Shown here one piece after another: positions 1 to 64,000 of a stretch of DNA of 64,000 nucleotides. Below the pieces are notes generated by a model. The model was not told the origin of the DNA and ran no database searches. It saw only the letters and a list, made by a program, of their open reading frames with translations. The stretch is from Laetmonice hystrix. Lineage: Eukaryota. Both the position numbers and the translations under genes were made by a program. Every line of letters starts with the position of its first letter. Position 1 is the stretch's first letter. The stretch is taken from NCBI GenBank assembly GCA_965235115.1, contig OZ249444.1, positions 21,328,001 to 21,392,000 of the forward strand, read 5' to 3'.

Positions 1-141
1 AAAAGTGGAGAATATTTCCCGGAAAAAATAATCTCGATTCATTCGTTTGTGGTCTTCTCAATATCAGCAATGTATGTCTGGCAATAATATTGCCATAATG
101 AGGCCGTAAAATACGCTTTATTTTAAATAGCGTGGGTGGGA

Positions 142-173
142 GAATGTCAGTTTCGGATATCTCTTCAGCATTC
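142..173 (-). ncRNA. Degenerate minimal type I hammerhead ribozyme relic
   Basis: Minus strand: gaatg-CTGAAGA-g atatc c-GAAA-ctga-cattc. Stem I gaatg/cattc, core CUGANGA and GAAA and G-C stem II closure are present; the cleavage region reads ACTGA rather than ACGUH. It lies about 20 nt after the stop of a PLE-like ORF remnant. Confidence 0.4.
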
Positions 174-192
174 AAAGACCGGATCTTTGAGA

Positions 193-672
193 CTATTCAA
201 TGGGTAGATATCTTGGAAATGGGCCACTATAAATAAGATGGGAAAGATAATATCTTGGAGATATTTCACCTCGCGGCGGGATATCTACTCGGAAATGTAT
301 ACGGTCACCTGCCTCTGCACTGAGTGCCAACTGTGCACATTTTGGACTGTGATAATGAATGTGGGAATTCGTGCACTGTGGACAAGCCTGGTATAATCGG
401 GTATGGGAATATGGAAGGTGGGAGAGATTACTTGGTTGACTGGAGCTCTGATAGAGCGCTGACCCCGGGATGAGGAAGCGGGGCATGGTCGCTATTGGAT
501 CCATATGGTGATGGCGGGGGAGGGGAGAGAGAGCCGACCAGATAGTGTACTCTGGCCAGCAGCCTGGGAGTGTAGGACCCCCAGGAGTCTGGCGGGGGTT
601 ACTAGGGTACTGGTGTCGATGAGGGGGAATGAAACCTGAAGTGATACCCCTACCCCAGCCCGACACGCCCAA
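193..672 (-). mobile_element. Decayed Penelope-like element, probable GIY-YIG C-terminus
   Basis: RLYQACPQC resembles PLE 'VIY.I.C..C'; the ORF ends at 193 immediately before the hammerhead-like relic. Weak protein similarity judged by eye. Confidence 0.4.
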
Positions 673-2099
673 GGTGAGGTTAGGGTTCCGTACAGTACGG
701 GTGAGAGGTTAGGAAGCCTGTCTACGGATATCGAGGCAGGGATGGTAAGATATCGGTAACAACAATATGGGTGGTCAGAACGGTACCAGCCCAAGCCTGG
801 CCATTCCATTCCCCATGCTCCCAATGTTTAGGGTAGTCACCTTACCCCACCCCTTCCTCCCTCAAGGTCACTGATTGTTTATAATGTAGAGAAAGCCACC
901 TTTTGTAGGCAAACACAGCCGAAGTGTTCGGCCTAACTTTGACAAAAGGGAGCGAGTGAGGGAGCGGGTTTCCTAGTTCAGCCACACTTTTCCTATCTAG
1001 ACTGCAAAAACGTATAACATCTTTCCCACAAGTCAAAATATCTTGCATAATTGGCAGTTCTGAGTAGGCAACAGAACCAACTTTGCAACTGTTTTACGGT
1101 AAACATGGTTTTCTAACTCGCTTAATTTGTCAAAGTTCAGTTACCTTTTAATTTATATTTTTTTGGTTAGGAATAAAAGTGTAAGCTAACAATCTTAGCA
1201 AGTAAAATTGATGACAGCATTAATTTGTACATTTACCAACAGCATAAACGGACTGCTGCTCCTCCACCCGCCGAAAAAAGGGTAACATTGCTTGAGTAAC
1301 TTCTTTAATGAATGCAACTGGCAGATAAAAATGATATACGAGCGCTGGAATATTGCCACTCGGTGGAGAGTTTTAAGACTCAGCTTTCCCTTAGCATGAC
1401 ATGATATGCCGTGAGCTGAGATGGAAACGTCTCATTTATGGACACACAGATTTAATTAGGTTGATAGACACTGCGCTTTTACTGTGTCTAATGCTAACTT
1501 ACCAGCGGACACACGCTCACCCGTGTCGATAGGAGAAGATGGAACCACAATCACTAAATCCCGGGGAGGGGGGGGGGGAGTTCCGGTATGTCTGTAAGCC
1601 TCCCCCCCCCTCCCCGCCAATCAAAAATTAAGTATATTATATAGGCCTATACAAAATTTTCCGGCATGCTCCCGGATCCCCCCTCCAGCATGGCTTGCCC
1701 CGGCCCAAGTATAAGTGTAAGTGGTATTTCGGTATGTATGAGCAACGAGACTAGAGAGACTCGTTGGTATGAGGCATGACGTTCTCTTGTTGGGCCATAC
1801 CTGATTATTGAAATGGGCACAGTGACTCTTGCATTGATAATGTGTCTAGTTCACCCACTGAAAGGCTCAGTGTGCATTAGGTTACTCATTGTTGCATGAT
1901 CTCCATGTTATTGTAAAGCCGATTAAATAAAGTCAGATCCACATACGGTACTCTGGAACTTCCGAAGTGAAGATCATTTCTAAACCGGAGTGACGTTATG
2001 CTTGTCATGACATTGAATCATTAAAAATGTTAATTGTCTTGTTTAATATGTAGCAAATAAGGTTTTTTGGTAATATGGCGGTATACATGATATATTGTG

Positions 2100-3050
2100 G
2101 TTGGTCTTCTACCACCAAATAATCAGTTTGTGGAAGGGGGATGGGAATAGCGTAAATGTAATGGAACACCTCTCAATGACGTTATCGTGTATGTGGGAGT
2201 TTATTCCTTCAGCTCCCTACCTAATCAGGCGATTTTTCACCGAGTTGTCCATATCGCCAAGAACGTATCTCATTAGGTCATTGAAGCGGAACATGATAAT
2301 TGGATATTTTCATATACATAGCCAAAGCCAATTCAATCTGTGGTGATTGAATTATACAAAAACTCTATTATGGTGTTCTGATAAGGCAAATCTAGAGCGA
2401 TGATCTTACTATCTGACTGGCGTCTGAGTGGCGTCTCCTGGAGGAACTGCCACTACAGAGTAACGGTCAGCAACACCTACAGGCAGCGTACATGGGGTTC
2501 ATTTCAAATATTGGAGTTTTGAAATGTTACCAGTGTTAGTGGTTGCCCAACGTTTTACCCTGTAGGCGACTCGTGTCAATCGGCCATGGTCAAGTCACCG
2601 ACGTGTCAAGGCAAGCCAGCAGTCGAGGGGCTATAGCGATGGCAACAGTTACCATGGTGACCAATTTGATCATCGGTGGAGATGAGAGGGGATCTTATCT
2701 GTGCCAGGGTTTCTCTGTGTGAAGTCTTTGAGGTGTGTGCATTTTGTGATCGGCGTTTGGAATGGCGTTGGCCGAACACATGGTTGGCTGATAGGGCCTG
2801 GCTTTAGGAAGTGTTTAGGAAGACTAGTCTGGAACGTTTCATCTGTAGCTGCCATAGCCCGTCTGTGGCCAGCACTTTTTGGATTAAGACAAGCCCTGCT
2901 CAGTCTGCAGTGAATGGCTGAATACGGTGGATTCACTATGGAGGATGTACACTGTTGATTTGGCAGGATCAGAGCCCTGTGTGAGAGAACGCTGTCACCT
3001 TCAGGGGGTAACCCAAGTATCTCTCCACTCTCACCCTCTCTGATCACACA
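2100..3050 (-). mobile_element. Decayed Penelope-like element (RT thumb, linker, GIY-YIG)
   Basis: In order on the - strand: RRAMAATDETF (cf. RRICS.DEDF), HFLKPG (cf. HFLKRGY), DKIPSHLH (cf. DRIPLV..YH), RYVLGDMDNSVKNRL at about 2225-2275 (cf. QYVGET..SLK.R). Confidence 0.55.
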
Positions 3051-5549
3051 TTTACAGCTAACTCTCAGGATGCCGCTCTTATAAATGTGAAAATATTCCT
3101 TTGAGTCTGGAATTTCATTTGATGCGGAGGAGATAGGAACCCGATAAACCGGTACAGGAACTTCAGAGATTTAGCAAGCGAACCTTCCCCGTTTAGTGAT
3201 TGTTTTTTGATGAGTACGTTCTTGCTTCAAATTTGGCACCAGATTCAGGTGCAGCAAACGCGATAAGGAAGCCGTACCAGCATAACGGCCGTTGTGCCTT
3301 GAATTGTGTCAGTAAGTGGATTCCGATTAAAGGTACATGTATAGGGATTTGGGGACGCCCAAAGCGCCGCCTGGCGAGGCGCAGTGGTACCAGTTTCGGG
3401 CCCAGTCTGCTCAGTTAGTGTAGAGCTAGAGAGGTTAATTTCCTCATACAGGTGTTCCAGATACGAATCCTTTTATTGACGTGGAGAACATATCGGGAGA
3501 GTAGTAAGGCTGATAATGATAAGGCCCATTCACATGAAGTATCGCCAATTTGGGAGATAGGAAGAAAGCAACAATACGTTTTCAGCTTGACATTTCAAAC
3601 GAAAGGTCAGCTGTCCTTAAAGTACTAGGGAGGATACAAAAATAGAAAACACCTTTATGAATACACCTGAGTGGGTGTGCTGTAAATGGTAACGTGCACT
3701 TAGCTGAATGTCTTACAACACTAGTGATGCCTTGCCATCTCCCTGACAGAGAAACAGTTGTGGTTGATAATACCACAAACATTTCCAATGTACTAATAAC
3801 AACATGGAGTCCTGTCGCACCAGGTTTACGTAGAATGTTAAAATTAGTATTTTTATCTCGTGAATATGATCGTATGTGAGTGTACACTTAAGCTAATTTG
3901 TTACAGTGAAAACCTCTAAAAATGAATGTTGTGGTGGGAAACAGTCTCTTCAAGCTCTTTCCTGAAGATAAGGTTTCTAAAACCGGTTACAATCATTTTG
4001 ATAGTGGACATGATTCATCATTGATATCTCATTGATATCATCATTGATATTGATATCATTGATATCTCTGATAACGATATGCTGTTATGACCTTAGTTTG
4101 TATAAAATGATAAACTGTTCCTATCCAGTGTTTCATCTTCAATATCGACAGGTAACGCCTGTGACCTAGCTGGTTTTAATGACAAATAAGAACACGTTAT
4201 TAATTTCGTGCCAAAGTAAGTCCTTAGAAATGCCTTTTCTATGTAGGTTACGGATAGAAGTCTAACAGGAACCTTTGGCCTCCGATTTATTACAGAAATC
4301 AGATGCCACTTTTTCAATATCTTTAACAGACAAAATTGTATTTTTTTCTTCCAGGAAATTAAAGTAATACGAGCAGGTTACTCCTGTAGGTCCTATCCCA
4401 ATAATTAAAAGAATTCTCCATTCATTTTCAAGATGGTACAGGTAGTAGAAGGAGCTCATGTCGAAGAAGTCGTAGTGACGTCTGTGTTGTTGTAAAGATT
4501 AGGGACAGTGGTGGTAATGTTGAGGGAGATTGACTGAGCATTGATTGTCGGACCTGATGGGTTTGGTGATTGAAGAGATTTACTCCGTGAGCGAGGTGTC
4601 CATGTGGTGTTGTGGGTGCACGTCCTGTTCACCAGACTGTGACATCACCGGGGACAGGTGCTCCAGGGCGTGCTGCCTGGAGCCCCCCTCCGGACAGTCG
4701 GCCTGCAACCAGCGGGATGACTTGTTCATGGAAAGCCGAAGAATCCCAAGGAAAAAATCCAGGGGGGAAACGCCGCCCGGCGCCCAGGACACAGTCGGCC
4801 GACTGTGTCGAGTAGCAGTCGTGTTGATTTGTCGCCCGATTCAGATCAGGGTCGAGTAGAATCCAATAGATGGCCACAGTTAGATCGACGACCGGCCAAC
4901 ACGGCAGAAAATTGTTCCCTTCATTGGTGCCGCTTCCCGGAGTGCAGCGCGGGTATTTTTATTCCCACTCAGAGGCTCTTGCTGCCAGCTTTGGCCCGAC
5001 CAAGCGTTGCTGTTGTGGCTGGATGTGTCCAATGAATATTCGGCACGATTTATTGCTGATGCTGGTGGTAGAGTGGAGTTCGGGCTAGCTGGTATAATAA
5101 AGGTCGCGGTCTCAATTGGGCGTTGGTCTTATACACTGGTTGGGGTACGGGCGGCAACACCATGCCTATACACGGGTTGGAGTTATAACCCTTAAAACAC
5201 TGCTATTGATCTGACTGGGTGGGGAGGGGTGAGGCAATGGGCTGGAGGAGAGGGGTGGGTAGGGGGTACATTCTTCTCCTGGACATTTCACTGCCACCCT
5301 ATTTGGAAGCCAGACGTGCAGAATATCCCGAATCAATACGACTTTTTGGTTTAAATAAGCTTACACGACTGTGCCCCCTCGTCGGACCAATAGGATGTAC
5401 CTGGTACCTTTTATACAGGAACGAACGCTGACTGTTGAAGTTTTCAGATGTCGTATATATTTTGTCATGCGGTTTAGTTAATTCCCAGGTGTGGATGGTA
5501 GATAGGCCACCTGAGCCTGTATTAGACCTGGAGGCATTGAATAGATCAC

Positions 5550-7630
5550 GTGATATGAGTTCGAGGATAATTTGGTCCTGACATGATACTCATACATAAT
5601 AGATTGTTAAAAATTTGGTTTCAAAAATCAAGAGCCAGACTCTGCCGTCCATGGTGAGAATCATTTTCTCATATCCTTGGGCAGAACCGAGATGGCGGTC
5701 ACATTACACCTGGCAGCAGTTGACCAATGGTGGTACTTTGGAAAGGCAATTAACAGGTAACATAGGGATCCGTTACTGGCCACTTCAACACCTGGGCCGT
5801 TGGCGTTCACACGGCTCTCCCAGCCCAGTGTCACTTACTTACATAGAGGCTGGGGGCAGAACTTGACACCCAGGGGTGGGAACATTGACCATAAAAATAA
5901 TCCTCTGTGCTCATGTGTAGTCTCTGAAACCGGTTAGACCTGATATTCTCGGAGCTTCATTGCTTGGGGTGTATGTCATTGTAAATCATACAGGTATATT
6001 AGTGTGGGCAGATAAAGGTACATATGGCAGTGTAATGTTACCACTAAGTAATAGGAACGGCTCCAGGGTTAATCCCACGAAGTACACGACGGTGCTGTTG
6101 TTACGTGTGCCATTTAATAAATAGTGCATTGTCAATTACTTAGCCAGTATTAGTGGCTATAGAAGATTGTGTGTGTTTACCGCCCTGGGGAATACCGGTA
6201 GTTTAGTGTTGAGCAGATTAATGGGGAGCATGGCTTTATTCTCCCTAAGATTGATAGGAAAGGCACTGCCTTGAAGGATCAATGTGTAATGTTCGCCGGT
6301 ATGAGAGAATGCTGCAAGGCGCAGGGTGTCGCTATAGTATTTGGCGAAGTTTCCTACAGTCCCTGTTTCTTTAGGGGAGGGCCTCTTCAAAAAATCAGTT
6401 ACTACTAGTTTTATTTTTTCAGAATGCCTAACCCATGTTTCCTATGACCTGGCCTGCAGCTGGCAGAATCCTGTCCGTTTCCTAGGCGATGACCTGGCCT
6501 GCTGGCACAATGAATCCTGTCCGTTTCCTATGCGATGACCTGGCCTGCTGGCACAATGAATCCTGTCCGTTTCCTAGGCGATGACCTGGCCTGCTGGCAC
6601 AATGAATCCTGTCCGTTTCCTAGGCTATGCCCTGGCCTGCTGGCACAATGAATCCTGTCCGTTTCCTAGGCGATGCCCTGGCCTGCTGGCACAATGAATC
6701 CTGTCCGTTTCCTAGGCGATGACCTGGCCTGCTGGCACAATGAATCCTGTCCGTTTCCTAGGCGATGACCTGGCCTGCTGGCACAATGAATCCTGTCCGT
6801 TTCCTAGGCGATGACCTGGCCTGCTGGCACAATGAATCCTGTCCGTTTCCTAGGCGATGACCTGGCCTGCTGGCACAATGAATCCTGTCCGTTTCCTAAG
6901 CGATGACCTGGCCTGCTCAGAGTGCTGGCACAATGAATCCTGTCCGTTTCCTAAGCGATGACCTGGCCTGCTCAGAGTGCTGGCACAATGAATCATGTCC
7001 GTTTCCTAAGCGATGACCTGGCCTGCTCAGAGTGCTGGCACAATGAATCCTGTCCGTTTCCTAGGCGATGCCCTAGCCTGCTGGCACAATGAATCCTGTC
7101 CGTTTCCTAGGCGATGCCCTAGCCTGCTGGCACAATGAATCCTGTCCGTTTCCTAGGCGATGCCCTGGCCTGCTGGCACAATGAATCCTGTCCGTTTCCT
7201 AGACGATGACCTGGCCTGCTGGCACAATGAATCCTGTCCGTTTCCTACGCGATGCCCTGGCCTGATGGCACAATGAATCTTATTCGTTTCCTAGGCGATG
7301 CCCTAGCCTGCTGGCACAGTGAACCCTGTCCGTTTCCTAAGCTATGGACTGATGGCACATGTTTGTGCTGAGAAAACAGAGGATCCAGAAAACTACCTGC
7401 GGCCATCATGACTCAGCGTTTTGATTAGATAGATTTAATGATGTCTCTGTCTCACCCAAAGTGGCCACCAGGCCAGCAGGGCCCGGGCTCCCTCCCCCGG
7501 TGTGTGTGTGTGTGTGGGGGGGGGGGGGGTGTGTGCGTCCAGGGTGGATGGTCCTTATAACATGATTCCACGTGACAGAGTCGGTGTCGCGGTTGATTAA
7601 ACACGGACCGGGTTGGGAGGGGGTGGGCAC
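5550..7630 (-). mobile_element. Decayed Penelope-like RT, interrupted by the 46-bp minisatellite
   Basis: IRTIHPGR (about 7540; cf. KIHK..PGRP), FSHTGEHYTLILQGSAF (about 6270-6310; cf. FEFNGEHYLQ..GTAMG), YNDIHPK (about 5965; cf. LNSIHP), AQGYEKMIL (about 5660; cf. RGYP..LI); motifs are collinear. Confidence 0.5.
6437..7346. repeat. Minisatellite, 46-bp unit, about 19 copies
   Basis: Unit gatgacctggcctgctggcacaatgaatcctgtccgtttcctaggc; three adjacent 55-bp variants carrying a 9-nt insertion (about 6902-7066). Confidence 0.97.
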
Positions 7631-8859
7631 ACTCGGGCGGCCAGTTCTACTCCAGAGGTAGTCATTGGTTCATGAAATGGTGATTACTGATCATGCAGCG
7701 TCTGTTGATACGTTCTGCTTAATAAACCCGAGAATTGTCTATATCGGCGGGCTGAGATTTAAATCATAACCACGACCGTTAAACATTGCTCCTGTGTTCG
7801 GACCCCCCACCCCCACTAAAACAAGGACCACGAAAAACAAGATGCCAATTTACTTCTTGTAGGAGATTGTTTTGATTGTCGATTTGTTTTCATTCGTTTG
7901 TTGTTTCTTTTCCACAACAACAGCACACGAATGAAGATAGGCATGTCTCGTACGTAGATCTTTTGCTAACAATAATAGTAGTAATTTGTGCAACTATGTT
8001 ACACTTGTAATATAGTATAGTAGTAGTAATAGTACCGTATTAATAATTAAGGCAGCAACAGAAAAAAATGAGTCAGAGATTCACATTTTAGACAGTCTGA
8101 TTATAGGTACCAGTGTTTTGTGACGACTTCATCAGTGAAAAGTTACAGGATTGTTTTCACCAATCACAATGAAGGAATCTGATTGCAACTTTAATTAGTC
8201 CCGTTGTTATTTTATTAGTCACTAAATGGTCCGTTGTCTGCTTTGATTAGTTGTAGGTCTTGGATGGCCCCTCTTGGGCAGACAGAGTAATTACGATTTT
8301 CGCTCTTGTCCAACATTTACATATAGACCATTCAACGTTGATTATGCGCTCTAACTTACATGTAATGCGAGTTGGTGCTGTCTGGCTGCGGACAAGTTGA
8401 TTTCAATAAAAGAATCATTCAAATTCAAGCTGATAATGGTGGAAAATATATTTCCCCTACTCACGCCAGTGGTGTCTTTCTATATGAAGTATAAGGAACG
8501 TATTCAGGTCAGTTTTTACTCATTTCGAACAACTTCTACTTGTAAAATGCTCGAGATCTTTTTTTACATTAATTAGTAAGGAAATAAGGCCATTTTCTAG
8601 CTGATATATGTGTCATTCTGAACTAACGTGGTCAGGTCATATTTACGTATAAGTTTTGAATACGACGAAAAAAACCCCACTACACTGAGGTTTGAGTATT
8701 TTGTGATTCATCGTAATATTGTGTTAGCAATATAACAATATTATGATTCCTGGGCGCAGTTCTTAAGCTTAAGTTTTTGACAAACTGCCAAATTGGGCCC
8801 TGGTAATCTATCACAAACACCCGAACATGGGATCCATTAGTGGGTAACGTTGGTAATAG

Positions 8860-10660
8860 GTCATTTCAGTGAGATATTTCTGATGAATGTCACTTTCCCT
8901 GTGATCCTACAATATGTATTGTCATTATGACAGCCGGTGGTAAGCCATGTTGATGGTGAAGAGCACCCAGGTGGATCTAGTGCTCTGAATGTGGCTTTGA
9001 TGAGGCACCTCGGGCGGCGGGTGGTGGGCAGGCCGCCGACTGAGGCCAGGCGGGCCGGGGCGGCGGGAGGTGGGCAGGCCGCCGACTGAGGCCAGGCGGG
9101 CCGGGTCGGGGCGCTTTGTCGCCCAACCCTGTGACACAACCAACCACACATACATGGATATACAGGGCACCTATTTCTATATGAGGGAATTGATTGATTG
9201 CCTGAACAGATGCTACAACAGAGGTAGGCTTTAATACCAATAGACCATATTTAGTCAGGCCTTTGTGGCTTGTTTTAATTAGGTCTTTGGCAATTCAATG
9301 GTTTACTTCATAAACCCCATCTTCACCAGTCTAAGAAAGCGTGGATGATCTCGCCATCTCGGCGTCCATGGTGGTGGGGGGTGGGGTATGTTAATTAAAA
9401 ACAATGGGTCAGCAGGCAGCTGAAACAGGAGGCCTGACAAAAGGCCATTTGAACCAAGAAGCAGTGCTCCTAGTGGTAAAATGTTGGTGGCAGGGAGAGC
9501 AGGGCGTTTGGTGGAACCTGATGAAATGGTACGCCTGTAATGATGCTGCCCGAGGTGAAACCTTGTTACCTGTCAGCTGTACTTGTACTTACTACCAACC
9601 GTTTCCTACAGAAAGCATCTGGTCTGACCCCCAACTCTCTGTGAATGTACATGATAGGTATAATTTTTGTCAAGGACAACAACAGTAAGGTACCGACATA
9701 ACCTTGCCAACCCGATTATTTGATGGAACAGTTTGTGAGATGGTTGGAAGCAGAGATGTGGTGCCAAGCGGGATGTTCTTTACCTTCCAAGCCGCCTGTT
9801 ATATTTACATGCTGTCGGATCCACAGTGCACTATGGCATGTGACTGTGCATGCCTCATTGGGAGAACGCCCGTGCCAAGTACAAAACACAAATAGACGGT
9901 CGTGGGGTCGGGTTGGGGGTTTACCATCTGGTTCGACTGACAGAGTCAGGTGACGGGATGTTAGGTGATTGTGGGTCCATACCCAAGGGAACGTTGTAAC
10001 ATACGGAGCATGACCGTCATTGTAAGTCAGGTCTATAGAATAGTATAGGGGAAGTTGATCCTAAGCCTTAAGTCACAAACCGCCAGTGGTCTTGTGGTCT
10101 TTTCGATCAAGCCTGAGGGCCTTTTCAAAATATAAGTGGTTCTCTCATGCTATCTTACTCTGGCCATTTCATATTTGCTTTCATTTACTTTAGAGTGTGT
10201 GAGATTCGAGGGTTTTACGGCATGGCGTCAACTAAGGTCATTTCACGGCGATATTTTCTTTTGAGAAAATGAATTATTGTCAAACAGAACACAAAATTCG
10301 AAGGGTCCATTTCGGGCAGAGGCTCAGAAAATAGTCTTTACTTAGCTCCACACTGCTATAGACTACATGTACCCCGGTAATTTGTAAGCGGAAATTGACG
10401 GTCGTATGACGAAGGAGTACTTTACCTGTTGAAATAGCCCTAGGCATGAACGTCCAACTGTTGGGACTATGCCAACTTGCCCTGTTTTAAAGTTGATTTC
10501 CATATTTTTTGGTCTGTGCCTAATACCTCTTCCTTTGTGAAGTGTTTTTCTTCCGTCGGCCATTTGGAGCCACCTCTAACGTTACAGGCGGAGTTTACCG
10601 TAAATACGGCTGTTATATGAGGACCGGAGGGGTGGTTGTTAGGGGATTTAGGTTTGTGCA
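8860..10660 (-). mobile_element. Decayed Penelope-like element, N-terminal region and RT
   Basis: KPKSPNNHP and HFTKEE (10467-10661), TVVVLDKNY (9659-9686; cf. KG.AVVVLDK.DY), GALYIH (cf. SLYTNI), NDNTYCRITG (cf. ND.FYLQ..G); collinear but with insertions. Confidence 0.5.
9012..9105. repeat. 46-bp GC-rich tandem duplication (2 copies)
   Basis: gggcggcggg..ggtgggcaggccgccgactgaggccaggcgggccggg repeated at period 46. Confidence 0.9.
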
Positions 10661-13149
10661 ATATTATATGTGAGGGTTAGGGGATATAGATTTTGTCCTT
10701 ACCGTGGAGTATTATGTCAGGGGTTGTGGGTTCTCTATGATGGAAGAGGTTGTTATATTGTCAGATCAACACAAATGGATGTAGTTCCTGTCAGTTGTAA
10801 TATTTATGGTTGATGAATGGTGATGGGTCACTGCAGTCACAGTAACATACAGCGTTATCGAATGCCGAACACGGGAAAGGCAAAATCACAATGTTGGGCT
10901 TGAAAGCTATCAAATAGGACTGACCATGCAGAGGTACATGTGGCATTATGGAAGACAATTGTCACTGCGCCAACATGGTTTTACTGTTATCATGGTTTCA
11001 CCCGTTTACTAACATCTCAAACAATAACAGCACAGAGGTGAGCTGGTCCTGAAATGGTGCTAGAAATAAAAAGGCAACATGAGTATGGTAAAAATTTGTT
11101 TAGAGTTTGAATTTGGTGTAGTTCAGGGGGCCAAACACAGGGTCTACATAGGTCGTGAGATGAGGCAGCAGTCAAACTGAACCTCCTGCTTCTTATGACT
11201 GGCTATGCATACAAACACTACAGTCCTCATAACGATCAGGAGCTGGTTTTAGGTTTCTTATTGATTCCATGAGGGAGAAACATCGCCATCTGCGCAGTTG
11301 AGTGGAAACCTGCAGGCAATGCTGTTAGGACTACCGGTATTGCATATTCTGACGGGAAACTTTTCAGTGCTCTACACACAATCTCTTTTTAACGTTAATT
11401 TCTTTCTTTTAAATCGCGTTGTGGATTGAAGGGGTGTAGGAGAATCTAGGTTATTGTGGCTGAAGACGATTAGGAAACCAGCAAGTGGAGCTGGAGGCGA
11501 GGTTTGTCCAGGGCCCGTTCTAACTATGTGCTAACAGATCACTGATACCGAGTGAACGGGACACCACTACAGTACGCCACCTCAAACAGTAGACACCTCC
11601 CGGGGCAAGGCACCTCTCGCCAGCGGCCGGCCACCAGGTCGCCGGCAAAACTCGGATGTATAATGGGTTTGGGGCATTTCCAATCATTTATACACCGCCA
11701 TGTGAAAAAAACAACAGCAAAAACTACAGGGAAAAAAAAAGAAAGCGAAGGAAAAAGGTAACGAAGGAAAGAAAAGAAAGAAAGCAAGATTCAGAGGTCA
11801 GGGCCAAGATCGACCCAACATTGTGAACAGAAGCACTTGTCGACATAGATTGCCGTAAACCAAGACTCACGCACTTCTGTCTACCTAGGTTATAGCAAAC
11901 AATCATGTCATCCTCGAATGTAGAATGGTAAGGTTGGCACTGGTAATGGTTAAATACCAGTTGACCAGGATGAGTGATGTGATCGTGTTGTTATTATTCA
12001 TGAGTACTACAGTGGAGACATCACTTTCAATTTACGCATCTCCAGACTCATTATAACCTTTGGTTTACTGCCTAAACGTCGCACACCCACATTAGTCGGG
12101 TAATTAGGCTTAGTTTGTTTTTGTATCATCCCTCTCAAATTATTCTTTATCATTTATTTTCCCTCTGGGGCATAATTAAAAATCAAAGTTTTCTATCGCA
12201 ATGTCCTAGTTATGGAGATTTATCCGAAATTGCTCATAGGGGAAATGCTGGTAAATATTGGGACAGTATCCTATAATTGCACTAGGTCGATTCTGAACTA
12301 GGGCAGTTCGTAAGTACTAGGAGTGATGCATTGTTTGCCTTGTATAGAAGGTTTCAACTGGACACATTTTCCGCGAATACCTAGCTCATTCGATCTTGCA
12401 ACTTTGCATGTTGGGGAAGTGATCGGTTAAGAAATGCGGTGAATGACTGCGAAGATTGACTGTGGAATGACAGAATCTTGGCGCTCCGTAAATGTGAAGA
12501 GGATAAGTAATCAAGGGAGTGTTTAGTATGCATGTCCCGGCCCAGCAACCAAAAGGCCCTCCAGACTTAATTACAATGGCGGGGTCTCTTTTTGTCTGGT
12601 AATTAATTTACTGAGAGGTCAGTAAATTAGAGAGTCTCGATTATACTCCATACTTATGAATGATGGATGAAGGAAGGAGCAAGGACGTTTCAGAATGAAG
12701 TCCTACCGAGATGCCAACAAGTAATTGGTTGGGATGCTGACGGTATGGTCCGTATGGGCTGGTGGGAGATTTCCACATGTGCATGGCGATCAAAAAGACT
12801 TGTAATCAAAGAGGAAAAATTCGGGATCGTCATTGGCTGCAGTGGAGGGATAGTGCAGGTAGCGGGGGGTTAGTGAGTCATGGCATTAACTTAATGAATA
12901 GACTAGGCTCCTTAAAGACGGCCGCCGTGGTGGGAGGGGAGGGAGAGAGAGGGAGGGAGAGGGAGGGCATCAGTTCCCTGGACCATCTCTCCCTGTTTGA
13001 TACACGTTATACTCGGTGTCACAGGGAGAGTGGGAGGTCCACTCCATGTATTACCTCCGTGAATAACATGGCCTGGGTCGAGGAGATAGTCCCGGCAATG
13101 GGAGTCGGTGGTTGGCCCAGTATAGGAAGCTCGGGCGCCTCAGAAATAT

Positions 13150-13720
13150 GATGTGGCAGCCCTATTACGGTGCTCGTTATACGTCTAACATGTGCCAAGC
13201 CTGATTACATTGAGACTGAGCGGAAGGACCTGTGCTCAGATCTGTACTGTTATCACGGGGCACTTGTACCTACAGTCAGGCCATTTATTTCATCATAGAA
13301 TGGGCAGCAAGCTATACACACAGGCCTGACGCTGAGGGTCTCTCAATGGTTTGGTTATCATTTCAATGGGCTTGTTGTCTATGTGTACCGTATTCTGTTT
13401 GTATTTGTACCGATGTGTGTGCCCAAATTGTGGTGGTATTTTCGATAAACTCGGTCAAGATTTCCAAGAAGGTAGAGGGAATTAAAAATCAGTGTTCCAG
13501 CGGCTGCTTGTTCAGTCCCTGGAGCCCAGCTACCTAAAATATTGCTGCAGTTCTAAAATATATCTAATTGAATTATCCGAACAGATAAATTTGATAAAGA
13601 TGATTGAACCCTCATTAGATTGGATTAGCACAGCCCTTGCACATGAAACCTTGCAGAAATTACACTGATTTGGGTCAGCCACATAATGATATCTTTGAAT
13701 AACATGCATTTTGACTGTTA
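13150..13720 (-). mobile_element. Decayed Penelope-like element (RT thumb, linker, GIY-YIG start)
   Basis: IKFICSDNS (cf. RRICSD), ELQQYFR*LG (cf. EL..YF.KRGY), DRVYRKYHHNL (cf. DRIP...TYHPNL), NVIRLGTC*TYNEH (cf. NVIYLITC...EH). Confidence 0.55.
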
Positions 13721-14608
13721 TCATATTTGGGCTCGAAAATATTTATCAAAAAGGCAGAGTTGTTGAAATATTATTAACTGTATGTTTTCTCTAACCGGCA
13801 ACAGTACATTACCGGCCTGGCTCACTGAGAACTCCTGTGAAATATTTATGACTGATTGAGGTGGGGCGGGAAGCTAATATTTAATGATTCCTCCTCACTT
13901 GCCGCCTTCTCTGGTCTTAGTCATGCATACAAAAAGAGAGATAAACGACTCTTTCTGTCTGAAAGCGGTGAAGGACTGAGGCCGGCCGACTTCAAGACAT
14001 CAAGTGTTGACTGTGGTTTGAATTCAAGAAACCAAGTGAAACAGGGAATGCCAGCTTCATCAGTCTTGTGTGCCACTTCAAGGCTTTGGAAAGGCTAACC
14101 TAAACAAGCAGGCAGGACCGGGAGGAAAAGAATATATGCAGTGGGCAAGTTGATGGAAAAGTTGGCTGGAGGGATTTTAGGTTTGGTCCTCTGTAGTCAA
14201 ACAGTAGAATTGTAACTGTGCTGACAGATGTGTTAGGAGACCAAGGCTGTCATAAAAAAGAAGATCGTTTGTAGGTTCTGTGAGAGTGGAGGAAAAAACA
14301 ACTGTGTGAAAAACTACGAGATACAGTTAAGGCAACTGTCCCCCGGCCGGCGGTGCAACTGTCGCCCCGGCTGGCGGTACTTCACTATAGTGGATGACAC
14401 CGTATATTGCTGATGTGAATGAAAGAGAGTACAAGAAAATTATTATTTACAGGTTTTAAAAACGGAGATTTGCCTTACGAGTCTACATGTCTAGGCTAGA
14501 GTCATCAATAATGTGTTTACCTATAATCGTGTTTCGAGAAGTGTTCAAGTTTTCGCTAAAGGAAAAAGTTGCTTTTTAGTCCCTGTGATAAGTAGGTAAA
14601 GTCGTCCG

Positions 14609-14698
14609 TTCATATTTTTCTGCTTTATTTGTTTCAGGTAAGTGACTCAGCTCAATGCCTTATAAATCTACGATTCCTTATCAGCTATCGTGGTGAGT
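14609..14698 (+). promoter_or_regulatory. Candidate recursive splice site 1 (AG|GT at 14636-14639) with 55-nt cryptic exon 14638-14692
   Basis: ttcatatttttctgctttatttgtttcag|gtaagt, then a second donor tg|gtgagt at 14693. The frame ending in this CAG has a stop just upstream. Confidence 0.55.
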
Positions 14699-15194
14699 AA
14701 ATAGACCTACTTTATGGTGTTATACTGTCACAAGTAAAATGTCGAGGGCAGACACCTGATGTATGAGGTATCAGTGTCTGAAATACCGGGGACGGAATGT
14801 CGTATGGAATATGTATAATTATTATATGTTAAAGATATTTGTCTGATTGGTTTAAAAGATGTTAAACGTCAGTTAACTGTACAGATAATAAACACATGTA
14901 GGCAAATAAATTGCCTCTTATAAAACAGTACCATGTTGACCTTTGAGAGTTCATCCATTTGCAAGTGTTCGGCACTCTCAGGTAAAAACGGGGGTTTCCG
15001 GTCCAGTTGGAGTAATGTGACTGTTGGCTGATAGTTGAAAGGAAGACTAAAACCCTACTTCTTCTTGGCCTTTCTTGTTTCCTCAAAGAGATACAGGATA
15101 CGACTTAATATTTAATAGTTATGGGTCACCTGGGAGGTGAAGCCAGACCCAGGTGTGTGTTGGAAAGATGTGGGAACGGTGAAACGATATCCCC

Positions 15195-16095
15195 GTGGGG
15201 CTGAGTCTGTATGGTATAATGGTGGCCCGGGAGTTGGGTTATACTCTGAGTCTGTATGGTATAATGGTGGCCCAGGACTTGTGCCGGGTAGGCTGGGTGG
15301 GGTGGTCTGAGTCTGTATGGTATAATGGTGGCCCAGGACTTGGGTTATGCTCTGAGACTGTATGGTATAATGGTGGCCCAGGACTTGGGTTATGCTCCGA
15401 GTCTGTATGGTATAATGGTGGCCCAGGACTTGTGCCCGGTAGGCTGGGTGGGGTGGTCTGAGCCTGTATGGTATAATGGTGGCCCAGGACTTGGGTAGGG
15501 TAGGGTAGGGTGGGTGGGGTCTCTGAGTCTGTATGGTATAATGGTGGCCCAGGACATGGGTAGGGTAGGGTGGGTGGGGTGGTCTGAGCCTGTATGGTAT
15601 AATGGTGGTTCAGGACTTGGGGCAATGGGTAGGGTAGGGTGGGTGGGGTCTCTGAGTCTGTATGGTATAATGGTGGCCCAGGACATGGGTAGGGTAGGGT
15701 GGGTGGGGTGGTCTGAGCCTGTATGGTATAATGGTTGCCCAGGACTTGGGTAGGGTAGGGTGGGTGTGGTGGTCTGAGTCTGTATGGTATAATGGTGGTG
15801 CAGGACTTGGGTAGGGTAGGGTGGGTGGGGTGGTCTGAGCCTGTATGGTATAATGGTGGACTGGTGGTCCAGGACATGGGCCGGGTAGGGTGGGGGGGGG
15901 GGGGGGGTCTGAGCCTGTATGGTATATGGTGGACTGGTGGCCCAGGACTTGGGCCGGGTAGGGTGGGTGGGGTGGTCTGAGTCTGTATGGTATATGGTGG
16001 ACTGGTGGTCCAGGACATGGGCCGGGTAGGGTGGGTGGGGTGGTCTGAGTCTGTATGGTATAATGGTGGTGCAGGACTTGGGTAGGGTAGGGTGG
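15195..16095. repeat. Compound G-rich minisatellite, 15 copies of a constant core with variable G-rich spacers
   Basis: Core tctgag(t/c)ctgtatggtataatggtggcccaggacttgggt, followed by (agggt)n-gggtggggtgg spacers; unit about 45-75 bp. Confidence 0.95.
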
Positions 16096-17695
16096 GCGCA
16101 GTGGGTAGATCGAGCTGATAATGTCGAGAATAACATTGGTCGTGAATAGTGTCAATCCTGACGGTGGACTGACTGTCTGACATTGAGCTGTCATCCAGCT
16201 ATCAGTCTGTGTGCTGGGCATACAGATATATCGGTGGGTTTATTATACAGACGACTGTGTATTAAATACATCTACCCCCATCAGTAAGTGGTGAGGGGGG
16301 GGGGGGGGGGTTGCTGAATGCAAATGGGAACCCTTTATTGTTTATGTACACAGATGAATATTTATGATTCCCATTATACTAGTGCACATTTAGAGTCCCT
16401 ATTGCTGAGCATATTCAATTCTCATTGCTAACATATTCATGAATGTTTTATAGTCCCGGGACTCGTGCATATATATTTATAGTGCTCAGTGCTGGTCACA
16501 TGTGAGCTATCTAAAATTTATGGTGCCCTTAGACTAACAAGTGTAATATTATATTATATTCATGGCCCCCTCGGCTGTTACAAACAGTGTTAATGGTTCC
16601 AGAAACTGGCAAGCTATGACCTGGCAGAGTTAATAAAATATCCTTGCTAATTCATTCTCGGATTACGGACTGACTCTGTTCATGAAATGAGCTGACCTAG
16701 CTCATTTGGCAGAGGCTGGTTGTGAGACATGCACGGAATATCAGATGAGCCGGGCGCTAATTGTAGGTGCCACATAGCATGTCGTCTCCGATGGTTATCA
16801 TGACGTGGTATTTAGCTAGGGGCGTCAGCTGTAGCCCACCCAGCAGGGGCAGGAAGCCGGGTGGGTACAGACAGACGCCGGGCTGTGGTGGGACAGGCCT
16901 GCCTAGACTGGGTTACCGAGAATATCGGGGGGATATCTATACATTAGTACCTCATACCAAGTACGTCAATATAAATGACAGTGACAACTCAACATGCAAG
17001 CAGTGAGATTATAGCAGTTCATAATTCCCATCGTTTCAGTGCTGCTATAATGCTATAATATATTCAAAGATTCACAAAAGGCATAAATTTCGAACAAGGG
17101 AACCTCACTCGTAAAATCTTGCTTCCTTTAAAGCTGTCTGCTGGTGTGTGGCATGCCAGGGCTTATTCTTGAGTCTAATCCATGGAAGTCTTTTGCTTAT
17201 TACTGGCCCTATTGTGATCCATTTTGACCACCCTTTTCAGTTGATGGCGACCAATCCTGATTCATTTTGACGGGTCTGACCAGTCTACCAGTTGATAGAA
17301 GCCATTGCTTCATTTAGACCAGTTATCCCAGTTTTTACCGGCCAACTCTGATCCATTTAGACCTGTCTTTCCTATTTTGATGATCCTTCTAGGCCAGTCC
17401 CCTGCTGACTGTCTGACCGTCCAGTAGACTTTTCCCGGAGATCATTGCATGGTTCCAGGACCGAAAGTTCTAGGTAAATAGTGCCTGAGACAGCGTGCGC
17501 CTTGCTTGACATGATAATGATGATACTGAGAGATGGCAGGAATGGTTCCCAGCAATGACAGTAACATGGATTCTCATTGGTTGGCTATCCACAGATACGA
17601 GCAAGGCCCTCAGGCTGGAATATACGACGGCTGTTCGCGGTGTCACCTCCCACGGAATAGCGGCGGATACAAGGCATTGCTGTCTTGTATGCCTG

Positions 17696-18025
17696 AACTC
17701 CCTGTCCGAGCTCCCCGCCTGAGCTCCCTGTCCGAGCGGTCCGCCTGGGCTCTCTGTCCGAGCGGTCCGCCGGGCTCTCTGTCCGATCTCCCCGCCTGAG
17801 CTCCCTGTCCGAGCGGTCCGCCTGGGCTCTCTGTCCGATCTCCCCGCCTGAGCTCCCTGTCCGAGCGGTCCGCCTGGGCTCTCTGTCCGATCTCCCCGCC
17901 TGAGCTCCCTGTCCGAGCGGTCCGCCTGGGCTCTCTGTCCGATCTCCCCGCCTGAGCTCCCTGTCCGAGCGGTCCGCCTGGGCTCTCTGTCCGATCTCCC
18001 TGTCCGATCTCCCCGCCTGAACTCC
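17696..18025. repeat. 52-bp minisatellite made of two alternating 26-bp monomers
   Basis: ctccccgcctgagctccctgtccgag alternating with cggtccgcctgggctctctgtccgat; about 6 dimers. Confidence 0.93.
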
Positions 18026-18984
18026 CGGTGCCACTTCCTACATGAGCTTCTTGTCAGAGAAGGTGGCTAAGAGAAGGTGGCTAAAGTTGATAAATCAGAC
18101 TCCAAGACACGCTTTGAGATAGAGAAAGAGGTTGCTAAAAACTGAATTGGATGGTTTCAAGTGTGTCTATCGTTTATTATCACACAGTGGGAGTAATGGT
18201 ATATTACTGTACAATGGAGGACAGTTATAATTTACAATGTTGTAATTTTTCTTGTATTATAAGGGATAATTGGAGCTCTCCAATATGTTACTCAGGTAGT
18301 TAACAGATTATTGTGAAAGCCTAACTTGATCTTGTGTGACCACTGCTGAGCTATCAGGTGAGATCCAGTGTTGGTGACACGTCGCATCCTTTATGGTGCG
18401 GGTGACGTGTCACTTGATCATGTCACCCTATCCAAGCCGTTTTCACGGAGTATAGCTTCTTCATTAAGCTTCGTATCTTTATGCCAACTGACTTATTACT
18501 TCTCTACATGATGGCTTGCCATGAATCACATCCACCGTGTGCCAGCGCCGCCGAGCCACAGTAACTGCTGACAGGCCTGATATTAAAACAGGAATAAATC
18601 TGCCGGGATACGCTCCTGGTCTGACCTTGATTTATGGGAAGCCATCGAGAGCAAAATCAGCTAACAATACGTGTCATTTACCAGGAGCAGGTTCCATAAA
18701 ACCCACTGTGCACTTCTCCATCGTTTCTGGTTTATATCGTTTACCAATCCGTTGGGCTCCGTATTGTGGTTGCCATGAGGTGACACAGACACAAAGATTT
18801 GGCATGATAGCAGCTTTTTTTCCGAGGGGGGGGGGGGCTGTGAATGGGAGTAGAGATATTTAACATAAAACACTCGATTTGACTTGCATGCTGGCTGTAG
18901 AACCACTGATATTGGCAGAGTGACGTCCTTTATCACTGTGGACAGAGGTCCCAGAGGATGGGCCTTGCATGAATCAAGTGGAAG

Positions 18985-19085
18985 AGAGATGTGGACAAGT
19001 AGAGGCAGGCAAAGAGAGAGGAAGAGAAAGAACAGAGAGAGAAATAATGAGAGGGAGAGAGAAAGAGGGGAGAGAAAGGTGCAGA
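18985..19085. repeat. AG-rich low-complexity tract
   Basis: gagagaggaagagaaagaacagagagagaaataatgagagggagagagaaagaggggagaga. Confidence 0.8.
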
Positions 19086-21289
19086 CAGACTTGAGGAATA
19101 AAAGTATACAGCCTACTCCCAAAAAGGATTTCGGGCTCCGAACTATTCATACTGGTCGTTGATCTCAGAATTACCTACTTCTCTGTAACCGGTCTTTAGT
19201 TTGAACATGGTTCGCTGCTAGAGCATCGGAAAATGAACGCCATCAGATAGGAGGAAGCTCAGACATCGATACCAAACCATGGAAACAGAGATGTATTTAG
19301 ATTTGGTGAGATGATAGAAAAATACTGATATATTGTTACTTTAGACGGCCTTGCGGGCAGGCTTACCGAAATAAATACCCAACAATAACGAAGTCTATCT
19401 GGACGGTGGAGTTCTGTATGCGAGCTCGGCGATTAGGTTGCCAAGACCTGGTTTGGTAGTAACAAGTTTATTTGGCTCTGACCGACTTCAAACTCCCTCA
19501 TTACGTGCCATTAGATACCCAACACGCAACAACCTCCTTCTATTATTAGCCTGTGGAAATATCAAGCGGCCATGTTTACAGTCATTTCACTCTGAAATTG
19601 GAATTGGCACTGGTACTTGGAAGATGCGCTCTAACTGAAAATAAGGCTCGGGGGCGCTTGGAATCGTTGGCAGTATTGTGGATGGGTGTCGTATGATTTT
19701 ATGGAGGGTGTAGGATACAGGGTGTATATCACCCCCCCCCCCCCACCCTCCAAATGTATGGGGGCACAACATTTGGTCTGAGTAGGTCGCCGTGGTCCGT
19801 CGTTACGTGGTGGTCTCAGGCTGGTATTATAATGAGTGTGTGGAACCCCTCGGTAATTTGTCATGATTCTATGTTGAACAGAAATGTCTAATTGAATGCA
19901 GATTGAGCACATTAGAGAGGAAATGGTTGGTTTGTTAATTTAAGATGTGTTTTTCAGAGCAGTCAATGAAGACATGTAAGGAGAGCCCCTGAAGCTGTAA
20001 ATAGTCATTGGTTGACAGCAGTACAGTACACAGCAGTATGTGTAACTCGACATTGTCGAGATGAGAGTCTCTGTAGGTCGCTGGTAGTGAGCCCACTACA
20101 AGTAGACGACTCTCCTCCCAATCCTACAACCACCATGAGTGAGGCAGGTCGTCAATGAGGCTTCAGTCAGGCTTCAGATGGGTACTTTGTATCAGCTAGT
20201 ATTTATAAGAAGCATCCTTTAAAAAAACAAGGCCACAAGTGCTGATTAAAGACATGGTGATAATTATCCATTCTAGGAGTGTGAAAGAGGCATTAATCTT
20301 GATCCAATGACAATATGCGATGAATACTGACGTCAATATTTGACAATGCTCAGCACTGAGCTAGTTTCGTTGAACTTCTGGCTGAGTACTTCAGATGTTC
20401 GACATTCATTCATTTCGCGTGTTCTGCGAAGTAGAACCTCTCAGATTTAGTGAGATTAGTACCAGTAGTAAAACCCTGATCCAGTGAGCAGTGGCTCCTA
20501 ATCCGAGGCCAGCTCATACCGGTGGTAGTGTTGGCTGGGAAACCCTGTGAAAACCATTTGTCCAGACTTCGCTCCGATCCAGGGGCTAATGGCGGTTCAA
20601 TTTGGAGCCAGTATAGCGTAGAAACCCTTTAGAAGTCACCAAAGAAATCCATTTTGATTTCTTTATATTCTAAATAACATTTATTTTCTTTGCCGTGCTG
20701 AGGTATGGTAGAAACATTGAATTGAATTTCTCCAGGTTTCTTTAAGCAAATGGTGGCCGCCCTGGCCAGCTGAATGGGTTTCCTAGTTTATCAGGGCTTG
20801 ATACGTCAGTCACGAACACCTAAAGGTCGCCACGTTTTTTAGGTCGGGATGTGACTTGTGAGCCTAAAGTTAGCGGTGCAGCTTCCTTTTCTTCCCACGG
20901 CACTGACAAGGGTTAATAATAGGTGCCTGAACCGAACGCGATTATACCTGAGTTAAGTGACTGTCCTGAATGATTAACCTGCTTTTTCGCGTTTTAAGGT
21001 CACCTGTGATGTCGTGGCTTAAAATGTCCTGTAGCCAGCGTTTTAGTTTTAAGTCAGCTGTATAAAAAATAAAGCCAGGAAAACAGGGAAAGAGGAGTGT
21101 GCTTTGGGAACATAATGAGCCGGTGGGAAATTAGTACCCGTAGTGAATGTTGATAAAATGTTGTGAGGGGAGTGAGGGTGAGGATAGGGGGTGTGGGGGT
21201 GGGGGGTGGGGAGTGCACAAGATGGGATGGCTTGTGCGCGAACGAGTCCTGGCGGTGGATGAAGGAAGCAGAGGACTCCAAACCTGTCA

Positions 21290-21720
21290 CTTACGGTTCA
21301 CGTCATCATTAGCATTCCTCTCACCCTTAATGGATGGACACCCTTTCTCCATTAAGTGCTCCTTGTGATTTTTTCTGAACAGAAATATCTTTTTTATGAA
21401 CCAGTCATTCCGTTTTCCCGCCGAAGGAGGTGGATGTACTTGTAGAGTGGTTAGCTTTCTCGGGCGTCCTTGAGACATTTGTCGGTACCCAGTCTCGTTA
21501 CGTATAGTATTGTACAGCCTTGACCTTGGCACCCAATGTCGGTGAGTTGATGTTTTAGATTTAGCACCAGGTTGTCGCCTGAAGAATCTCCGAGCAGTTG
21601 TCGTAATCACATGTTAATGGCGTTCAGTCTCTCGATGATTGAAGCATGGATCAGAGCGACCAAAACCACCACAGCGGCTGGGGAGAGAAAAAAACAAACA
21701 GGCACTCCCAGCCAGCAACA
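21290..21720 (-). mobile_element. Decayed Penelope-like RT N-terminal part
   Basis: AAVVVL, LRQLLGD (cf. GAVVVL...RQLSD), PRSRLYNTI...QGRP (cf. PR..RFY.LPKIHK..GRP), CPSIKG (cf. LPSYIKD). Confidence 0.45.
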
Positions 21721-23628
21721 GTTAATAATTGCTGGAGCTTTTCTTACCAGGCAGTGATACGTTGGAGTGATTTGTGAAGAATTCTTGACATTTCAAACGT
21801 GTCCTTGAATATCGTAACAGCCAACTTTACCTCCTGGCAATAGATTAAAGTCGAATAACCCTTAAAGGGACACATCCACTTAGTACGATCAACGATCCTG
21901 TAGCTACGCTGGTAAGAATTTTTTTTTTTGGGGGGGGGGGGGAGAATCTGAATATAATATATCCCTATTCCTACTATACTAGCCCAAAACCTAATACTAC
22001 CCCTTACATTGGGTACCCAAATATCTTATTCCTGCCCCCAGTGCTGCCCCTAACTATGGGAGAATAACCCTTAAAGATGCAACTTAAGAACCCTGTTATC
22101 GCTCTCTGTATGAGTTTGTAAATGGTAAGTCCGCTGGGTTGTGAATCCACAGAGTGCTGACGTCGAGGAGTATTGGAATCTCCATCCCATTGTAGTAATA
22201 GCTGGGTGGTCTAAGACCCAGGCAGTTCAAATGGTGGTATGGCTTGGCTGTGACCCGTCACGGTCTCAGATGGCGGGGAGAGAAACGGTTACCAGATACC
22301 TCAGACCCGCCTACTATTACCCGCCCGTGACGCATGTCGGAATGCCGCCCAGGTTTTTGCATGTCGAGGTATTGTTCAAAGGGAGCCAAGGTACACACAT
22401 CTGTGTGGTGAGGTATAATCAATCTCTCCTCCCAACCCGTGTGTAAGACAGAACAATAGAGCTGGGTTGTGGGTGTTGTTATCAGGTGATCAACCCAAAG
22501 GTCGCCTCGTCCTGAAAGTCGTCAACAGCCATCTGTGTACCTCGGAATTCATGTTGGCCATCAGGGGTTCCGGCAGGATTTCACCTTTTGGGGGGTGGGG
22601 GGGGGGGGGGGGAAGGGGTGGATTTTTATTCGAGAAAGACTCTCAGACAACTTTTGGGGGAGTAACTAGTCTCGGCCCAAAACAATCTTGAAGGAAAACC
22701 TGACCCAATTCTCGACAAGGGTTTGTTCACCCATCACCGAGTTTTAAAACGCCTTTAATTGTCAAGAGTTAACAAGTCAGGATGTTACCAAGGAGCCAGA
22801 CATGTAGAGGGCCCAGCCTTTCCTTAGCCATGCACCATGAAGCAAACTTTGTAAGAAGAGTTATCTCCTAAAATATAGATACCCTCTAGGGCCTCACGAG
22901 GAGTCTGCCCGGGCTCTCCGTGTCTGTCATTTCATTATTGATGACATACCGTGGCAAACAATCGTTTCTTTAGGTATTAAGAGAATCCCAGATGTGCGCT
23001 GAAGATGTCCAAGTTGTTAAGAGATCGATTCCACCACGAAGCAGACACCATTGACTCGGATTTCAGTGTGGGATCTCCTTGGGTTGAATAATTCACCAGG
23101 CCCAGCTGTTCACAAAGCGCACCTGGCGGATGGCCAACCCTCTGATGCATGGCCAGGTGTAAAATAGTCAATCCACACAGGACCTTTAAGAAAGTTTCTC
23201 ACCCCTGTGTATAGACACCCTACCGTTAGAACGATAAATTTAATGTTTTCTATTTTTTTAAGGTGAAGGGGATGTCAACGGGGGCCGATCAGTAATGGGT
23301 GCAGAAAATGACTTTAAACTCAGGGAGGTCCCGGTGGGCGAGGGGTGCGGGGAATCTGTGTGAAACTGATTGATGGAAGGTTAGAAACACGGCAAACAAA
23401 GACAACCAGCCACAACAAAATGTACCCGGTCGTCGTGTTTCCAATGCCAAGTACGAATTCCTCCCCTACGCTTGGAGAAACAAGGCAGTCCGAGTTGGTA
23501 ATGCAAACACATATTTGTGGCAAAGCAAACACCAGCAGGAGGTCGTCGGTCGAGACGAGATATCTTCAGGTATAGAGAGAAAGTTTGGTGGTGTAGGAGT
23601 GAACTATATACGGCTGGGAGCTTCTACA

Positions 23629-24336
23629 GGAATGATTTAGAAAGTGACTGTTTCCCAGTGTAGCCCTGTTAATATCTGCCCCCGGAATGGTTTAGAAAGT
23701 GACTGTTCCCCAGTGTAGCCCTTTTAATATCTGCCCCCGGAATGGTTTAGAAAGTGACTGTTTCCCAGTGTAGCCCTGTTAATATCTGCCCCCGGAATGA
23801 TTTAGAAAGTGGATGTTTCCCAGTGTAGCCCTGTTAATATCTGCCCCGGAATGGTTTAGAAAGTGACTGTTTCCCAGTGTAGCCCTGTTAATATCTGCCC
23901 CCGGAATGGTTTAGAAAGTGACTGTTTCCCAGTGTAGCCCTGTTAATATCTGCCCCCGGAATGATTTAGAAAGTGGATGTTTCCCAGTGTAGCCCTGTTA
24001 ATATCTGCCCCTGGAATGGTTTAGAAAGTGACTGTTTCCCAGTGTAGCCCTGTTAATATCTGCCCCTGGAATGGTTTAGAAAGTGACTGTTTCCCAGTGT
24101 AGCCCTGTTAATATCTGCCCCTGGAATGGTTTAGAAAGTGACTGTTTCCCAGTGTAGCCCTGTTAATATCTGCCCCGGAATGGTTTAGAAAGTGACTGTT
24201 CCCCAGTGTAGCCCTGTTAATATCTGTCCCCGGAATGGTTTAGAAAGTGACTGTTCCCCAGTGTACCCTGTTAATATCTGCCCCCGGAATGGTTTAGAAA
24301 GTGACTGTTCCCCAGTGTAGTCCTGTTAATATCTGT
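23629..24336. repeat. Minisatellite, 55-bp unit, about 13 copies
   Basis: ggaatggtttagaaagtgactgtttcccagtgtagccctgttaatatctgccccc, with 54-bp variants. Confidence 0.97.
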
Positions 24337-24600
24337 GAGTTGGCTTTATGGTGTATGAATACATTTATTTGGTACTCTTGATTTGATGTTATTTTAAATA
24401 AAAGACAAAGTTGATTTATTGCTTTATTGGTTGTAATATCTGGCAATGACACGAAAGATCTGTATAGGCGATGCCAATGCATTGGTCAGTAGGCGATGTG
24501 TATGCATTGAGAACATTGATAGAGTGTAGATAATAGAGAAGGCCTGCTGTCTGATCGGGTCCCGTGTACCGGGACGAGGAGGTGTGTATTAACAAGAAGT

Positions 24601-24631
<31 letters not shown>
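24601..24631 (+). repeat. Pure poly-G tract (31 nt)
   Basis: Longest of many G homopolymers in the window. Confidence 0.9.
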
Positions 24632-24632
<1 letters not shown>

Positions 24633-25947
24633 CTGAACCACATGAAACCAACTCTGATGAACCTGAGGATGGATCCACCACTCCCAGACGGCTCCCGAAG
24701 AGAAGACCAGACAACTCTGGGGGTATCGTCTCATTGAGTCCATTTCACCAGGTCCCCTTGCACATTTTACGTACAGACCAGTACTACCCCCCGCCCCCAC
24801 CCACCCCACCCTCCCCGTACTCTATGAGATATTCCCTGCAAGTCCCACATAATGCCATCCAGTATTGATCGAGGTCTAACTACCGCATATATTTCCATTA
24901 TGGTTATCCCGGCAGGTCGGGAGAAGGACCTGCTGACCTGATGGGGGCCTGGCCAGACCTGATGATAGGTTATTGTTGAGGTCACGGATGGGGTCACGCC
25001 AGGGGGCAGGTCGAGTCCGTGATAATGTATTTGGCGTCTGGCGGTGGAGGGCCAGGAAATGTCGCCGTGAGACCAAGGTGATGTGTCACCAAGGTCACAC
25101 CAACGAGTTCCCGGTTTATCAGCGACGATGGGGGACTAGGGGAACCTTTTTCTAATTCATGTTTTACAAAAACGTCATTCCAGGAGAATAAGAGCGATGT
25201 GATAGTCAATTTGCCACTCGGATTCGGGTGCCATGGCAGAATTACCATCCAGGTTTCGTGTCAAATCTTGTGAACGGAGGTTTGGTGTGCACGACGTTAT
25301 TCGACCATCAATGCTCAACATCTCGCCCCGCACCCTGGCGGCTGTTTCCTGGGACATCCCAACAACAGCTGATGATGGCGGTATCTTTGGTTAGGGGCAT
25401 AAAAAGGGGTTCCCTGTGGGCTTAAAAAAAAGGGTTCCCTATGAACTTAAAAAAGGGGTTCCCGTCCCCTGACCTGAAAGGACCCCTAATAATGTTATCG
25501 GATATTTCATGCATTTTCTCACGGTAGATGCCCTTTTTTTGTAAAATAAAATATAGAACGCGTTTGTAGGGATGGAAATTAGAAACGCCTGTTCCGGGAA
25601 ACGAATGATTATTGCTAGGCCTAGGCGTCCTTCATACCACCGTCATACCATCAAACGGCCGACTCAGGCATCAACCCAACCCCCGGCATCCGACACGAAG
25701 ATCCGTGTAGATCGTTTGTAGCAGCGTTCACCATGCCCCCCCCCCCCTCACAAACCTGGCTGGAGAAACTCTCACCTACCAGTCCAGCCTCCAGAGCTTG
25801 GGGCGCTGGGGGGGGGGGGGGGCTCCCCCTCGGCTCAGCCAAACTCTTCCACGAACTCAAAGAACATGGAAATGCCAACGACGTTTTGAAGGGCGCTTGG
25901 CCAGGTGAACGGCGGAGACATATGTTGGGGCAGGTGTTAAGTGGAAG

Positions 25948-26010
25948 CCCCCCCCCCCCCCCCCCCGGCCCCGACCCCGGCCCCGGCCCCGGCCCCGGCC
26001 CCGGCCCGGG
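25948..26010. repeat. Poly-C run followed by (CCCCGG)n hexamer repeat
   Basis: cccc...ccggccccgaccccggccccggccccggccccggccccggcccggg, i.e. GGGGCC on the - strand. Confidence 0.9.
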
Positions 26011-26049
26011 CTGGAGGTTGTGGTATCGTGACCAAGGCCCCGGCCATGG

Positions 26050-26700
26050 AGTAGGTAGGCTCTCTGACCTGGTGGTATTTGCCAGGGCTGAGCTCCTCAG
26101 AGTAAGAATTGTGTCAGGTTATGTTGGTCAATGGAGAACAGAGAACCAACCACAGCACACCCTCGCCACTAATTCACCAATACATCATCTGGTACAGGCC
26201 CCACTTATGTCTACCTCAGCCTTCAGAAGTAAACACAGACAAACCACAAACTTCACACAGCAACATATCCAGTGAAAGGTCAAGACTGACCTTTTCATAA
26301 ATGTAATATCAAATAGTAATCGTGAACACGGCGGACAACGGGCCAAGAGTAGCCAGATAGAACTCGAATCCTGCCTATTTATTGTAACTAGACACAGAAA
26401 GAGTGGGGGGAGCAGCCAACCACTCCTTTCTCTGAGACTCCCGGGGGAGGCAGACACAGAGAGATTTGCCTGATTTCAGAGTCTGAAAGGCACCATATGA
26501 GTGAGTGAGAGTCGTCGTTCCGTCTTCTTGGCCGTCGTATTGGTTCAATTCTGGTAACATCCATCAATGTCAGGGACACGTAATATGGCCAATAACCAGA
26601 GCGCATCATCGGCTGACACTCCCGCTCGCCGAGTCGACCGTTTGGGGTCGGTGAAGTGGCACCTGGCCGTACCGATAGCATCGACTAGGGCTACGAGCTG
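26050..26700 (-). mobile_element. Decayed Penelope-like RT core fragment
   Basis: LTLMDVT (cf. LVT.DVTSLY) and RCPPCSRLLF (cf. RMAPSYANLF) in successive frames. Confidence 0.35.
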
Positions 26701-29700
26701 AACGAGCTGAACGAGCTGATGGCCTCCTGTTGATGAAGCGCTGAATTTTGTATGAACTTTTATTAGAGGGTTTTCAAGATTTAGATGAAAACACTGCCAA
26801 AATCCCTCGGGGGGGGGGGGGGGGGGGAGTTGCAAGTTCTATGTCCGGTGTAAAAACGTAAATTGAGGTGGAGAGATTGTCAGCAGTGGAACTGGAAGAT
26901 ATCAGGACTGTATCAATCAGTGTGACCATTTCAGAACCTCAATTTTCGTTTTTACGAGTGAAGCAAAAATATGCTGCTCATGTGAAAAGTGATAACCTGG
27001 ATACACATGTAACTGTGGATTCGTATAAAAATGTTTCGATTATTTATCTCAAAATCAGAAGGAATGTGTAAATGGTTAGTAAGTGTTCAAGCGGATGTCG
27101 CACTGTCAGAAAACGTCTCCAAGACGAAGCTAGAATTATTGCTGAAGTCGCACGTCGTGTCTGAAGATGGTGCCATGAACCTGGCTGTTAACAAGGCCAC
27201 ATTACAGTTCCTGTCGCCTTATGTATTGAGGCAATTGGCGGACAACGGGCCATTGAACGCTGCCATTATCCACTTTACGGCAATCTGACTGCCCAGTCAG
27301 CAGCGACCTTTCGACCTCTAAATGTGGCCGTCGGATTTTCACCGCCGAGTGTGCCAGAACCCGCCCCCCACCCCTCAACTACAACGTGGACAACTGGGGA
27401 ACCCAGGCAGGGCCCGACTCAAAACTCGCCCAACATTTGGTGTCTGACGTTTTCACCCCGGTAGCGAACTGTAGAAAAAAAATTGATCGTGGTTGGCTGT
27501 AGTGGGCCTGAATAGATTGGCCTGGGTCTGAATAGATTGTCCTGATGCCGAGTTAGAGCATCGATTGATAGATTAGTGACGCTGGACGGTTCCTGACAAA
27601 TCAATGGAGGGACATCACCGGGGCTCGGGACGTAATGCGGCCTCACAATGGTAGCGTGGTCGGCGGCAACCTTTGTCAGATTGTGGTGATGGTCCCATTA
27701 CCGGGCCCCAGACCAGTAGCAAACCTCGTGCTGAAAGTGGTGGAGACTTCACAATAAACATGGCCTCGCAGAATTACGCTCCTCGGATGAACGGGGGGTC
27801 CACACACATCCGCCGGCATTGCATTAGACTTTTGGGCCTAAGTACTTTGTAGGAACTAATTTGATTTATGTAGACTCACGTTGGCAATAATGACAATGCT
27901 AAAGGAGTTATAAAACTGTAGAGAGGTGGCGTGGGAAATAAAGGAGATGTGATAATCTAATTGTGTTATGACAAACATGGATGATTTGGATGGAATTCCC
28001 TCATGTCCCTACTGAAATAATCATTTACTGATTCCAGGATTAAAGAGATGGCGTAAAAACATCTGCCAACCTTTGAAGTTGGAGCAAAAATACCACAACT
28101 TCTCTCAGCCCCAAGTCGGCTCTCCGTGCTGTTTTTATGGAGAAAAAACAAGTTGATCCCATTGGTGGGACTTAATGGGAGCGTCTGGTTACGATTTGAT
28201 GGTATGTTTACGGGTAACTGACACTGAGCCACGTAAGGCTGTGTAGGCAGATCTGGTAAACGTTCTGGTTTTCACGGTTATATATGTCCAGTCTTCGTAC
28301 CGGTCCAGTCTTGATCCAGGCCTCAGCTCTATAGCCCAGTGCTGTTATTAGCTGATGGTGTGTTTACAATATTATAATAGTGAATATACCGGAATTAAAT
28401 ACAAGTGGTATGAGATCTGATGAATCAGGTGATTCTCCTAGTATATCAAGCGAATAGAGAGAACTCTAGGCCCATAGAAATCAGCGGTAGCCGAACATAG
28501 AATTCCAATTTTACGATGCAGCTGTGGCCACAATAACATAGCGATATTTTATGCCTCCGGTAATATTTAAGTAAGATGTAAACGTTTCATGTTAAAGTAA
28601 GAGAACATGATTTGAAATGTATCGATCCATAACGAGTGTGAAGCATGCAGCTGTCGCTGAATGTATAGGCCGATGTCTGAGTTATGTTTAACGATTACTA
28701 ATATAAATGTACTGTATTGGATCTAATTTCTTTTTTTCCCAATGTTGTACTTTTAATAGAATTGATCATAAAGCTGAACGTATCAGACATACAATACTTT
28801 TAATGTAGCAGCTTAGTTTTCTGCTAGATTGCAAGAAAACAGTGCACGCCATGTTTGTGGGACGGGCCAAGTGGGATTTTATTTTTTTGTCGTCCAGACA
28901 GGGCTGTAGATTGCCGCGATGTTGAGTTTGAGCTCTTATCTAATCTACACATCCATTCCGTGGCTGTAGTTCATCTGATCACGTCCCTGTTGACTGCTGC
29001 TATCTTGGCAGTCAGTGTTGCTGCCGTTATCGATAATACAACCAAACTGAAGGTTGTAGGCCCGCCTAGTCCCACTCCAATACGGTACGCCCAACCTATT
29101 TTTCTGCCATCATTTCACTTTACTGGTAATTCCTACTTACTGGTATACATGCCATGTATATGTATTGGTTCCTAAGGCATGGAAGAGCCCTTATTATGAC
29201 AGAGCTCTCGTTATAATGCCTTCAGCCACACGGGTCATAAACTGTATATATAGGACTTAAGCCTTGCAGAAATCCTGGGAACGTGTGAATAGACGTTTCG
29301 AAAATACTATAATTTATTAAATTACGAACAGTAGAAACATTACCTACAACAGAGCAAGAAAGATTGCTTATTGCTTTTTAAGAATGACTTAAAACACGTA
29401 AGTCTTCCGCTGTTGATATCTAATTCATCATAGACAGAATTCTTTATTCTCCTTAGAAAGTTGATCATCTGGAAACAGTTGTGCATTCCTCAGGCGCCTC
29501 GTTTAGCAGCCTGTTGCAGTGGAATAAATAATATTGATATTACATAGAAAAAGATAACTATATATAACGAACATTGATTATTACATCCTTGAACACAAAT
29601 GGGAAATACTATTTGTATGTTATCCCTATGATAACTTTACCACGAATTTGGAACAGTCTCTTAACAGGGGGCAGGGATATTGGATTTTTTGTTGGGGGGT

Positions 29701-30049
29701 GGGTGGGTGGGTGGGGGGGGGGGGCTGGGGACTGAAGGTAAGGAAGGTAAGGTTAGGAAATAATGTTAGATTTGTAGTTGTTACCCCGAGATTTGGTGGA
29801 TATGTTACCATGAAGGATGGTGTGTGAATGAGCCCTACTCCGTCCACGGTCGGTGAGTGTGTGATCGGAGATCCCAGTGTTGCCGTCCCTATAGTGTAAT
29901 GGATGCAAACAATCACTTGCTGCACAACTCACCGTCATTCCTATGCATGGGGCCCTGATTGGAAATATATTCACTCCACCGCATCCAGTCTCAACCAATA
30001 CATGTCCTCCGGCAGCGGCGTAAATTAGAGAACTGCTGGTAGTTACAAT

Positions 30050-31000
30050 TGGAGCTCTGTTTAGCCGAGTGGCCAAAATGAACTACTTTTCAGCAAAGTC
30101 TTATTCTTTTCATTGGTTAATGAGAGAATTGGGGTGCATAGCTTGGATGTAATGGGTAGCATGTTTTATTTGGCACCCATTTGTAAATATAATGAGCCTG
30201 CACTTGGTAAATAATGATTTGAATATTTTAGAAGCCCACCCCCCGGCACTTCATATGGGACACTTTGTGAGCTGCAGCATTACTTATGATTTGGTGAGAA
30301 CGTTTGGAAGAGGCTGAGTATTTATTGTGCACCATTCGTTATGAATATTCATTGTCATTAGTGTCGAGTGTCGGCGTGCGGCGTGTGAAGACTGTCGGAG
30401 GGAATACTTCTCACCATGAACTGTCAGATACTTAAACTCTGATGTTAATGCCAGCAGTTTGTCGACATACAATGGCTGGGATCTCTTAACACCTCAACGG
30501 GAGAGAAGACCATCTTAAAACAAGTTCATTCCTTATTTCCTTTAACAAACCATTTATAATTTTAAGGGGTAAAAAGGGAAAGTTTGCAGAAATGGCTGCG
30601 CTGTGCCTTTTTATCTATATCGCGTTGAAAATACAGTGATTGTTAAAAAAAAGTCTCGATTCTTGTCAGAAAATGTGTCATGTTGAGGAGGTGGTAATCA
30701 GCTCCATGATGTATCTGATGAGGTGGGCAGGCGTGTGTTGAAGTGTGCCGTGGGCTGGTTTTTGTGGAGGTCTCTCGGAGCATTCGGTTACCCAGTATGA
30801 ATGCGGATTCTGGCAGTGGCGAGCGGTACTGAAGGCAGTTGGCGTGCTGAGGAACCAAGGGCCGGCCAAGGCGAGGTTTAAAGTAATGGATGGTCCCAAT
30901 CAGGACATGATGCATGGCAGCACCCACCGTTATTGATTAAGTGTTGGCGGAAAACGGCGTCCTCAGAGAGGAGCCAATTGTAGCTGGACACAGAGATCTG
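30050..31000 (-). mobile_element. Decayed Penelope-like RT
   Basis: IHYFKPRLGRPLVP (cf. IHK..PGRPIVS), THFLTRIETF (cf. TTHFL.KIE), KYLTVHGEKYSLRQ (cf. NYF.FNG..YLQ), YIQAMHPNSL (cf. LNSIHPNIKFT); collinear. Confidence 0.6.
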
Positions 31001-31779
31001 GTGGGCCTCTGAAAAAAGTCACTTGTGAATGAAAAATGAAAGTGGTTACATTGGTATCAGTTGGGAGCATGCAGGGCCGCCAGTTAAAATTTGGCCTTCA
31101 TTATGTAATGAGGATTCAATGATTAGTTTGTCAATTATAACCGTCAGTTGGACGCCAACCGTTTCACTCCATGGCTATTAGAAATGTAATGATATAGACA
31201 GGATATCCAGCGAGGAATGTCTGAATATTGTTAAAATTTGAAAAAAAATGAGAAAAAAAAACCGACAGTGGTAGTACCCGGTTGAAGATGAGACCTCTTG
31301 AAGTAGGAAATCCTGACCGAAGAACCGTGGCCATGCAAACGGGTCGCATGTCTTTGACAAGATAATACGATACGGCGTTTCCCAGGGCCCTCCTTGGGAG
31401 ATTAAGGGACTGTCGACCGTTCTTATCTGTGGCTCGGCCAGTGTTGGCAAGCGGCGGGTCACTTACCAAGGAGATCGCCACCCTCTTTTACCCTGGGTCT
31501 GTCACGTCAGAACGGCGCGATCCTGCCCAGCCTAGACAAAGATCGCACTGCAGGAACACCCAGTTCAACGGGCCATGGCTGCGATAAGCGAGGGAAGGGT
31601 TCACAGCACGGGACGACTAGGGAAAAGGTACCCCTCCTGATCCAGGGTATAGACACTGGAGGAAAACATCCAGTACTGCTGGGACCGGAGGGACAGATCC
31701 AGAGTTTACAACACTGGAGGAAAGGATCGAGTAGATTTACATCAGGAAGGGAACTAGATCATGGGGAAACTGGATCAGG

Positions 31780-32750
31780 TTAGGACAGCAAGAACAGGGC
31801 CTGAGTTAGCAAGGGACGGGGAATTGGGACACTTGTTTTGAGAATGTCCCAACAATCAGGACATAAGCACCAATGGCCACGGTGGAGGTCATCATGAACG
31901 GAAGGGACTGGGATACTCCGAGCCGACTCTGTCTGTATAAAAACAGATGTTGGTGAGGACCTTGTTGGAAGCAAAAGTTGGTTATTAGTGCACGAGGAAT
32001 CGCAGGATCTACGACCTACCATAAAATATCAAATTGATGTGTAGTTTCAGATTGATAGAATCCGGATGAAATAGAGAAAGTCTAAGAAGCCGTTAGTGAG
32101 GTCCTGCAGTGGAACCCTGTCAGGGAGTCTGACTGGAGCGCCCCCTGGGGCAGACTGGCGGTACCTGGGCAGCTGGAGGGGACTTCACTTGGCCTGAATA
32201 ATTGGCAAGTCATCAGTTGGAAGATTGTCCTCGCCTGCTTGTCTCCACTTGCATAAAAAGGGAAACAGTGTGGCAATTGATTTTTGGACAAGCAATTAGC
32301 GGTTTAATAGGAATAAGTCATTTTAATTTCACTATACTGAATGTGTAAGGTTGGGCATTCACGTGTATCTCTTCAAACCCAGATAGAACATGGAGGGAAT
32401 GGAAGGTCGACATTGTAGAGTTTTTCTCACAGACCCCACCCTACCGGAGGGAGGGTTCATTGAACGCAGCGAGAATTGGTATGTAATGACCTCGCATTCT
32501 GCTGGCCCGCCCGGCGCCTGGCCCCAGTCCTCAGGCCCCAGTCCTCAGGCCCACGATGAATGAGGCCAGTCTAATTATTGGCTTCAATCATTCTCATCAT
32601 CTCGTCGCTGTGAAGAGAAGCCAAGGCGCAGGTCTTGTCAGTTGGTACCCTGCCACAACTCCAGATGGCGCAGTTTGATTGGTCGAGATTTTGTAGGATT
32701 ATTGGCCTCGCCTCGGGCGAGACGGCCATTGTCAATCCACAAATCACAGT
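31780..32750 (-). mobile_element. Possible decayed Penelope-like fragment
   Basis: RVPTDKTCALASLHS (cf. RKPTD...YL...S.H), RSIPVP and CWDIL (cf. RIP...HWHIL); weak. Confidence 0.3.
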
Positions 32751-34219
32751 CACTCCCCATCAAAACATAAGGCCAGCCTGAATAGTGGTTAGGGATTACA
32801 TAGAAAAGGTACACCTAAGACGAGTCAGCATATTGCCTGATTGGTCGGTTGGTTTACGAGGGCCCGTTCGACATTGTTGTTGGGGAGCTTGATGAAGATC
32901 TGTACTGAAATAGGCAATTTTCCCCCGAGGTCGAGTTACGACGTCCAGGCCATCAGGAACTCGGATTCCGTGGCTGGATGCGGGTCGGACATGTTTTACG
33001 TCGTCCTGGGAAAGGTCAAGTGGGGGGGGGGGAGGACCCCCTTATTAAGATGATCCTTGAGGGGCCTTTACGTTAAATGTTTAATTCTAGTTTTTGGCAG
33101 CACATGTTGCGCCAGGAGAATTTTTTGCCGCAGTGGTCCAGTAGGGTTTAAACAGGAGCATTAGAAAAGTTAATGGACAGAAGCAATTATGCGCTTTGAA
33201 GGGCGTAATACATTTTTTTCCGACTTCAATACTCGCTGGGAGGTGGCCCAACACTCTATGACGTTGACAGCCAGGAGCCTGTACCGCGAGCCGCAGAGCG
33301 ATATGGTTAGACAATGTCTGTTTCATAATTACCCTGGTGTCAATGGTAGAATGTTAGAACGATATTAAAATACTAATTAAAGAATTTTGATTGTGATTTA
33401 ATCTCGATCTCATTTATAGTCAGTAGAAGGTGTTTAGAGAGATGCCTGGCGGAAAGTCTGAATTGTCTTATGTTTTTATATACTCATTGTTCACTAGCCG
33501 GTAGCCCACATAGCGCTATATTGTTATTGTTGATGGCTCTTTCTCTGCTTTCGGAACACTTGCCACAACTGATAACCTTTCTTATTATATTGCATGAACA
33601 ACTTCACAAATAGAGATTCATAATGTTTTTACCATAATCATCTGTTAACCAGGACGTCATAATCTACTTCTACTGTCTGCATTGTAGAGTGAAAAAACTA
33701 GCTTGATTCATAACTAGTCAGAATATTGTTGGAGATTGGATAACAGAATGAAGTTCACTAGAAATAACTAGATATCGTCCTGCCGCTAGTTTGAGTTATT
33801 TAAGTTACTTACGTTCTCTGACATAGAATGGCTATACGAAGGCTTGTTTCTAGTCGTCTTACTCTCCTCATTCACAAAGTGGAGACTTATATTTGTAAGG
33901 CTCGATCTGAGGTGGAGAGGTAAGGTCAGACCTCAGGCGGAGCGACTTGTACGCCGCTGTGTAGTTTGTTGATTAGGTTAACAGCACTCAGCACTCACTC
34001 ATGGCAAACTTCATCCCCAGGGCGACTTATATAAAGGTTGAAGTTTTTGACGATTTGTACATGTATAAGGGATGTTTCCTTGCCACGTGTATATGGATAT
34101 TATCAGGAAGATTAAAGCTCTGTTTCATAATATATTTTATAGAGTTTGTTTTAAATACATTTTAGTATTTGGGCACATGAGCCAGATTTTGCTTGACAGA
34201 GCTAACTGGATAATTAGTA

Positions 34220-34800
34220 TTTGTGCAAAAGCGTATCCTCAGAGATAATAACTCACTTCGGGAAAAGGGAGGTATTCACTCCCCCATTGTCCTTTTTGGG
34301 ATGGACCTTGGTGCGCAGGCCGATTCGAAATGGTACACTATGATAGAAAAGAGCAAGTTCAAAACATTTTTAGTTGAGGGTAATCTTTCCATTGACTCGC
34401 CCGGTTTACCCGGCTGTAAAACTTAGAGAACAGCAAATGGAATTTAGAAACCTTACAAAATTATGGTGACATTTATGGGAGCTGCTGTGAATACTACATG
34501 TAATAGTGGCCTTGTGTTCACGATAATGATTATTAAATGGGAGAGTGTAGTCGTGGGCCAAGGGTACCCCTTCAACCCATTGATGGATCACTGCAACCAA
34601 TCGAAGTCTTATCTCCATGGTCTCTTCGACTGTGTTAGCACAAGACCAAATCAAACTTGGCAGTCACAAAGGACTTGTGGGGTTGATGTCGCCTTCGCAG
34701 GCGCCAGCTGAAATACATTTCTGCCGCCAGGAGCCATTTGTGCCAGCCGTCCGCGGGGAAAGGAGTCCATCTTAAATGATGTCTAGTCTGGTCGTGCAGC
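34220..34800 (-). mobile_element. Decayed Penelope-like RT C-terminal half
   Basis: AQMAPGGRNVF (cf. TKMAPSYANIF), FVRFLNSICCSLSFT (cf. F..LNSIHP.IKFT), TKVHPKKD (cf. T.LY.KPTD), LSLRIRFCT (cf. ALRLRRICS). Confidence 0.55.
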
Positions 34801-35999
34801 CAAGGAAGGTGAGGACAGCTAGATTTCCTGCTGCTGTGTGGCCATGCTGGGGGATAGTCTGTCAGTGAGAGGGCAAGTAATGGGAGTACTTTATGAGGCG
34901 ACAGGCCATGGCGTGTGGTGGGGCGGTGAGCGCAGGTGGTCCAACGACTGGAATATGTTCTCGGGCACTGCCAGCCCTCCCTCCCGCCCGGGACACCGGC
35001 AGTGTCCGCGAGGCAGTGTGGTCATTACATCAGGGTGTAATTGTTTAACGACCAAACGAGGACATGGTCCTCGTCACAGGCAGTCCTGACGGCGGGTTCC
35101 CACGCCCCCCTCACTCTCCCCGGATCACGGCTGACTGACCCACGTATTTTCTATCTATAGAGCCAGTTTCCCCTATTAAATACGGACCTTAGGTAGAGCA
35201 GCAAAGCCTCCCATATCATATAACTTGACAATAGCCGGTCTGCTCAATGTACAGACAATACAGGAGAGATGATCCATGGTTTCCAGATAAAAGGGACGAC
35301 CCGCGTGGTGAGGTAATCATGAGACTGAATTAAAAAAGGTGTTCTAGAATGAGCTTATCCGGTCAAGTGAGATATAATCACGAGGGGAGCCAAACTTGGT
35401 GATAATGTCGTCTTCATAGTAATATTAGGAAATAGTTTAGATCCCTTCAGTCCCCGACCTTTTACTATGGCTTCATTAGTGGACTTAAATTGGCGGGTCA
35501 CAATTGACGTGTATTGTCTACATAAATCACATGGCAAACAGTTTCTTTAATTTCAATCCCAGATTACCGGTAAGTGCCAGAGTGCCGTCTATAACGCAGC
35601 TGCTCTGTAGCCCACCACCCAAAGAGCTCTTTATTAATCTATGTATATAGAGATTAAAAAAGCAGGAGCTTGGAAAGTCAGCTGTCGTTGATGAACAAAG
35701 TGGATTGAGTGGTGGAGGTAGACACATATTGTAATGTCTACGAGTGGCTGTCAGCCTTTGACTTGAAAAGACTGATAGGTTTGGTGGACATTCATCATGA
35801 CATGGTTCTCGGTATCTTCAGGCAGACCGACCTCTTTCAACACTCATGGGGGACACCGTTCATCAGTCCTGCTGTCTTACTGAGAGAATGTCTCTGAGAG
35901 CACCATAGTCTATGGCCGTCTATGTTGCTGGCAGAAATCCCAGGAGAGGTTTTGTAGCTCAATATTTCATTGAAGAAAAACAAGAACCCATACTTTATT

Positions 36000-36400
36000 A
36001 TGTCCATTACGAAATGACACCCGCATTAAAGGCTATAAATGTACGCTTAGAATTCATATGGATGGTATTCTATTCCCTGAATCGTAAACCTGGAATTTGT
36101 CCTCCCTTCGCGACATCACATCGAGTCGTGTTTGTAGGATAAATCCAAACGTGAACGTGTTCACTGTGAATGAACGCTTGGTTGAGTGTGTGATACACTT
36201 GATCACATAGACCATTGCGTGGATGAGTTGGGGATGGGAAGTGACGGGGGACAGATCCGTCAAAACCAGCTGCAGATGGCCCCACAGTCCACAGTTACGT
36301 GCCCTGGATATAAAAGCCAGAACGCGATTACCAACCCAGAAGGTTTCTTCGCAAACCTTCATCAATGTCACCCACTCTCGTGTATTGATATGCTGTAGAG
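36000..36400 (-). mobile_element. Possible GIY-YIG remnant of a Penelope-like element
   Basis: IYPTNTTRCDVAKGGQ...LRFRE keeps the IY-x6-C-x5-GQ...RF.E spacing of PLE endonucleases; weak. Confidence 0.3.
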
Positions 36401-37667
36401 GTTTTCTTATAGATTTTTTTAAAGGAAAGGGTTCTCTCTGAGAGAGCGTCAGGAGACCGACACGCTATCATTTAAATTCTAGATAGATACATTGCTTCTG
36501 TCTTGTTCTGGCATGAAAAGTTTAAATCTGATTAAAACTTCTTTGGTGGTCCATAACGTTTTTTATTTCAGTGTAGCTATTCACATTTGATGTGTAGGCG
36601 AGTATGAAATAGATGGAGTGTTGTCTACGAACACGTGCCTGTCGGCCTGGCGCTGCCTCGTAAACTTGATGGCTGTGCAGCTGGCTTCGTTTTCGTGACT
36701 GGCAAAAGTCTTGTGTCTGTGCGGAAATAACTTCCCCACATGCGGTAATCCCGCAAAGGCATACTGTCAGAAAGTTTTAAAAAAGTAATAATAATGAATA
36801 AAAAATCTGATCGATGTTTGTTCCATAAGATCAGTAATTCAGTCTGTAGTTTTTATTGTCACTATCTGGCTACCAATGGTTCATATTCCAGTAGTTGCCC
36901 GTGATCTAGAGGCGAAATTACATGTCTAAATTTGCACCAGTGCATGGGGTGCCCCCAAGAAAGTGCACTTTAATGTACATTGTCCCAGGTGTACATGTGA
37001 ATGTTACCAGGAGTGTTCTGGAGTTATCTGTAACGATGAGAATTATGTTCATCAGTTTTCTTAATGTGTAATCTTCCGACAGTGATGGTTCAGAAGCAAT
37101 CAGTCAGAATGTTGCTCAGAGACAATCATACCCTGAGTGAACTCGAGATTTTTTCTCTAAGCTCGGTTTCTGCTGATGTAATATGCACTGTTGAGGACAC
37201 GAGAGAATGGGATGGTAAATGAGCAGTGGGATATGTCCGAATCAGTGGGTGGCTAATAGCTACGATAAGATGGATGGGGACAGAGGGTGGAGGAGTGTCG
37301 GGGTGATTAGTGATCACCTAGAATAAATCTACTCCCTCTGCAGGCCCTTTCAATCGGTCTCGGGTCCAGGGCTTCACGGGTAAGTAGTCTATAAAAACGG
37401 GCAATGTTCTCAGGCTTCCTGCTTCTAGACGCCAGCGGCGGCGGGCTCACATTGTTTTCATGAATCTGTCATTGTGTGCCATTGGTCGGCTTGTACATTA
37501 CTGTCCATGAATGATGTCTTTATGACTGCAATATAGAGTAATTAGTCGATTTATACGGAAGTGTCTACTCTCGCTGTGCTGTAACGCCCATTTATTTCAA
37601 CCTTTATGAAAGCAGGTCCAAGATCTAGTTCCATTTTTCTGAATCCATTACCGCTATGTGATATTGG

Positions 37668-37900
37668 TTAAGCTGAATTTCTACTTTGTCTTGTCCGAGG
37701 ACTTAAGTTTGTGTACCATAGTCTCATAGTTGTGATACGATCCAATAAGTTACGGAGGGGAGAGGATAAGGGTGTCCATGAGGGTTGGAAAATTATTGTC
37801 GTAATACACTCTTGTAGTACTCGGCCATTATAGAAGGTTTGTGTAAGAGAAAACGTCATAGTTAGGTTATTCAGATATGTTGTATGCCAGGGCAAGTCCT
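37668..37900 (-). mobile_element. Decayed Penelope-like RT fragment, possibly a different (Poseidon-like) subgroup
   Basis: TFYNGRVLQ...SWTPLSSPLRNLL...RLWYTNL resembles F.FNG..Y.Q..G..MGSPLSP.LANL...W.RYVDD. Confidence 0.45.
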
Positions 37901-38917
37901 CAAATGTAGCTATGAGGAAGGTGGTGTTTAAACATGTTGTAACACCCAGAGTTTGGGGTCGTGGAGTGGGTCATCCAGCGTTACGTGGCAGTGCTATAGC
38001 TTGCCACTCCAGACATTGTGATAGTCATGCAACAAGCCTGATTGTGATTAGCCACATTTTGAACGTGCCTTCAGTTTCCTTTCATCATGTTTCGATTATC
38101 TAGACTTGTGTATGTAGTGAAGGCAAGGCGGTGGTGGTCTTGCAGGAGACCAGTGTCTCGCTGCCTACTTAATGATGGTTAATTGGTATAATTTACCATG
38201 TTGATTGCTTCATTTTTCCTGGGGAGTGGCGGACATTTGATGGTTTTAGCGTCACGTCAGTACTGTATGATTTAACAGCCAACGGGAGCGACAGATGAAA
38301 GTAAAAACATGCTGAGATTGGCCGCGGGTAGTGGTGAGCACTCGTGGATACTATCACACCGGTCGCCAGGCGGCGCTTTACTGCACGTGCAGGCACAGTT
38401 TGTACGTAGATACGGCTCCAACGATATACTTGTTCAGCACAGCGTGTAATCACTTGTAATGACATTATAAAGTGCAATTAGTGTCGGCACAATTTTATGC
38501 AGAGCCAGTGAGAGAGAAAGTCCAGGGAAGTGTTGCCGGGGATGGTGTGGTTCTGATGGTGTGGATTGCAGAGACCAGCAAGCCAGCCCCTAGTACGGGA
38601 TACCTTTACCGACCCGGCAGCTTTTCACAGTCGGTCAATTGAATTCCGAGAGGGGCTTGGTTGGGTCCCCCCTCCCCCCCCCCCCCCCCACCACCACCTC
38701 TCCCCTTTGCTCGGTGCCTGGTCATTCCTGCAGTGAAAGCCACTTCCTCCTCCAGGGCCATTTGTGTATGTTCACCGGACTCTGAACATGCAGCGCCCCC
38801 TGGGGGGAGAAGTAGTCATTATGATGCGATTCACTAAATGTCCGTGCTCCGTTTGCGAGCGGAGATAGAAAATTGACCATCACTTAGGGCTGGTCTTTAA
38901 ATGCCATCCTCGACAAG

Positions 38918-39553
38918 TTAATGTGACGTGGCAGTCATGTCGGGCTTGATAAGGGTCGTCCACGATCTAGTCACAGTCAGTTTAATTTGTGTGTTTTTCC
39001 TGAAGGGAGGTCTGCAAGCTGGCAAAGCCAAAGGAAAACATAATTGATAAGCACCCAAAGTCGGGGTTTGCCTGCATGCCCTGGTAATGGGATCCTCTTT
39101 GGTTGCCGTATTCAAAGAGTCACTGAAGACTTGTCGTGGATGTGAGCCGAGTAGATAGTGGTGCTCCGTTTAGTAGCCTCAGACTGAACATCCTGACACG
39201 TAGATGATAGATGGGTATAGATTGATAGAAACATCGAAACGTGCAGCAGGATGGAGCCGAGTGGAGAGTCGGAGGTACATTCTGTGGTATCAGGTCGAAG
39301 ACATGAAGGCGGCCGCTTACAGACCGTTCCACGTTAATCAGGTTACGATTGGAGAATGTCGGTTGACCAATATCTCGCCCAGGACAGACGAACGTACAGA
39401 AGACGCTGTTCGTCCTTCAGTGACCTTGAGGTGACTTCTACTCGGATCAGAGATAGCCCCAGTGGTTGGTATTACGTACCCTGACCCCGCTGACATCCAA
39501 TTATGGCAGTCAATACATGCCGCTACACACCGTGATTGGACGGACGATGGCAA
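38918..39553 (-). mobile_element. Decayed Penelope-like RT thumb and linker
   Basis: RSHLKVT (cf. HP.IKFT), QSIPIYHLRVRMFS (cf. SIPYSQALR.RRICS), TRSWTTLIKPD (cf. K.W..L..D). Confidence 0.5.
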
Positions 39554-39902
39554 CTACATGAGCAAATCTGTGACCAATTCTAGTCGCACAATAGGATCCT
39601 AAATTTGGGTAGAAAGATGGGGAGTCGGCTATTCCGGGCTCCTGGCAAGGTATGGAAAAAGGGCTTCAGTCGCCATCTAGAATCGGCATGAAAATGAGGG
39701 GGGGGGGGTTATTTTGTCACCAGTGGGGAGAGCTGTGATTAGATTGGATGGTGTGAGGGCAATAAAAGGAGGGTGGAATAAAAAAAACTAATGTTAGAAA
39801 AATCTATAGAAGTAGGGATTGATTGGTGACAATAGGAATCCAGCATCACTGCTATAGTGTGGTGTCAGGCCGTAGTCATACTTCTCTTTACCCAAATTAC
39901 AA

Positions 39903-40184
39903 TTATTACCTCCGCCAACCAGGTTGGAGGATGTTGTGTTTTCAACCCGGTCTGTCCGTTTTGTCTGTTCGCAAGATATCTCACAAATAATGAACGGATA
40001 TTTCATGAAACCTTCAAGTATGATTGGTCTCGTGCTAGGGAACAATCGATTTTTGGGTAGATCCGTATGTTTTCGTGGATTCAGGATCATTTGCCATTGC
40101 TTCATTGCGAGATAGGCCAAAATGTATGGAGGACTGCTCCGCTTGGTGGACTGAGGTATGCGTTCTACTGAACGCCCTCTAGTT
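39903..40184 (+). mobile_element. Non-autonomous Helentron/Helitron-type element (HINE, DINE-1-like)
   Basis: 5' ttattacctccgccaa; internal gtctgtccg/gtctgttcg microsatellite-like stretch; degenerate sub-terminal inverted partner ttggtggactgaggta; perfect 3' hairpin gcgttc-tact-gaacgc followed by cctCTAGtt. Confidence 0.7.
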
Positions 40185-40806
40185 TGTAAATGTGTTGGCA
40201 GTTCCATGTGTTGGTATGTTCCATGTGTTGGTACATTTGTTCCAATGCCAATGTACGTTTACAACCACAAAGATATCTTCGTTAATTCGGTGGGTTTGCG
40301 TCCGAACACATTAACATGAGGACGGGCGTTTTTCAGTGTGATTTCGACGTCTTAATTCAAACGTCGAGGTTCCGATTCCCTACCAAATCCTCTGGCTCGT
40401 GGCGGTTACGTAGCAACCGCCGGCCTCTCTCTGAGCTTGGCGGGAAACAATAGAGGAGACAAAGACGTGTGAATGAAGCCAGGTACCGGGCCAGGTTGAT
40501 AACGGACTGGAAACAAAAGACAGAGAAATTAGGATATGGGTGTTTTTCTTCTGGGACACGGGAACAATTGTGACTGAAGCAAGGAATTTCTTTTAGTACA
40601 AGTTGAGTAAATCAGAGGTCACCAAGTTAAGGATATTTGAAGGAACTCCACATATTAAGACAATCATCATAACTCACCAGATATTGTCTTTAAAACTTAA
40701 CTTAAAAGGTCCCTTCGAAAAAATATACCGGTACATCTATTACACGGGAAAACCTTGTGTTAAATAATTTAGCAGGTGAAAACAGTTTTGCAAACCTGTA
40801 TCTCAA

Positions 40807-40883
40807 AACTAATTTGTATCACCTTTTCTCTGTTTCAGGTATGTATTCTCTTCTCTGTTCCTTGTTCGATCCGGGAGGTAAGT
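40807..40883 (+). promoter_or_regulatory. Candidate recursive splice site 2 (AG|GT at 40837-40840) with 39-nt cryptic exon 40839-40877
   Basis: Branch-point match actaat, tract ttgtatcaccttttctctgtttcag|gtatgt, then a second donor gag|gtaagt at 40878. Confidence 0.6.
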
Positions 40884-41249
40884 CGAGAACTGGGTAAATA
40901 AGGGAGGATGGCTGGAAGTTAAGAAGGTAACATTTTCCAGTATACTACATAAAGGCTTGACTATAAAACTAACATGATTTAAATTGATACCAAACCTTTC
41001 CTCAAATTAACCATTAATTAACCCCTTACAGTGGGTGCTTTGTCCTTGGCGTGGTAGTCAGAATTTAATCGCCAAAATTGACAAAACCGTCAAAGAAAAC
41101 AATCTAAGCATGGTTCTTTGATGTTCCAATCCTGTTTATGCACTCAGTATAAGAAGTACCAAACCTCGGTTGACCAGCTGGATAAAGCTCTCCCAGTACC
41201 CGTTGTATCAATTAACCAACCAAGTTTACTTAATATTTAAACGGCAGTC

Positions 41250-41900
41250 GATAATTAAAGTCTGGTTAAAATATACCATTGGGTAGTTTTCGTTGTCTGA
41301 GGCCTCAGCAAACCAACGTATTTCTGTTGCATTTATTTTGTTTTAGGACTGGCTGTAAAATATTTTCCAGTTTTTTGAATGGCAGTGCTCAGAATGCCTT
41401 ACCAACGGTCATTGTTGCGTTTGATGAGATACATTCATGTTGATACAAGATAGCTGGCACCTGCTTTAATGGAAGTCAGTCAACCCTTATCGGCATGAAA
41501 TACTGGTGTTTGATAGCGTTGTGATATATATCGTACCGTTTTCCCAATCAAACCTATTTCTGGTCGATGGCGTCGGAGGGCATCGTCCTTTTGAAGGTCG
41601 GCCATTCAGCTGCAGCTTGGCCGTGTGATCTCAGGGCCCAGCGTTGTACGCCCCAGAAACCAGTGACATTATGGCTCTGTCAGTCTGGCATCAATTCTTG
41701 ATGTGGCAGCCGATAGGTAGTAACGAAGGGCACCTTGTTCAACGCACTTGGTACAGGTTCCAGCGAAAGGCCATGATGACATTGGCGCCAGGCTAGCAGC
41801 CGTTACACGAGGGTATTGTTAGAAAGATCTACAGCCGAGGTATTGGAACACGGCAGTATCTGGCGGGGCTGTTAGTCAGGAGCCAGTCGAGCAGCGCTGG
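41250..41900 (-). mobile_element. Decayed Penelope-like element (thumb, linker, GIY-YIG)
   Basis: ILPCSN (cf. RRICSN), NKVPFVTTY at about 41715-41742 (cf. RIPFV.TYHP), QQKYVG at about 41312-41332 (cf. KQYVGET). Confidence 0.5.
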
Positions 41901-42439
41901 TGGCAGGAGAACGAGTGATGCCTTCAGGTGGCCTACCACTCCACGTCTCCAATATATGGGGCGTCATGTTATCAGAACTCTAGCAAGAGTATCCTCATGA
42001 CCAGCAACAATGCTTCTGTCAAACAAGGTGGCACCAATAGAGAAAGGCTGCTTCCTTAAAACCAAACTGATTTAATAGAAGATGTTTAAAAACTAAGATG
42101 GTATCAATGCTGATAATCTGGATGAATTTATTTTGGGACACTTAGACCAACTCGTGTTACTAACATTTTCAAACATAGCCAGGCTGCAGTGGCTGAACCG
42201 CTGCGAGGCAGTGCTTGCCTCCACGTTGATATTCCACAGATTTGACCCCTCCTTACATAGTTAGGTCAAGTGTCAACTAAAGCAGTAGCCGTAACCTTAT
42301 CAGACATTGGTGTGTGCTAATGAAAGAGTGCTCTCAGGGGGTGATTTGCCCGGTCGTCTCTCAGACTACAGACGGCTCCGACACTGAGGACCAGAGATTG
42401 GGTAAAATGTCTGGGATGCTGAGGCTCCACGGGGCACCG

Positions 42440-43430
42440 TTAAGTGATGGATGGTAAATGAAATTCTAATGGGATGCGATCTTTTTTAGTCACACCTCCT
42501 CGGATTTGGAATTGGCTAAAGAGTGCAAAGTGTTTTCTGATTGGAATACGGCTGTTGGGAAGTCGACAGAAGTGTTGCCAAAGTGTGCTATGTGTATTGA
42601 ATGTGGCGGAGCAGGCCTGGGGCTGGCAACAGGGCGTCCGGGGCTTTGGAACGCGCCGATTGTCAAGGAACAACCTTGGAGCGTAAACTGGGAGAGAGTC
42701 GGGTGTGGTGGTTGAAAATGGCCCCACCCCGCCGACCCACTCTGGGGGACACGCCAGTCTGATAATTCGGGTCCCAATGACGGCGTGTTAGTGCGGTAGG
42801 GACGCCTCCAGGGGCAAGTAGGGGGAAATCTGATGTGCCCTGTTATCAACGGGGTAAAGGGAAAGGAAACGGGCTTTTAGGAGGAGTTAGATTTTGGTCA
42901 GTATGCCAGGGAGCGAGCAGGAGCTTCGGTGAATTCATTGGAGGAAATCTCCTGGGCTGCGTCTGTGCTGGATCAGCGGTTGCTGGAATGGCTCCCTATT
43001 CCACGACTGGTGGCGAGGATAAAAAAGCTCACCTTTCTCGTTTAACAATACGAAGTAAAAGCCTGTGGCTCGCCCGGAAATTGCAATTGATTACTGAAAT
43101 GCACCGGCACATTGTTTGGTGGTCCTCCCGTAAAATGTGTAGGGAGAGACTTTGAGGAATGCAAGAATTGGATGCAGCGCTCAATTTAGTATGCAGCAGA
43201 GACGACCTGTACAGCAAATAGGCGTTTGGGAGAATAGATTGTAATCAACATTTTTTTTACCAGAAGATGAGACAAGTTGAACAAGAAAAGTCACTCGGGA
43301 TACTTGAAGAGAAACTCGAGAGAAACTAATCATTTTAAGGCTAGTTTTCACTGCGGGATCTTGAAATAGAAGACATTTACCAATCGTATTGAGGAAATGG
43401 CTGGAAGAAAAGCTTAATGAAATCAATGAA
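42440..43430 (-). mobile_element. Decayed Penelope-like RT
   Basis: SSHFLNTI (cf. TTHFLNKI), HPTLSQFT (cf. HP.IKFT), KKDRIPL (cf. K.DRIPL). Confidence 0.45.
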
Positions 43431-44261
43431 TTTTTATTTTAAACGAAGAGAGACCAACTTGTGCCATTCAACATGTATTAAGTAGCCGACAAATAGACTT
43501 TAAAGCCTTTCAAGGCACAGGGTATTCTATGTGTCAATGCGAGATCTAAGATTGCTTTGGTTACAGGCTGAGGGACCTGGTCCCAGAAGTGCGGGTAATC
43601 AATTATATGCCTGGGGGAATAAGGCGTAATGCTATACAGGCTGTATTAAGAGGTGGGCTGGCTCTCAAGGTAGTGGATAGGTGAGAGGGTAGATCACATT
43701 TCATCAATACATTTAATGCATTACAGTTAGACAGGAGGTGGTGTGCAGGAGAAGAGCAATGAAGGCTTAGTAGAAGGCGTCAAGGATCTAATAGTTTACA
43801 TCCCAGAATGAACATTGACGTATCTATGGAAACCAGAAACTTGATTACATTTCTCTGAATTCTAAAGGTGAAGGCGTATATGTACTGCTAGTTGAAGCGT
43901 TTGAAGCAGGCGTTTATTCTCAAATGAATTTCCGAGACGCTATTGTTTCATCCCCAGTAACAGCCGGTATGTGAGAGTCGAGTCTGGTATCATGTGCGAT
44001 TGTGAAGGACATAGTGTAGCCCCTAGCAGCTCGCAGATACAACATTTTAAGCCTCGTCTGGCATAGTGATCATTTGTTGAGTCATTGCTATCATTTGTAG
44101 CATCATAACTACAATCTCATTGCTACAATCTGTGCGTCACTGCTGTGATTGTAGCGTCAGAGTTGTATTGATCTCGTCTAACCAGCAGTGAGCCAGAGTG
44201 TCGCTGTCCGAGGACGTCATACAGTACTCGAGTTACGTCTTTACTCACGTCAGCCATGAAA

Positions 44262-44514
44262 ACATTCTTCACTGTAATAGCCTGATGGTCGGCCATCATT
44301 CCGTCCCCATCTCACCCCGACATTCTTCACTGCTGTGGGCTGGTGCCCAGAGCACATCGATCTGGGGACTGTAATAGCCTGATGGTCGGCCATCATTCCG
44401 TCCCCATCTCACCCCGACATTTTTCACTGCTGTGGGCTGGTGACCAGAGCACATCGATCTGGGGACTGTAATAGCCTGATGGTCGGCCATCATTCCGTCC
44501 CCATCTCACCCCCG
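44262..44514. repeat. 97-bp tandem repeat, about 2.5 copies
   Basis: ctgtaatagcctgatggtcggcc recurs at 44272, 44369 and 44466. Confidence 0.93.
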
Positions 44515-45700
44515 ACACGCCACCAGAGAGAGTCAGCGCCATCCCTGCCAGGAAACAGCTGTAACGGCCGCCCACGTGACCGACCCCCCATGGAGTAAAG
44601 GTCACGGATCAGGAGGTCAGGGTAGCGGCCACTGACAGCCGTGATCAGGCTGTGTTGGAGGATAGGTCGGGGTGATTGGCAGGCTGGTGGGGGCCCGGCT
44701 TGGGGTGTCGGGACGGCGGGCGGGTGGCAGCTAGGCGGCGGCCTGTAGGAGGACCGACGAACCACGGAGGGACTCGGTCACTATTGTCTTGAGGGAGACC
44801 CGGCGAAGTCTGAGCATGTACTTATCAGAATATGTAAAGAGATTATCTGTGCTCATAATCCAAATATTAATCCGGAGGAGATTTGGTCAACCATATAGTA
44901 GATGGAGGGGTATTAGTATGATATCCGCAAGGCTATACGGAATGGTCCAAACGTGCAATGATATGTAAGCCTACATTACAACATCAGACATCAGTACTTA
45001 GGCCTACGGAGCGAACTATAAATATTTATCACTAAAAGCGATATACCTGCAAAATCTGAGAAGAATATAAATTTAATTATTGTCGAACCATCAGTAATAT
45101 GAATCGGTACAAATCGTGCTGTGATCCAAGGCATGGTTGTGATGGGTGTCGTGGTGGCGTTCTGTGCTATAATAACACCATTCCACGCCCTGTGTGTTCT
45201 GTCATGGTGTGTTGTGAGCGCCATTTAGCTGGCATACTTTGATCCATCCATCACAGCGCGTTTCCCGACAAACGCGACAAGACCCACATGAGGTAAACCC
45301 GAGAGGAGACAGAGCCCCCCGGGCTGATCCCTCCGGGCCGATCAACCCTCCGCCCCCGCAATGTGTGATCCCAGAACTGGGCTCCGCTTCCACCGCGGTG
45401 AAAGTTTCCATAATCTGTCGCGACAACCAAGGGCACACATCCATGACTCTGATCAAAGAACCATTGGGCGCCTCTCTTCATCTAGGTTCAGTTGGTTTCT
45501 CGCAACCAGTTCAGCGCGGCCCAGTATATCACTTTGGTGCTGGGGTTCGATTGATGCTGAAGATGTGGGACCAGCAACTGCCAGTTCATGCCAGCGTAAC
45601 AATCCGCTTGTGTTTATGGCCCAGCAGGATTCCAACGGAAATATTCTGTCAGATACTTGCTGCATGTTGTTGGGGTTCGCCAGGTACTCGGGTTGTCTGC
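44515..45700 (-). mobile_element. Decayed Penelope-like element, N-terminal region and RT core
   Basis: NLDEERR (cf. NL..EE..AL), LVVATDY, TARFVPIH (cf. TARFY.LPKIH), SLHVWTIP (cf. SLYTNIP), DNLFTYSDKYMLR (cf. NNF.FNDKYYLQ), RYPDLLI (cf. RYIDDIF); collinear. Confidence 0.55.
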
Positions 45701-45954
45701 CGGCTCAGCTAGTCAGGGTTAAAGCGTCGACGGGACCCTGGCTGTTTGTGGGGGCCGAAACACACAGTAACTGATGTAGCGGTCGTAACGTGAGGCCCAT
45801 GAGGTGCTGTGTGTCGTGTTGGACGTAAGGAGGGGGGGTGTAAGAGGGGACAGGGAGGGGGCCTTGAGAGGTAAGGGCAATTGGGAGCTTTGAAACGAAC
45901 GGCAAAGGGCGTAGAATGGGACGCCGTTTAAATGGCGCCGGGTTGGGGTGTGAT

Positions 45955-46316
45955 TGGTAGTCTGGGAGAGCAGTGCTTAGTCATCTGGGAGAGTAGTGGT
46001 CGGCTTGGGAGAGTAGTGGTCGACTTGTGATCGCAATGGTTGGTCTTGGAGAGCAGTGGTTGGTCTTGGAGAGCAATGGTTGGTCTTGGAGAGCAATGGT
46101 TGGTCTTGGAGAGCAATGGTTAGTTTGGGAGAGCAATGGTTGGTCTGGGAGAGCAATGGTTGGTCTGGGAGAGCAATGGTTGGTCTGGGTGAGCAATGGT
46201 TGGTCTGGGAGAGCAATGGTTGGTCTGGGAGAGCAATGGTTGGTCTGGGAGAGCAATGGTTGGTCTGGGAGAGCAGTGGTTAGTCTGGGAGAGCAATGGT
46301 TGGTCTGGGAGAGCAG
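45955..46316. repeat. 20-bp minisatellite, about 14 well-conserved copies plus a degenerate 5' part
   Basis: Unit tggttggtct(t/g)ggagagcaa. Confidence 0.95.
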
Positions 46317-48544
46317 TGAAGAGATGTTCCTGTGGATGATAACTGTAAATGTGCTCACGGAGTGCGTGTTGAACGTCCCCGTCGTGAGATTAGGCTGGGT
46401 TGCTGGGAGACCTGCCATCGACTCGATGGTTGTAGGTCAGTTTTGACACGTGAAGCTCTGTGTCCAGAGTGCAGGGTTCGGGTCGTTGCGGAGAGGAAGG
46501 AGTAGGGAGGGGGCAGCTTGGTCATGGGTCCAGTTGTAGGTCAGCGTCGCTCCCATGAGCTGCTGTCACGGCTGCCCTGACCCCCTTCTCGGCACTCAGT
46601 GGGGTCAAGGCCATGGATGTGTCACCATAATCCAATTTAAAACGACGGCGTACTTGGCTGTCCGTGTCAGCACGGCAGCCTTGGCGCCCACACCGGACAA
46701 GGCTGAAGGCTGACCTGTCTCCATGTACACTGAAAGGGTCCTGGTACTGGTGGTCTGTGTGTTACAACAGACATTGTCAGAACTTGTAAACCTACAAATG
46801 TCGGCTCTTGTCAGGCGAGAGGCGCTGTCAGTCCCCGACTGCTAACAGACAGGCCTAATGCTCCTCTTAACCCAGCCAAAGCCAACCGTCATCTCAAATC
46901 CGACCCACACCATCAATCCGCCCCTGCCGTAGGCAGCATTTTGAATAAGCAATGTTCGTACTTTGTCGGATTTGCAGCCATCATCATTGACTTATTTAAA
47001 TTGAATGCCTGAATTAAAGCATTTTACTGTTGCAGTTAATTGTTGATTTGTTCAGAATAACATCTGTGGTATTACAGTAAGTTTTGAGCTGAAATTTCCT
47101 GGGTTAACAGTTGAAAAATATTACCTTGAGCCTCCTAATCTGTCCAATCCGCTCTTTCGAATCGATGGAGGAATTCAAAAACGGCTCACTTCAACCGTTT
47201 CTATGGTGTTACTTGTTCAGTTTTCACCGAGTCCTACCTAAAACACATGAAATGCATTAGTTACGACATGTTTTGATGTCTTGGTGGGCCCAAGTGCAGC
47301 ATGTGGGCCTATTTTGATTTAGTTTTTACATAAAGATTGATCCCAGAGCTGGTGCGACAGAAACGTGTACATGAGTCTACAGTAACAGTTACTCGAACCA
47401 GTTGTGTCATATCCATACACAGAACGGAGAAGGGCCGTCAGCGGGCCCCAACCCTGGATATCGGACGATGTATAGGTCCCGAACGTTGGTGTTTCACCCA
47501 CTGCTATCCGGCCGGCCACGGACCGTCCACCGCCTTGTTGGAAAGTTTTTTTTGTCTGTTGAAACGGCCCCCCGCCCTCAAATAGCACTGACCTCAAGTG
47601 GCGGAGGGATGAACTAAATACGGACAGACCGTGTCGTCATACTTACCTTCCGAAGAAATTCTCTATGTATAGGCCTACATTTGCCGTCCCTAATCCAATG
47701 ATCCCTTATGGTAATGACTAACCATACATATAGTATATATCAGGGTTATAAAAATATACCTGTCATAATGATGCCGGATAGGTCTTCCCACCGGTAGTGG
47801 CAGAACTAAGGATTACATTGTGTTCTCATAAATTGATCAATGCAGATTGTTCTGCCGGTACAAACAGTATTTGTAATTCTGTGAGGTATCACGCCGCTAA
47901 TAGATCACGGGAGTTTTTCACCAGATACCACTGATTGAGGAGAGCAAATGAGCGTCGTGAGAGTGCTCACAGTTAGTAGTTTATGGAAATAGGAGTTTGT
48001 ATCAGGCATCGGCCTGATCAACGGTGGCGGTTGGCGCCAAACTGGCCTCGAGGATAGTCGTTTTAAGTAGTAAGTTAGGAGAAGTCCTCACTGATGAATT
48101 CATAGACATTTCTTGGAAGATCATTATCAATTCCAGGGATATGAATTATAGTTTATCTGTAGCTTTGATTTGTATGATGGATATGGTTCCAAGTCATTGA
48201 CCTTTTGAAATCTTCTCGTATCAACTTGATTAAACTGAGTAAAGGACAACAGAAGTAAAGGATTTGAATTTACCATTGCCAAACTTAGAGGCTGTAAACG
48301 TAAGAGGTTATAGTAAAAAAAACCCCTTAAGATCACGAAAATGGTAAAAGATTTCTCGAATATACAGCCACAGAGTACCCCACCTAGCTACCGGGTATTC
48401 TGTGATACAGCTTTAAAATCGGCCTGAATGTGTAGAATCTACGCTTAAAACTGGAGTGGGTAGTACAAGTACAAGTAGGAGAATGAAGCTAAAGCCTGAT
48501 GTTGAAACTAGACTGGGTTTTAAGAACCTACCAGGTCAATCCGT

Positions 48545-48855
48545 CAGGCTTGACATGGATATGATTGAGAATGGGTAGGCCTTTTAGATTGACCTGGATT
48601 TGATTGAGAATGGGCAGGCCTTTTAGATTGACATGGATTGAGAATGGGCAGGTCTTTTAGATTGACATGTATTTGATTGAGAATGGGCAGGTCTTTTAGA
48701 TTGACATGTATTTGATTGAGAATGGGCAGGTCTTTTAGATCGACATGGATTTGATTGAGAATGGGCAGGTCTTTTAGATCGACATGGATTGAGAATGGGC
48801 AGGCCGTTTAGACTGACATGAATTTGATTGAATATGGGCCGCCATTTTAGATTGG
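48545..48855. repeat. 39-bp minisatellite with 34-bp variants, about 8 copies
   Basis: Unit atttgattgagaatgggcaggtcttttagattgacatg(t/g). Confidence 0.93.
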
Positions 48856-49054
48856 CTCCGACATGCTGCCTATAGCACGCGTGTCGAGGGTTAGGCTGGG
48901 TGATCCACAGATGAACACGGCTTACCGAGATGAGTTACCACTGATCCTGTGATGGCCAGCAAATCACAGGCAGCACTTAAAAGTACTTGGAGGCTCAGCG
49001 GACCTGCTTATAATGGGAGTGACACGGCGGACTAACAGGGCGCTAACACCAGAC

Positions 49055-49529
49055 CCTCGGGTCTGGGGATGTGTTAGCAGCCTCGGGTCTGGGGATGTGT
49101 TAGCAGCCTCGGGTCTGGGGATGTGTTAGCAGCCTCGGGTCTGGGGATGTGTGAGCAGCCTCGGGTCTGGGGATGTGTTAGCAGCCTCGGGTCTGGGGAT
49201 GTGTTAGCAGCCTCGGGTCTGGGGATGTGTTAGCAGCCTCGGGTCTGGGGATGTGTGAGCAGCCTCGGGTCTGGGGATGTGTTAGCAGCCTCGGGTCTGG
49301 GGATGTGTTAGCAGCCTCGGGTCTGGGGATGTGTTAGCAGCCTCGGGTCTGGGGATGTGTTAGCAGCCTCGGGTCTGGGGATGTGTTAGCAGCCTCGGGT
49401 CTGGGGATGTGTGAGCAGCCTCGGGTCTGGGGATGTGTCAGCAGCCTCGGGTCTGGGGATGTGTTAGCAGCCTCGGGTCTGGGGATGTGTTAGCAGCCTC
49501 GGGTCTGGGGATGTGTTAGCAGCCTCGGG
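49055..49529. repeat. 26-bp minisatellite, 18 nearly identical copies
   Basis: Unit cctcgggtctggggatgtgttagcag; occasional gtgagc/gtcagc variants. Confidence 0.97.
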
Positions 49530-51769
49530 ACTGGCAAGTCCTTCTCATCCTATGTGGCATTAACAGCGCAATATGGATGGAAATGGTGAGTGTATATTAA
49601 GAAGTGGAAGGGATTTATATCTGATGGAAAGAGAAATGTGTCTGCTAACTGTGGCGGGTGTGATGGTAGCAGAGAGAGAGAGGAAGAGTGTGTGTGCGCG
49701 GGAATGGGAAGATTATCCAGTCGCCATGGCAGCACACCGGCGTATATCAAAACGACAAGTTGACAGTCACAGCGCTGACTATTCACATTCAGGTCCCGCT
49801 GACGTTCTGGGGTTTTTTTTCTCTGTCTCTCTCAGTGGCGATCATCAATCACACTTCATAAGGGACCCCTTTGTTTAAACCAGACGGATCCTTGTTTCAT
49901 ATTTGTGAGGGGGTTGCAGACTGTATTTAAAAATCATATTTTATGTCCATGGCAATGAGTTCTGGCTGGATGGAAGGACTTATGGCGAATGCTAAGGTTG
50001 CGCATACAATCGATGGTTTCATGTTTCATGTATGCTGCGACTGTCCGATAAAAGCTCCCTCTGACTTCAGCTGACGTACCTTGGGGCATGGAGAGGGCAG
50101 TTTATCCAACATGCTGGCCAACACGTACATTTCATACACAGCTGATATCGCCTGTGCAGGGATTATATTTGTGGAGCCTATGACATTGATTGAAAGCTCT
50201 CTATTCTTGATGGTACGCTGGCAGGAACACCTCAAGAGATCTCCTGGATCTGACAGATTTAATCTATGAAAAACCAAATAGAAAAATATAATAACAGTCA
50301 AACATGGCGGCGATGTAGGGGCTTATGTCAACAAAGGTGAGCTGAAGAATGCCAAACGCATGTTATCACTGAAATTTTACGTTACTTTGAGATATTCTAC
50401 TTCTAAGAGAATGTCATAAATATAAGGCGAATCCCCGATTGTCAAGAAATCGCCGATATGAGAAAAATGTCTAGTGGAGTTCTCTGAGCGGCCCCGGAGC
50501 CTGTCGACATTGAAGCTGATCTCTCTGGTATAAATATGTATACAATCACCCCCAGGAAAGCCCACCCTCCCGGTTAGCGAACCGGAAGGCCAGATCCAAT
50601 TAACATGATTCACTGGGTGACATATTGGGGGCGCAGGCCAGCCGGCGGGGGGCCGTGTGTGTGGTTATTTGTAGATCAACCGGGGGTGGTGGGTGGTGGC
50701 AGCCTTTCACCCTAACCCCCCACCCCCGTGGCTAGATGTGCCGGTGTGTAAGGCATGTCGTCTTTACAATAGCTGGAACCCAGCTGCTGTTGGTGACTGG
50801 TGGAGTCAGTCAATCGGAGGAGAGTTCTTGATTTGTAACATTCTGGCAAATCTTATGGCTGTCTGTCTGCTTCAAGCCAAGCGTAGAACATGATTCAATC
50901 GATAAAAAAAGTTGCTGGAAGTGAACCCTTGTAGGAAAATAAACAACAGATAGTTGGTGCTTTATTACCGGGGCTCCTTGGGCTAAAATATTTATACAGT
51001 TTTTATGCTACCAGAACTCCAGGTTTAGGTTCAAATGTAAATTTTTGTTGGTATGCAGTTTAGTTCAGATCTACTCTGGGAACGTTAATCATTATGTAAA
51101 GATATTTCCAGGTCCGTTATAATTATTGTAAATATTCGTATTAATTTTTTAATCTAGTCAGAAAGACTCCATGGTGTAGGATAAATAACAGTCAATATGT
51201 AAGACATTGGTCAGGGGTGTCGGTGAATTCATCGAGTAGAAATAGAAAGGCTTTACTATAGTGCAATCTTGTACCGCCAGGTGGCTACTCGGGTGGAGAT
51301 AGTTGCTGCCATCTGGTGTTAAAAAATAGCTGCGAACGAAGTCTGACAGCTAACTCTCCAGATCAAGAACACTCAATAGTGAAAAAGTCGGCAGAACGCA
51401 ATGAGCTTAATTAAACGTGAGCAGTATTTAAACCAAATTGCATGTATCAAGAGATCCCTGCCTCATTAAGGAACGTTTAAAGAAGTTAATTGAATTTGAT
51501 AGTCTAATAATGCAAATCACACAACAGGCGTGGCTGACATACTGAGTGCCTGGACTCAGTGTAATTGAAGACCTCCTATATGGAGATAACTAATACTGTC
51601 CGGCGTTTAAAAGATGTCCTGTATAAGGACTGTTTGTCATCTGTTCTGAATCCTGTTGATAACGTAACATCACAGCTGGTGAGTTGATCGTGTCAATGAG
51701 TTAGTAGAAGTGAGAGAATATAAGGATTACAAGCACTGTATTTATGTCTGGTAGCTCCAGATGATGTTT

Positions 51770-53341
51770 TCAAACCGTCGCAGTTTTATCTCGAATGTTC
51801 CACGTCTGCTGGGAAGGTAACTTGTTTGACGTAACCATGTCGCCGACCTCGCTGAGCATGTATTTGATAGCGTCGTCATGGTGAGAGTTAGTGAGGGGGA
51901 CGCTGTACTGGAGATACCGCATGTAGTGGTGCATTACCTGCTGCATCCTCTGAACCCAATGTTGGGGGATACTCTTGATATAATCAATTACTTTCCTATC
52001 ATCAAACATGTAGCTTTCAGGGATTGTTACCACAAACTTCTCATAGGGGACGTACCGCTCAAACGGGTACTTGACGGGGTGTTTTAAACGGAATACAACC
52101 GGGATACAACCACTGAGTACGGAGTCGTAGAAGGTTCTCTCTATACTCGAGGACTTGCCGGGAGTTTGGAGACAGAACACGGAATGGATCATCCAGGATG
52201 TGATCAGGTAACTGTGAGTACCCCGGCATTCCTCACTTATAACCCACACCGCCTCCTGGTGGGACGAGCCGCGGAGACCTTTGAAAAACCTAGTGTGGCT
52301 CAGTTTGGTTTGGTTGACCGTGAAATCGGCCAGGATTCGGCGAGTGAGCGCGTTCGTGTGACCATTGACCCCGGCGGTGACCAAGAGGAGGACGTCACGG
52401 CGATTGTTGCGGATTGTGTATGGGATGCCGTCAGTGAGAGAGTTTAGGTGGTTGTAGGAAGGGTAGGGTAGGACAATCAGGGGTGGGGCCGACGCCTGAC
52501 GTCTCCGTAGGATTGGGTTAGGTTCTTCCTCCACCCCGGCCAGGATGATGTTACTGGCGGCAGGATGACGCAGGAGGCCGCACACTATCCCAGACAGCCG
52601 GCGTTCTGTCTGACCCACAGCCATCAGGTGCGGCTTGTGGGGAAAGTGGGGCTGAGTGGCCAAGAACCTGAAGAAGGCTTTGAGGCCCTCAACAGTCTGT
52701 CTTCGTCCTCCAGGCAGCGGGTGGCACAGACAATCCAGGCCGGCGTAATAAGGCACGTAGAACACGTCCGCCTCGGAGGCGTTCAGAGTCCGGTAGGGGG
52801 ACAGCAGGAGCTTATGGTGGACGATTAGTTCGAGCGAGTGTCGCCAGGTGTCGTGCAGGTACATGTGGACGGTGTTATTGGTCAGCCGTCGCCCCAGGCC
52901 GCAGTGATCAGTGTTATAACAACCCCGTCTGACATGAACCTCCGGACAGTTTGCTAGAGCTTGGTTAAAACGGACCGGCAGGTCGTAGACGAAGATTTTG
53001 TATGGTGTGTTGGGGGACAGGGTGGGAAAGGTTTTGTCAAGGGTGACGTCACAGTGCTGGGAGAAGGCGCGGAACATGGCGGACCCGTAGCGGGAGGGGA
53101 GAACGCCCCGCTCCAGCACGACAGTATCCTGTTGGAGTTTCTGTATCTGGAGCTGGTTCTCTGTGAGTTTACTGGAGACGTACGTGTTGTTGTGGCGGGG
53201 ACGGCTGCTCCAGGCGGTGTTGCTGTGGTGGTGACCGTGGAGGCTGGCGATGAAAGCATACTGGAGGACGACGGACAGGAGGACCAGTGAGAGGAGCGGT
53301 AGGAGGAGAGAGGCAGAACACCAGCGGACCGACCACCGCAT
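51770..53341 (-). CDS. Exostosin-family (GT47) glycosyltransferase, MUR3/KATAMARI1-like, Golgi type II membrane protein; 523 aa, single coding exon
   Basis: Only long clean ORF in the window. First in-frame ATG at 53341 (MRWSVRWCSASLLLPLLSLVLLSVVLQYAFIA, signal anchor); an in-frame TAA at 53449-53447 blocks upstream extension. GT47 motifs KIFVYDLPVRFN, GLGRRL, RTLNASEADVFYVPYYAGLD, FCLQ..G.....FYDSVLSGCIPVVF. GC-richer than the flanks. Confidence 0.9.
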   Translation of the reverse strand: MRWSVRWCSASLLLPLLSLVLLSVVLQYAFIASLHGHHHSNTAWSSRPRHNNTYVSSKLTENQLQIQKLQQDTVVLERGVLPSRYGSAMFRAFSQHCDVTLDKTFPTLSPNTPYKIFVYDLPVRFNQALANCPEVHVRRGCYNTDHCGLGRRLTNNTVHMYLHDTWRHSLELIVHHKLLLSPYRTLNASEADVFYVPYYAGLDCLCHPLPGGRRQTVEGLKAFFRFLATQPHFPHKPHLMAVGQTERRLSGIVCGLLRHPAASNIILAGVEEEPNPILRRRQASAPPLIVLPYPSYNHLNSLTDGIPYTIRNNRRDVLLLVTAGVNGHTNALTRRILADFTVNQTKLSHTRFFKGLRGSSHQEAVWVISEECRGTHSYLITSWMIHSVFCLQTPGKSSSIERTFYDSVLSGCIPVVFRLKHPVKYPFERYVPYEKFVVTIPESYMFDDRKVIDYIKSIPQHWVQRMQQVMHHYMRYLQYSVPLTNSHHDDAIKYMLSEVGDMVTSNKLPSQQTWNIRDKTATV

Positions 53342-53492
53342 CACGTCTGAAAGCACAGCGTCCCATGTAGAACTAAAGAGTATTGAGGGCCCAAAATGAT
53401 GTGGTAATTTTGCCAAATAAACCTTAATGATTTTTGTCTCAGTTTGTTAGCCAGCTCAGTCTTGAAGACGGGAACCAGATGTAGGCCTTAAT

Positions 53493-53558
53493 CTGTACAA
53501 GTCAAGAATAAAGTTTACAATATTGAGTAATAGACATAATACGACCTGTACCACTCAC
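53493..53558 (-). other. Probable 66-nt 5'-UTR intron of the GT47 gene
   Basis: Minus strand reads CCAG|gtgagtgg ... ctttattcttgacttgtacag|ATTAAG: strong donor and pyrimidine-rich acceptor just upstream of the CDS. Confidence 0.6.
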
Positions 53559-53842
53559 CTGGAGGGGTTGGTATTCCATGGAAACCCTCACGTTAGCCTG
53601 ACCGTCGGTGTCTGTATATATACACTGGGTTCACCAAGTTGAGAACCGTACGTCTCTACGAGATCCGACTGGAGCATTCTACTGGTCAGACCGGCAGGCT
53701 CCCTCTGGTGGTGACTTGAGGTACTCGCCTTCTTTTGTGCAACGATCACGGAGGATGGCAGACTGCCATCGCCTGGCCTGAGCATGTTGTTTATGTTGCA
53801 AGAGAGTCAAAAGATGGGTTAGGCATTATTTAGAGAGTCAGT
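53559..53842 (-). other. Possible non-coding 5' exon of the GT47 gene
   Basis: 3' end defined by the donor at 53558; 5' end tentatively at acceptor atcttatctattgttag (53843). Contains upstream ATGs and cannot join the main ORF in frame. Confidence 0.4.
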
Positions 53843-54220
53843 CTAACAATAGATAAGATGGGATGCCGTCATTTTCCCCAGAGGAAGCAGAAATAAAAAT
53901 AGAAACATTGTTAATTTAAGTGGATACAAGTAAATGTGAAAGAAGATTTGTTCGGGATAAACAGATCCCCCAAAATGGTCGCATACACTGGCTGTCCATA
54001 CCCTAAAAGAAGCACATTTATCTGGTCGCATAGACCTAGATTCGGTCCATGTCGGTGGTGAAGTAAGAAGTGTATGGAAAAAGGCCTTAGTTACAAGTGG
54101 GCGGAAGTCACAGTGTATGTGCATATACATACGGAGCAACATTTACTGTGTTATTCAGTAAACTATTGTTCAGTTTTTATCAAGGTCAGAAAACATTAGA
54201 TACGTAATGCCAATGCACAC

Positions 54221-54383
54221 AGACGCAGCACAGCGCGTAGCAGGAAAGTATCAGTACGGAGACGTATGCAACACGCCGCCAGAATCGCATTGAGGGAGCG
54301 ATCTTTGCTGCAGGCACTCAGTGCGCTGGAGCAGTGTGTATGCGATTAAAATATGACGTGCTGCAACGCGGTGTGCTGCGTCT
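54221..54383. mobile_element. Short fold-back / MITE-like element
   Basis: 23-bp inverted repeat (agacgcagcacagcgcgtagcag / ctgcaacgcggtgtgctgcgtct, 2 mismatches) enclosing an inner 8-bp inverted pair aatcgcat/atgcgatt; no clear target-site duplication. Confidence 0.45.
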
Positions 54384-55669
54384 CTCATAACTTTAACCGT
54401 TACCTCCCAACTCGTACCCGTACCCGTATCCTTTGCGCACTAATCAACGTCAAATGACGTCTTGTTTGTAAGACCTGCCTTCAGCCGCCTCCCGTGGGGC
54501 TGTTTCTGCCTTTACGTTCAACGTGATTTATTCATAGAGTAGTATACATATGCCAGATTAGGTTCCCAGTTGAAGATCTATTATTCAAGCAGAACTATCC
54601 TTTTAGATTGGCTCACCTTATTTAAGGGGCCTCCTTGCACTACTAATTTATATGACATAGCGCGCCTTTATTGCAATATGAGACAAGAAAGGCCAACATT
54701 TTTTGTTGGCCTTTAATTTCGTAGAAATTAATTACAGTGGGTGATGGTCGATATTTCCGTGCCATGAGGTACCATTGTGACGTACCTGACGAGAGGCTGG
54801 AAGCAGGAGGGAGGTGGAAGGGCATTGTTTCCTGAAGGACAACCCCCTATTGTTAGTACTTGCCAGTTCACGTGCTCTCTCTCTCTGTTTACAGTATTAA
54901 CCTTGATGTACGCCAACAGCATACAGTAATTGGATCAAACTCATTGGCTGTAGAGAACTGACCCCCTTGGCCGTAAAATGAGATCGGTCCACTAAATATG
55001 ACTTTACACAGGCGAACGATGGGGTTAGTCTAAGGTTATACTGTGGAATGAGTGGGAGGGAGGAATTACTAGTAGACCGACTATTGGGAATTTTCTGACA
55101 ATAATAGTACATGTATTGTTTAATTGGGGGTTTTATTTTTGATTTAGCTGGAAGTCAAGTACATTCTTGGGGTGCGGGTTGAGTTCCGTTACCATCCACA
55201 GAGGTCGGAATGGGAACCAATGCTTGATTTGTTGCAATGTTTTAGCGTTAGGGAAAACCGCAGTAGGACTAGTGGCACCGCCTGTTAGAAACGGCCACCT
55301 ATTAGTCCTGGTTTTTCTATACTTTAAAAAACGGTACTCGGAGCCAGTTGAACGAAGTCGGGGCCAGAAAACTGGTTGAATGGAGTCAAAGTTGGGTCGG
55401 ACTAGGGCTCAGGTCCTAAAAACTTAAGGGATTGATTAAGCTTAAGGCTAACGCTTCTGGTTGGCTGGTCTAAGCTGGACATGTTTGATCGGTTTTGCTT
55501 TCAGTTATGAGTACTGCCCCAGTATTATATATGTATGACCCCTCAAGGTACTGTACTGACTATTGTTTGTTGTTATATAGCCAGTGGCAGTGTCTGTGAA
55601 GATCTAGGATTGAAACTGTTTGTGGTCAGTGGGGACTAACCATGACCTATATCTCTGTGTTTATTACAG

Positions 55670-55774
55670 CAAAAAGCAATGGGCTCCGTGCTGTTCTCGG
55701 AGGTCACCAAGAGACTACAACTTTTGGAACAGGACTACTTCGACCTTGAGTTTATCGACATGAACGGAAACCCG
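55670..55774 (+). CDS. FARP1/2: FARP-family (FERM, RhoGEF and pleckstrin domain protein) coding exon, FERM F1 lobe
   Basis: Acceptor tgtttattacag|CAAAAAGCA, donor CCG|gtgagt; 105 nt, phase 0/0; translates QKAMGSVLFSEVTKRLQLLEQDYFDLEFIDMNGNP (FERM 'L-E-DYF-LEF' motif). Confidence 0.93.
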
Positions 55775-56333
55775 GTGAGTGGATATCACAGCGGTAAATC
55801 AGAGCTCCAGGCATCTGTTAGCGTCCCAAATAAACCCAGACTGATATCAGAGGCCATTTCGTTTCAAGACCAGTGTAAGGCATTGTAACTGAGGGCCATA
55901 TTTTCATGGCGTCAACATGTCTCTGTCATCAGCTATGTATTATAAATAGCTGTCCTTGTTGACAACCTAACGTGCACAGCGTGCTGCTATTGAAGTTAAG
56001 GTGCAGTAAGAACTGTTAGCTAGTTTGAAATGATCTACTTGCTATCCCAAGCTTTGACATTTGACTCAGCTGTTTCATGGACACAGAAGGGCCATCACTG
56101 TGGGCGATCATGACTTGTACTCGTTAACATAGCTATGGAAAATAATTTAAACGGCAAACTTTTCTGGCTTGTCAGCAGTAGAATTCCACTGAACGGTTCA
56201 ATTCAAATAACTGGCATTGATTCGGTAGCGTTACAGAGGAAGTCATTTTTTTATGGCGTATCCAGTGACAAAATGGGTGAATGAAAGTAAGATGAAAGGA
56301 GATGTGATTATATTTTTGATGTTTGACCTGCAG

Positions 56334-56452
56334 TGCTGGTTGGACCATGAGAAACCCATCCTGAAGCAGCTGCCCATCAATGACCTCAACTTTAAACTCC
56401 TCGTTAAGTTCTACACTCCAGACCCTGGCCTTCTGGAGGAGGAGTATACCCG
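56334..56452 (+). CDS. FARP1/2: FARP-family coding exon, FERM F1/F2
   Basis: gacctgcag|TGCTGG ... ACCCG|gtaaga; 119 nt, phase 0/2; CWLDHEKPILKQLPINDLNFKLLVKFYTPDPGLLEEEYT(R), typical FERM 'WLD..K.I.KQ...VKFY.PDP..L.EE.TR'. Confidence 0.95.
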
Positions 56453-56722
56453 GTAAGACTCATTCTCTATCCGGCGAACAATTTACTCATCTCTAAAAGC
56501 TATACTTAAATCTTAAAATCTGAAAAAAAAAAAAAAAAAAAATGAAAAATCTATACTGACACCAAATAATCTACACAATTTATATCAGTCAGAAATTGTC
56601 TAAAAATTCTGAATCGGCACCAACTAATCTACAATATTTTGGTACCAGCTAATCTGAAAACGTTGTTATGGTAGTATTTGTTTAGTTTGTGAAAGTGAAA
56701 CGTTGATGTGTTTGTTTTTCAG

Positions 56723-56820
56723 GTACTTGTTCGCACTACAGGTGAGGCGAGACCTGGCGACAGGTGCCATGCCATGTCAGGAACACACCGCCGTCCTCCT
56801 AGCCTCCTTCATTGTGCAGG
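56723..56820 (+). CDS. FARP1/2: FARP-family coding exon, FERM F2 lobe
   Basis: tttgtttttcag|GTAC ... CAGG|gtaagt; 98 nt, phase 2/1; YLFALQVRRDLATGAMPCQEHTAVLLASFIVQ. Confidence 0.95.
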
Positions 56821-57197
56821 GTAAGTGTAGGCTATGTCCTTAGAAACCTTTAGTTTTTCTAGGGTTGGTAATTGTATCCTTATAAACCTTCAGTGTTTTG
56901 GGGTAAGTCTGCCATGATCCATGGTGTAGAGTAATAGTAATTTTTCATTCGTATATTCCTGCAGTGGTATTGTAACACTATACCATGATCTTGTCCTTAC
57001 GTAGTTGCCGTTAAATCCGTTGATTTGATTTGAGTAAATCCAGATATATAATTCCCTTGTCCATGATTAACAAGCCCTGGTTGCACCGTGTCGCAGACAA
57101 ACCCAAAGTTTCTGTCCTTATTTCCCATCTCTCACCTGTTTTTGTTGCCGTCCATTGTGACCAAGTTATGTGGATGACGGTATGATTGTTGTGACAG

Positions 57198-57321
57198 CTG
57201 AGGTCGGCGATTTCCTGGATGACGAATACCATGACCATACGTACCTGAGCCCACTCAAACTGTTGCCCAACCAGAACTCAGAACTTGAGATCAAAATCAT
57301 GGAGCACCACAAGGAACATGT
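57198..57321 (+). CDS. FARP1/2: FARP-family coding exon, FERM F2 lobe
   Basis: gttgtgacag|CTGAG ... CATGT|gtgagt; 124 nt, phase 1/2; (A)EVGDFLDDEYHDHTYLSPLKLLPNQNSELEIKIMEHHKEH(V). Confidence 0.93.
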
Positions 57322-57618
57322 GTGAGTACCTGTTCAGACCTCAGACCGTGTATGTCATGGCAACTGTGGTATAACATCATCTGAGACTGCCAGAGGCTAT
57401 TCAGCAGACACAGTAACATATTCTTCACTGATTTCAGTGAAATTCTGTTTTGCTTTAAAAATGCAAATTTTGTGGACATATCTGTATTTTCATGGTGGAT
57501 GTCGTCTGTGATTCTAGTAACCTCATCTATATCGCTTATTTGAAATCCTTGACCTGAGGTGAATAAGAAAAGCCTGCGGTCAGTTGGAAGGTGCTGAAAC
57601 TGTGTATATTGGTTCTAG

Positions 57619-57706
57619 GGGTCAGTCGCCAGCCGAGGCCGACTTCAACCTGTTGGATACGGCGCGCAAGGTCGAACTGTACGGTATTCGCATGCACCAG
57701 GCCAAG
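57619..57706 (+). CDS. FARP1/2: FARP-family coding exon, FERM F2-F3 junction
   Basis: ggttctag|GGGTCAG ... GCCAAG|gttagc; 88 nt, phase 2/0; GQSPAEADFNLLDTARKVELYGIRMHQAK, close to the recalled vertebrate FARP '[29 protein letters not shown]'. Confidence 0.95.
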
Positions 57707-59097
57707 GTTAGCACCATCGTCACTAGAGGGAGCCAGGGGAAGGGGACGGGCACCATCAGATATCATACCAGTTGGTTAGAAATCATGCTACACAAAACTA
57801 GAAGCACCAGGCTGGGTGAACAAATGTGAAAACTTGGATAAATCGAGCAATTAATAATGATGTTTAATACAACTACCTGTAAGTTTTGTTTGTCGTCTAC
57901 CCAGAACGAAATGCTTTGAGTATATTCTGTTGCATGCCCCAGTGTTTGTATAGCAAGTCTGACCATGGCCTTTCCGAAGACCGTTTGTTTGGCCCCTTTT
58001 GCATGGTCACTTATTACAGAAACAAAACTGCTTTGGAAACATCATTTCTGACTTTTGAAGGTGTGTGGAGAAAAGTGTAACAAAGATTTGACCAGTGGCT
58101 TGGTAGAAAACATCTGAAGAGGAATGAGTTTTCCCCTGTGGTTGGGTTATTCTTTAGTTGGTAGAGACGTAAACATTTTTGTATTGTTGGTGTGTTATGT
58201 GTAAAGCATCGTGCCTGAGAGCTGCAATTTTAGTTCAGATTATTGCCACTTGGGGTCCTTCTCGTGCATCGCTGAACGAAGAGTGGTGGAACTAGGGGAA
58301 GTAAGCAAGTAATGGCAGGCAATTTATGGCACACAGTCTTTTTCTATATTTACTTATTTACTGTCTTATTTATTTATTTTCCTGGCAAGTAACTGATTTT
58401 TTCTTGTCGAGCACTGTCCTTAGAATACCATAAATAGTAGGCACCGGAAGTAAGCAGAACATGACTACAAAGATTGAGAATTCTAGAGAAGAAGGAGAGG
58501 AAGAATAATAATTCATTTTTTTAAGATGAAAAGCTAGTGCACTGAAGTACATTTAAACTTGAATTTATAAGTTGAAGGAAAGGTGGTATTGATCAATTAA
58601 CCTTGAAACTGACGTTGTTCGATGGTACGGTAGAAGTCAAGAGTTTTATCATTTCCATAGAGTGATAGAATATCCTGGTCTTATTGCTGGGTTATTGCTG
58701 ACGAATTATTTAAGATATAACGTTACCCAAGTCTCAAGTGAACTCCATTCGCAATCTTGATGGAGTGGAATATCCAAATCAAATAGTGGTAAATGGAAAT
58801 CATAAATAAAAATAATAAAACTAGTTGATACAATTTAACGGTTTAGTGTGATTACGCTCATGACAATGACACCCGAGTTCGCAGTTTACAGAATTATGTA
58901 CATATTTGACAAGTCGCCTTACTGTCAGTATAAGTTACCACTAGACGTTTGATAGAAGATCAAGGTGTAGCATTTACTTTGTCATTCCAAATTTCCAAAG
59001 TTGTCGTTGCAAGATGTCTGTGGCCGAGGTAGTCACGGCCCGGGCCTGTCCCAGAGTGGCCCGACTGGTGCAATGGCTTTACTCGTTCTGATTTCAG

Positions 59098-59130
59098 GAG
59101 TTCGACGATGATTCTGACTCAGATGGTGGA
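59098..59130 (+). CDS. Candidate 33-nt in-frame cassette exon of the FARP gene (EFDDDSDSDGG)
   Basis: ctcgttctgatttcag|GAGTTCGACGATGATTCTGACTCAGATGGTGGA|gtgagt; phase 0/0, matching the flanking exons; no stop. Sequence signals only, no transcript evidence. Confidence 0.5.
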
Positions 59131-60162
59131 GTGAGTAAAAGGCTGTGGTTTGCGGCAGCATGTGCTCAGACTGTTCAATTTATTCCCTGTATTTAAAGGA
59201 AAAACAAACGCCCCCGAAAAAAGCTACTCACAAATTCTTCTGTCCGTTTCTCTTGAAGAAAAAATGCATTCTTGTGATTTTACTGACAAATGTACATTTT
59301 CTTCTGTTTTGATGTTTCCCTGAGTTCTTCCAACTACTGACAGTTTTTTGCACCGGGATTGCCGCCTGACGATTGTCTCTGTTGTTCTGTATTTATTCTT
59401 CCATTGACAGCCCTGGTCTGTTCGGTTCCTATCCAGGTTTGGTTTGTTCATACATCTGCTGTCTTGGTTAACCATTCTGTTCTGTCATCATCAATGTCAA
59501 CATGTTGCCATCTTGAGTTGGGCCTGATGCCAAGTGCCGAGTTGACTGAGCCTGATGTGCTTCTAGTATGGTTAAGCCAGCTGTCACCTTGCCAACCTTA
59601 TCACCATAGCAACCATAGCCTGGTTATTGTATATCTTAGAATGTTGTACAAAACGTATTAACATTTTTCAAACCAGGATTAAAGTAAGGCGGAAATATAG
59701 AGTTGAGAATATGTAAACTTACCGGTTCTCTGTTTGAGATTCGTTGCTGTACGGTTGGGAGAGATGGGATCCAATGATTTTAGAAAATCAGACTGGAAGA
59801 CTAATGAAATGCCGTCGGAGGGGCTATCGGCGGTTCCCGGGAATTTTTACAAAAAACTTCCCTGACATGCTTTACCAGAGTTCACACAAGTCAAATAATC
59901 GAATATTCAAGAATCTTTTTCAAGAGTGAAACAATACAGGATGTGGTAGAATTTGTTCTCAGTAAGATTTTTTGGGGTTGGGGGGTTGGGGTGGGGTGGT
60001 TGTTTATCAGGTGAACGTTCTCCCGTTGCCAGGGTGCTTTCCATTACCCTGTGGTCAGTGGACAGCAGGGAGCTCGTGGACTAAGGGCAGTGTGTGTAGA
60101 TTGTGTAGGAGTAGCTGTGTGACTGACTGCTGTAATGTGTGTTTGATGTGTTGTATTTACAG

Positions 60163-60318
60163 GACCACGAGGGAGTGAATCTGAACCTGGCAGTAGCTCA
60201 CATGGGAGTACTAGTCTTCCAGAATACTACCAAGATCAACACTTTCTCATGGGCCAAAATACGCAAACTCAGCTTCAAACGCAAAAAGTTCCTGATCAAG
60301 TTACACCCAGAAGGATAT
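60163..60318 (+). CDS. FARP1/2: FARP-family coding exon, FERM F3 (PTB-like) lobe
   Basis: tgtatttacag|GACCAC ... GGATAT|gtaagt; 156 nt, phase 0/0; [52 protein letters not shown]. The six exons total 690 nt = 230 codons with no stop. Confidence 0.95.
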
Positions 60319-63300
60319 GTAAGTATTTTTGTTCTGCCGACTTCGAGTTAATTAATTGTATTTGTAAGATGATTTGCAGAGAAAACGGATTGTAATTAGT
60401 ATTTTAAAAAATAAGTCAGCTTGACAACTTGTGATATGAATTCAATATGTTTAACTCAAGTCGGCTGTTGACCTAGAAATCGACAAACTTTATGCTCGTT
60501 GTGAAAAGGTTACACTTACCGGTAACTTTGTAATTCTGAAATATTCTACTCAACACTCAGCAGTAATGTCGTGAGCTCGATATTCATGTAATATAAGGAA
60601 AAAACTGAGAGAGAAGAAATCCATTGACATATGCTAGGTAATATAGATAGGGCATGATTCTGTGATAACTAAGAAACTGTAGATGGCTAACGTACCAGAC
60701 TTGACGAGTCGGAATTAGTTAACTAGTGCGGATGAGGTGGTCACCCCAGTATCATACTCAATATCTGTGTAAGACTGTATCTTCACTGTATACATGTAGG
60801 ATTCAGTGGACTAATTCACTGCTTGCTGCCAAATAGAAACTAACTAAATTCATGGTAGAGAAATGATAACCTAAGTGTAGCCAGGTTCATCGCTGTTGTT
60901 TTGTGAGGTAAAACGCCATGGTGTAACCAGAAGAGCCTTCAATATTGCAGACTTTGTGTCATCATTTTGTTTTCATGTTTGTATGCAAATACTGGAGTTG
61001 GTGCATGCAGGCAGTGTGACAATAACTGGGGAGGGACGAAGGGAGTTGTCAGACCAGTCGGTTACAATAATATTAGAGGACTGAGCCCCAGCAGTTTTAT
61101 CAGGGAAGTTTTGATCAGCCATGCGGCACACTCTGTTGACCTTTGACCTCGCTGTGTGTGGTCACACCTTAGTGATCCCGTTCCATGTCCCTCTGTCTGA
61201 CCCATTCTGTTCCGCTACCAGTGCCGCCCCTATCGTCTCTGCGTAGTATGTTTGCTGATGTCTGGCCAAGTTTATTAAAAGATTCGGAGTTTTAATTGAA
61301 ACTGAAGATTTATTTAAAATAATAGTACGTCATGAGGTCACAATTGTTTACATTTAGTCTGAAATGTTGTGAACGTTACATGAATGTTTCCCGTATACGG
61401 TATTTGTTATTAGTGTTGGCGCTGGCCCGCGTAACCTTGGTTTGTGCGTTGTTTTGGCCATTTTGACGCGTACTGTTTCTGCCCGTTCGCTCTGCTCGTG
61501 GCGCCCCCAGGTGGAGGTAAAACAAACTAACCACTCGGACACTGCTTTGCCAGACTCAGCACACACCGCACCGTCCATTTCTCCACGCTGAGCCTCAGTC
61601 AGATTTGATTTTCCATGAATTGCGAAAGTCATTCTCAAATACATTCCCCCTTAATTTCTATGATTTACCGGGGTTTTTTAGTTCGCTGCATGCAGTTTTT
61701 TCTTTAATTTTCAAAGATTGAATAAAGCTTTTGCGTTTGAATCTGTGGAAGAATTGATGTGTTGTCAGTAGAAGTTTGAGGTTTTATTAGGTTTTGTTTT
61801 ATTGGGATATTGTTGGCGTTTTGTTGCATGGACTTACTGTTGATTCTAATTCTGGTTGCGTTAGATTTCATCACTCTCCACACCCATCCCTGATCCCATC
61901 GAATCTTGTTTTCCACTGCCAGGTTTTTTCCTACCATAAAGCTATATTATAACCTTATTTTAGCCATGCTTGGTTCTACCACGTCTGAATCTGTCGCTAG
62001 CAGAGGTAGCTAGCTACCCACTATAGCAGACCCTGCTCTGCTCTTCACATAGAGAGGTCGGCAACGAGCCCGTATTGGGAGGGCGTTATGAGAGTCCTTA
62101 CTGTAACCATGGTGACAAAAAGGTTTGAACGCGCAATAACCGGGCCTTGATAACCACAATATAAAATCTCTCCTGAACGGTAGACAAAAGTGGTTGTGTT
62201 GTAAATTATAAATTACTTGATAAAACGGGACGCAGTGATTGTGATAGACATTCAGAGATAGAAAGTTTCAGTAGGGAGGAATGATCTCAGTTGTGATGTA
62301 AAGTTACTATGGAAAACGTTTGAGTTGAGCGTTCTGAATCAGTGCAAGTCTAAGGGAAGACGTCCTCATCGCCTGGACGGTTTGAGAGGAACTCTTCATG
62401 TGTGCGAATTGGTGTGGTATTGAATTGCCGTTAGTAAATGTATCATACCTTTCAAGCTTATAGGTAGAAAGGTAAACAAAGCTACGCTAGTGTGGTCAAA
62501 AGGCTTTGAAATGAGGCTTTTGTGTTATCGATGTCTTTACCACAAAGTACATGGGAAGAAGGGGAAGTTTTCTGTGGAATAGTTTAACTTTCATTGAGAA
62601 AATTTTCAAATGTGAAAAACTCGTATCAAGTTGAACATTCAGTGGGGAATGCTTGAAACCGCCGCATTTAAAGACAAGGATCGGGTTTTCCCTTTCATTG
62701 TAATGTTGGTCTATATAAGTATTTTGTATCTTCACTTTCTTACAGAAAGTTCACTTTGAGGTGGACCAAGCAGTATACCCAGTGAGTCAGGCCAAGCAAC
62801 ACTCCAAAACAGACCTGGGAACCCCCATGGGCTGAGCTCCGATACCAGTTGTACTTTTCCCCCATCGTAGAATGAGGTGAAAGGTTTCATGGTCTCTGAG
62901 CTCAGCCACGTGGTTAAACATGAAACACCAGCAGCCACCATACTCGAGTACACTCCACAACACACTAAAGTCGCCTTCCGAAAGTCTTACCATATTCTTG
63001 TCAATTTCAAATCAGATTCAGAACCTATCCCCGAAATGCCTGTACCTTGGCAGTGGAAGATACTTGGAATGATGTTGCCTTCTGATTCTCATTGTCATCG
63101 TGGTCTCAACTAATTTTGGCAGATATTTCTTTGTTTTACGCTGCTTCGCTTCTGAAAGTTCCCCGTCTTCCCCCCAAAACTGTCGGCCCTTGACATGTTG
63201 TCTGCCCGCACTTTTTAAGTTTTCTGTGTGGCATCCCGCGAGAAGGTGGCGCTGCGTAGCGTTGCGCCCCGCACCCGCCCCGCCCACTGTGGCATGGCTC

Positions 63301-64000
63301 AGCGCTCGATGTTTGACGCTTCTGGTCTGAGCTCTTCTGTCAGGCAACCGTGCGCTCGTTCACTTCTGCCTAGTCTGCAACTGTTTCACATTAAAGAAAC
63401 CTGTACTTTCAATTTTTCTAGTCACCGGAGTGCACATGTAGTCCTGAGGTGAATACGACTCCATTGATGCTCACATCCCCCAGTTTGCTGTCATTCTGAT
63501 TCATGAAAGAAACAAATTTCACGGAAGGCAAACAAAGCAATTGACCATCCTGATGCCACGATATTTGCCCCCACTGAAACCACTGGGGGATGTTGGCATT
63601 GGTATATGACAAGAGTTGATTTTAAACGCGATCGAAAATTAGTTGAGACATTATATTCACTCCTAGCCTTCCTTACTGAGACCCTAGTGTGTATAAAGTC
63701 TATAGAGTGGACTGCCGTGTTTTCAGTGGTTCCTTGGTACCGCGCATGTGTGTTCCAAGATTAAAATATGGTGTTTTTCAAACGTCCATATTAGAGTATT
63801 CTGGTTCCAGTTTTTTGATACGCCCCCTAATTCCAACCCCAACATCCCATACCCACCTCCTGTTGTGGTTTTTTGATATTTCTGGATGTGATTTAGAGTT
63901 TAGGGCCAAATTAACGTCACTGTACTTCTCAGGTTTTGCACGAAGTAGGAAGTATAAATCATACTAACACGTTGGCAGATACTGCATCCATCACACACTT

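What the first reader, a model, noticed from the sequence alone, without database searches (positions are those of the whole stretch)
14609..14698. Second candidate recursive splice site sharing an identical 11-nt core with the first
Seen: ttcatatttttctgctttatttgtttcag|gtaagt followed 55 nt later by GTGAGT. The 11-mer tgtttcaggta is identical at 14630 and 40831. A by-eye scan of + strand AG|GT junctions in 1-55.6 kb found no other site combining a long pyrimidine tract with a full GTRWGT donor. Inference: two ratchet points 26.2 kb apart divide the intron into manageable segments. The 55-nt exon would shift frame if included in a coding context, so it could also act as a poison exon.
Basis: partly seen in the sequence, partly recalled or inferred. 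Interest (0 to 1): 0.7.

Follow-up and report, generated by a model that had tools for sequence, protein, structure and literature searches.

The report
Predicted recursive splice site, FARP intron
Deep in a 79-kb intron of an invertebrate FARP gene, an intron-end signal directly abuts an intron-start signal; it is the middle one of three evenly spaced sites, so the intron is probably cut out in four steps as in flies, but there are no RNA data to prove it.

Summary
At 14609-14637 a strong pyrimidine tract ends in CAG, fused to GTAAGT, and GTGAGT follows 55 nt later. The 11-mer recurs only at 40831.

The site lies on the sense strand of a 78,725-nt intron. The intron runs from the first coding exon of a FERM-RhoGEF-PH (FARP) gene, 23 kb upstream of the window, to the exon at 55670.

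A scan of the whole intron found a third site of the same build 3.9 kb upstream of the window. The three sites cut the intron into 19.1, 18.5, 26.2 and 14.8 kb. Each has TT at -5/-6, a stronger tract than any real acceptor of the gene, and a downstream donor at +39 to +65. None exists on the antisense strand or in 105 kb of flanks. A Markov simulation expects 0.035 such sites; 3 were seen.

Genome-wide, strict versions of the motif are enriched. They form 9 same-strand pairs within 100 kb and no opposite-strand pairs.

This matches Drosophila ratchet points with cryptic RS-exons. No RNA run exists for this organism and no related genome could be reached, so use of the site is inferred, not shown.

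The scan has already reported similar sites in at least seven other genes of this genome. This is a new member of a known kind.

The parts
1..55669 (+). The part of the 78,725-nt FARP intron that lies in the window. The intron starts at window -23055 = G000:C10:21304945.
   Evidence: tblastn of four FARP proteins puts the first coding exon at window -23157..-23056 and the next at 55670. The two are contiguous in the homologues. GC skew is positive on + throughout.
14609..14637 (+). Acceptor half of ratchet point B. It has a pyrimidine tract (17 of 20 Y), TT at -6/-5 and CAG at 14635-14637. A candidate branch A lies at 14612 in a TTCAT context.
14638..14643 (+). Donor half of ratchet point B (GTAAGT). 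After exon 1 is joined here the donor reads CCG|GTAAGT.
14638..14692 (+). Predicted cryptic RS-exon of 55 nt. If kept in the mRNA it shifts the frame and gives a stop codon in exon 2 (predicted product about 78 aa).
14693..14698 (+). Donor of the RS-exon (GTG|GTGAGT), the competitor of the regenerated donor.
40819..40838 (+). Acceptor half of ratchet point C (16 of 20 Y, TT at -6/-5, CAG). A candidate branch A lies in a CTAAT context at -27.
40839..40877 (+). RS-exon of site C: 39 nt, in frame, no stop. It starts with the weaker donor GTATGT.
40878..40883 (+). Donor of the site C RS-exon (GAG|GTAAGT). It is stronger than the regenerated CCG|GTATGT.
55670..55774 (+). Second coding exon of FARP (starts QKAMGSVLF, FERM N-lobe, phase 0). 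It is the final acceptor of the intron.

Best explanation
Position 14637|14638 is an intronic recursive splice site (ratchet point) of the fly type. It is the second of three in the 78.7-kb intron between the first and second coding exons of a FARP (FERM-RhoGEF-PH) gene.

Inferred mechanism:
- As the intron is transcribed, exon 1 (ending CCG) is spliced to the acceptor at window -3912. That junction regenerates a donor, CCG|GTAAGT.
- The regenerated donor is then spliced to the acceptor at 14637, which regenerates the same donor again.
- The next steps go to 40838 and finally to exon 2 at 55670.
- The intron therefore leaves in four pieces of 19.1, 18.5, 26.2 and 14.8 kb.

Each acceptor is probably recognised by exon definition through a short cryptic RS-exon (65, 55 and 39 nt) bounded by its own donor. 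The regenerated donor then outcompetes that donor, so the RS-exon is discarded. If competition fails at site B, the 55-nt exon stays in the mRNA, shifts the frame and makes the transcript a nonsense-mediated decay target.

Shown here: the sequence architecture, its strand and position in the gene, its non-random occurrence, and the genome-wide recurrence of the motif. Inferred: every splicing step.
For: 1. Position. The sites lie on the sense strand between two exons that are contiguous in FARP homologues. The gene continues downstream with RhoGEF and PH exons. The homologues have the FERM-FA-RhoGEF-PH-PH architecture.

2. Architecture. Only three of the 10 sense-strand AG|GTRWGT junctions in the intron have at least 16/20 pyrimidines. 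All three also have TT at -6/-5, CAG, a YTNAY at -22 to -27, and a GTRAGW donor 39-65 nt downstream.

3. Controls. There are 0 such sites on the antisense strand of the intron and 0 on either strand of the other 105 kb examined.

4. Chance.
- A third-order Markov simulation expects 0.035 sites per intron; no simulation out of 1000 reached 2.
- The full architecture is expected 0.001 times; 3 were observed.
- Using real 20-mer frequencies (about 1% with at least 16 Y), the expectation is about 0.1.

5. Spacing. The spacing is more even than random cuts give: P(min segment) = 0.015 and P(max segment) = 0.037. The mean segment of 19.7 kb matches the 17.95 +/- 9.0 kb reported for Drosophila (10.1101/006163).

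6. Tract strength. The tracts are stronger than at the seven authentic acceptors of the gene that were examined (16-17 against 9-14 of 20). TT at -5/-6 is the hallmark of 99.5% of fly ratchet points.

7. Origin. The three sites share nothing beyond the core, so they are convergent signals and not repeat copies. Both window loci are single copy.

8. Genome-wide.
- TGTTTCAGGTAAGT occurs 27 times against 4 for the reversed control.
- 14 of the 27 have at least 15/20 Y (about 5% expected), and 12 of 13 that are independent of this site have sense-type GC skew.
- Among 80 strict sites there are 9 same-strand pairs within 100 kb and 0 opposite-strand pairs, where about 0.5 of each is expected.

9. 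Literature.
- RP-site enrichment in long introns is published for four insects and a sea urchin (PMC2773006).
- Cryptic RS-exons of about 50 nt that are usually out of frame are published for flies (PMC8605326).
Against: There is no RNA evidence of any kind. No RNA run is on record for this organism. The three runs that hold the stretch are DNA contigs of one individual, with even depth and no joint or loose end at 14637.

Conservation in related species could not be tested.

The genome-wide excess of the strictest motif is modest: Y8-N-CAG|GTAAGT gives about 51 non-tandem sites against 26 in the control.

At site C the RS-exon donor looks stronger than the regenerated donor. That site may therefore behave differently, which weakens the picture of one uniform series.

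Confidence: 0.7

Rival explanations
1. The sites are ordinary alternative cassette exons (55 nt and 39 nt), included in some transcripts and acting as poison or insert exons. The GTAAGT at their start is never used as a donor.
For: Each site has an acceptor plus a donor 39-65 nt downstream, which is the layout of an exon. The 39-nt exon at 40839-40877 is in frame without a stop, and its own donor is the stronger one.
Against: An ordinary exon starts with GTRWGT about once in 500 times, yet all three strong acceptors in this intron do. Two of the three exons would destroy the reading frame. FARP homologues have no insert between the exon 1 and exon 2 residues. The genome-wide same-strand clustering concerns the fused acceptor-donor motif specifically.
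Confidence: 0.1
2. It is a chance juxtaposition of splice-like motifs in a long, T- and G-rich intron, with no function.
For: The plain AG|GTRWGT count (10 sense, 5 antisense) is what base composition predicts. Across 627 Mb, a dozen or so full-architecture sites are expected by chance somewhere.
Against: Three full-architecture sites sit in one intron where 0.001-0.1 is expected. There are none on 289 kb of control strand. The spacing is even. The motif shows genome-wide enrichment and strand-specific clustering.
Confidence: 0.05
3. The sites are functional splice-signal elements with another role, for example decoy exons that hold the spliceosome or U1 to suppress cryptic splicing or premature polyadenylation in a long intron. 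The intron would not be removed stepwise.
For: The same sequence statistics apply as for the main explanation. Strong donors spaced along a long intron could also serve U1-dependent protection. This is inference from general knowledge, not tested here.
Against: That role needs only donors. It does not explain why each donor is fused to a stronger-than-normal acceptor with TT at -5/-6, which is the specific signature of ratchet points.
Confidence: 0.1

Closest known systems
Drosophila intronic ratchet points (zero-nucleotide recursive splice sites: Ubx, kuz, luna; Duff et al., preprint 10.1101/006163; Joseph & Lai 2021, PMC8605326)
   Same: An acceptor fused to GTAAGT, a prominent pyrimidine tract, TT at -5/-6, location deep in a long intron on the sense strand, several sites per intron, segments of about 18-20 kb, and a cryptic RS-exon of about 50 nt with its own donor that is usually out of frame.
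   Different: The animal is different: not an insect. The best named homologue is molluscan, and earlier notes of this scan call it an annelid. The host gene, FARP, was not mentioned in the papers read here. Nothing is validated by RNA, and conservation is unknown. One of the three sites has GTATGT and a stronger RS-exon donor.
Vertebrate recursive splicing through RS-exons (Sibley et al. 2015, as summarised in PMC8605326)
   Same: The model of exon definition of an RS-exon followed by donor competition. Inclusion of the RS-exon can act as a poison exon.
   Different: Vertebrate long introns show no sense-strand enrichment of fused sites (ratio 0.9-1.5, PMC2773006), and only a handful of fully suppressed intronic sites are known. 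Here the density is 3.8 per 100 kb in this intron, which is fly-like or higher.
Computationally predicted RP-sites in long introns of sea urchin, bee, beetle and mosquito (Shepard et al. 2009, PMC2773006)
   Same: The same kind of evidence: sense-versus-antisense enrichment of fused acceptor-donor motifs in introns longer than 50 kb of non-vertebrate animals.
   Different: That study covered no spiralian, gave no individual sites, and did not consider RS-exons.

Membership tests
Fly-type intronic ratchet point (recursive splice site) | Acceptor AG directly fused to a consensus donor (AG|GTRAGT) | tested here: met
   CAG|GTAAGT at 14635-14643. The same holds at window -3912, and CAG|GTATGT at 40838.
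Fly-type intronic ratchet point (recursive splice site) | A pyrimidine tract more prominent than at ordinary acceptors, with TT at -5/-6 | tested here: met
   17/20 Y against 9-14/20 at the gene's seven real acceptors that were examined. TT at -6/-5 at all three sites. The criterion comes from 10.1101/006163.
Fly-type intronic ratchet point (recursive splice site) | Lies on the sense strand of a long intron and splits it into segments of roughly 10-30 kb | tested here: met
   A 78,725-nt intron with segments of 19.1, 18.5, 26.2 and 14.8 kb.
Fly-type intronic ratchet point (recursive splice site) | A short cryptic RS-exon bounded by a downstream donor | tested here: met
   GTGAGT at +55; at the sister sites, donors at +65 and +39. 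Background for such a donor in that range is 5.7%.
Fly-type intronic ratchet point (recursive splice site) | Sense-over-antisense enrichment beyond chance | tested here: met
   3 sense sites against 0 on 289 kb of control strand. The Markov expectation is 0.035. Genome-wide same-strand clustering is 9 pairs against 0.
Fly-type intronic ratchet point (recursive splice site) | Exon-to-ratchet-point junction reads, segment lariats, and a sawtooth read depth in total or nascent RNA | not testable with these tools
   No RNA run exists for this organism. The only holders are DNA contigs.
Fly-type intronic ratchet point (recursive splice site) | Strong conservation of the AG|GT core relative to the flanking intron | not testable with these tools
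   No related animal genome could be reached. Heterozygous variants of the one sequenced individual leave 14574-15197 untouched, but gaps of that length are common in the 6 kb examined, so this says nothing.
Poison (NMD-inducing) cassette exon | Inclusion introduces a premature stop codon | tested here: met
   Adding the 55 nt shifts the frame and gives a stop in exon 2. The 65-nt sister exon carries an in-frame stop. The 39-nt one does not.
Poison (NMD-inducing) cassette exon | The exon is actually included in a fraction of transcripts | not testable with these tools
   No RNA data.

The most novel reading that the evidence does not exclude
Fly-type recursive splicing, with ratchet points and cryptic RS-exons, is a genome-wide system for long introns in a spiralian animal. 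This FARP intron would be removed in four steps. Together with insects and sea urchin, that would place ratchet-point splicing in the bilaterian ancestor, with vertebrates as the lineage that largely gave it up.
Probability: 0.6. Interest if true: 0.5.

Novelty: new member of a known kind. Interest (0 to 1): 0.35.

Why it matters
If the sites are used, the animal removes a 79-kb intron in four co-transcriptional steps by the mechanism worked out in Drosophila. That would extend experimentally testable ratchet points to an animal group in which the held literature has no report. It would also give three precise sites for RT-PCR or lariat mapping.

For annotation, it warns that the 55-, 39- and 65-nt "exons" should not be built into gene models.

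On its own this is one more instance of a pattern the scan has already met in several genes of this genome.

Tried and rejected
RNA evidence. The look-up of sequencing runs returned only three runs of one sample, none on record as RNA. Laying them showed even DNA-like depth, heterozygous variants, and no joint or loose end at the site. This shows neither use nor disuse.

Polymorphism as a proxy for constraint. The variant-free stretch 14574-15197 is no longer than other gaps in the same 6 kb. Rejected as uninformative.

Repeat or transposon origin. Both loci and the 6 kb around site B are single copy. The three sites do not align beyond the core. Rejected.

The 11-mer identity as evidence. Rejected as circular, because it is acceptor end plus donor start.

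Upstream coding exon inside the window. A regular-expression search found none. tblastn placed it 23 kb upstream.

Fetching two other same-strand clusters (C3 at 8.31-8.39 Mb, C11 at 18.29-18.31 Mb) to inspect their introns. I used the 3-kb loci of the pattern search instead.

First Markov simulation. It timed out and was rerun.

The program is not available offline, so I used pyrimidine counts and consensus matches instead.

Nested plus-strand gene using these acceptors. The ORFs tested in the intron have no Pfam hit, except the antisense GT47 gene. No support.

Full report
**Observation**

The sequence is as described.
- A pyrimidine-rich tract runs from 14609 and ends in CAG at 14635-14637.
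- GTAAGT follows at 14638-14643, and GTGAGT lies at 14693-14698.
- The putative exon 14638-14692 is therefore 55 nt.
- TGTTTCAGGTA occurs twice in the window, at 14630 and 40831, both on +. The shuffle expectation is 0.05.

A mechanical scan for AG|GTRWGT finds 7 junctions on + and 2 on -, close to what base composition predicts. Only 14637 (17/20) and 40838 (16/20) have at least 16 pyrimidines in the 20 nt before the acceptor. The by-eye claim holds.

The 11-mer identity is not independent evidence. It is the end of an acceptor plus the start of a donor, and both sites were selected for those.

**Gene context**

Stop-to-stop frames show FERM-domain exons on + from 55670 onwards.

A profile-free search with one 52-aa exon returned full-length relatives. 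Two of them have the FERM-FA-RhoGEF-PH-PH architecture of FARP proteins. One is a Littorina saxatilis protein.

tblastn of four relatives against the window plus 120 kb of upstream sequence places the first coding exon at window -23157..-23056. That exon starts MSSPNSPQ, ends FQVP, and has the donor CCG|GTAAGT. The next exon is at 55670 in phase 0. The two are contiguous in the homologues.

The gene continues downstream on the same strand with RhoGEF and PH exons, to at least G000:C10:21424791.

The intron is therefore 78,725 nt, not 55.6 kb. The reported site lies well inside the FARP transcription unit on the sense strand. GC skew is positive on + across the whole window, as expected for one long sense strand.

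**A third site**

Scanning the entire intron gives 10 AG|GTRWGT junctions on the sense strand and 5 on the antisense strand. Three sense junctions stand out, and all three read TGTTTCAG|GTA:
- window -3912 (G000:C10:21324088, outside the window), 16/20 Y
- 14637, 17/20 Y
- 40838, 16/20 Y

No antisense junction exceeds 12/20.

Across all 184 kb examined, on both strands, these are the only junctions with at least 16/20.

Each has TT at -6/-5, a YTNAY branch-point candidate at -22 to -27, and a donor-like GTRAGW downstream: +65 (CTG|GTAAGA), +55 (GTG|GTGAGT) and +39 (GAG|GTAAGT). Their pyrimidine tracts (16-17/20) are stronger than those of the seven authentic acceptors of the gene that were examined (9-14/20).

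**Chance**

| Quantity | Value |
|---|---|
| Real 20-mers on + with at least 16 Y | about 1% |
| Expected strong-tract junctions out of 10, from that frequency | about 0.1 |
| Third-order Markov model, 1000 simulations: expected sites per intron | 0.035 |
| Simulations reaching 2 sites | 0 of 1000 |
| Expected sites with TT at -5/-6 and a donor at +30..+80 as well | 0.001 |
| Observed, in both cases | 3 |
| Random intron positions with such a downstream donor | 5.7% |

The three cuts give segments of 19,144, 18,549, 26,201 and 14,831 nt. These are more even than random cuts: P = 0.015 for the smallest segment and 0.037 for the largest.

The sites are single copy. They share no similarity beyond about 10 nt either side of the junction. 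They are therefore convergent signals, not copies of a repeat.

**Genome-wide**

- TGTTTCAGGTAAGT occurs 27 times against 4 for the reversed control. Two of the 27 are in this intron.
- An ordinary exon ending in CAG could produce some of these. But 14 of the 27 have at least 15/20 pyrimidines upstream (about 5% expected). 12 of the 13 that are independent of the present site have positive, sense-type GC skew in the motif's orientation. 9 of the 27 have a donor within 20-120 nt downstream.
- Y8-N-CAG|GTAAGT gives 67 hits (about 51 outside one tandem array) against 26 for its control. The purine version gives 49 against 43. The excess of the strictest form is real but modest.
- Among 80 strict sites there are 9 same-strand pairs within 100 kb and no opposite-strand pair, with about 0.5 of each expected. 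This is what sites tied to long transcription units predict.

**Comparison with what is known**

- Duff et al. (preprint 10.1101/006163) describe fly ratchet points as fused acceptor-donor sites with a more prominent pyrimidine tract. TT at -5/-6 is present in 99.5% of them. There are several sites per long intron, and segments average 17,953 +/- 9,039 nt. Here the mean is 19.7 kb.
- Joseph and Lai (PMC8605326) show that such sites need a cryptic RS-exon of about 50 nt with its own donor. [quoted passage not shown]
- Shepard et al. (PMC2773006) found sense-strand enrichment of such sites in long introns of four insects and a sea urchin, but not of vertebrates.
- The held literature has no paper linking recursive splicing to annelids or spiralians.

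**Consequences of RS-exon inclusion**

- The 55-nt exon shifts the frame and gives a stop in exon 2.
- The 65-nt exon of the upstream site has an in-frame stop.
- The 39-nt exon at 40839-40877 is in frame without a stop, and its donor (GAG|GTAAGT) looks stronger than the regenerated CCG|GTATGT. That site may behave as an expressed RS-exon or a plain cassette. FARP homologues show no insert there.

**What is missing**

No RNA run is on record for the organism. The three runs that hold the stretch are DNA contigs of one individual, with even depth, roughly 1% heterozygosity, and no joint at the site. No related animal genome could be reached. Use of the site is therefore inferred from architecture, statistics and analogy.

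**Verdict**

- A probable recursive splice site, about 0.7.
- It is the middle one of three in a 78.7-kb FARP intron.
- The mechanism is known, and this is a new member of that kind.
- The scan has already reported the same architecture in other genes of this genome: ephrin, Eph, RBMS, dachsous, PLC-beta, srGAP and TCF. I used those notes only as leads. The genome-wide recurrence was tested independently here.

Noticed in passing
G000:C10:21324057-21324159 (window -3943..-3841; L003:6057-6159, L030:1477-1579): A third ratchet-point-like site just upstream of the window. It has a 16/20 Y tract, TGTTTCAG|GTAAGT, and a 65-nt cryptic exon with an in-frame stop, followed by CTG|GTAAGA. It belongs to the same series but cannot be given in window coordinates.
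   Followed up: yes
window 15201-16096: A G-rich minisatellite with units of about 45-151 nt, mostly 61-68 nt, lies 560 nt downstream of the site. DNA contigs pile up there to 5-10 times the normal depth, with many loose ends and poly-G joints. It is either length-variable or present elsewhere in unassembled copies. It also explains the three overlapping minus-strand ORFs at 15239-16221.
   Followed up: partly
window 51770-53416 (-): An intronless 548-aa ORF with an Exostosin GT47 domain (E = 1.7e-27) is nested antisense in the last segment of the FARP intron.
   Followed up: partly
G000:C3:8308746, 8365605, 8391795 (+); C11:18294368, 18311227 (-); C1:19095783, 19189686 (-); C3:30686283, 30756116 (-); C12:13993258, 14091327 (-): Other same-strand clusters of strict acceptor-donor fusion motifs, 17-98 kb apart. 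They are probably further recursively spliced long introns. Their host genes were not identified.
   Followed up: partly
L017 (G000:C3:855643-858656) and L022 (G000:C5:32621670-32624683): Two of the 27 genome-wide 14-mer hits share their flanks, and L022 has an open frame of about 500 codons ending at the motif. This is probably a transposon family that carries the motif by chance.
   Followed up: no
G000:C12:26313684-26316377 (-) and G000:C7:8365141-8366628 (+): Tandem arrays whose unit contains CAGGTAAGT preceded by a pyrimidine run (C12) or a purine run (C7). They inflate raw motif counts and were collapsed in the analysis.
   Followed up: no
window 56723: An authentic FARP exon starts with GTACTT directly after TTTTCAG. 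It is a real coding exon, so an AG|GT junction alone is not diagnostic.
   Followed up: no

Follow-up and report, generated by a model that had tools for sequence, protein, structure and literature searches.

The junction at 40838/40839 in the analysed DNA of Laetmonice hystrix is read here as the third in a set of three recursive splice sites, each a ratchet point with a short cryptic RS-exon, lying in the giant first coding intron of a FARP gene, in such a way that the intron would be removed in four steps; we place this reading a little above even odds, with a probability of roughly 0.55. As the site is the last of three evenly spaced acceptor/donor sites, the intron is probably removed stepwise, as happens in flies. 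Positions are those of the window, which is the whole stretch of 64,000 nucleotides analysed (C10:21328001-21392000); negative positions lie 5' of it, and a slash marks a splice junction.

The FARP gene and its giant intron

The host gene was identified from its exons on the plus strand. Open frames at 55.6-60.3 kb of the window encode a FERM domain, and the 52-residue exon at 60163-60318, when used as a query, retrieved FERM-RhoGEF-PH proteins, the named ones of which are called FARP1-like. Residues 68-1290 of the FARP1-like protein of Physella match plus-strand exons from 56.3 kb of the window to around 33 kb past its end, with the DH and PH parts among the matches. The finding of FERM, DH and PH exons on one strand, all matching the Physella protein, supports that the host is a true FARP orthologue. 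The named full-length relatives of the FARP family come from molluscs and arthropods, and the remaining ones from contigs of 1-6 kb.

The exon at 55670-55774 begins with QKAMGSVLF, midway through the F1 lobe of the FERM domain, so a further coding exon is required upstream. A tblastn search with orthologues found no N-terminal FARP exon within the 64-kb window. For this reason the search was repeated with 200 kb of upstream sequence added and with a profile built from 25 orthologous N-termini, and a single significant match was obtained, with no further N-terminal exon detected by the profile between this exon 1 (ending at -23056) and 55670. Across the exon junction, orthologue P0057 reads ...VPQKALGKVLF, and because the orthologues are continuous in this way, nothing is missing between exon 1 and the exon at 55670. 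The boundaries of the intron are therefore given by the following features:

-23157..-23056, plus strand: FARP exon 1, MSSPNSPQTSPRKGKYMPAKVYMLDDTVQMFQVP, followed by GTAAGT; single significant match of the profile search, E 5.3e-10
-23055..55669, plus strand: FARP intron of 78,725 nt, phase 0, occupying 1..55669 of the window; bounded by exon 1 and exon 55670
55670..55774, plus strand: next coding exon of FARP, FERM F1 lobe, QKAMGSVLF...GNP; joined in the protein to exon 1 (...MFQVP)

With exon 1 located 23 kb 5' of the window, site 40839 falls inside the 78,725-nt intron, on the sense strand of a long intron as expected for a ratchet point, and 14,831 nt away from the next coding exon. The initial annotation had proposed a giant FARP intron and a distance of 14.8 kb from the site to the next coding exon; the intron is indeed of 78.7 kb, in phase 0 and with exons of a FARP orthologue on both sides, and the distance to 55670 agrees with the one given.

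Sequence elements at the junction

The elements found around the junction are the following:

40809-40813, plus strand: candidate branch point CTAAT, with the branch A at 40812, 26 nt 5' of the acceptor G
40820..40838, plus strand: pyrimidine tract (40820-40835) and CAG acceptor (40836-40838), with the 3' splice site after 40838
40839..40844, plus strand: GTATGT donor abutting the acceptor; ligation to exon 1 is predicted to give CCG/GTATGTAT
40839..40877, plus strand: candidate RS-exon of 39 nt, frame 0 peptide VCILFSVPCSIRE, no stop, in frame with the phase-0 intron
40878..40883, plus strand: downstream consensus donor GAG/GTAAGT (GT at 40878, 7.68 bits), which would define the RS-exon

The branch point, the tract, the CAG/GTATGT fusion and the GTAAGT donor 39 nt further on were all present where they had been annotated before, and the claim that the 39 nt are open in frame 0 held as well. 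Among the 18 nt scored upstream of the CAG at 40836-40838, 15 are pyrimidines, which corresponds to a tract score of 0.83. The acceptor/donor core of an intronic ratchet point is present at 40838/40839 as CAG/GTATGTAT, whose donor differs from the ratchet consensus at a single position, +4, and the short RS-exon closed by a 5' splice site is present too, with 39 nt (around 50 nt being typical) followed by GAG/GTAAGT. Such an architecture agrees with intronic ratchet points as defined in the literature, whose RS-exons have ~50 nt (Joseph 2021, PMC8605326). Other sites with the full architecture in the same genome carry CTAAT or CTAAC at an equal distance from the acceptor.

The 701 nt surrounding site 40839 are single-copy in the 627-Mb assembly. 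The region is covered without joints by the DNA contigs of three runs from one sample, which contained 0 variants in 40774-40954, an interval in which only around one was expected.

The donor at 40878 could have a different role, closing an alternative first exon served by an internal promoter, with a truncated FARP made from the ATG within exon 55670 and the acceptor-like sequence being incidental. Alternative promoters are frequent in long first introns, and the ATG of exon 55670 has a fair Kozak-like context (gcaATGg). However, the composition at 40-41 kb is not promoter-like (GC 0.43), the F1 lobe of the product would miss its first two strands, and the presence of a branch point, a pyrimidine tract and a CAG fused to GT would be left unexplained. 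We regard such a first exon as very improbable.

A series of three sites in the intron

The reading of 40839 as a recursive splice site gains from the existence of companions. A strict definition, consisting of a tract score of at least 0.7 followed by YAG/GT[AG][ATG]GT, was applied to 264 kb on both strands. Only three sites were found, at -3911, 14638 and 40839, all of them on the plus strand and all within the FARP intron, in such a way that the 449 kb of strand outside the sense strand of the intron did not contain any strict site. The two sister sites are:

-3911 (C10:21324090), plus strand: first ratchet-like site, tract-TGTTTCAG/GTAAGTG, with a 65-nt RS-exon containing an in-frame stop
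14609..14698, plus strand: second ratchet-like site, tract-TGTTTCAG/GTAAGTG, with CAG/GTAAGTG at 14637/14638, a 55-nt frameshifting RS-exon and donor GTG/GTGAGT at 14693

The three sites cut the intron into segments of 19,144, 18,549, 26,201 and 14,831 nt, which are more even than those produced by three random cuts, with a probability of 0.037 for the largest segment being this small and of 0.015 for the smallest being this large. The sequence common to the three sites is restricted to 16-23 nt at the junction, which marks them as independent occurrences rather than repeat copies. A repeat origin of site 40839 itself was considered and ruled out, given its single-copy surroundings and the likeness of the three sites at the junction core only.

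From the observed architecture, intron, series of sites and genome-wide excess (see below) we infer every splicing step at this intron, and the steps at the third site would be as follows. The 39-nt unit at 40839-40877 would be recognised through exon definition, with the 3' splice site after 40838 and the strong donor at 40878 as its ends. After passing the sites at -3911 and 14638, exon 1 would be ligated to 40839, and this ligation would recreate a donor, CCG/GUAUGUAU. The regenerated donor would then be spliced to the acceptor of FERM exon 55670, with the 39 nt and the final 14.8 kb being discarded.

Chance expectation and genome-wide counts

The frequency expected by chance was estimated with dinucleotide shuffles, which gave 0.12 strict sites per 64-kb strand, a value that fell to 0.003 if a consensus donor had to follow within 20-103 nt; the window itself has two such sites on the plus strand and none on the minus strand. 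With a loose definition (donor of at least 3 bits and tract of at least 0.65), the background rises to around 1.8 sites per 100 kb of strand, and at the donor score of 40839 around 1.4 loosely defined sites are expected per 79 kb of strand. At such a background the core motif alone is not rare, and it is the full architecture together with its context that is rare.

These figures bear on the reading of 40839 as splice-like motifs that lie side by side by chance in a long AT-rich intron and are ignored by the spliceosome. Loosely defined fusions are indeed as common nearby as the background indicates, and the site was singled out post hoc, after being seen. The strict pattern, by contrast, is hardly expected in 64 kb, and even less when followed by a second consensus donor; moreover, the core of 40839 is common to the two stronger sense-strand sites of the same intron and is found nowhere else in the 449 kb of strand, and the spacing of the three sites is even. 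The counts made over the whole genome, as detailed in the next paragraph, divide in the same manner, with the GTATGT-type fusion not enriched over its offset control on one side, and the scarcity of second donors in the offset controls on the other. Taking both together, we consider a chance origin unlikely.

In the whole genome, the one-base-offset control has 86 occurrences and the reversed string 98, whereas TTTCAGGTAAGT has 218 (2.5x the offset control). Samples of 40 sites each were drawn from the GTAAGT-type fusion, the GTATGT-type fusion and the offset control. A tract score of at least 0.7 was found in 12 of the 40 GTAAGT-type sites and in 3 of the 40 offset controls, and the same proportions (12/40 and 3/40) were obtained for a second donor at 20-100 nt; both features concurred in 7 of 40 GTAAGT-type sites and in no offset control (0/40; Fisher P = 0.012). 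The GTATGT-type fusion, to which 40839 belongs, occurs 161 times and is enriched over the reversed string (62 occurrences) but not over the offset control (146). In the GTATGT-type sample a second donor was present in 12 of 40 sites and the full architecture in 4 of 40, with RS-exons of 45-68 nt. A pyrimidine tract is frequent in the sampled sites of the genome, and so is a second donor located 39-71 nt further on.

Neighbouring sites also have the same polarity in almost all cases. Among the matches listed, a count by eye of neighbouring pairs within 100 kb gave 15 pairs on the same strand and one on opposite strands, and such one-polarity clustering would be expected of introns with several recursive sites. 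One GTATGT-type group consists of three sites:

C2:31404491, 31421215 and 31460304 (L128-L130), minus strand: GTATGT-type series, tract-GTTTCAG/GTATGTAT, flanks mutually unrelated, sites 17 and 39 kb apart

From its sequence, this group looks like another, independent recursive series.

Repeats were found among the motif occurrences. Five of the 40 sampled TTTCAGGTAAGT sites (L022, L035, L039, L052 and L057, on C1, C2 and C3) have identical flanks, ...GAGGATAAGTTTTCAG/GTAAGTACTGGTGT, and are thus members of a dispersed repeat family, and a tandem array of 99-nt units at C3:533773-534477 contains the motif TTTCAGGTAAGT eight times. Both inflate the raw motif counts.

Donor strength and reading frame

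The regenerated donor CCG/GTATGT at 40839 scored 3.51 bits, versus 7.68 bits for the downstream GAG/GTAAGT, both values being approximate, as the matrix used consists of generic metazoan frequencies, is not trained on Laetmonice hystrix and leaves out positions +7/+8, where GTATGTAT fits the extended consensus. Constitutive donors of the same FARP gene have scores down to 2.9-3.8. Considering these scores and the match at +7/+8 that the matrix omits, the regenerated donor at 40839 would be usable, though disadvantaged. At the two sister sites the relation is the opposite, with regenerated donors of 6.49 bits, the same value as the own donor of exon 1, and RS-exon donors of 5.04 bits at -3911 and 5.25 bits at 14638.

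In intronic ratchet points the donor is generally stronger than the donor of the RS-exon, and a cryptic RS-exon generally does not keep the frame (PMC8605326). The first of these features, which is a tendency and not an absolute rule, is present at both sister sites and absent at 40839; the second, an RS-exon out of frame or containing a stop, is also a tendency and is likewise absent at 40839, where the 39 nt are in frame and lack a stop. Judged by these scores and frames, site 40839 is the weakest of the three in the FARP intron. Of the ratchet-point reading made in the initial annotation, what stands is the acceptor/donor fusion with its short exon unit, to which the three-site series on the sense strand and the genome-wide over-representation can now be added; what speaks against it is the strength of the regenerated donor (3.5 vs 7.7 bits) and the in-frame, stop-free exon. 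The sites at -3911 and 14638, with their stronger regenerated donors and frame-breaking RS-exons, are better candidates of the fly type than 40839.

With a weak regenerated donor and 39 nt that are open and in frame, inclusion of the unit as a microexon is possible. In this case, the unit would be expressed as an in-frame microexon, whether a plain cassette exon or an RS-exon of the Ubx mI/mII type, spliced via donor 40878 in some or all transcripts and inserting 13 residues into the FERM F1 lobe, between its strand 2 and its helix 1. The length is divisible by three and the unit is stop-free in the frame fixed by the phase-0 intron; it preserves the frame and has a donor at its own 5' end (39 nt, open, beginning with GTATGT), as an expressed recursive microexon would, and donor 40878 (7.7 bits) is far above the regenerated one (3.5 bits). 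Expressed RS-exons are known, such as the 51-nt microexons of Ubx, and the donor of a ratchet point can be suppressed after splicing (PMC8605326), which makes partial inclusion of the 39 nt a live alternative. If the site is used, the in-frame exon can be expected to be included to some extent, since the downstream donor is stronger than the regenerated one. However, an insertion at ...VP/QK... was found in 0 of the 25 FARP-family orthologues that cover the region, none of which is from an annelid, and the peptide VCILFSVPCSIRE is hydrophobic and unlike any FERM sequence. A microexon would also leave two features unexplained, namely the donor with which the exon opens and the poison RS-exons of the two sister sites. 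We therefore hold a coding role of the unit to be rather unlikely, and keep the recursive splice site with a cryptic RS-exon as the preferred reading.

Comparison with known systems

Demonstrated cases of recursive splicing come from flies and vertebrates. In Drosophila, intronic ratchet points with cryptic RS-exons were reportedly described by Burnette 2005, Duff 2015 and Joseph 2018, and most vertebrate cryptic RS-exons reportedly contain premature stops (Sibley 2015).

The likeness to the Drosophila ratchet points concerns the site, the intron and the sister sites. Like them, 40839 has a pyrimidine tract-CAG fused to a GT donor, on the sense strand and deep in a very long intron; the FARP intron shares with the fly introns the presence of several sites with downstream units of 39-65 nt ending in a donor; and -3911 and 14638 share regenerated donors stronger than those of the RS-exon and RS-exons that break the frame. 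In contrast to the fly sites, 40839 has GTATGT in place of GTAAGT, a weaker regenerated donor and an in-frame, stop-free RS-exon, and the FARP host is that of an annelid.

The expressed recursive microexons mI and mII of Ubx (Hatton 1998, cited in PMC8605326) resemble the unit at 40839 in being short 3n exons that begin with a donor and lie in a giant intron, and the inclusion or skipping of the unit would likewise hinge on the competition between the regenerated donor and its own donor. In contrast to the mI and mII exons, the unit at 40839 is a candidate whose predicted peptide is without a counterpart in orthologues.

Vertebrate RS-sites, found in long genes of the nervous system (Sibley 2015; Blazquez 2018, PMC6224609), are like 40839 in having a long host gene. 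In these, as would be the case at 40839, the RS-exon is defined first, and the regenerated 5' splice site is then set against the own donor of the exon. Unlike most vertebrate cryptic RS-exons as reported in Sibley 2015, that of 40839 has no stop, and the number of sites per intron and their spacing in FARP are more fly-like.

The mechanism is already known, and 40839 is a probable instance in a lineage for which the literature search returned no description. In the literature covered, this search found nothing tying recursive splicing to annelids (one irrelevant co-occurrence), Lophotrochozoa (no match) or molluscs (two incidental mentions), in agreement with the earlier suggestion that a case in this lineage might be undescribed. 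The homologue of FARP in the fly is named Cdep, and a literature search for Cdep and recursive splicing found nothing. When metagenomes were scanned with a gapped pattern (site core, gap and downstream donor), five matches were obtained, none of them similar to the locus.

The series of sites in an annelid FARP gene, together with the genome-wide excess, suggests that long introns are handled recursively in a third major branch of animals as well, and recursive removal of long introns may be ancestral. Site 40839 on its own is one further and comparatively weak instance of this pattern. A more extensive proposal would be that giant introns of annelids are routinely removed by recursive splicing, which would hence probably be ancestral to bilaterians, and that 40839 works as a regulated in-frame microexon switch, in which a weak GTATGT confronts a strong downstream donor and some tissues produce a FARP isoform whose FERM F1 lobe is 13 residues longer; this we consider distinctly improbable. 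For annotation, caution is advisable, in the sense that short poison or in-frame pseudo-exons at ratchet-like sites should not be called coding.

Other features of the window

The intron contains blocks of tandem repeats at 15195-16221, 45977-46446 and 49078-49490, which produce long spurious frames on both strands. The first block, at ~15.2-16.2 kb, is proline/threonine-rich, that at ~46 kb is of the GLGEQWLVWESNGWSGRAMV type, and that at ~49.1-49.5 kb is made of 51-codon units. At 39970-40166 the contig depth increases around tenfold, and near 39999-40094 the contigs are interrupted, with loose ends, in each of the three DNA runs, which points to a dispersed repeat roughly 0.7-0.9 kb 5' of site 40839. 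A search of the 64-kb window against Rfam gave no match.

A second gene was found inside the intron. It is an intact, single-exon gene of 548 codons at 51770-53416 on the minus strand, encoding a glycosyltransferase of the GT47/exostosin family (PF03016), and it is antisense to FARP, within the last segment of the intron. Its closest relatives are 36-39% identical, and the named ones, from molluscs, echinoderms and amphioxus, are called "xyloglucan galactosyltransferase-like".
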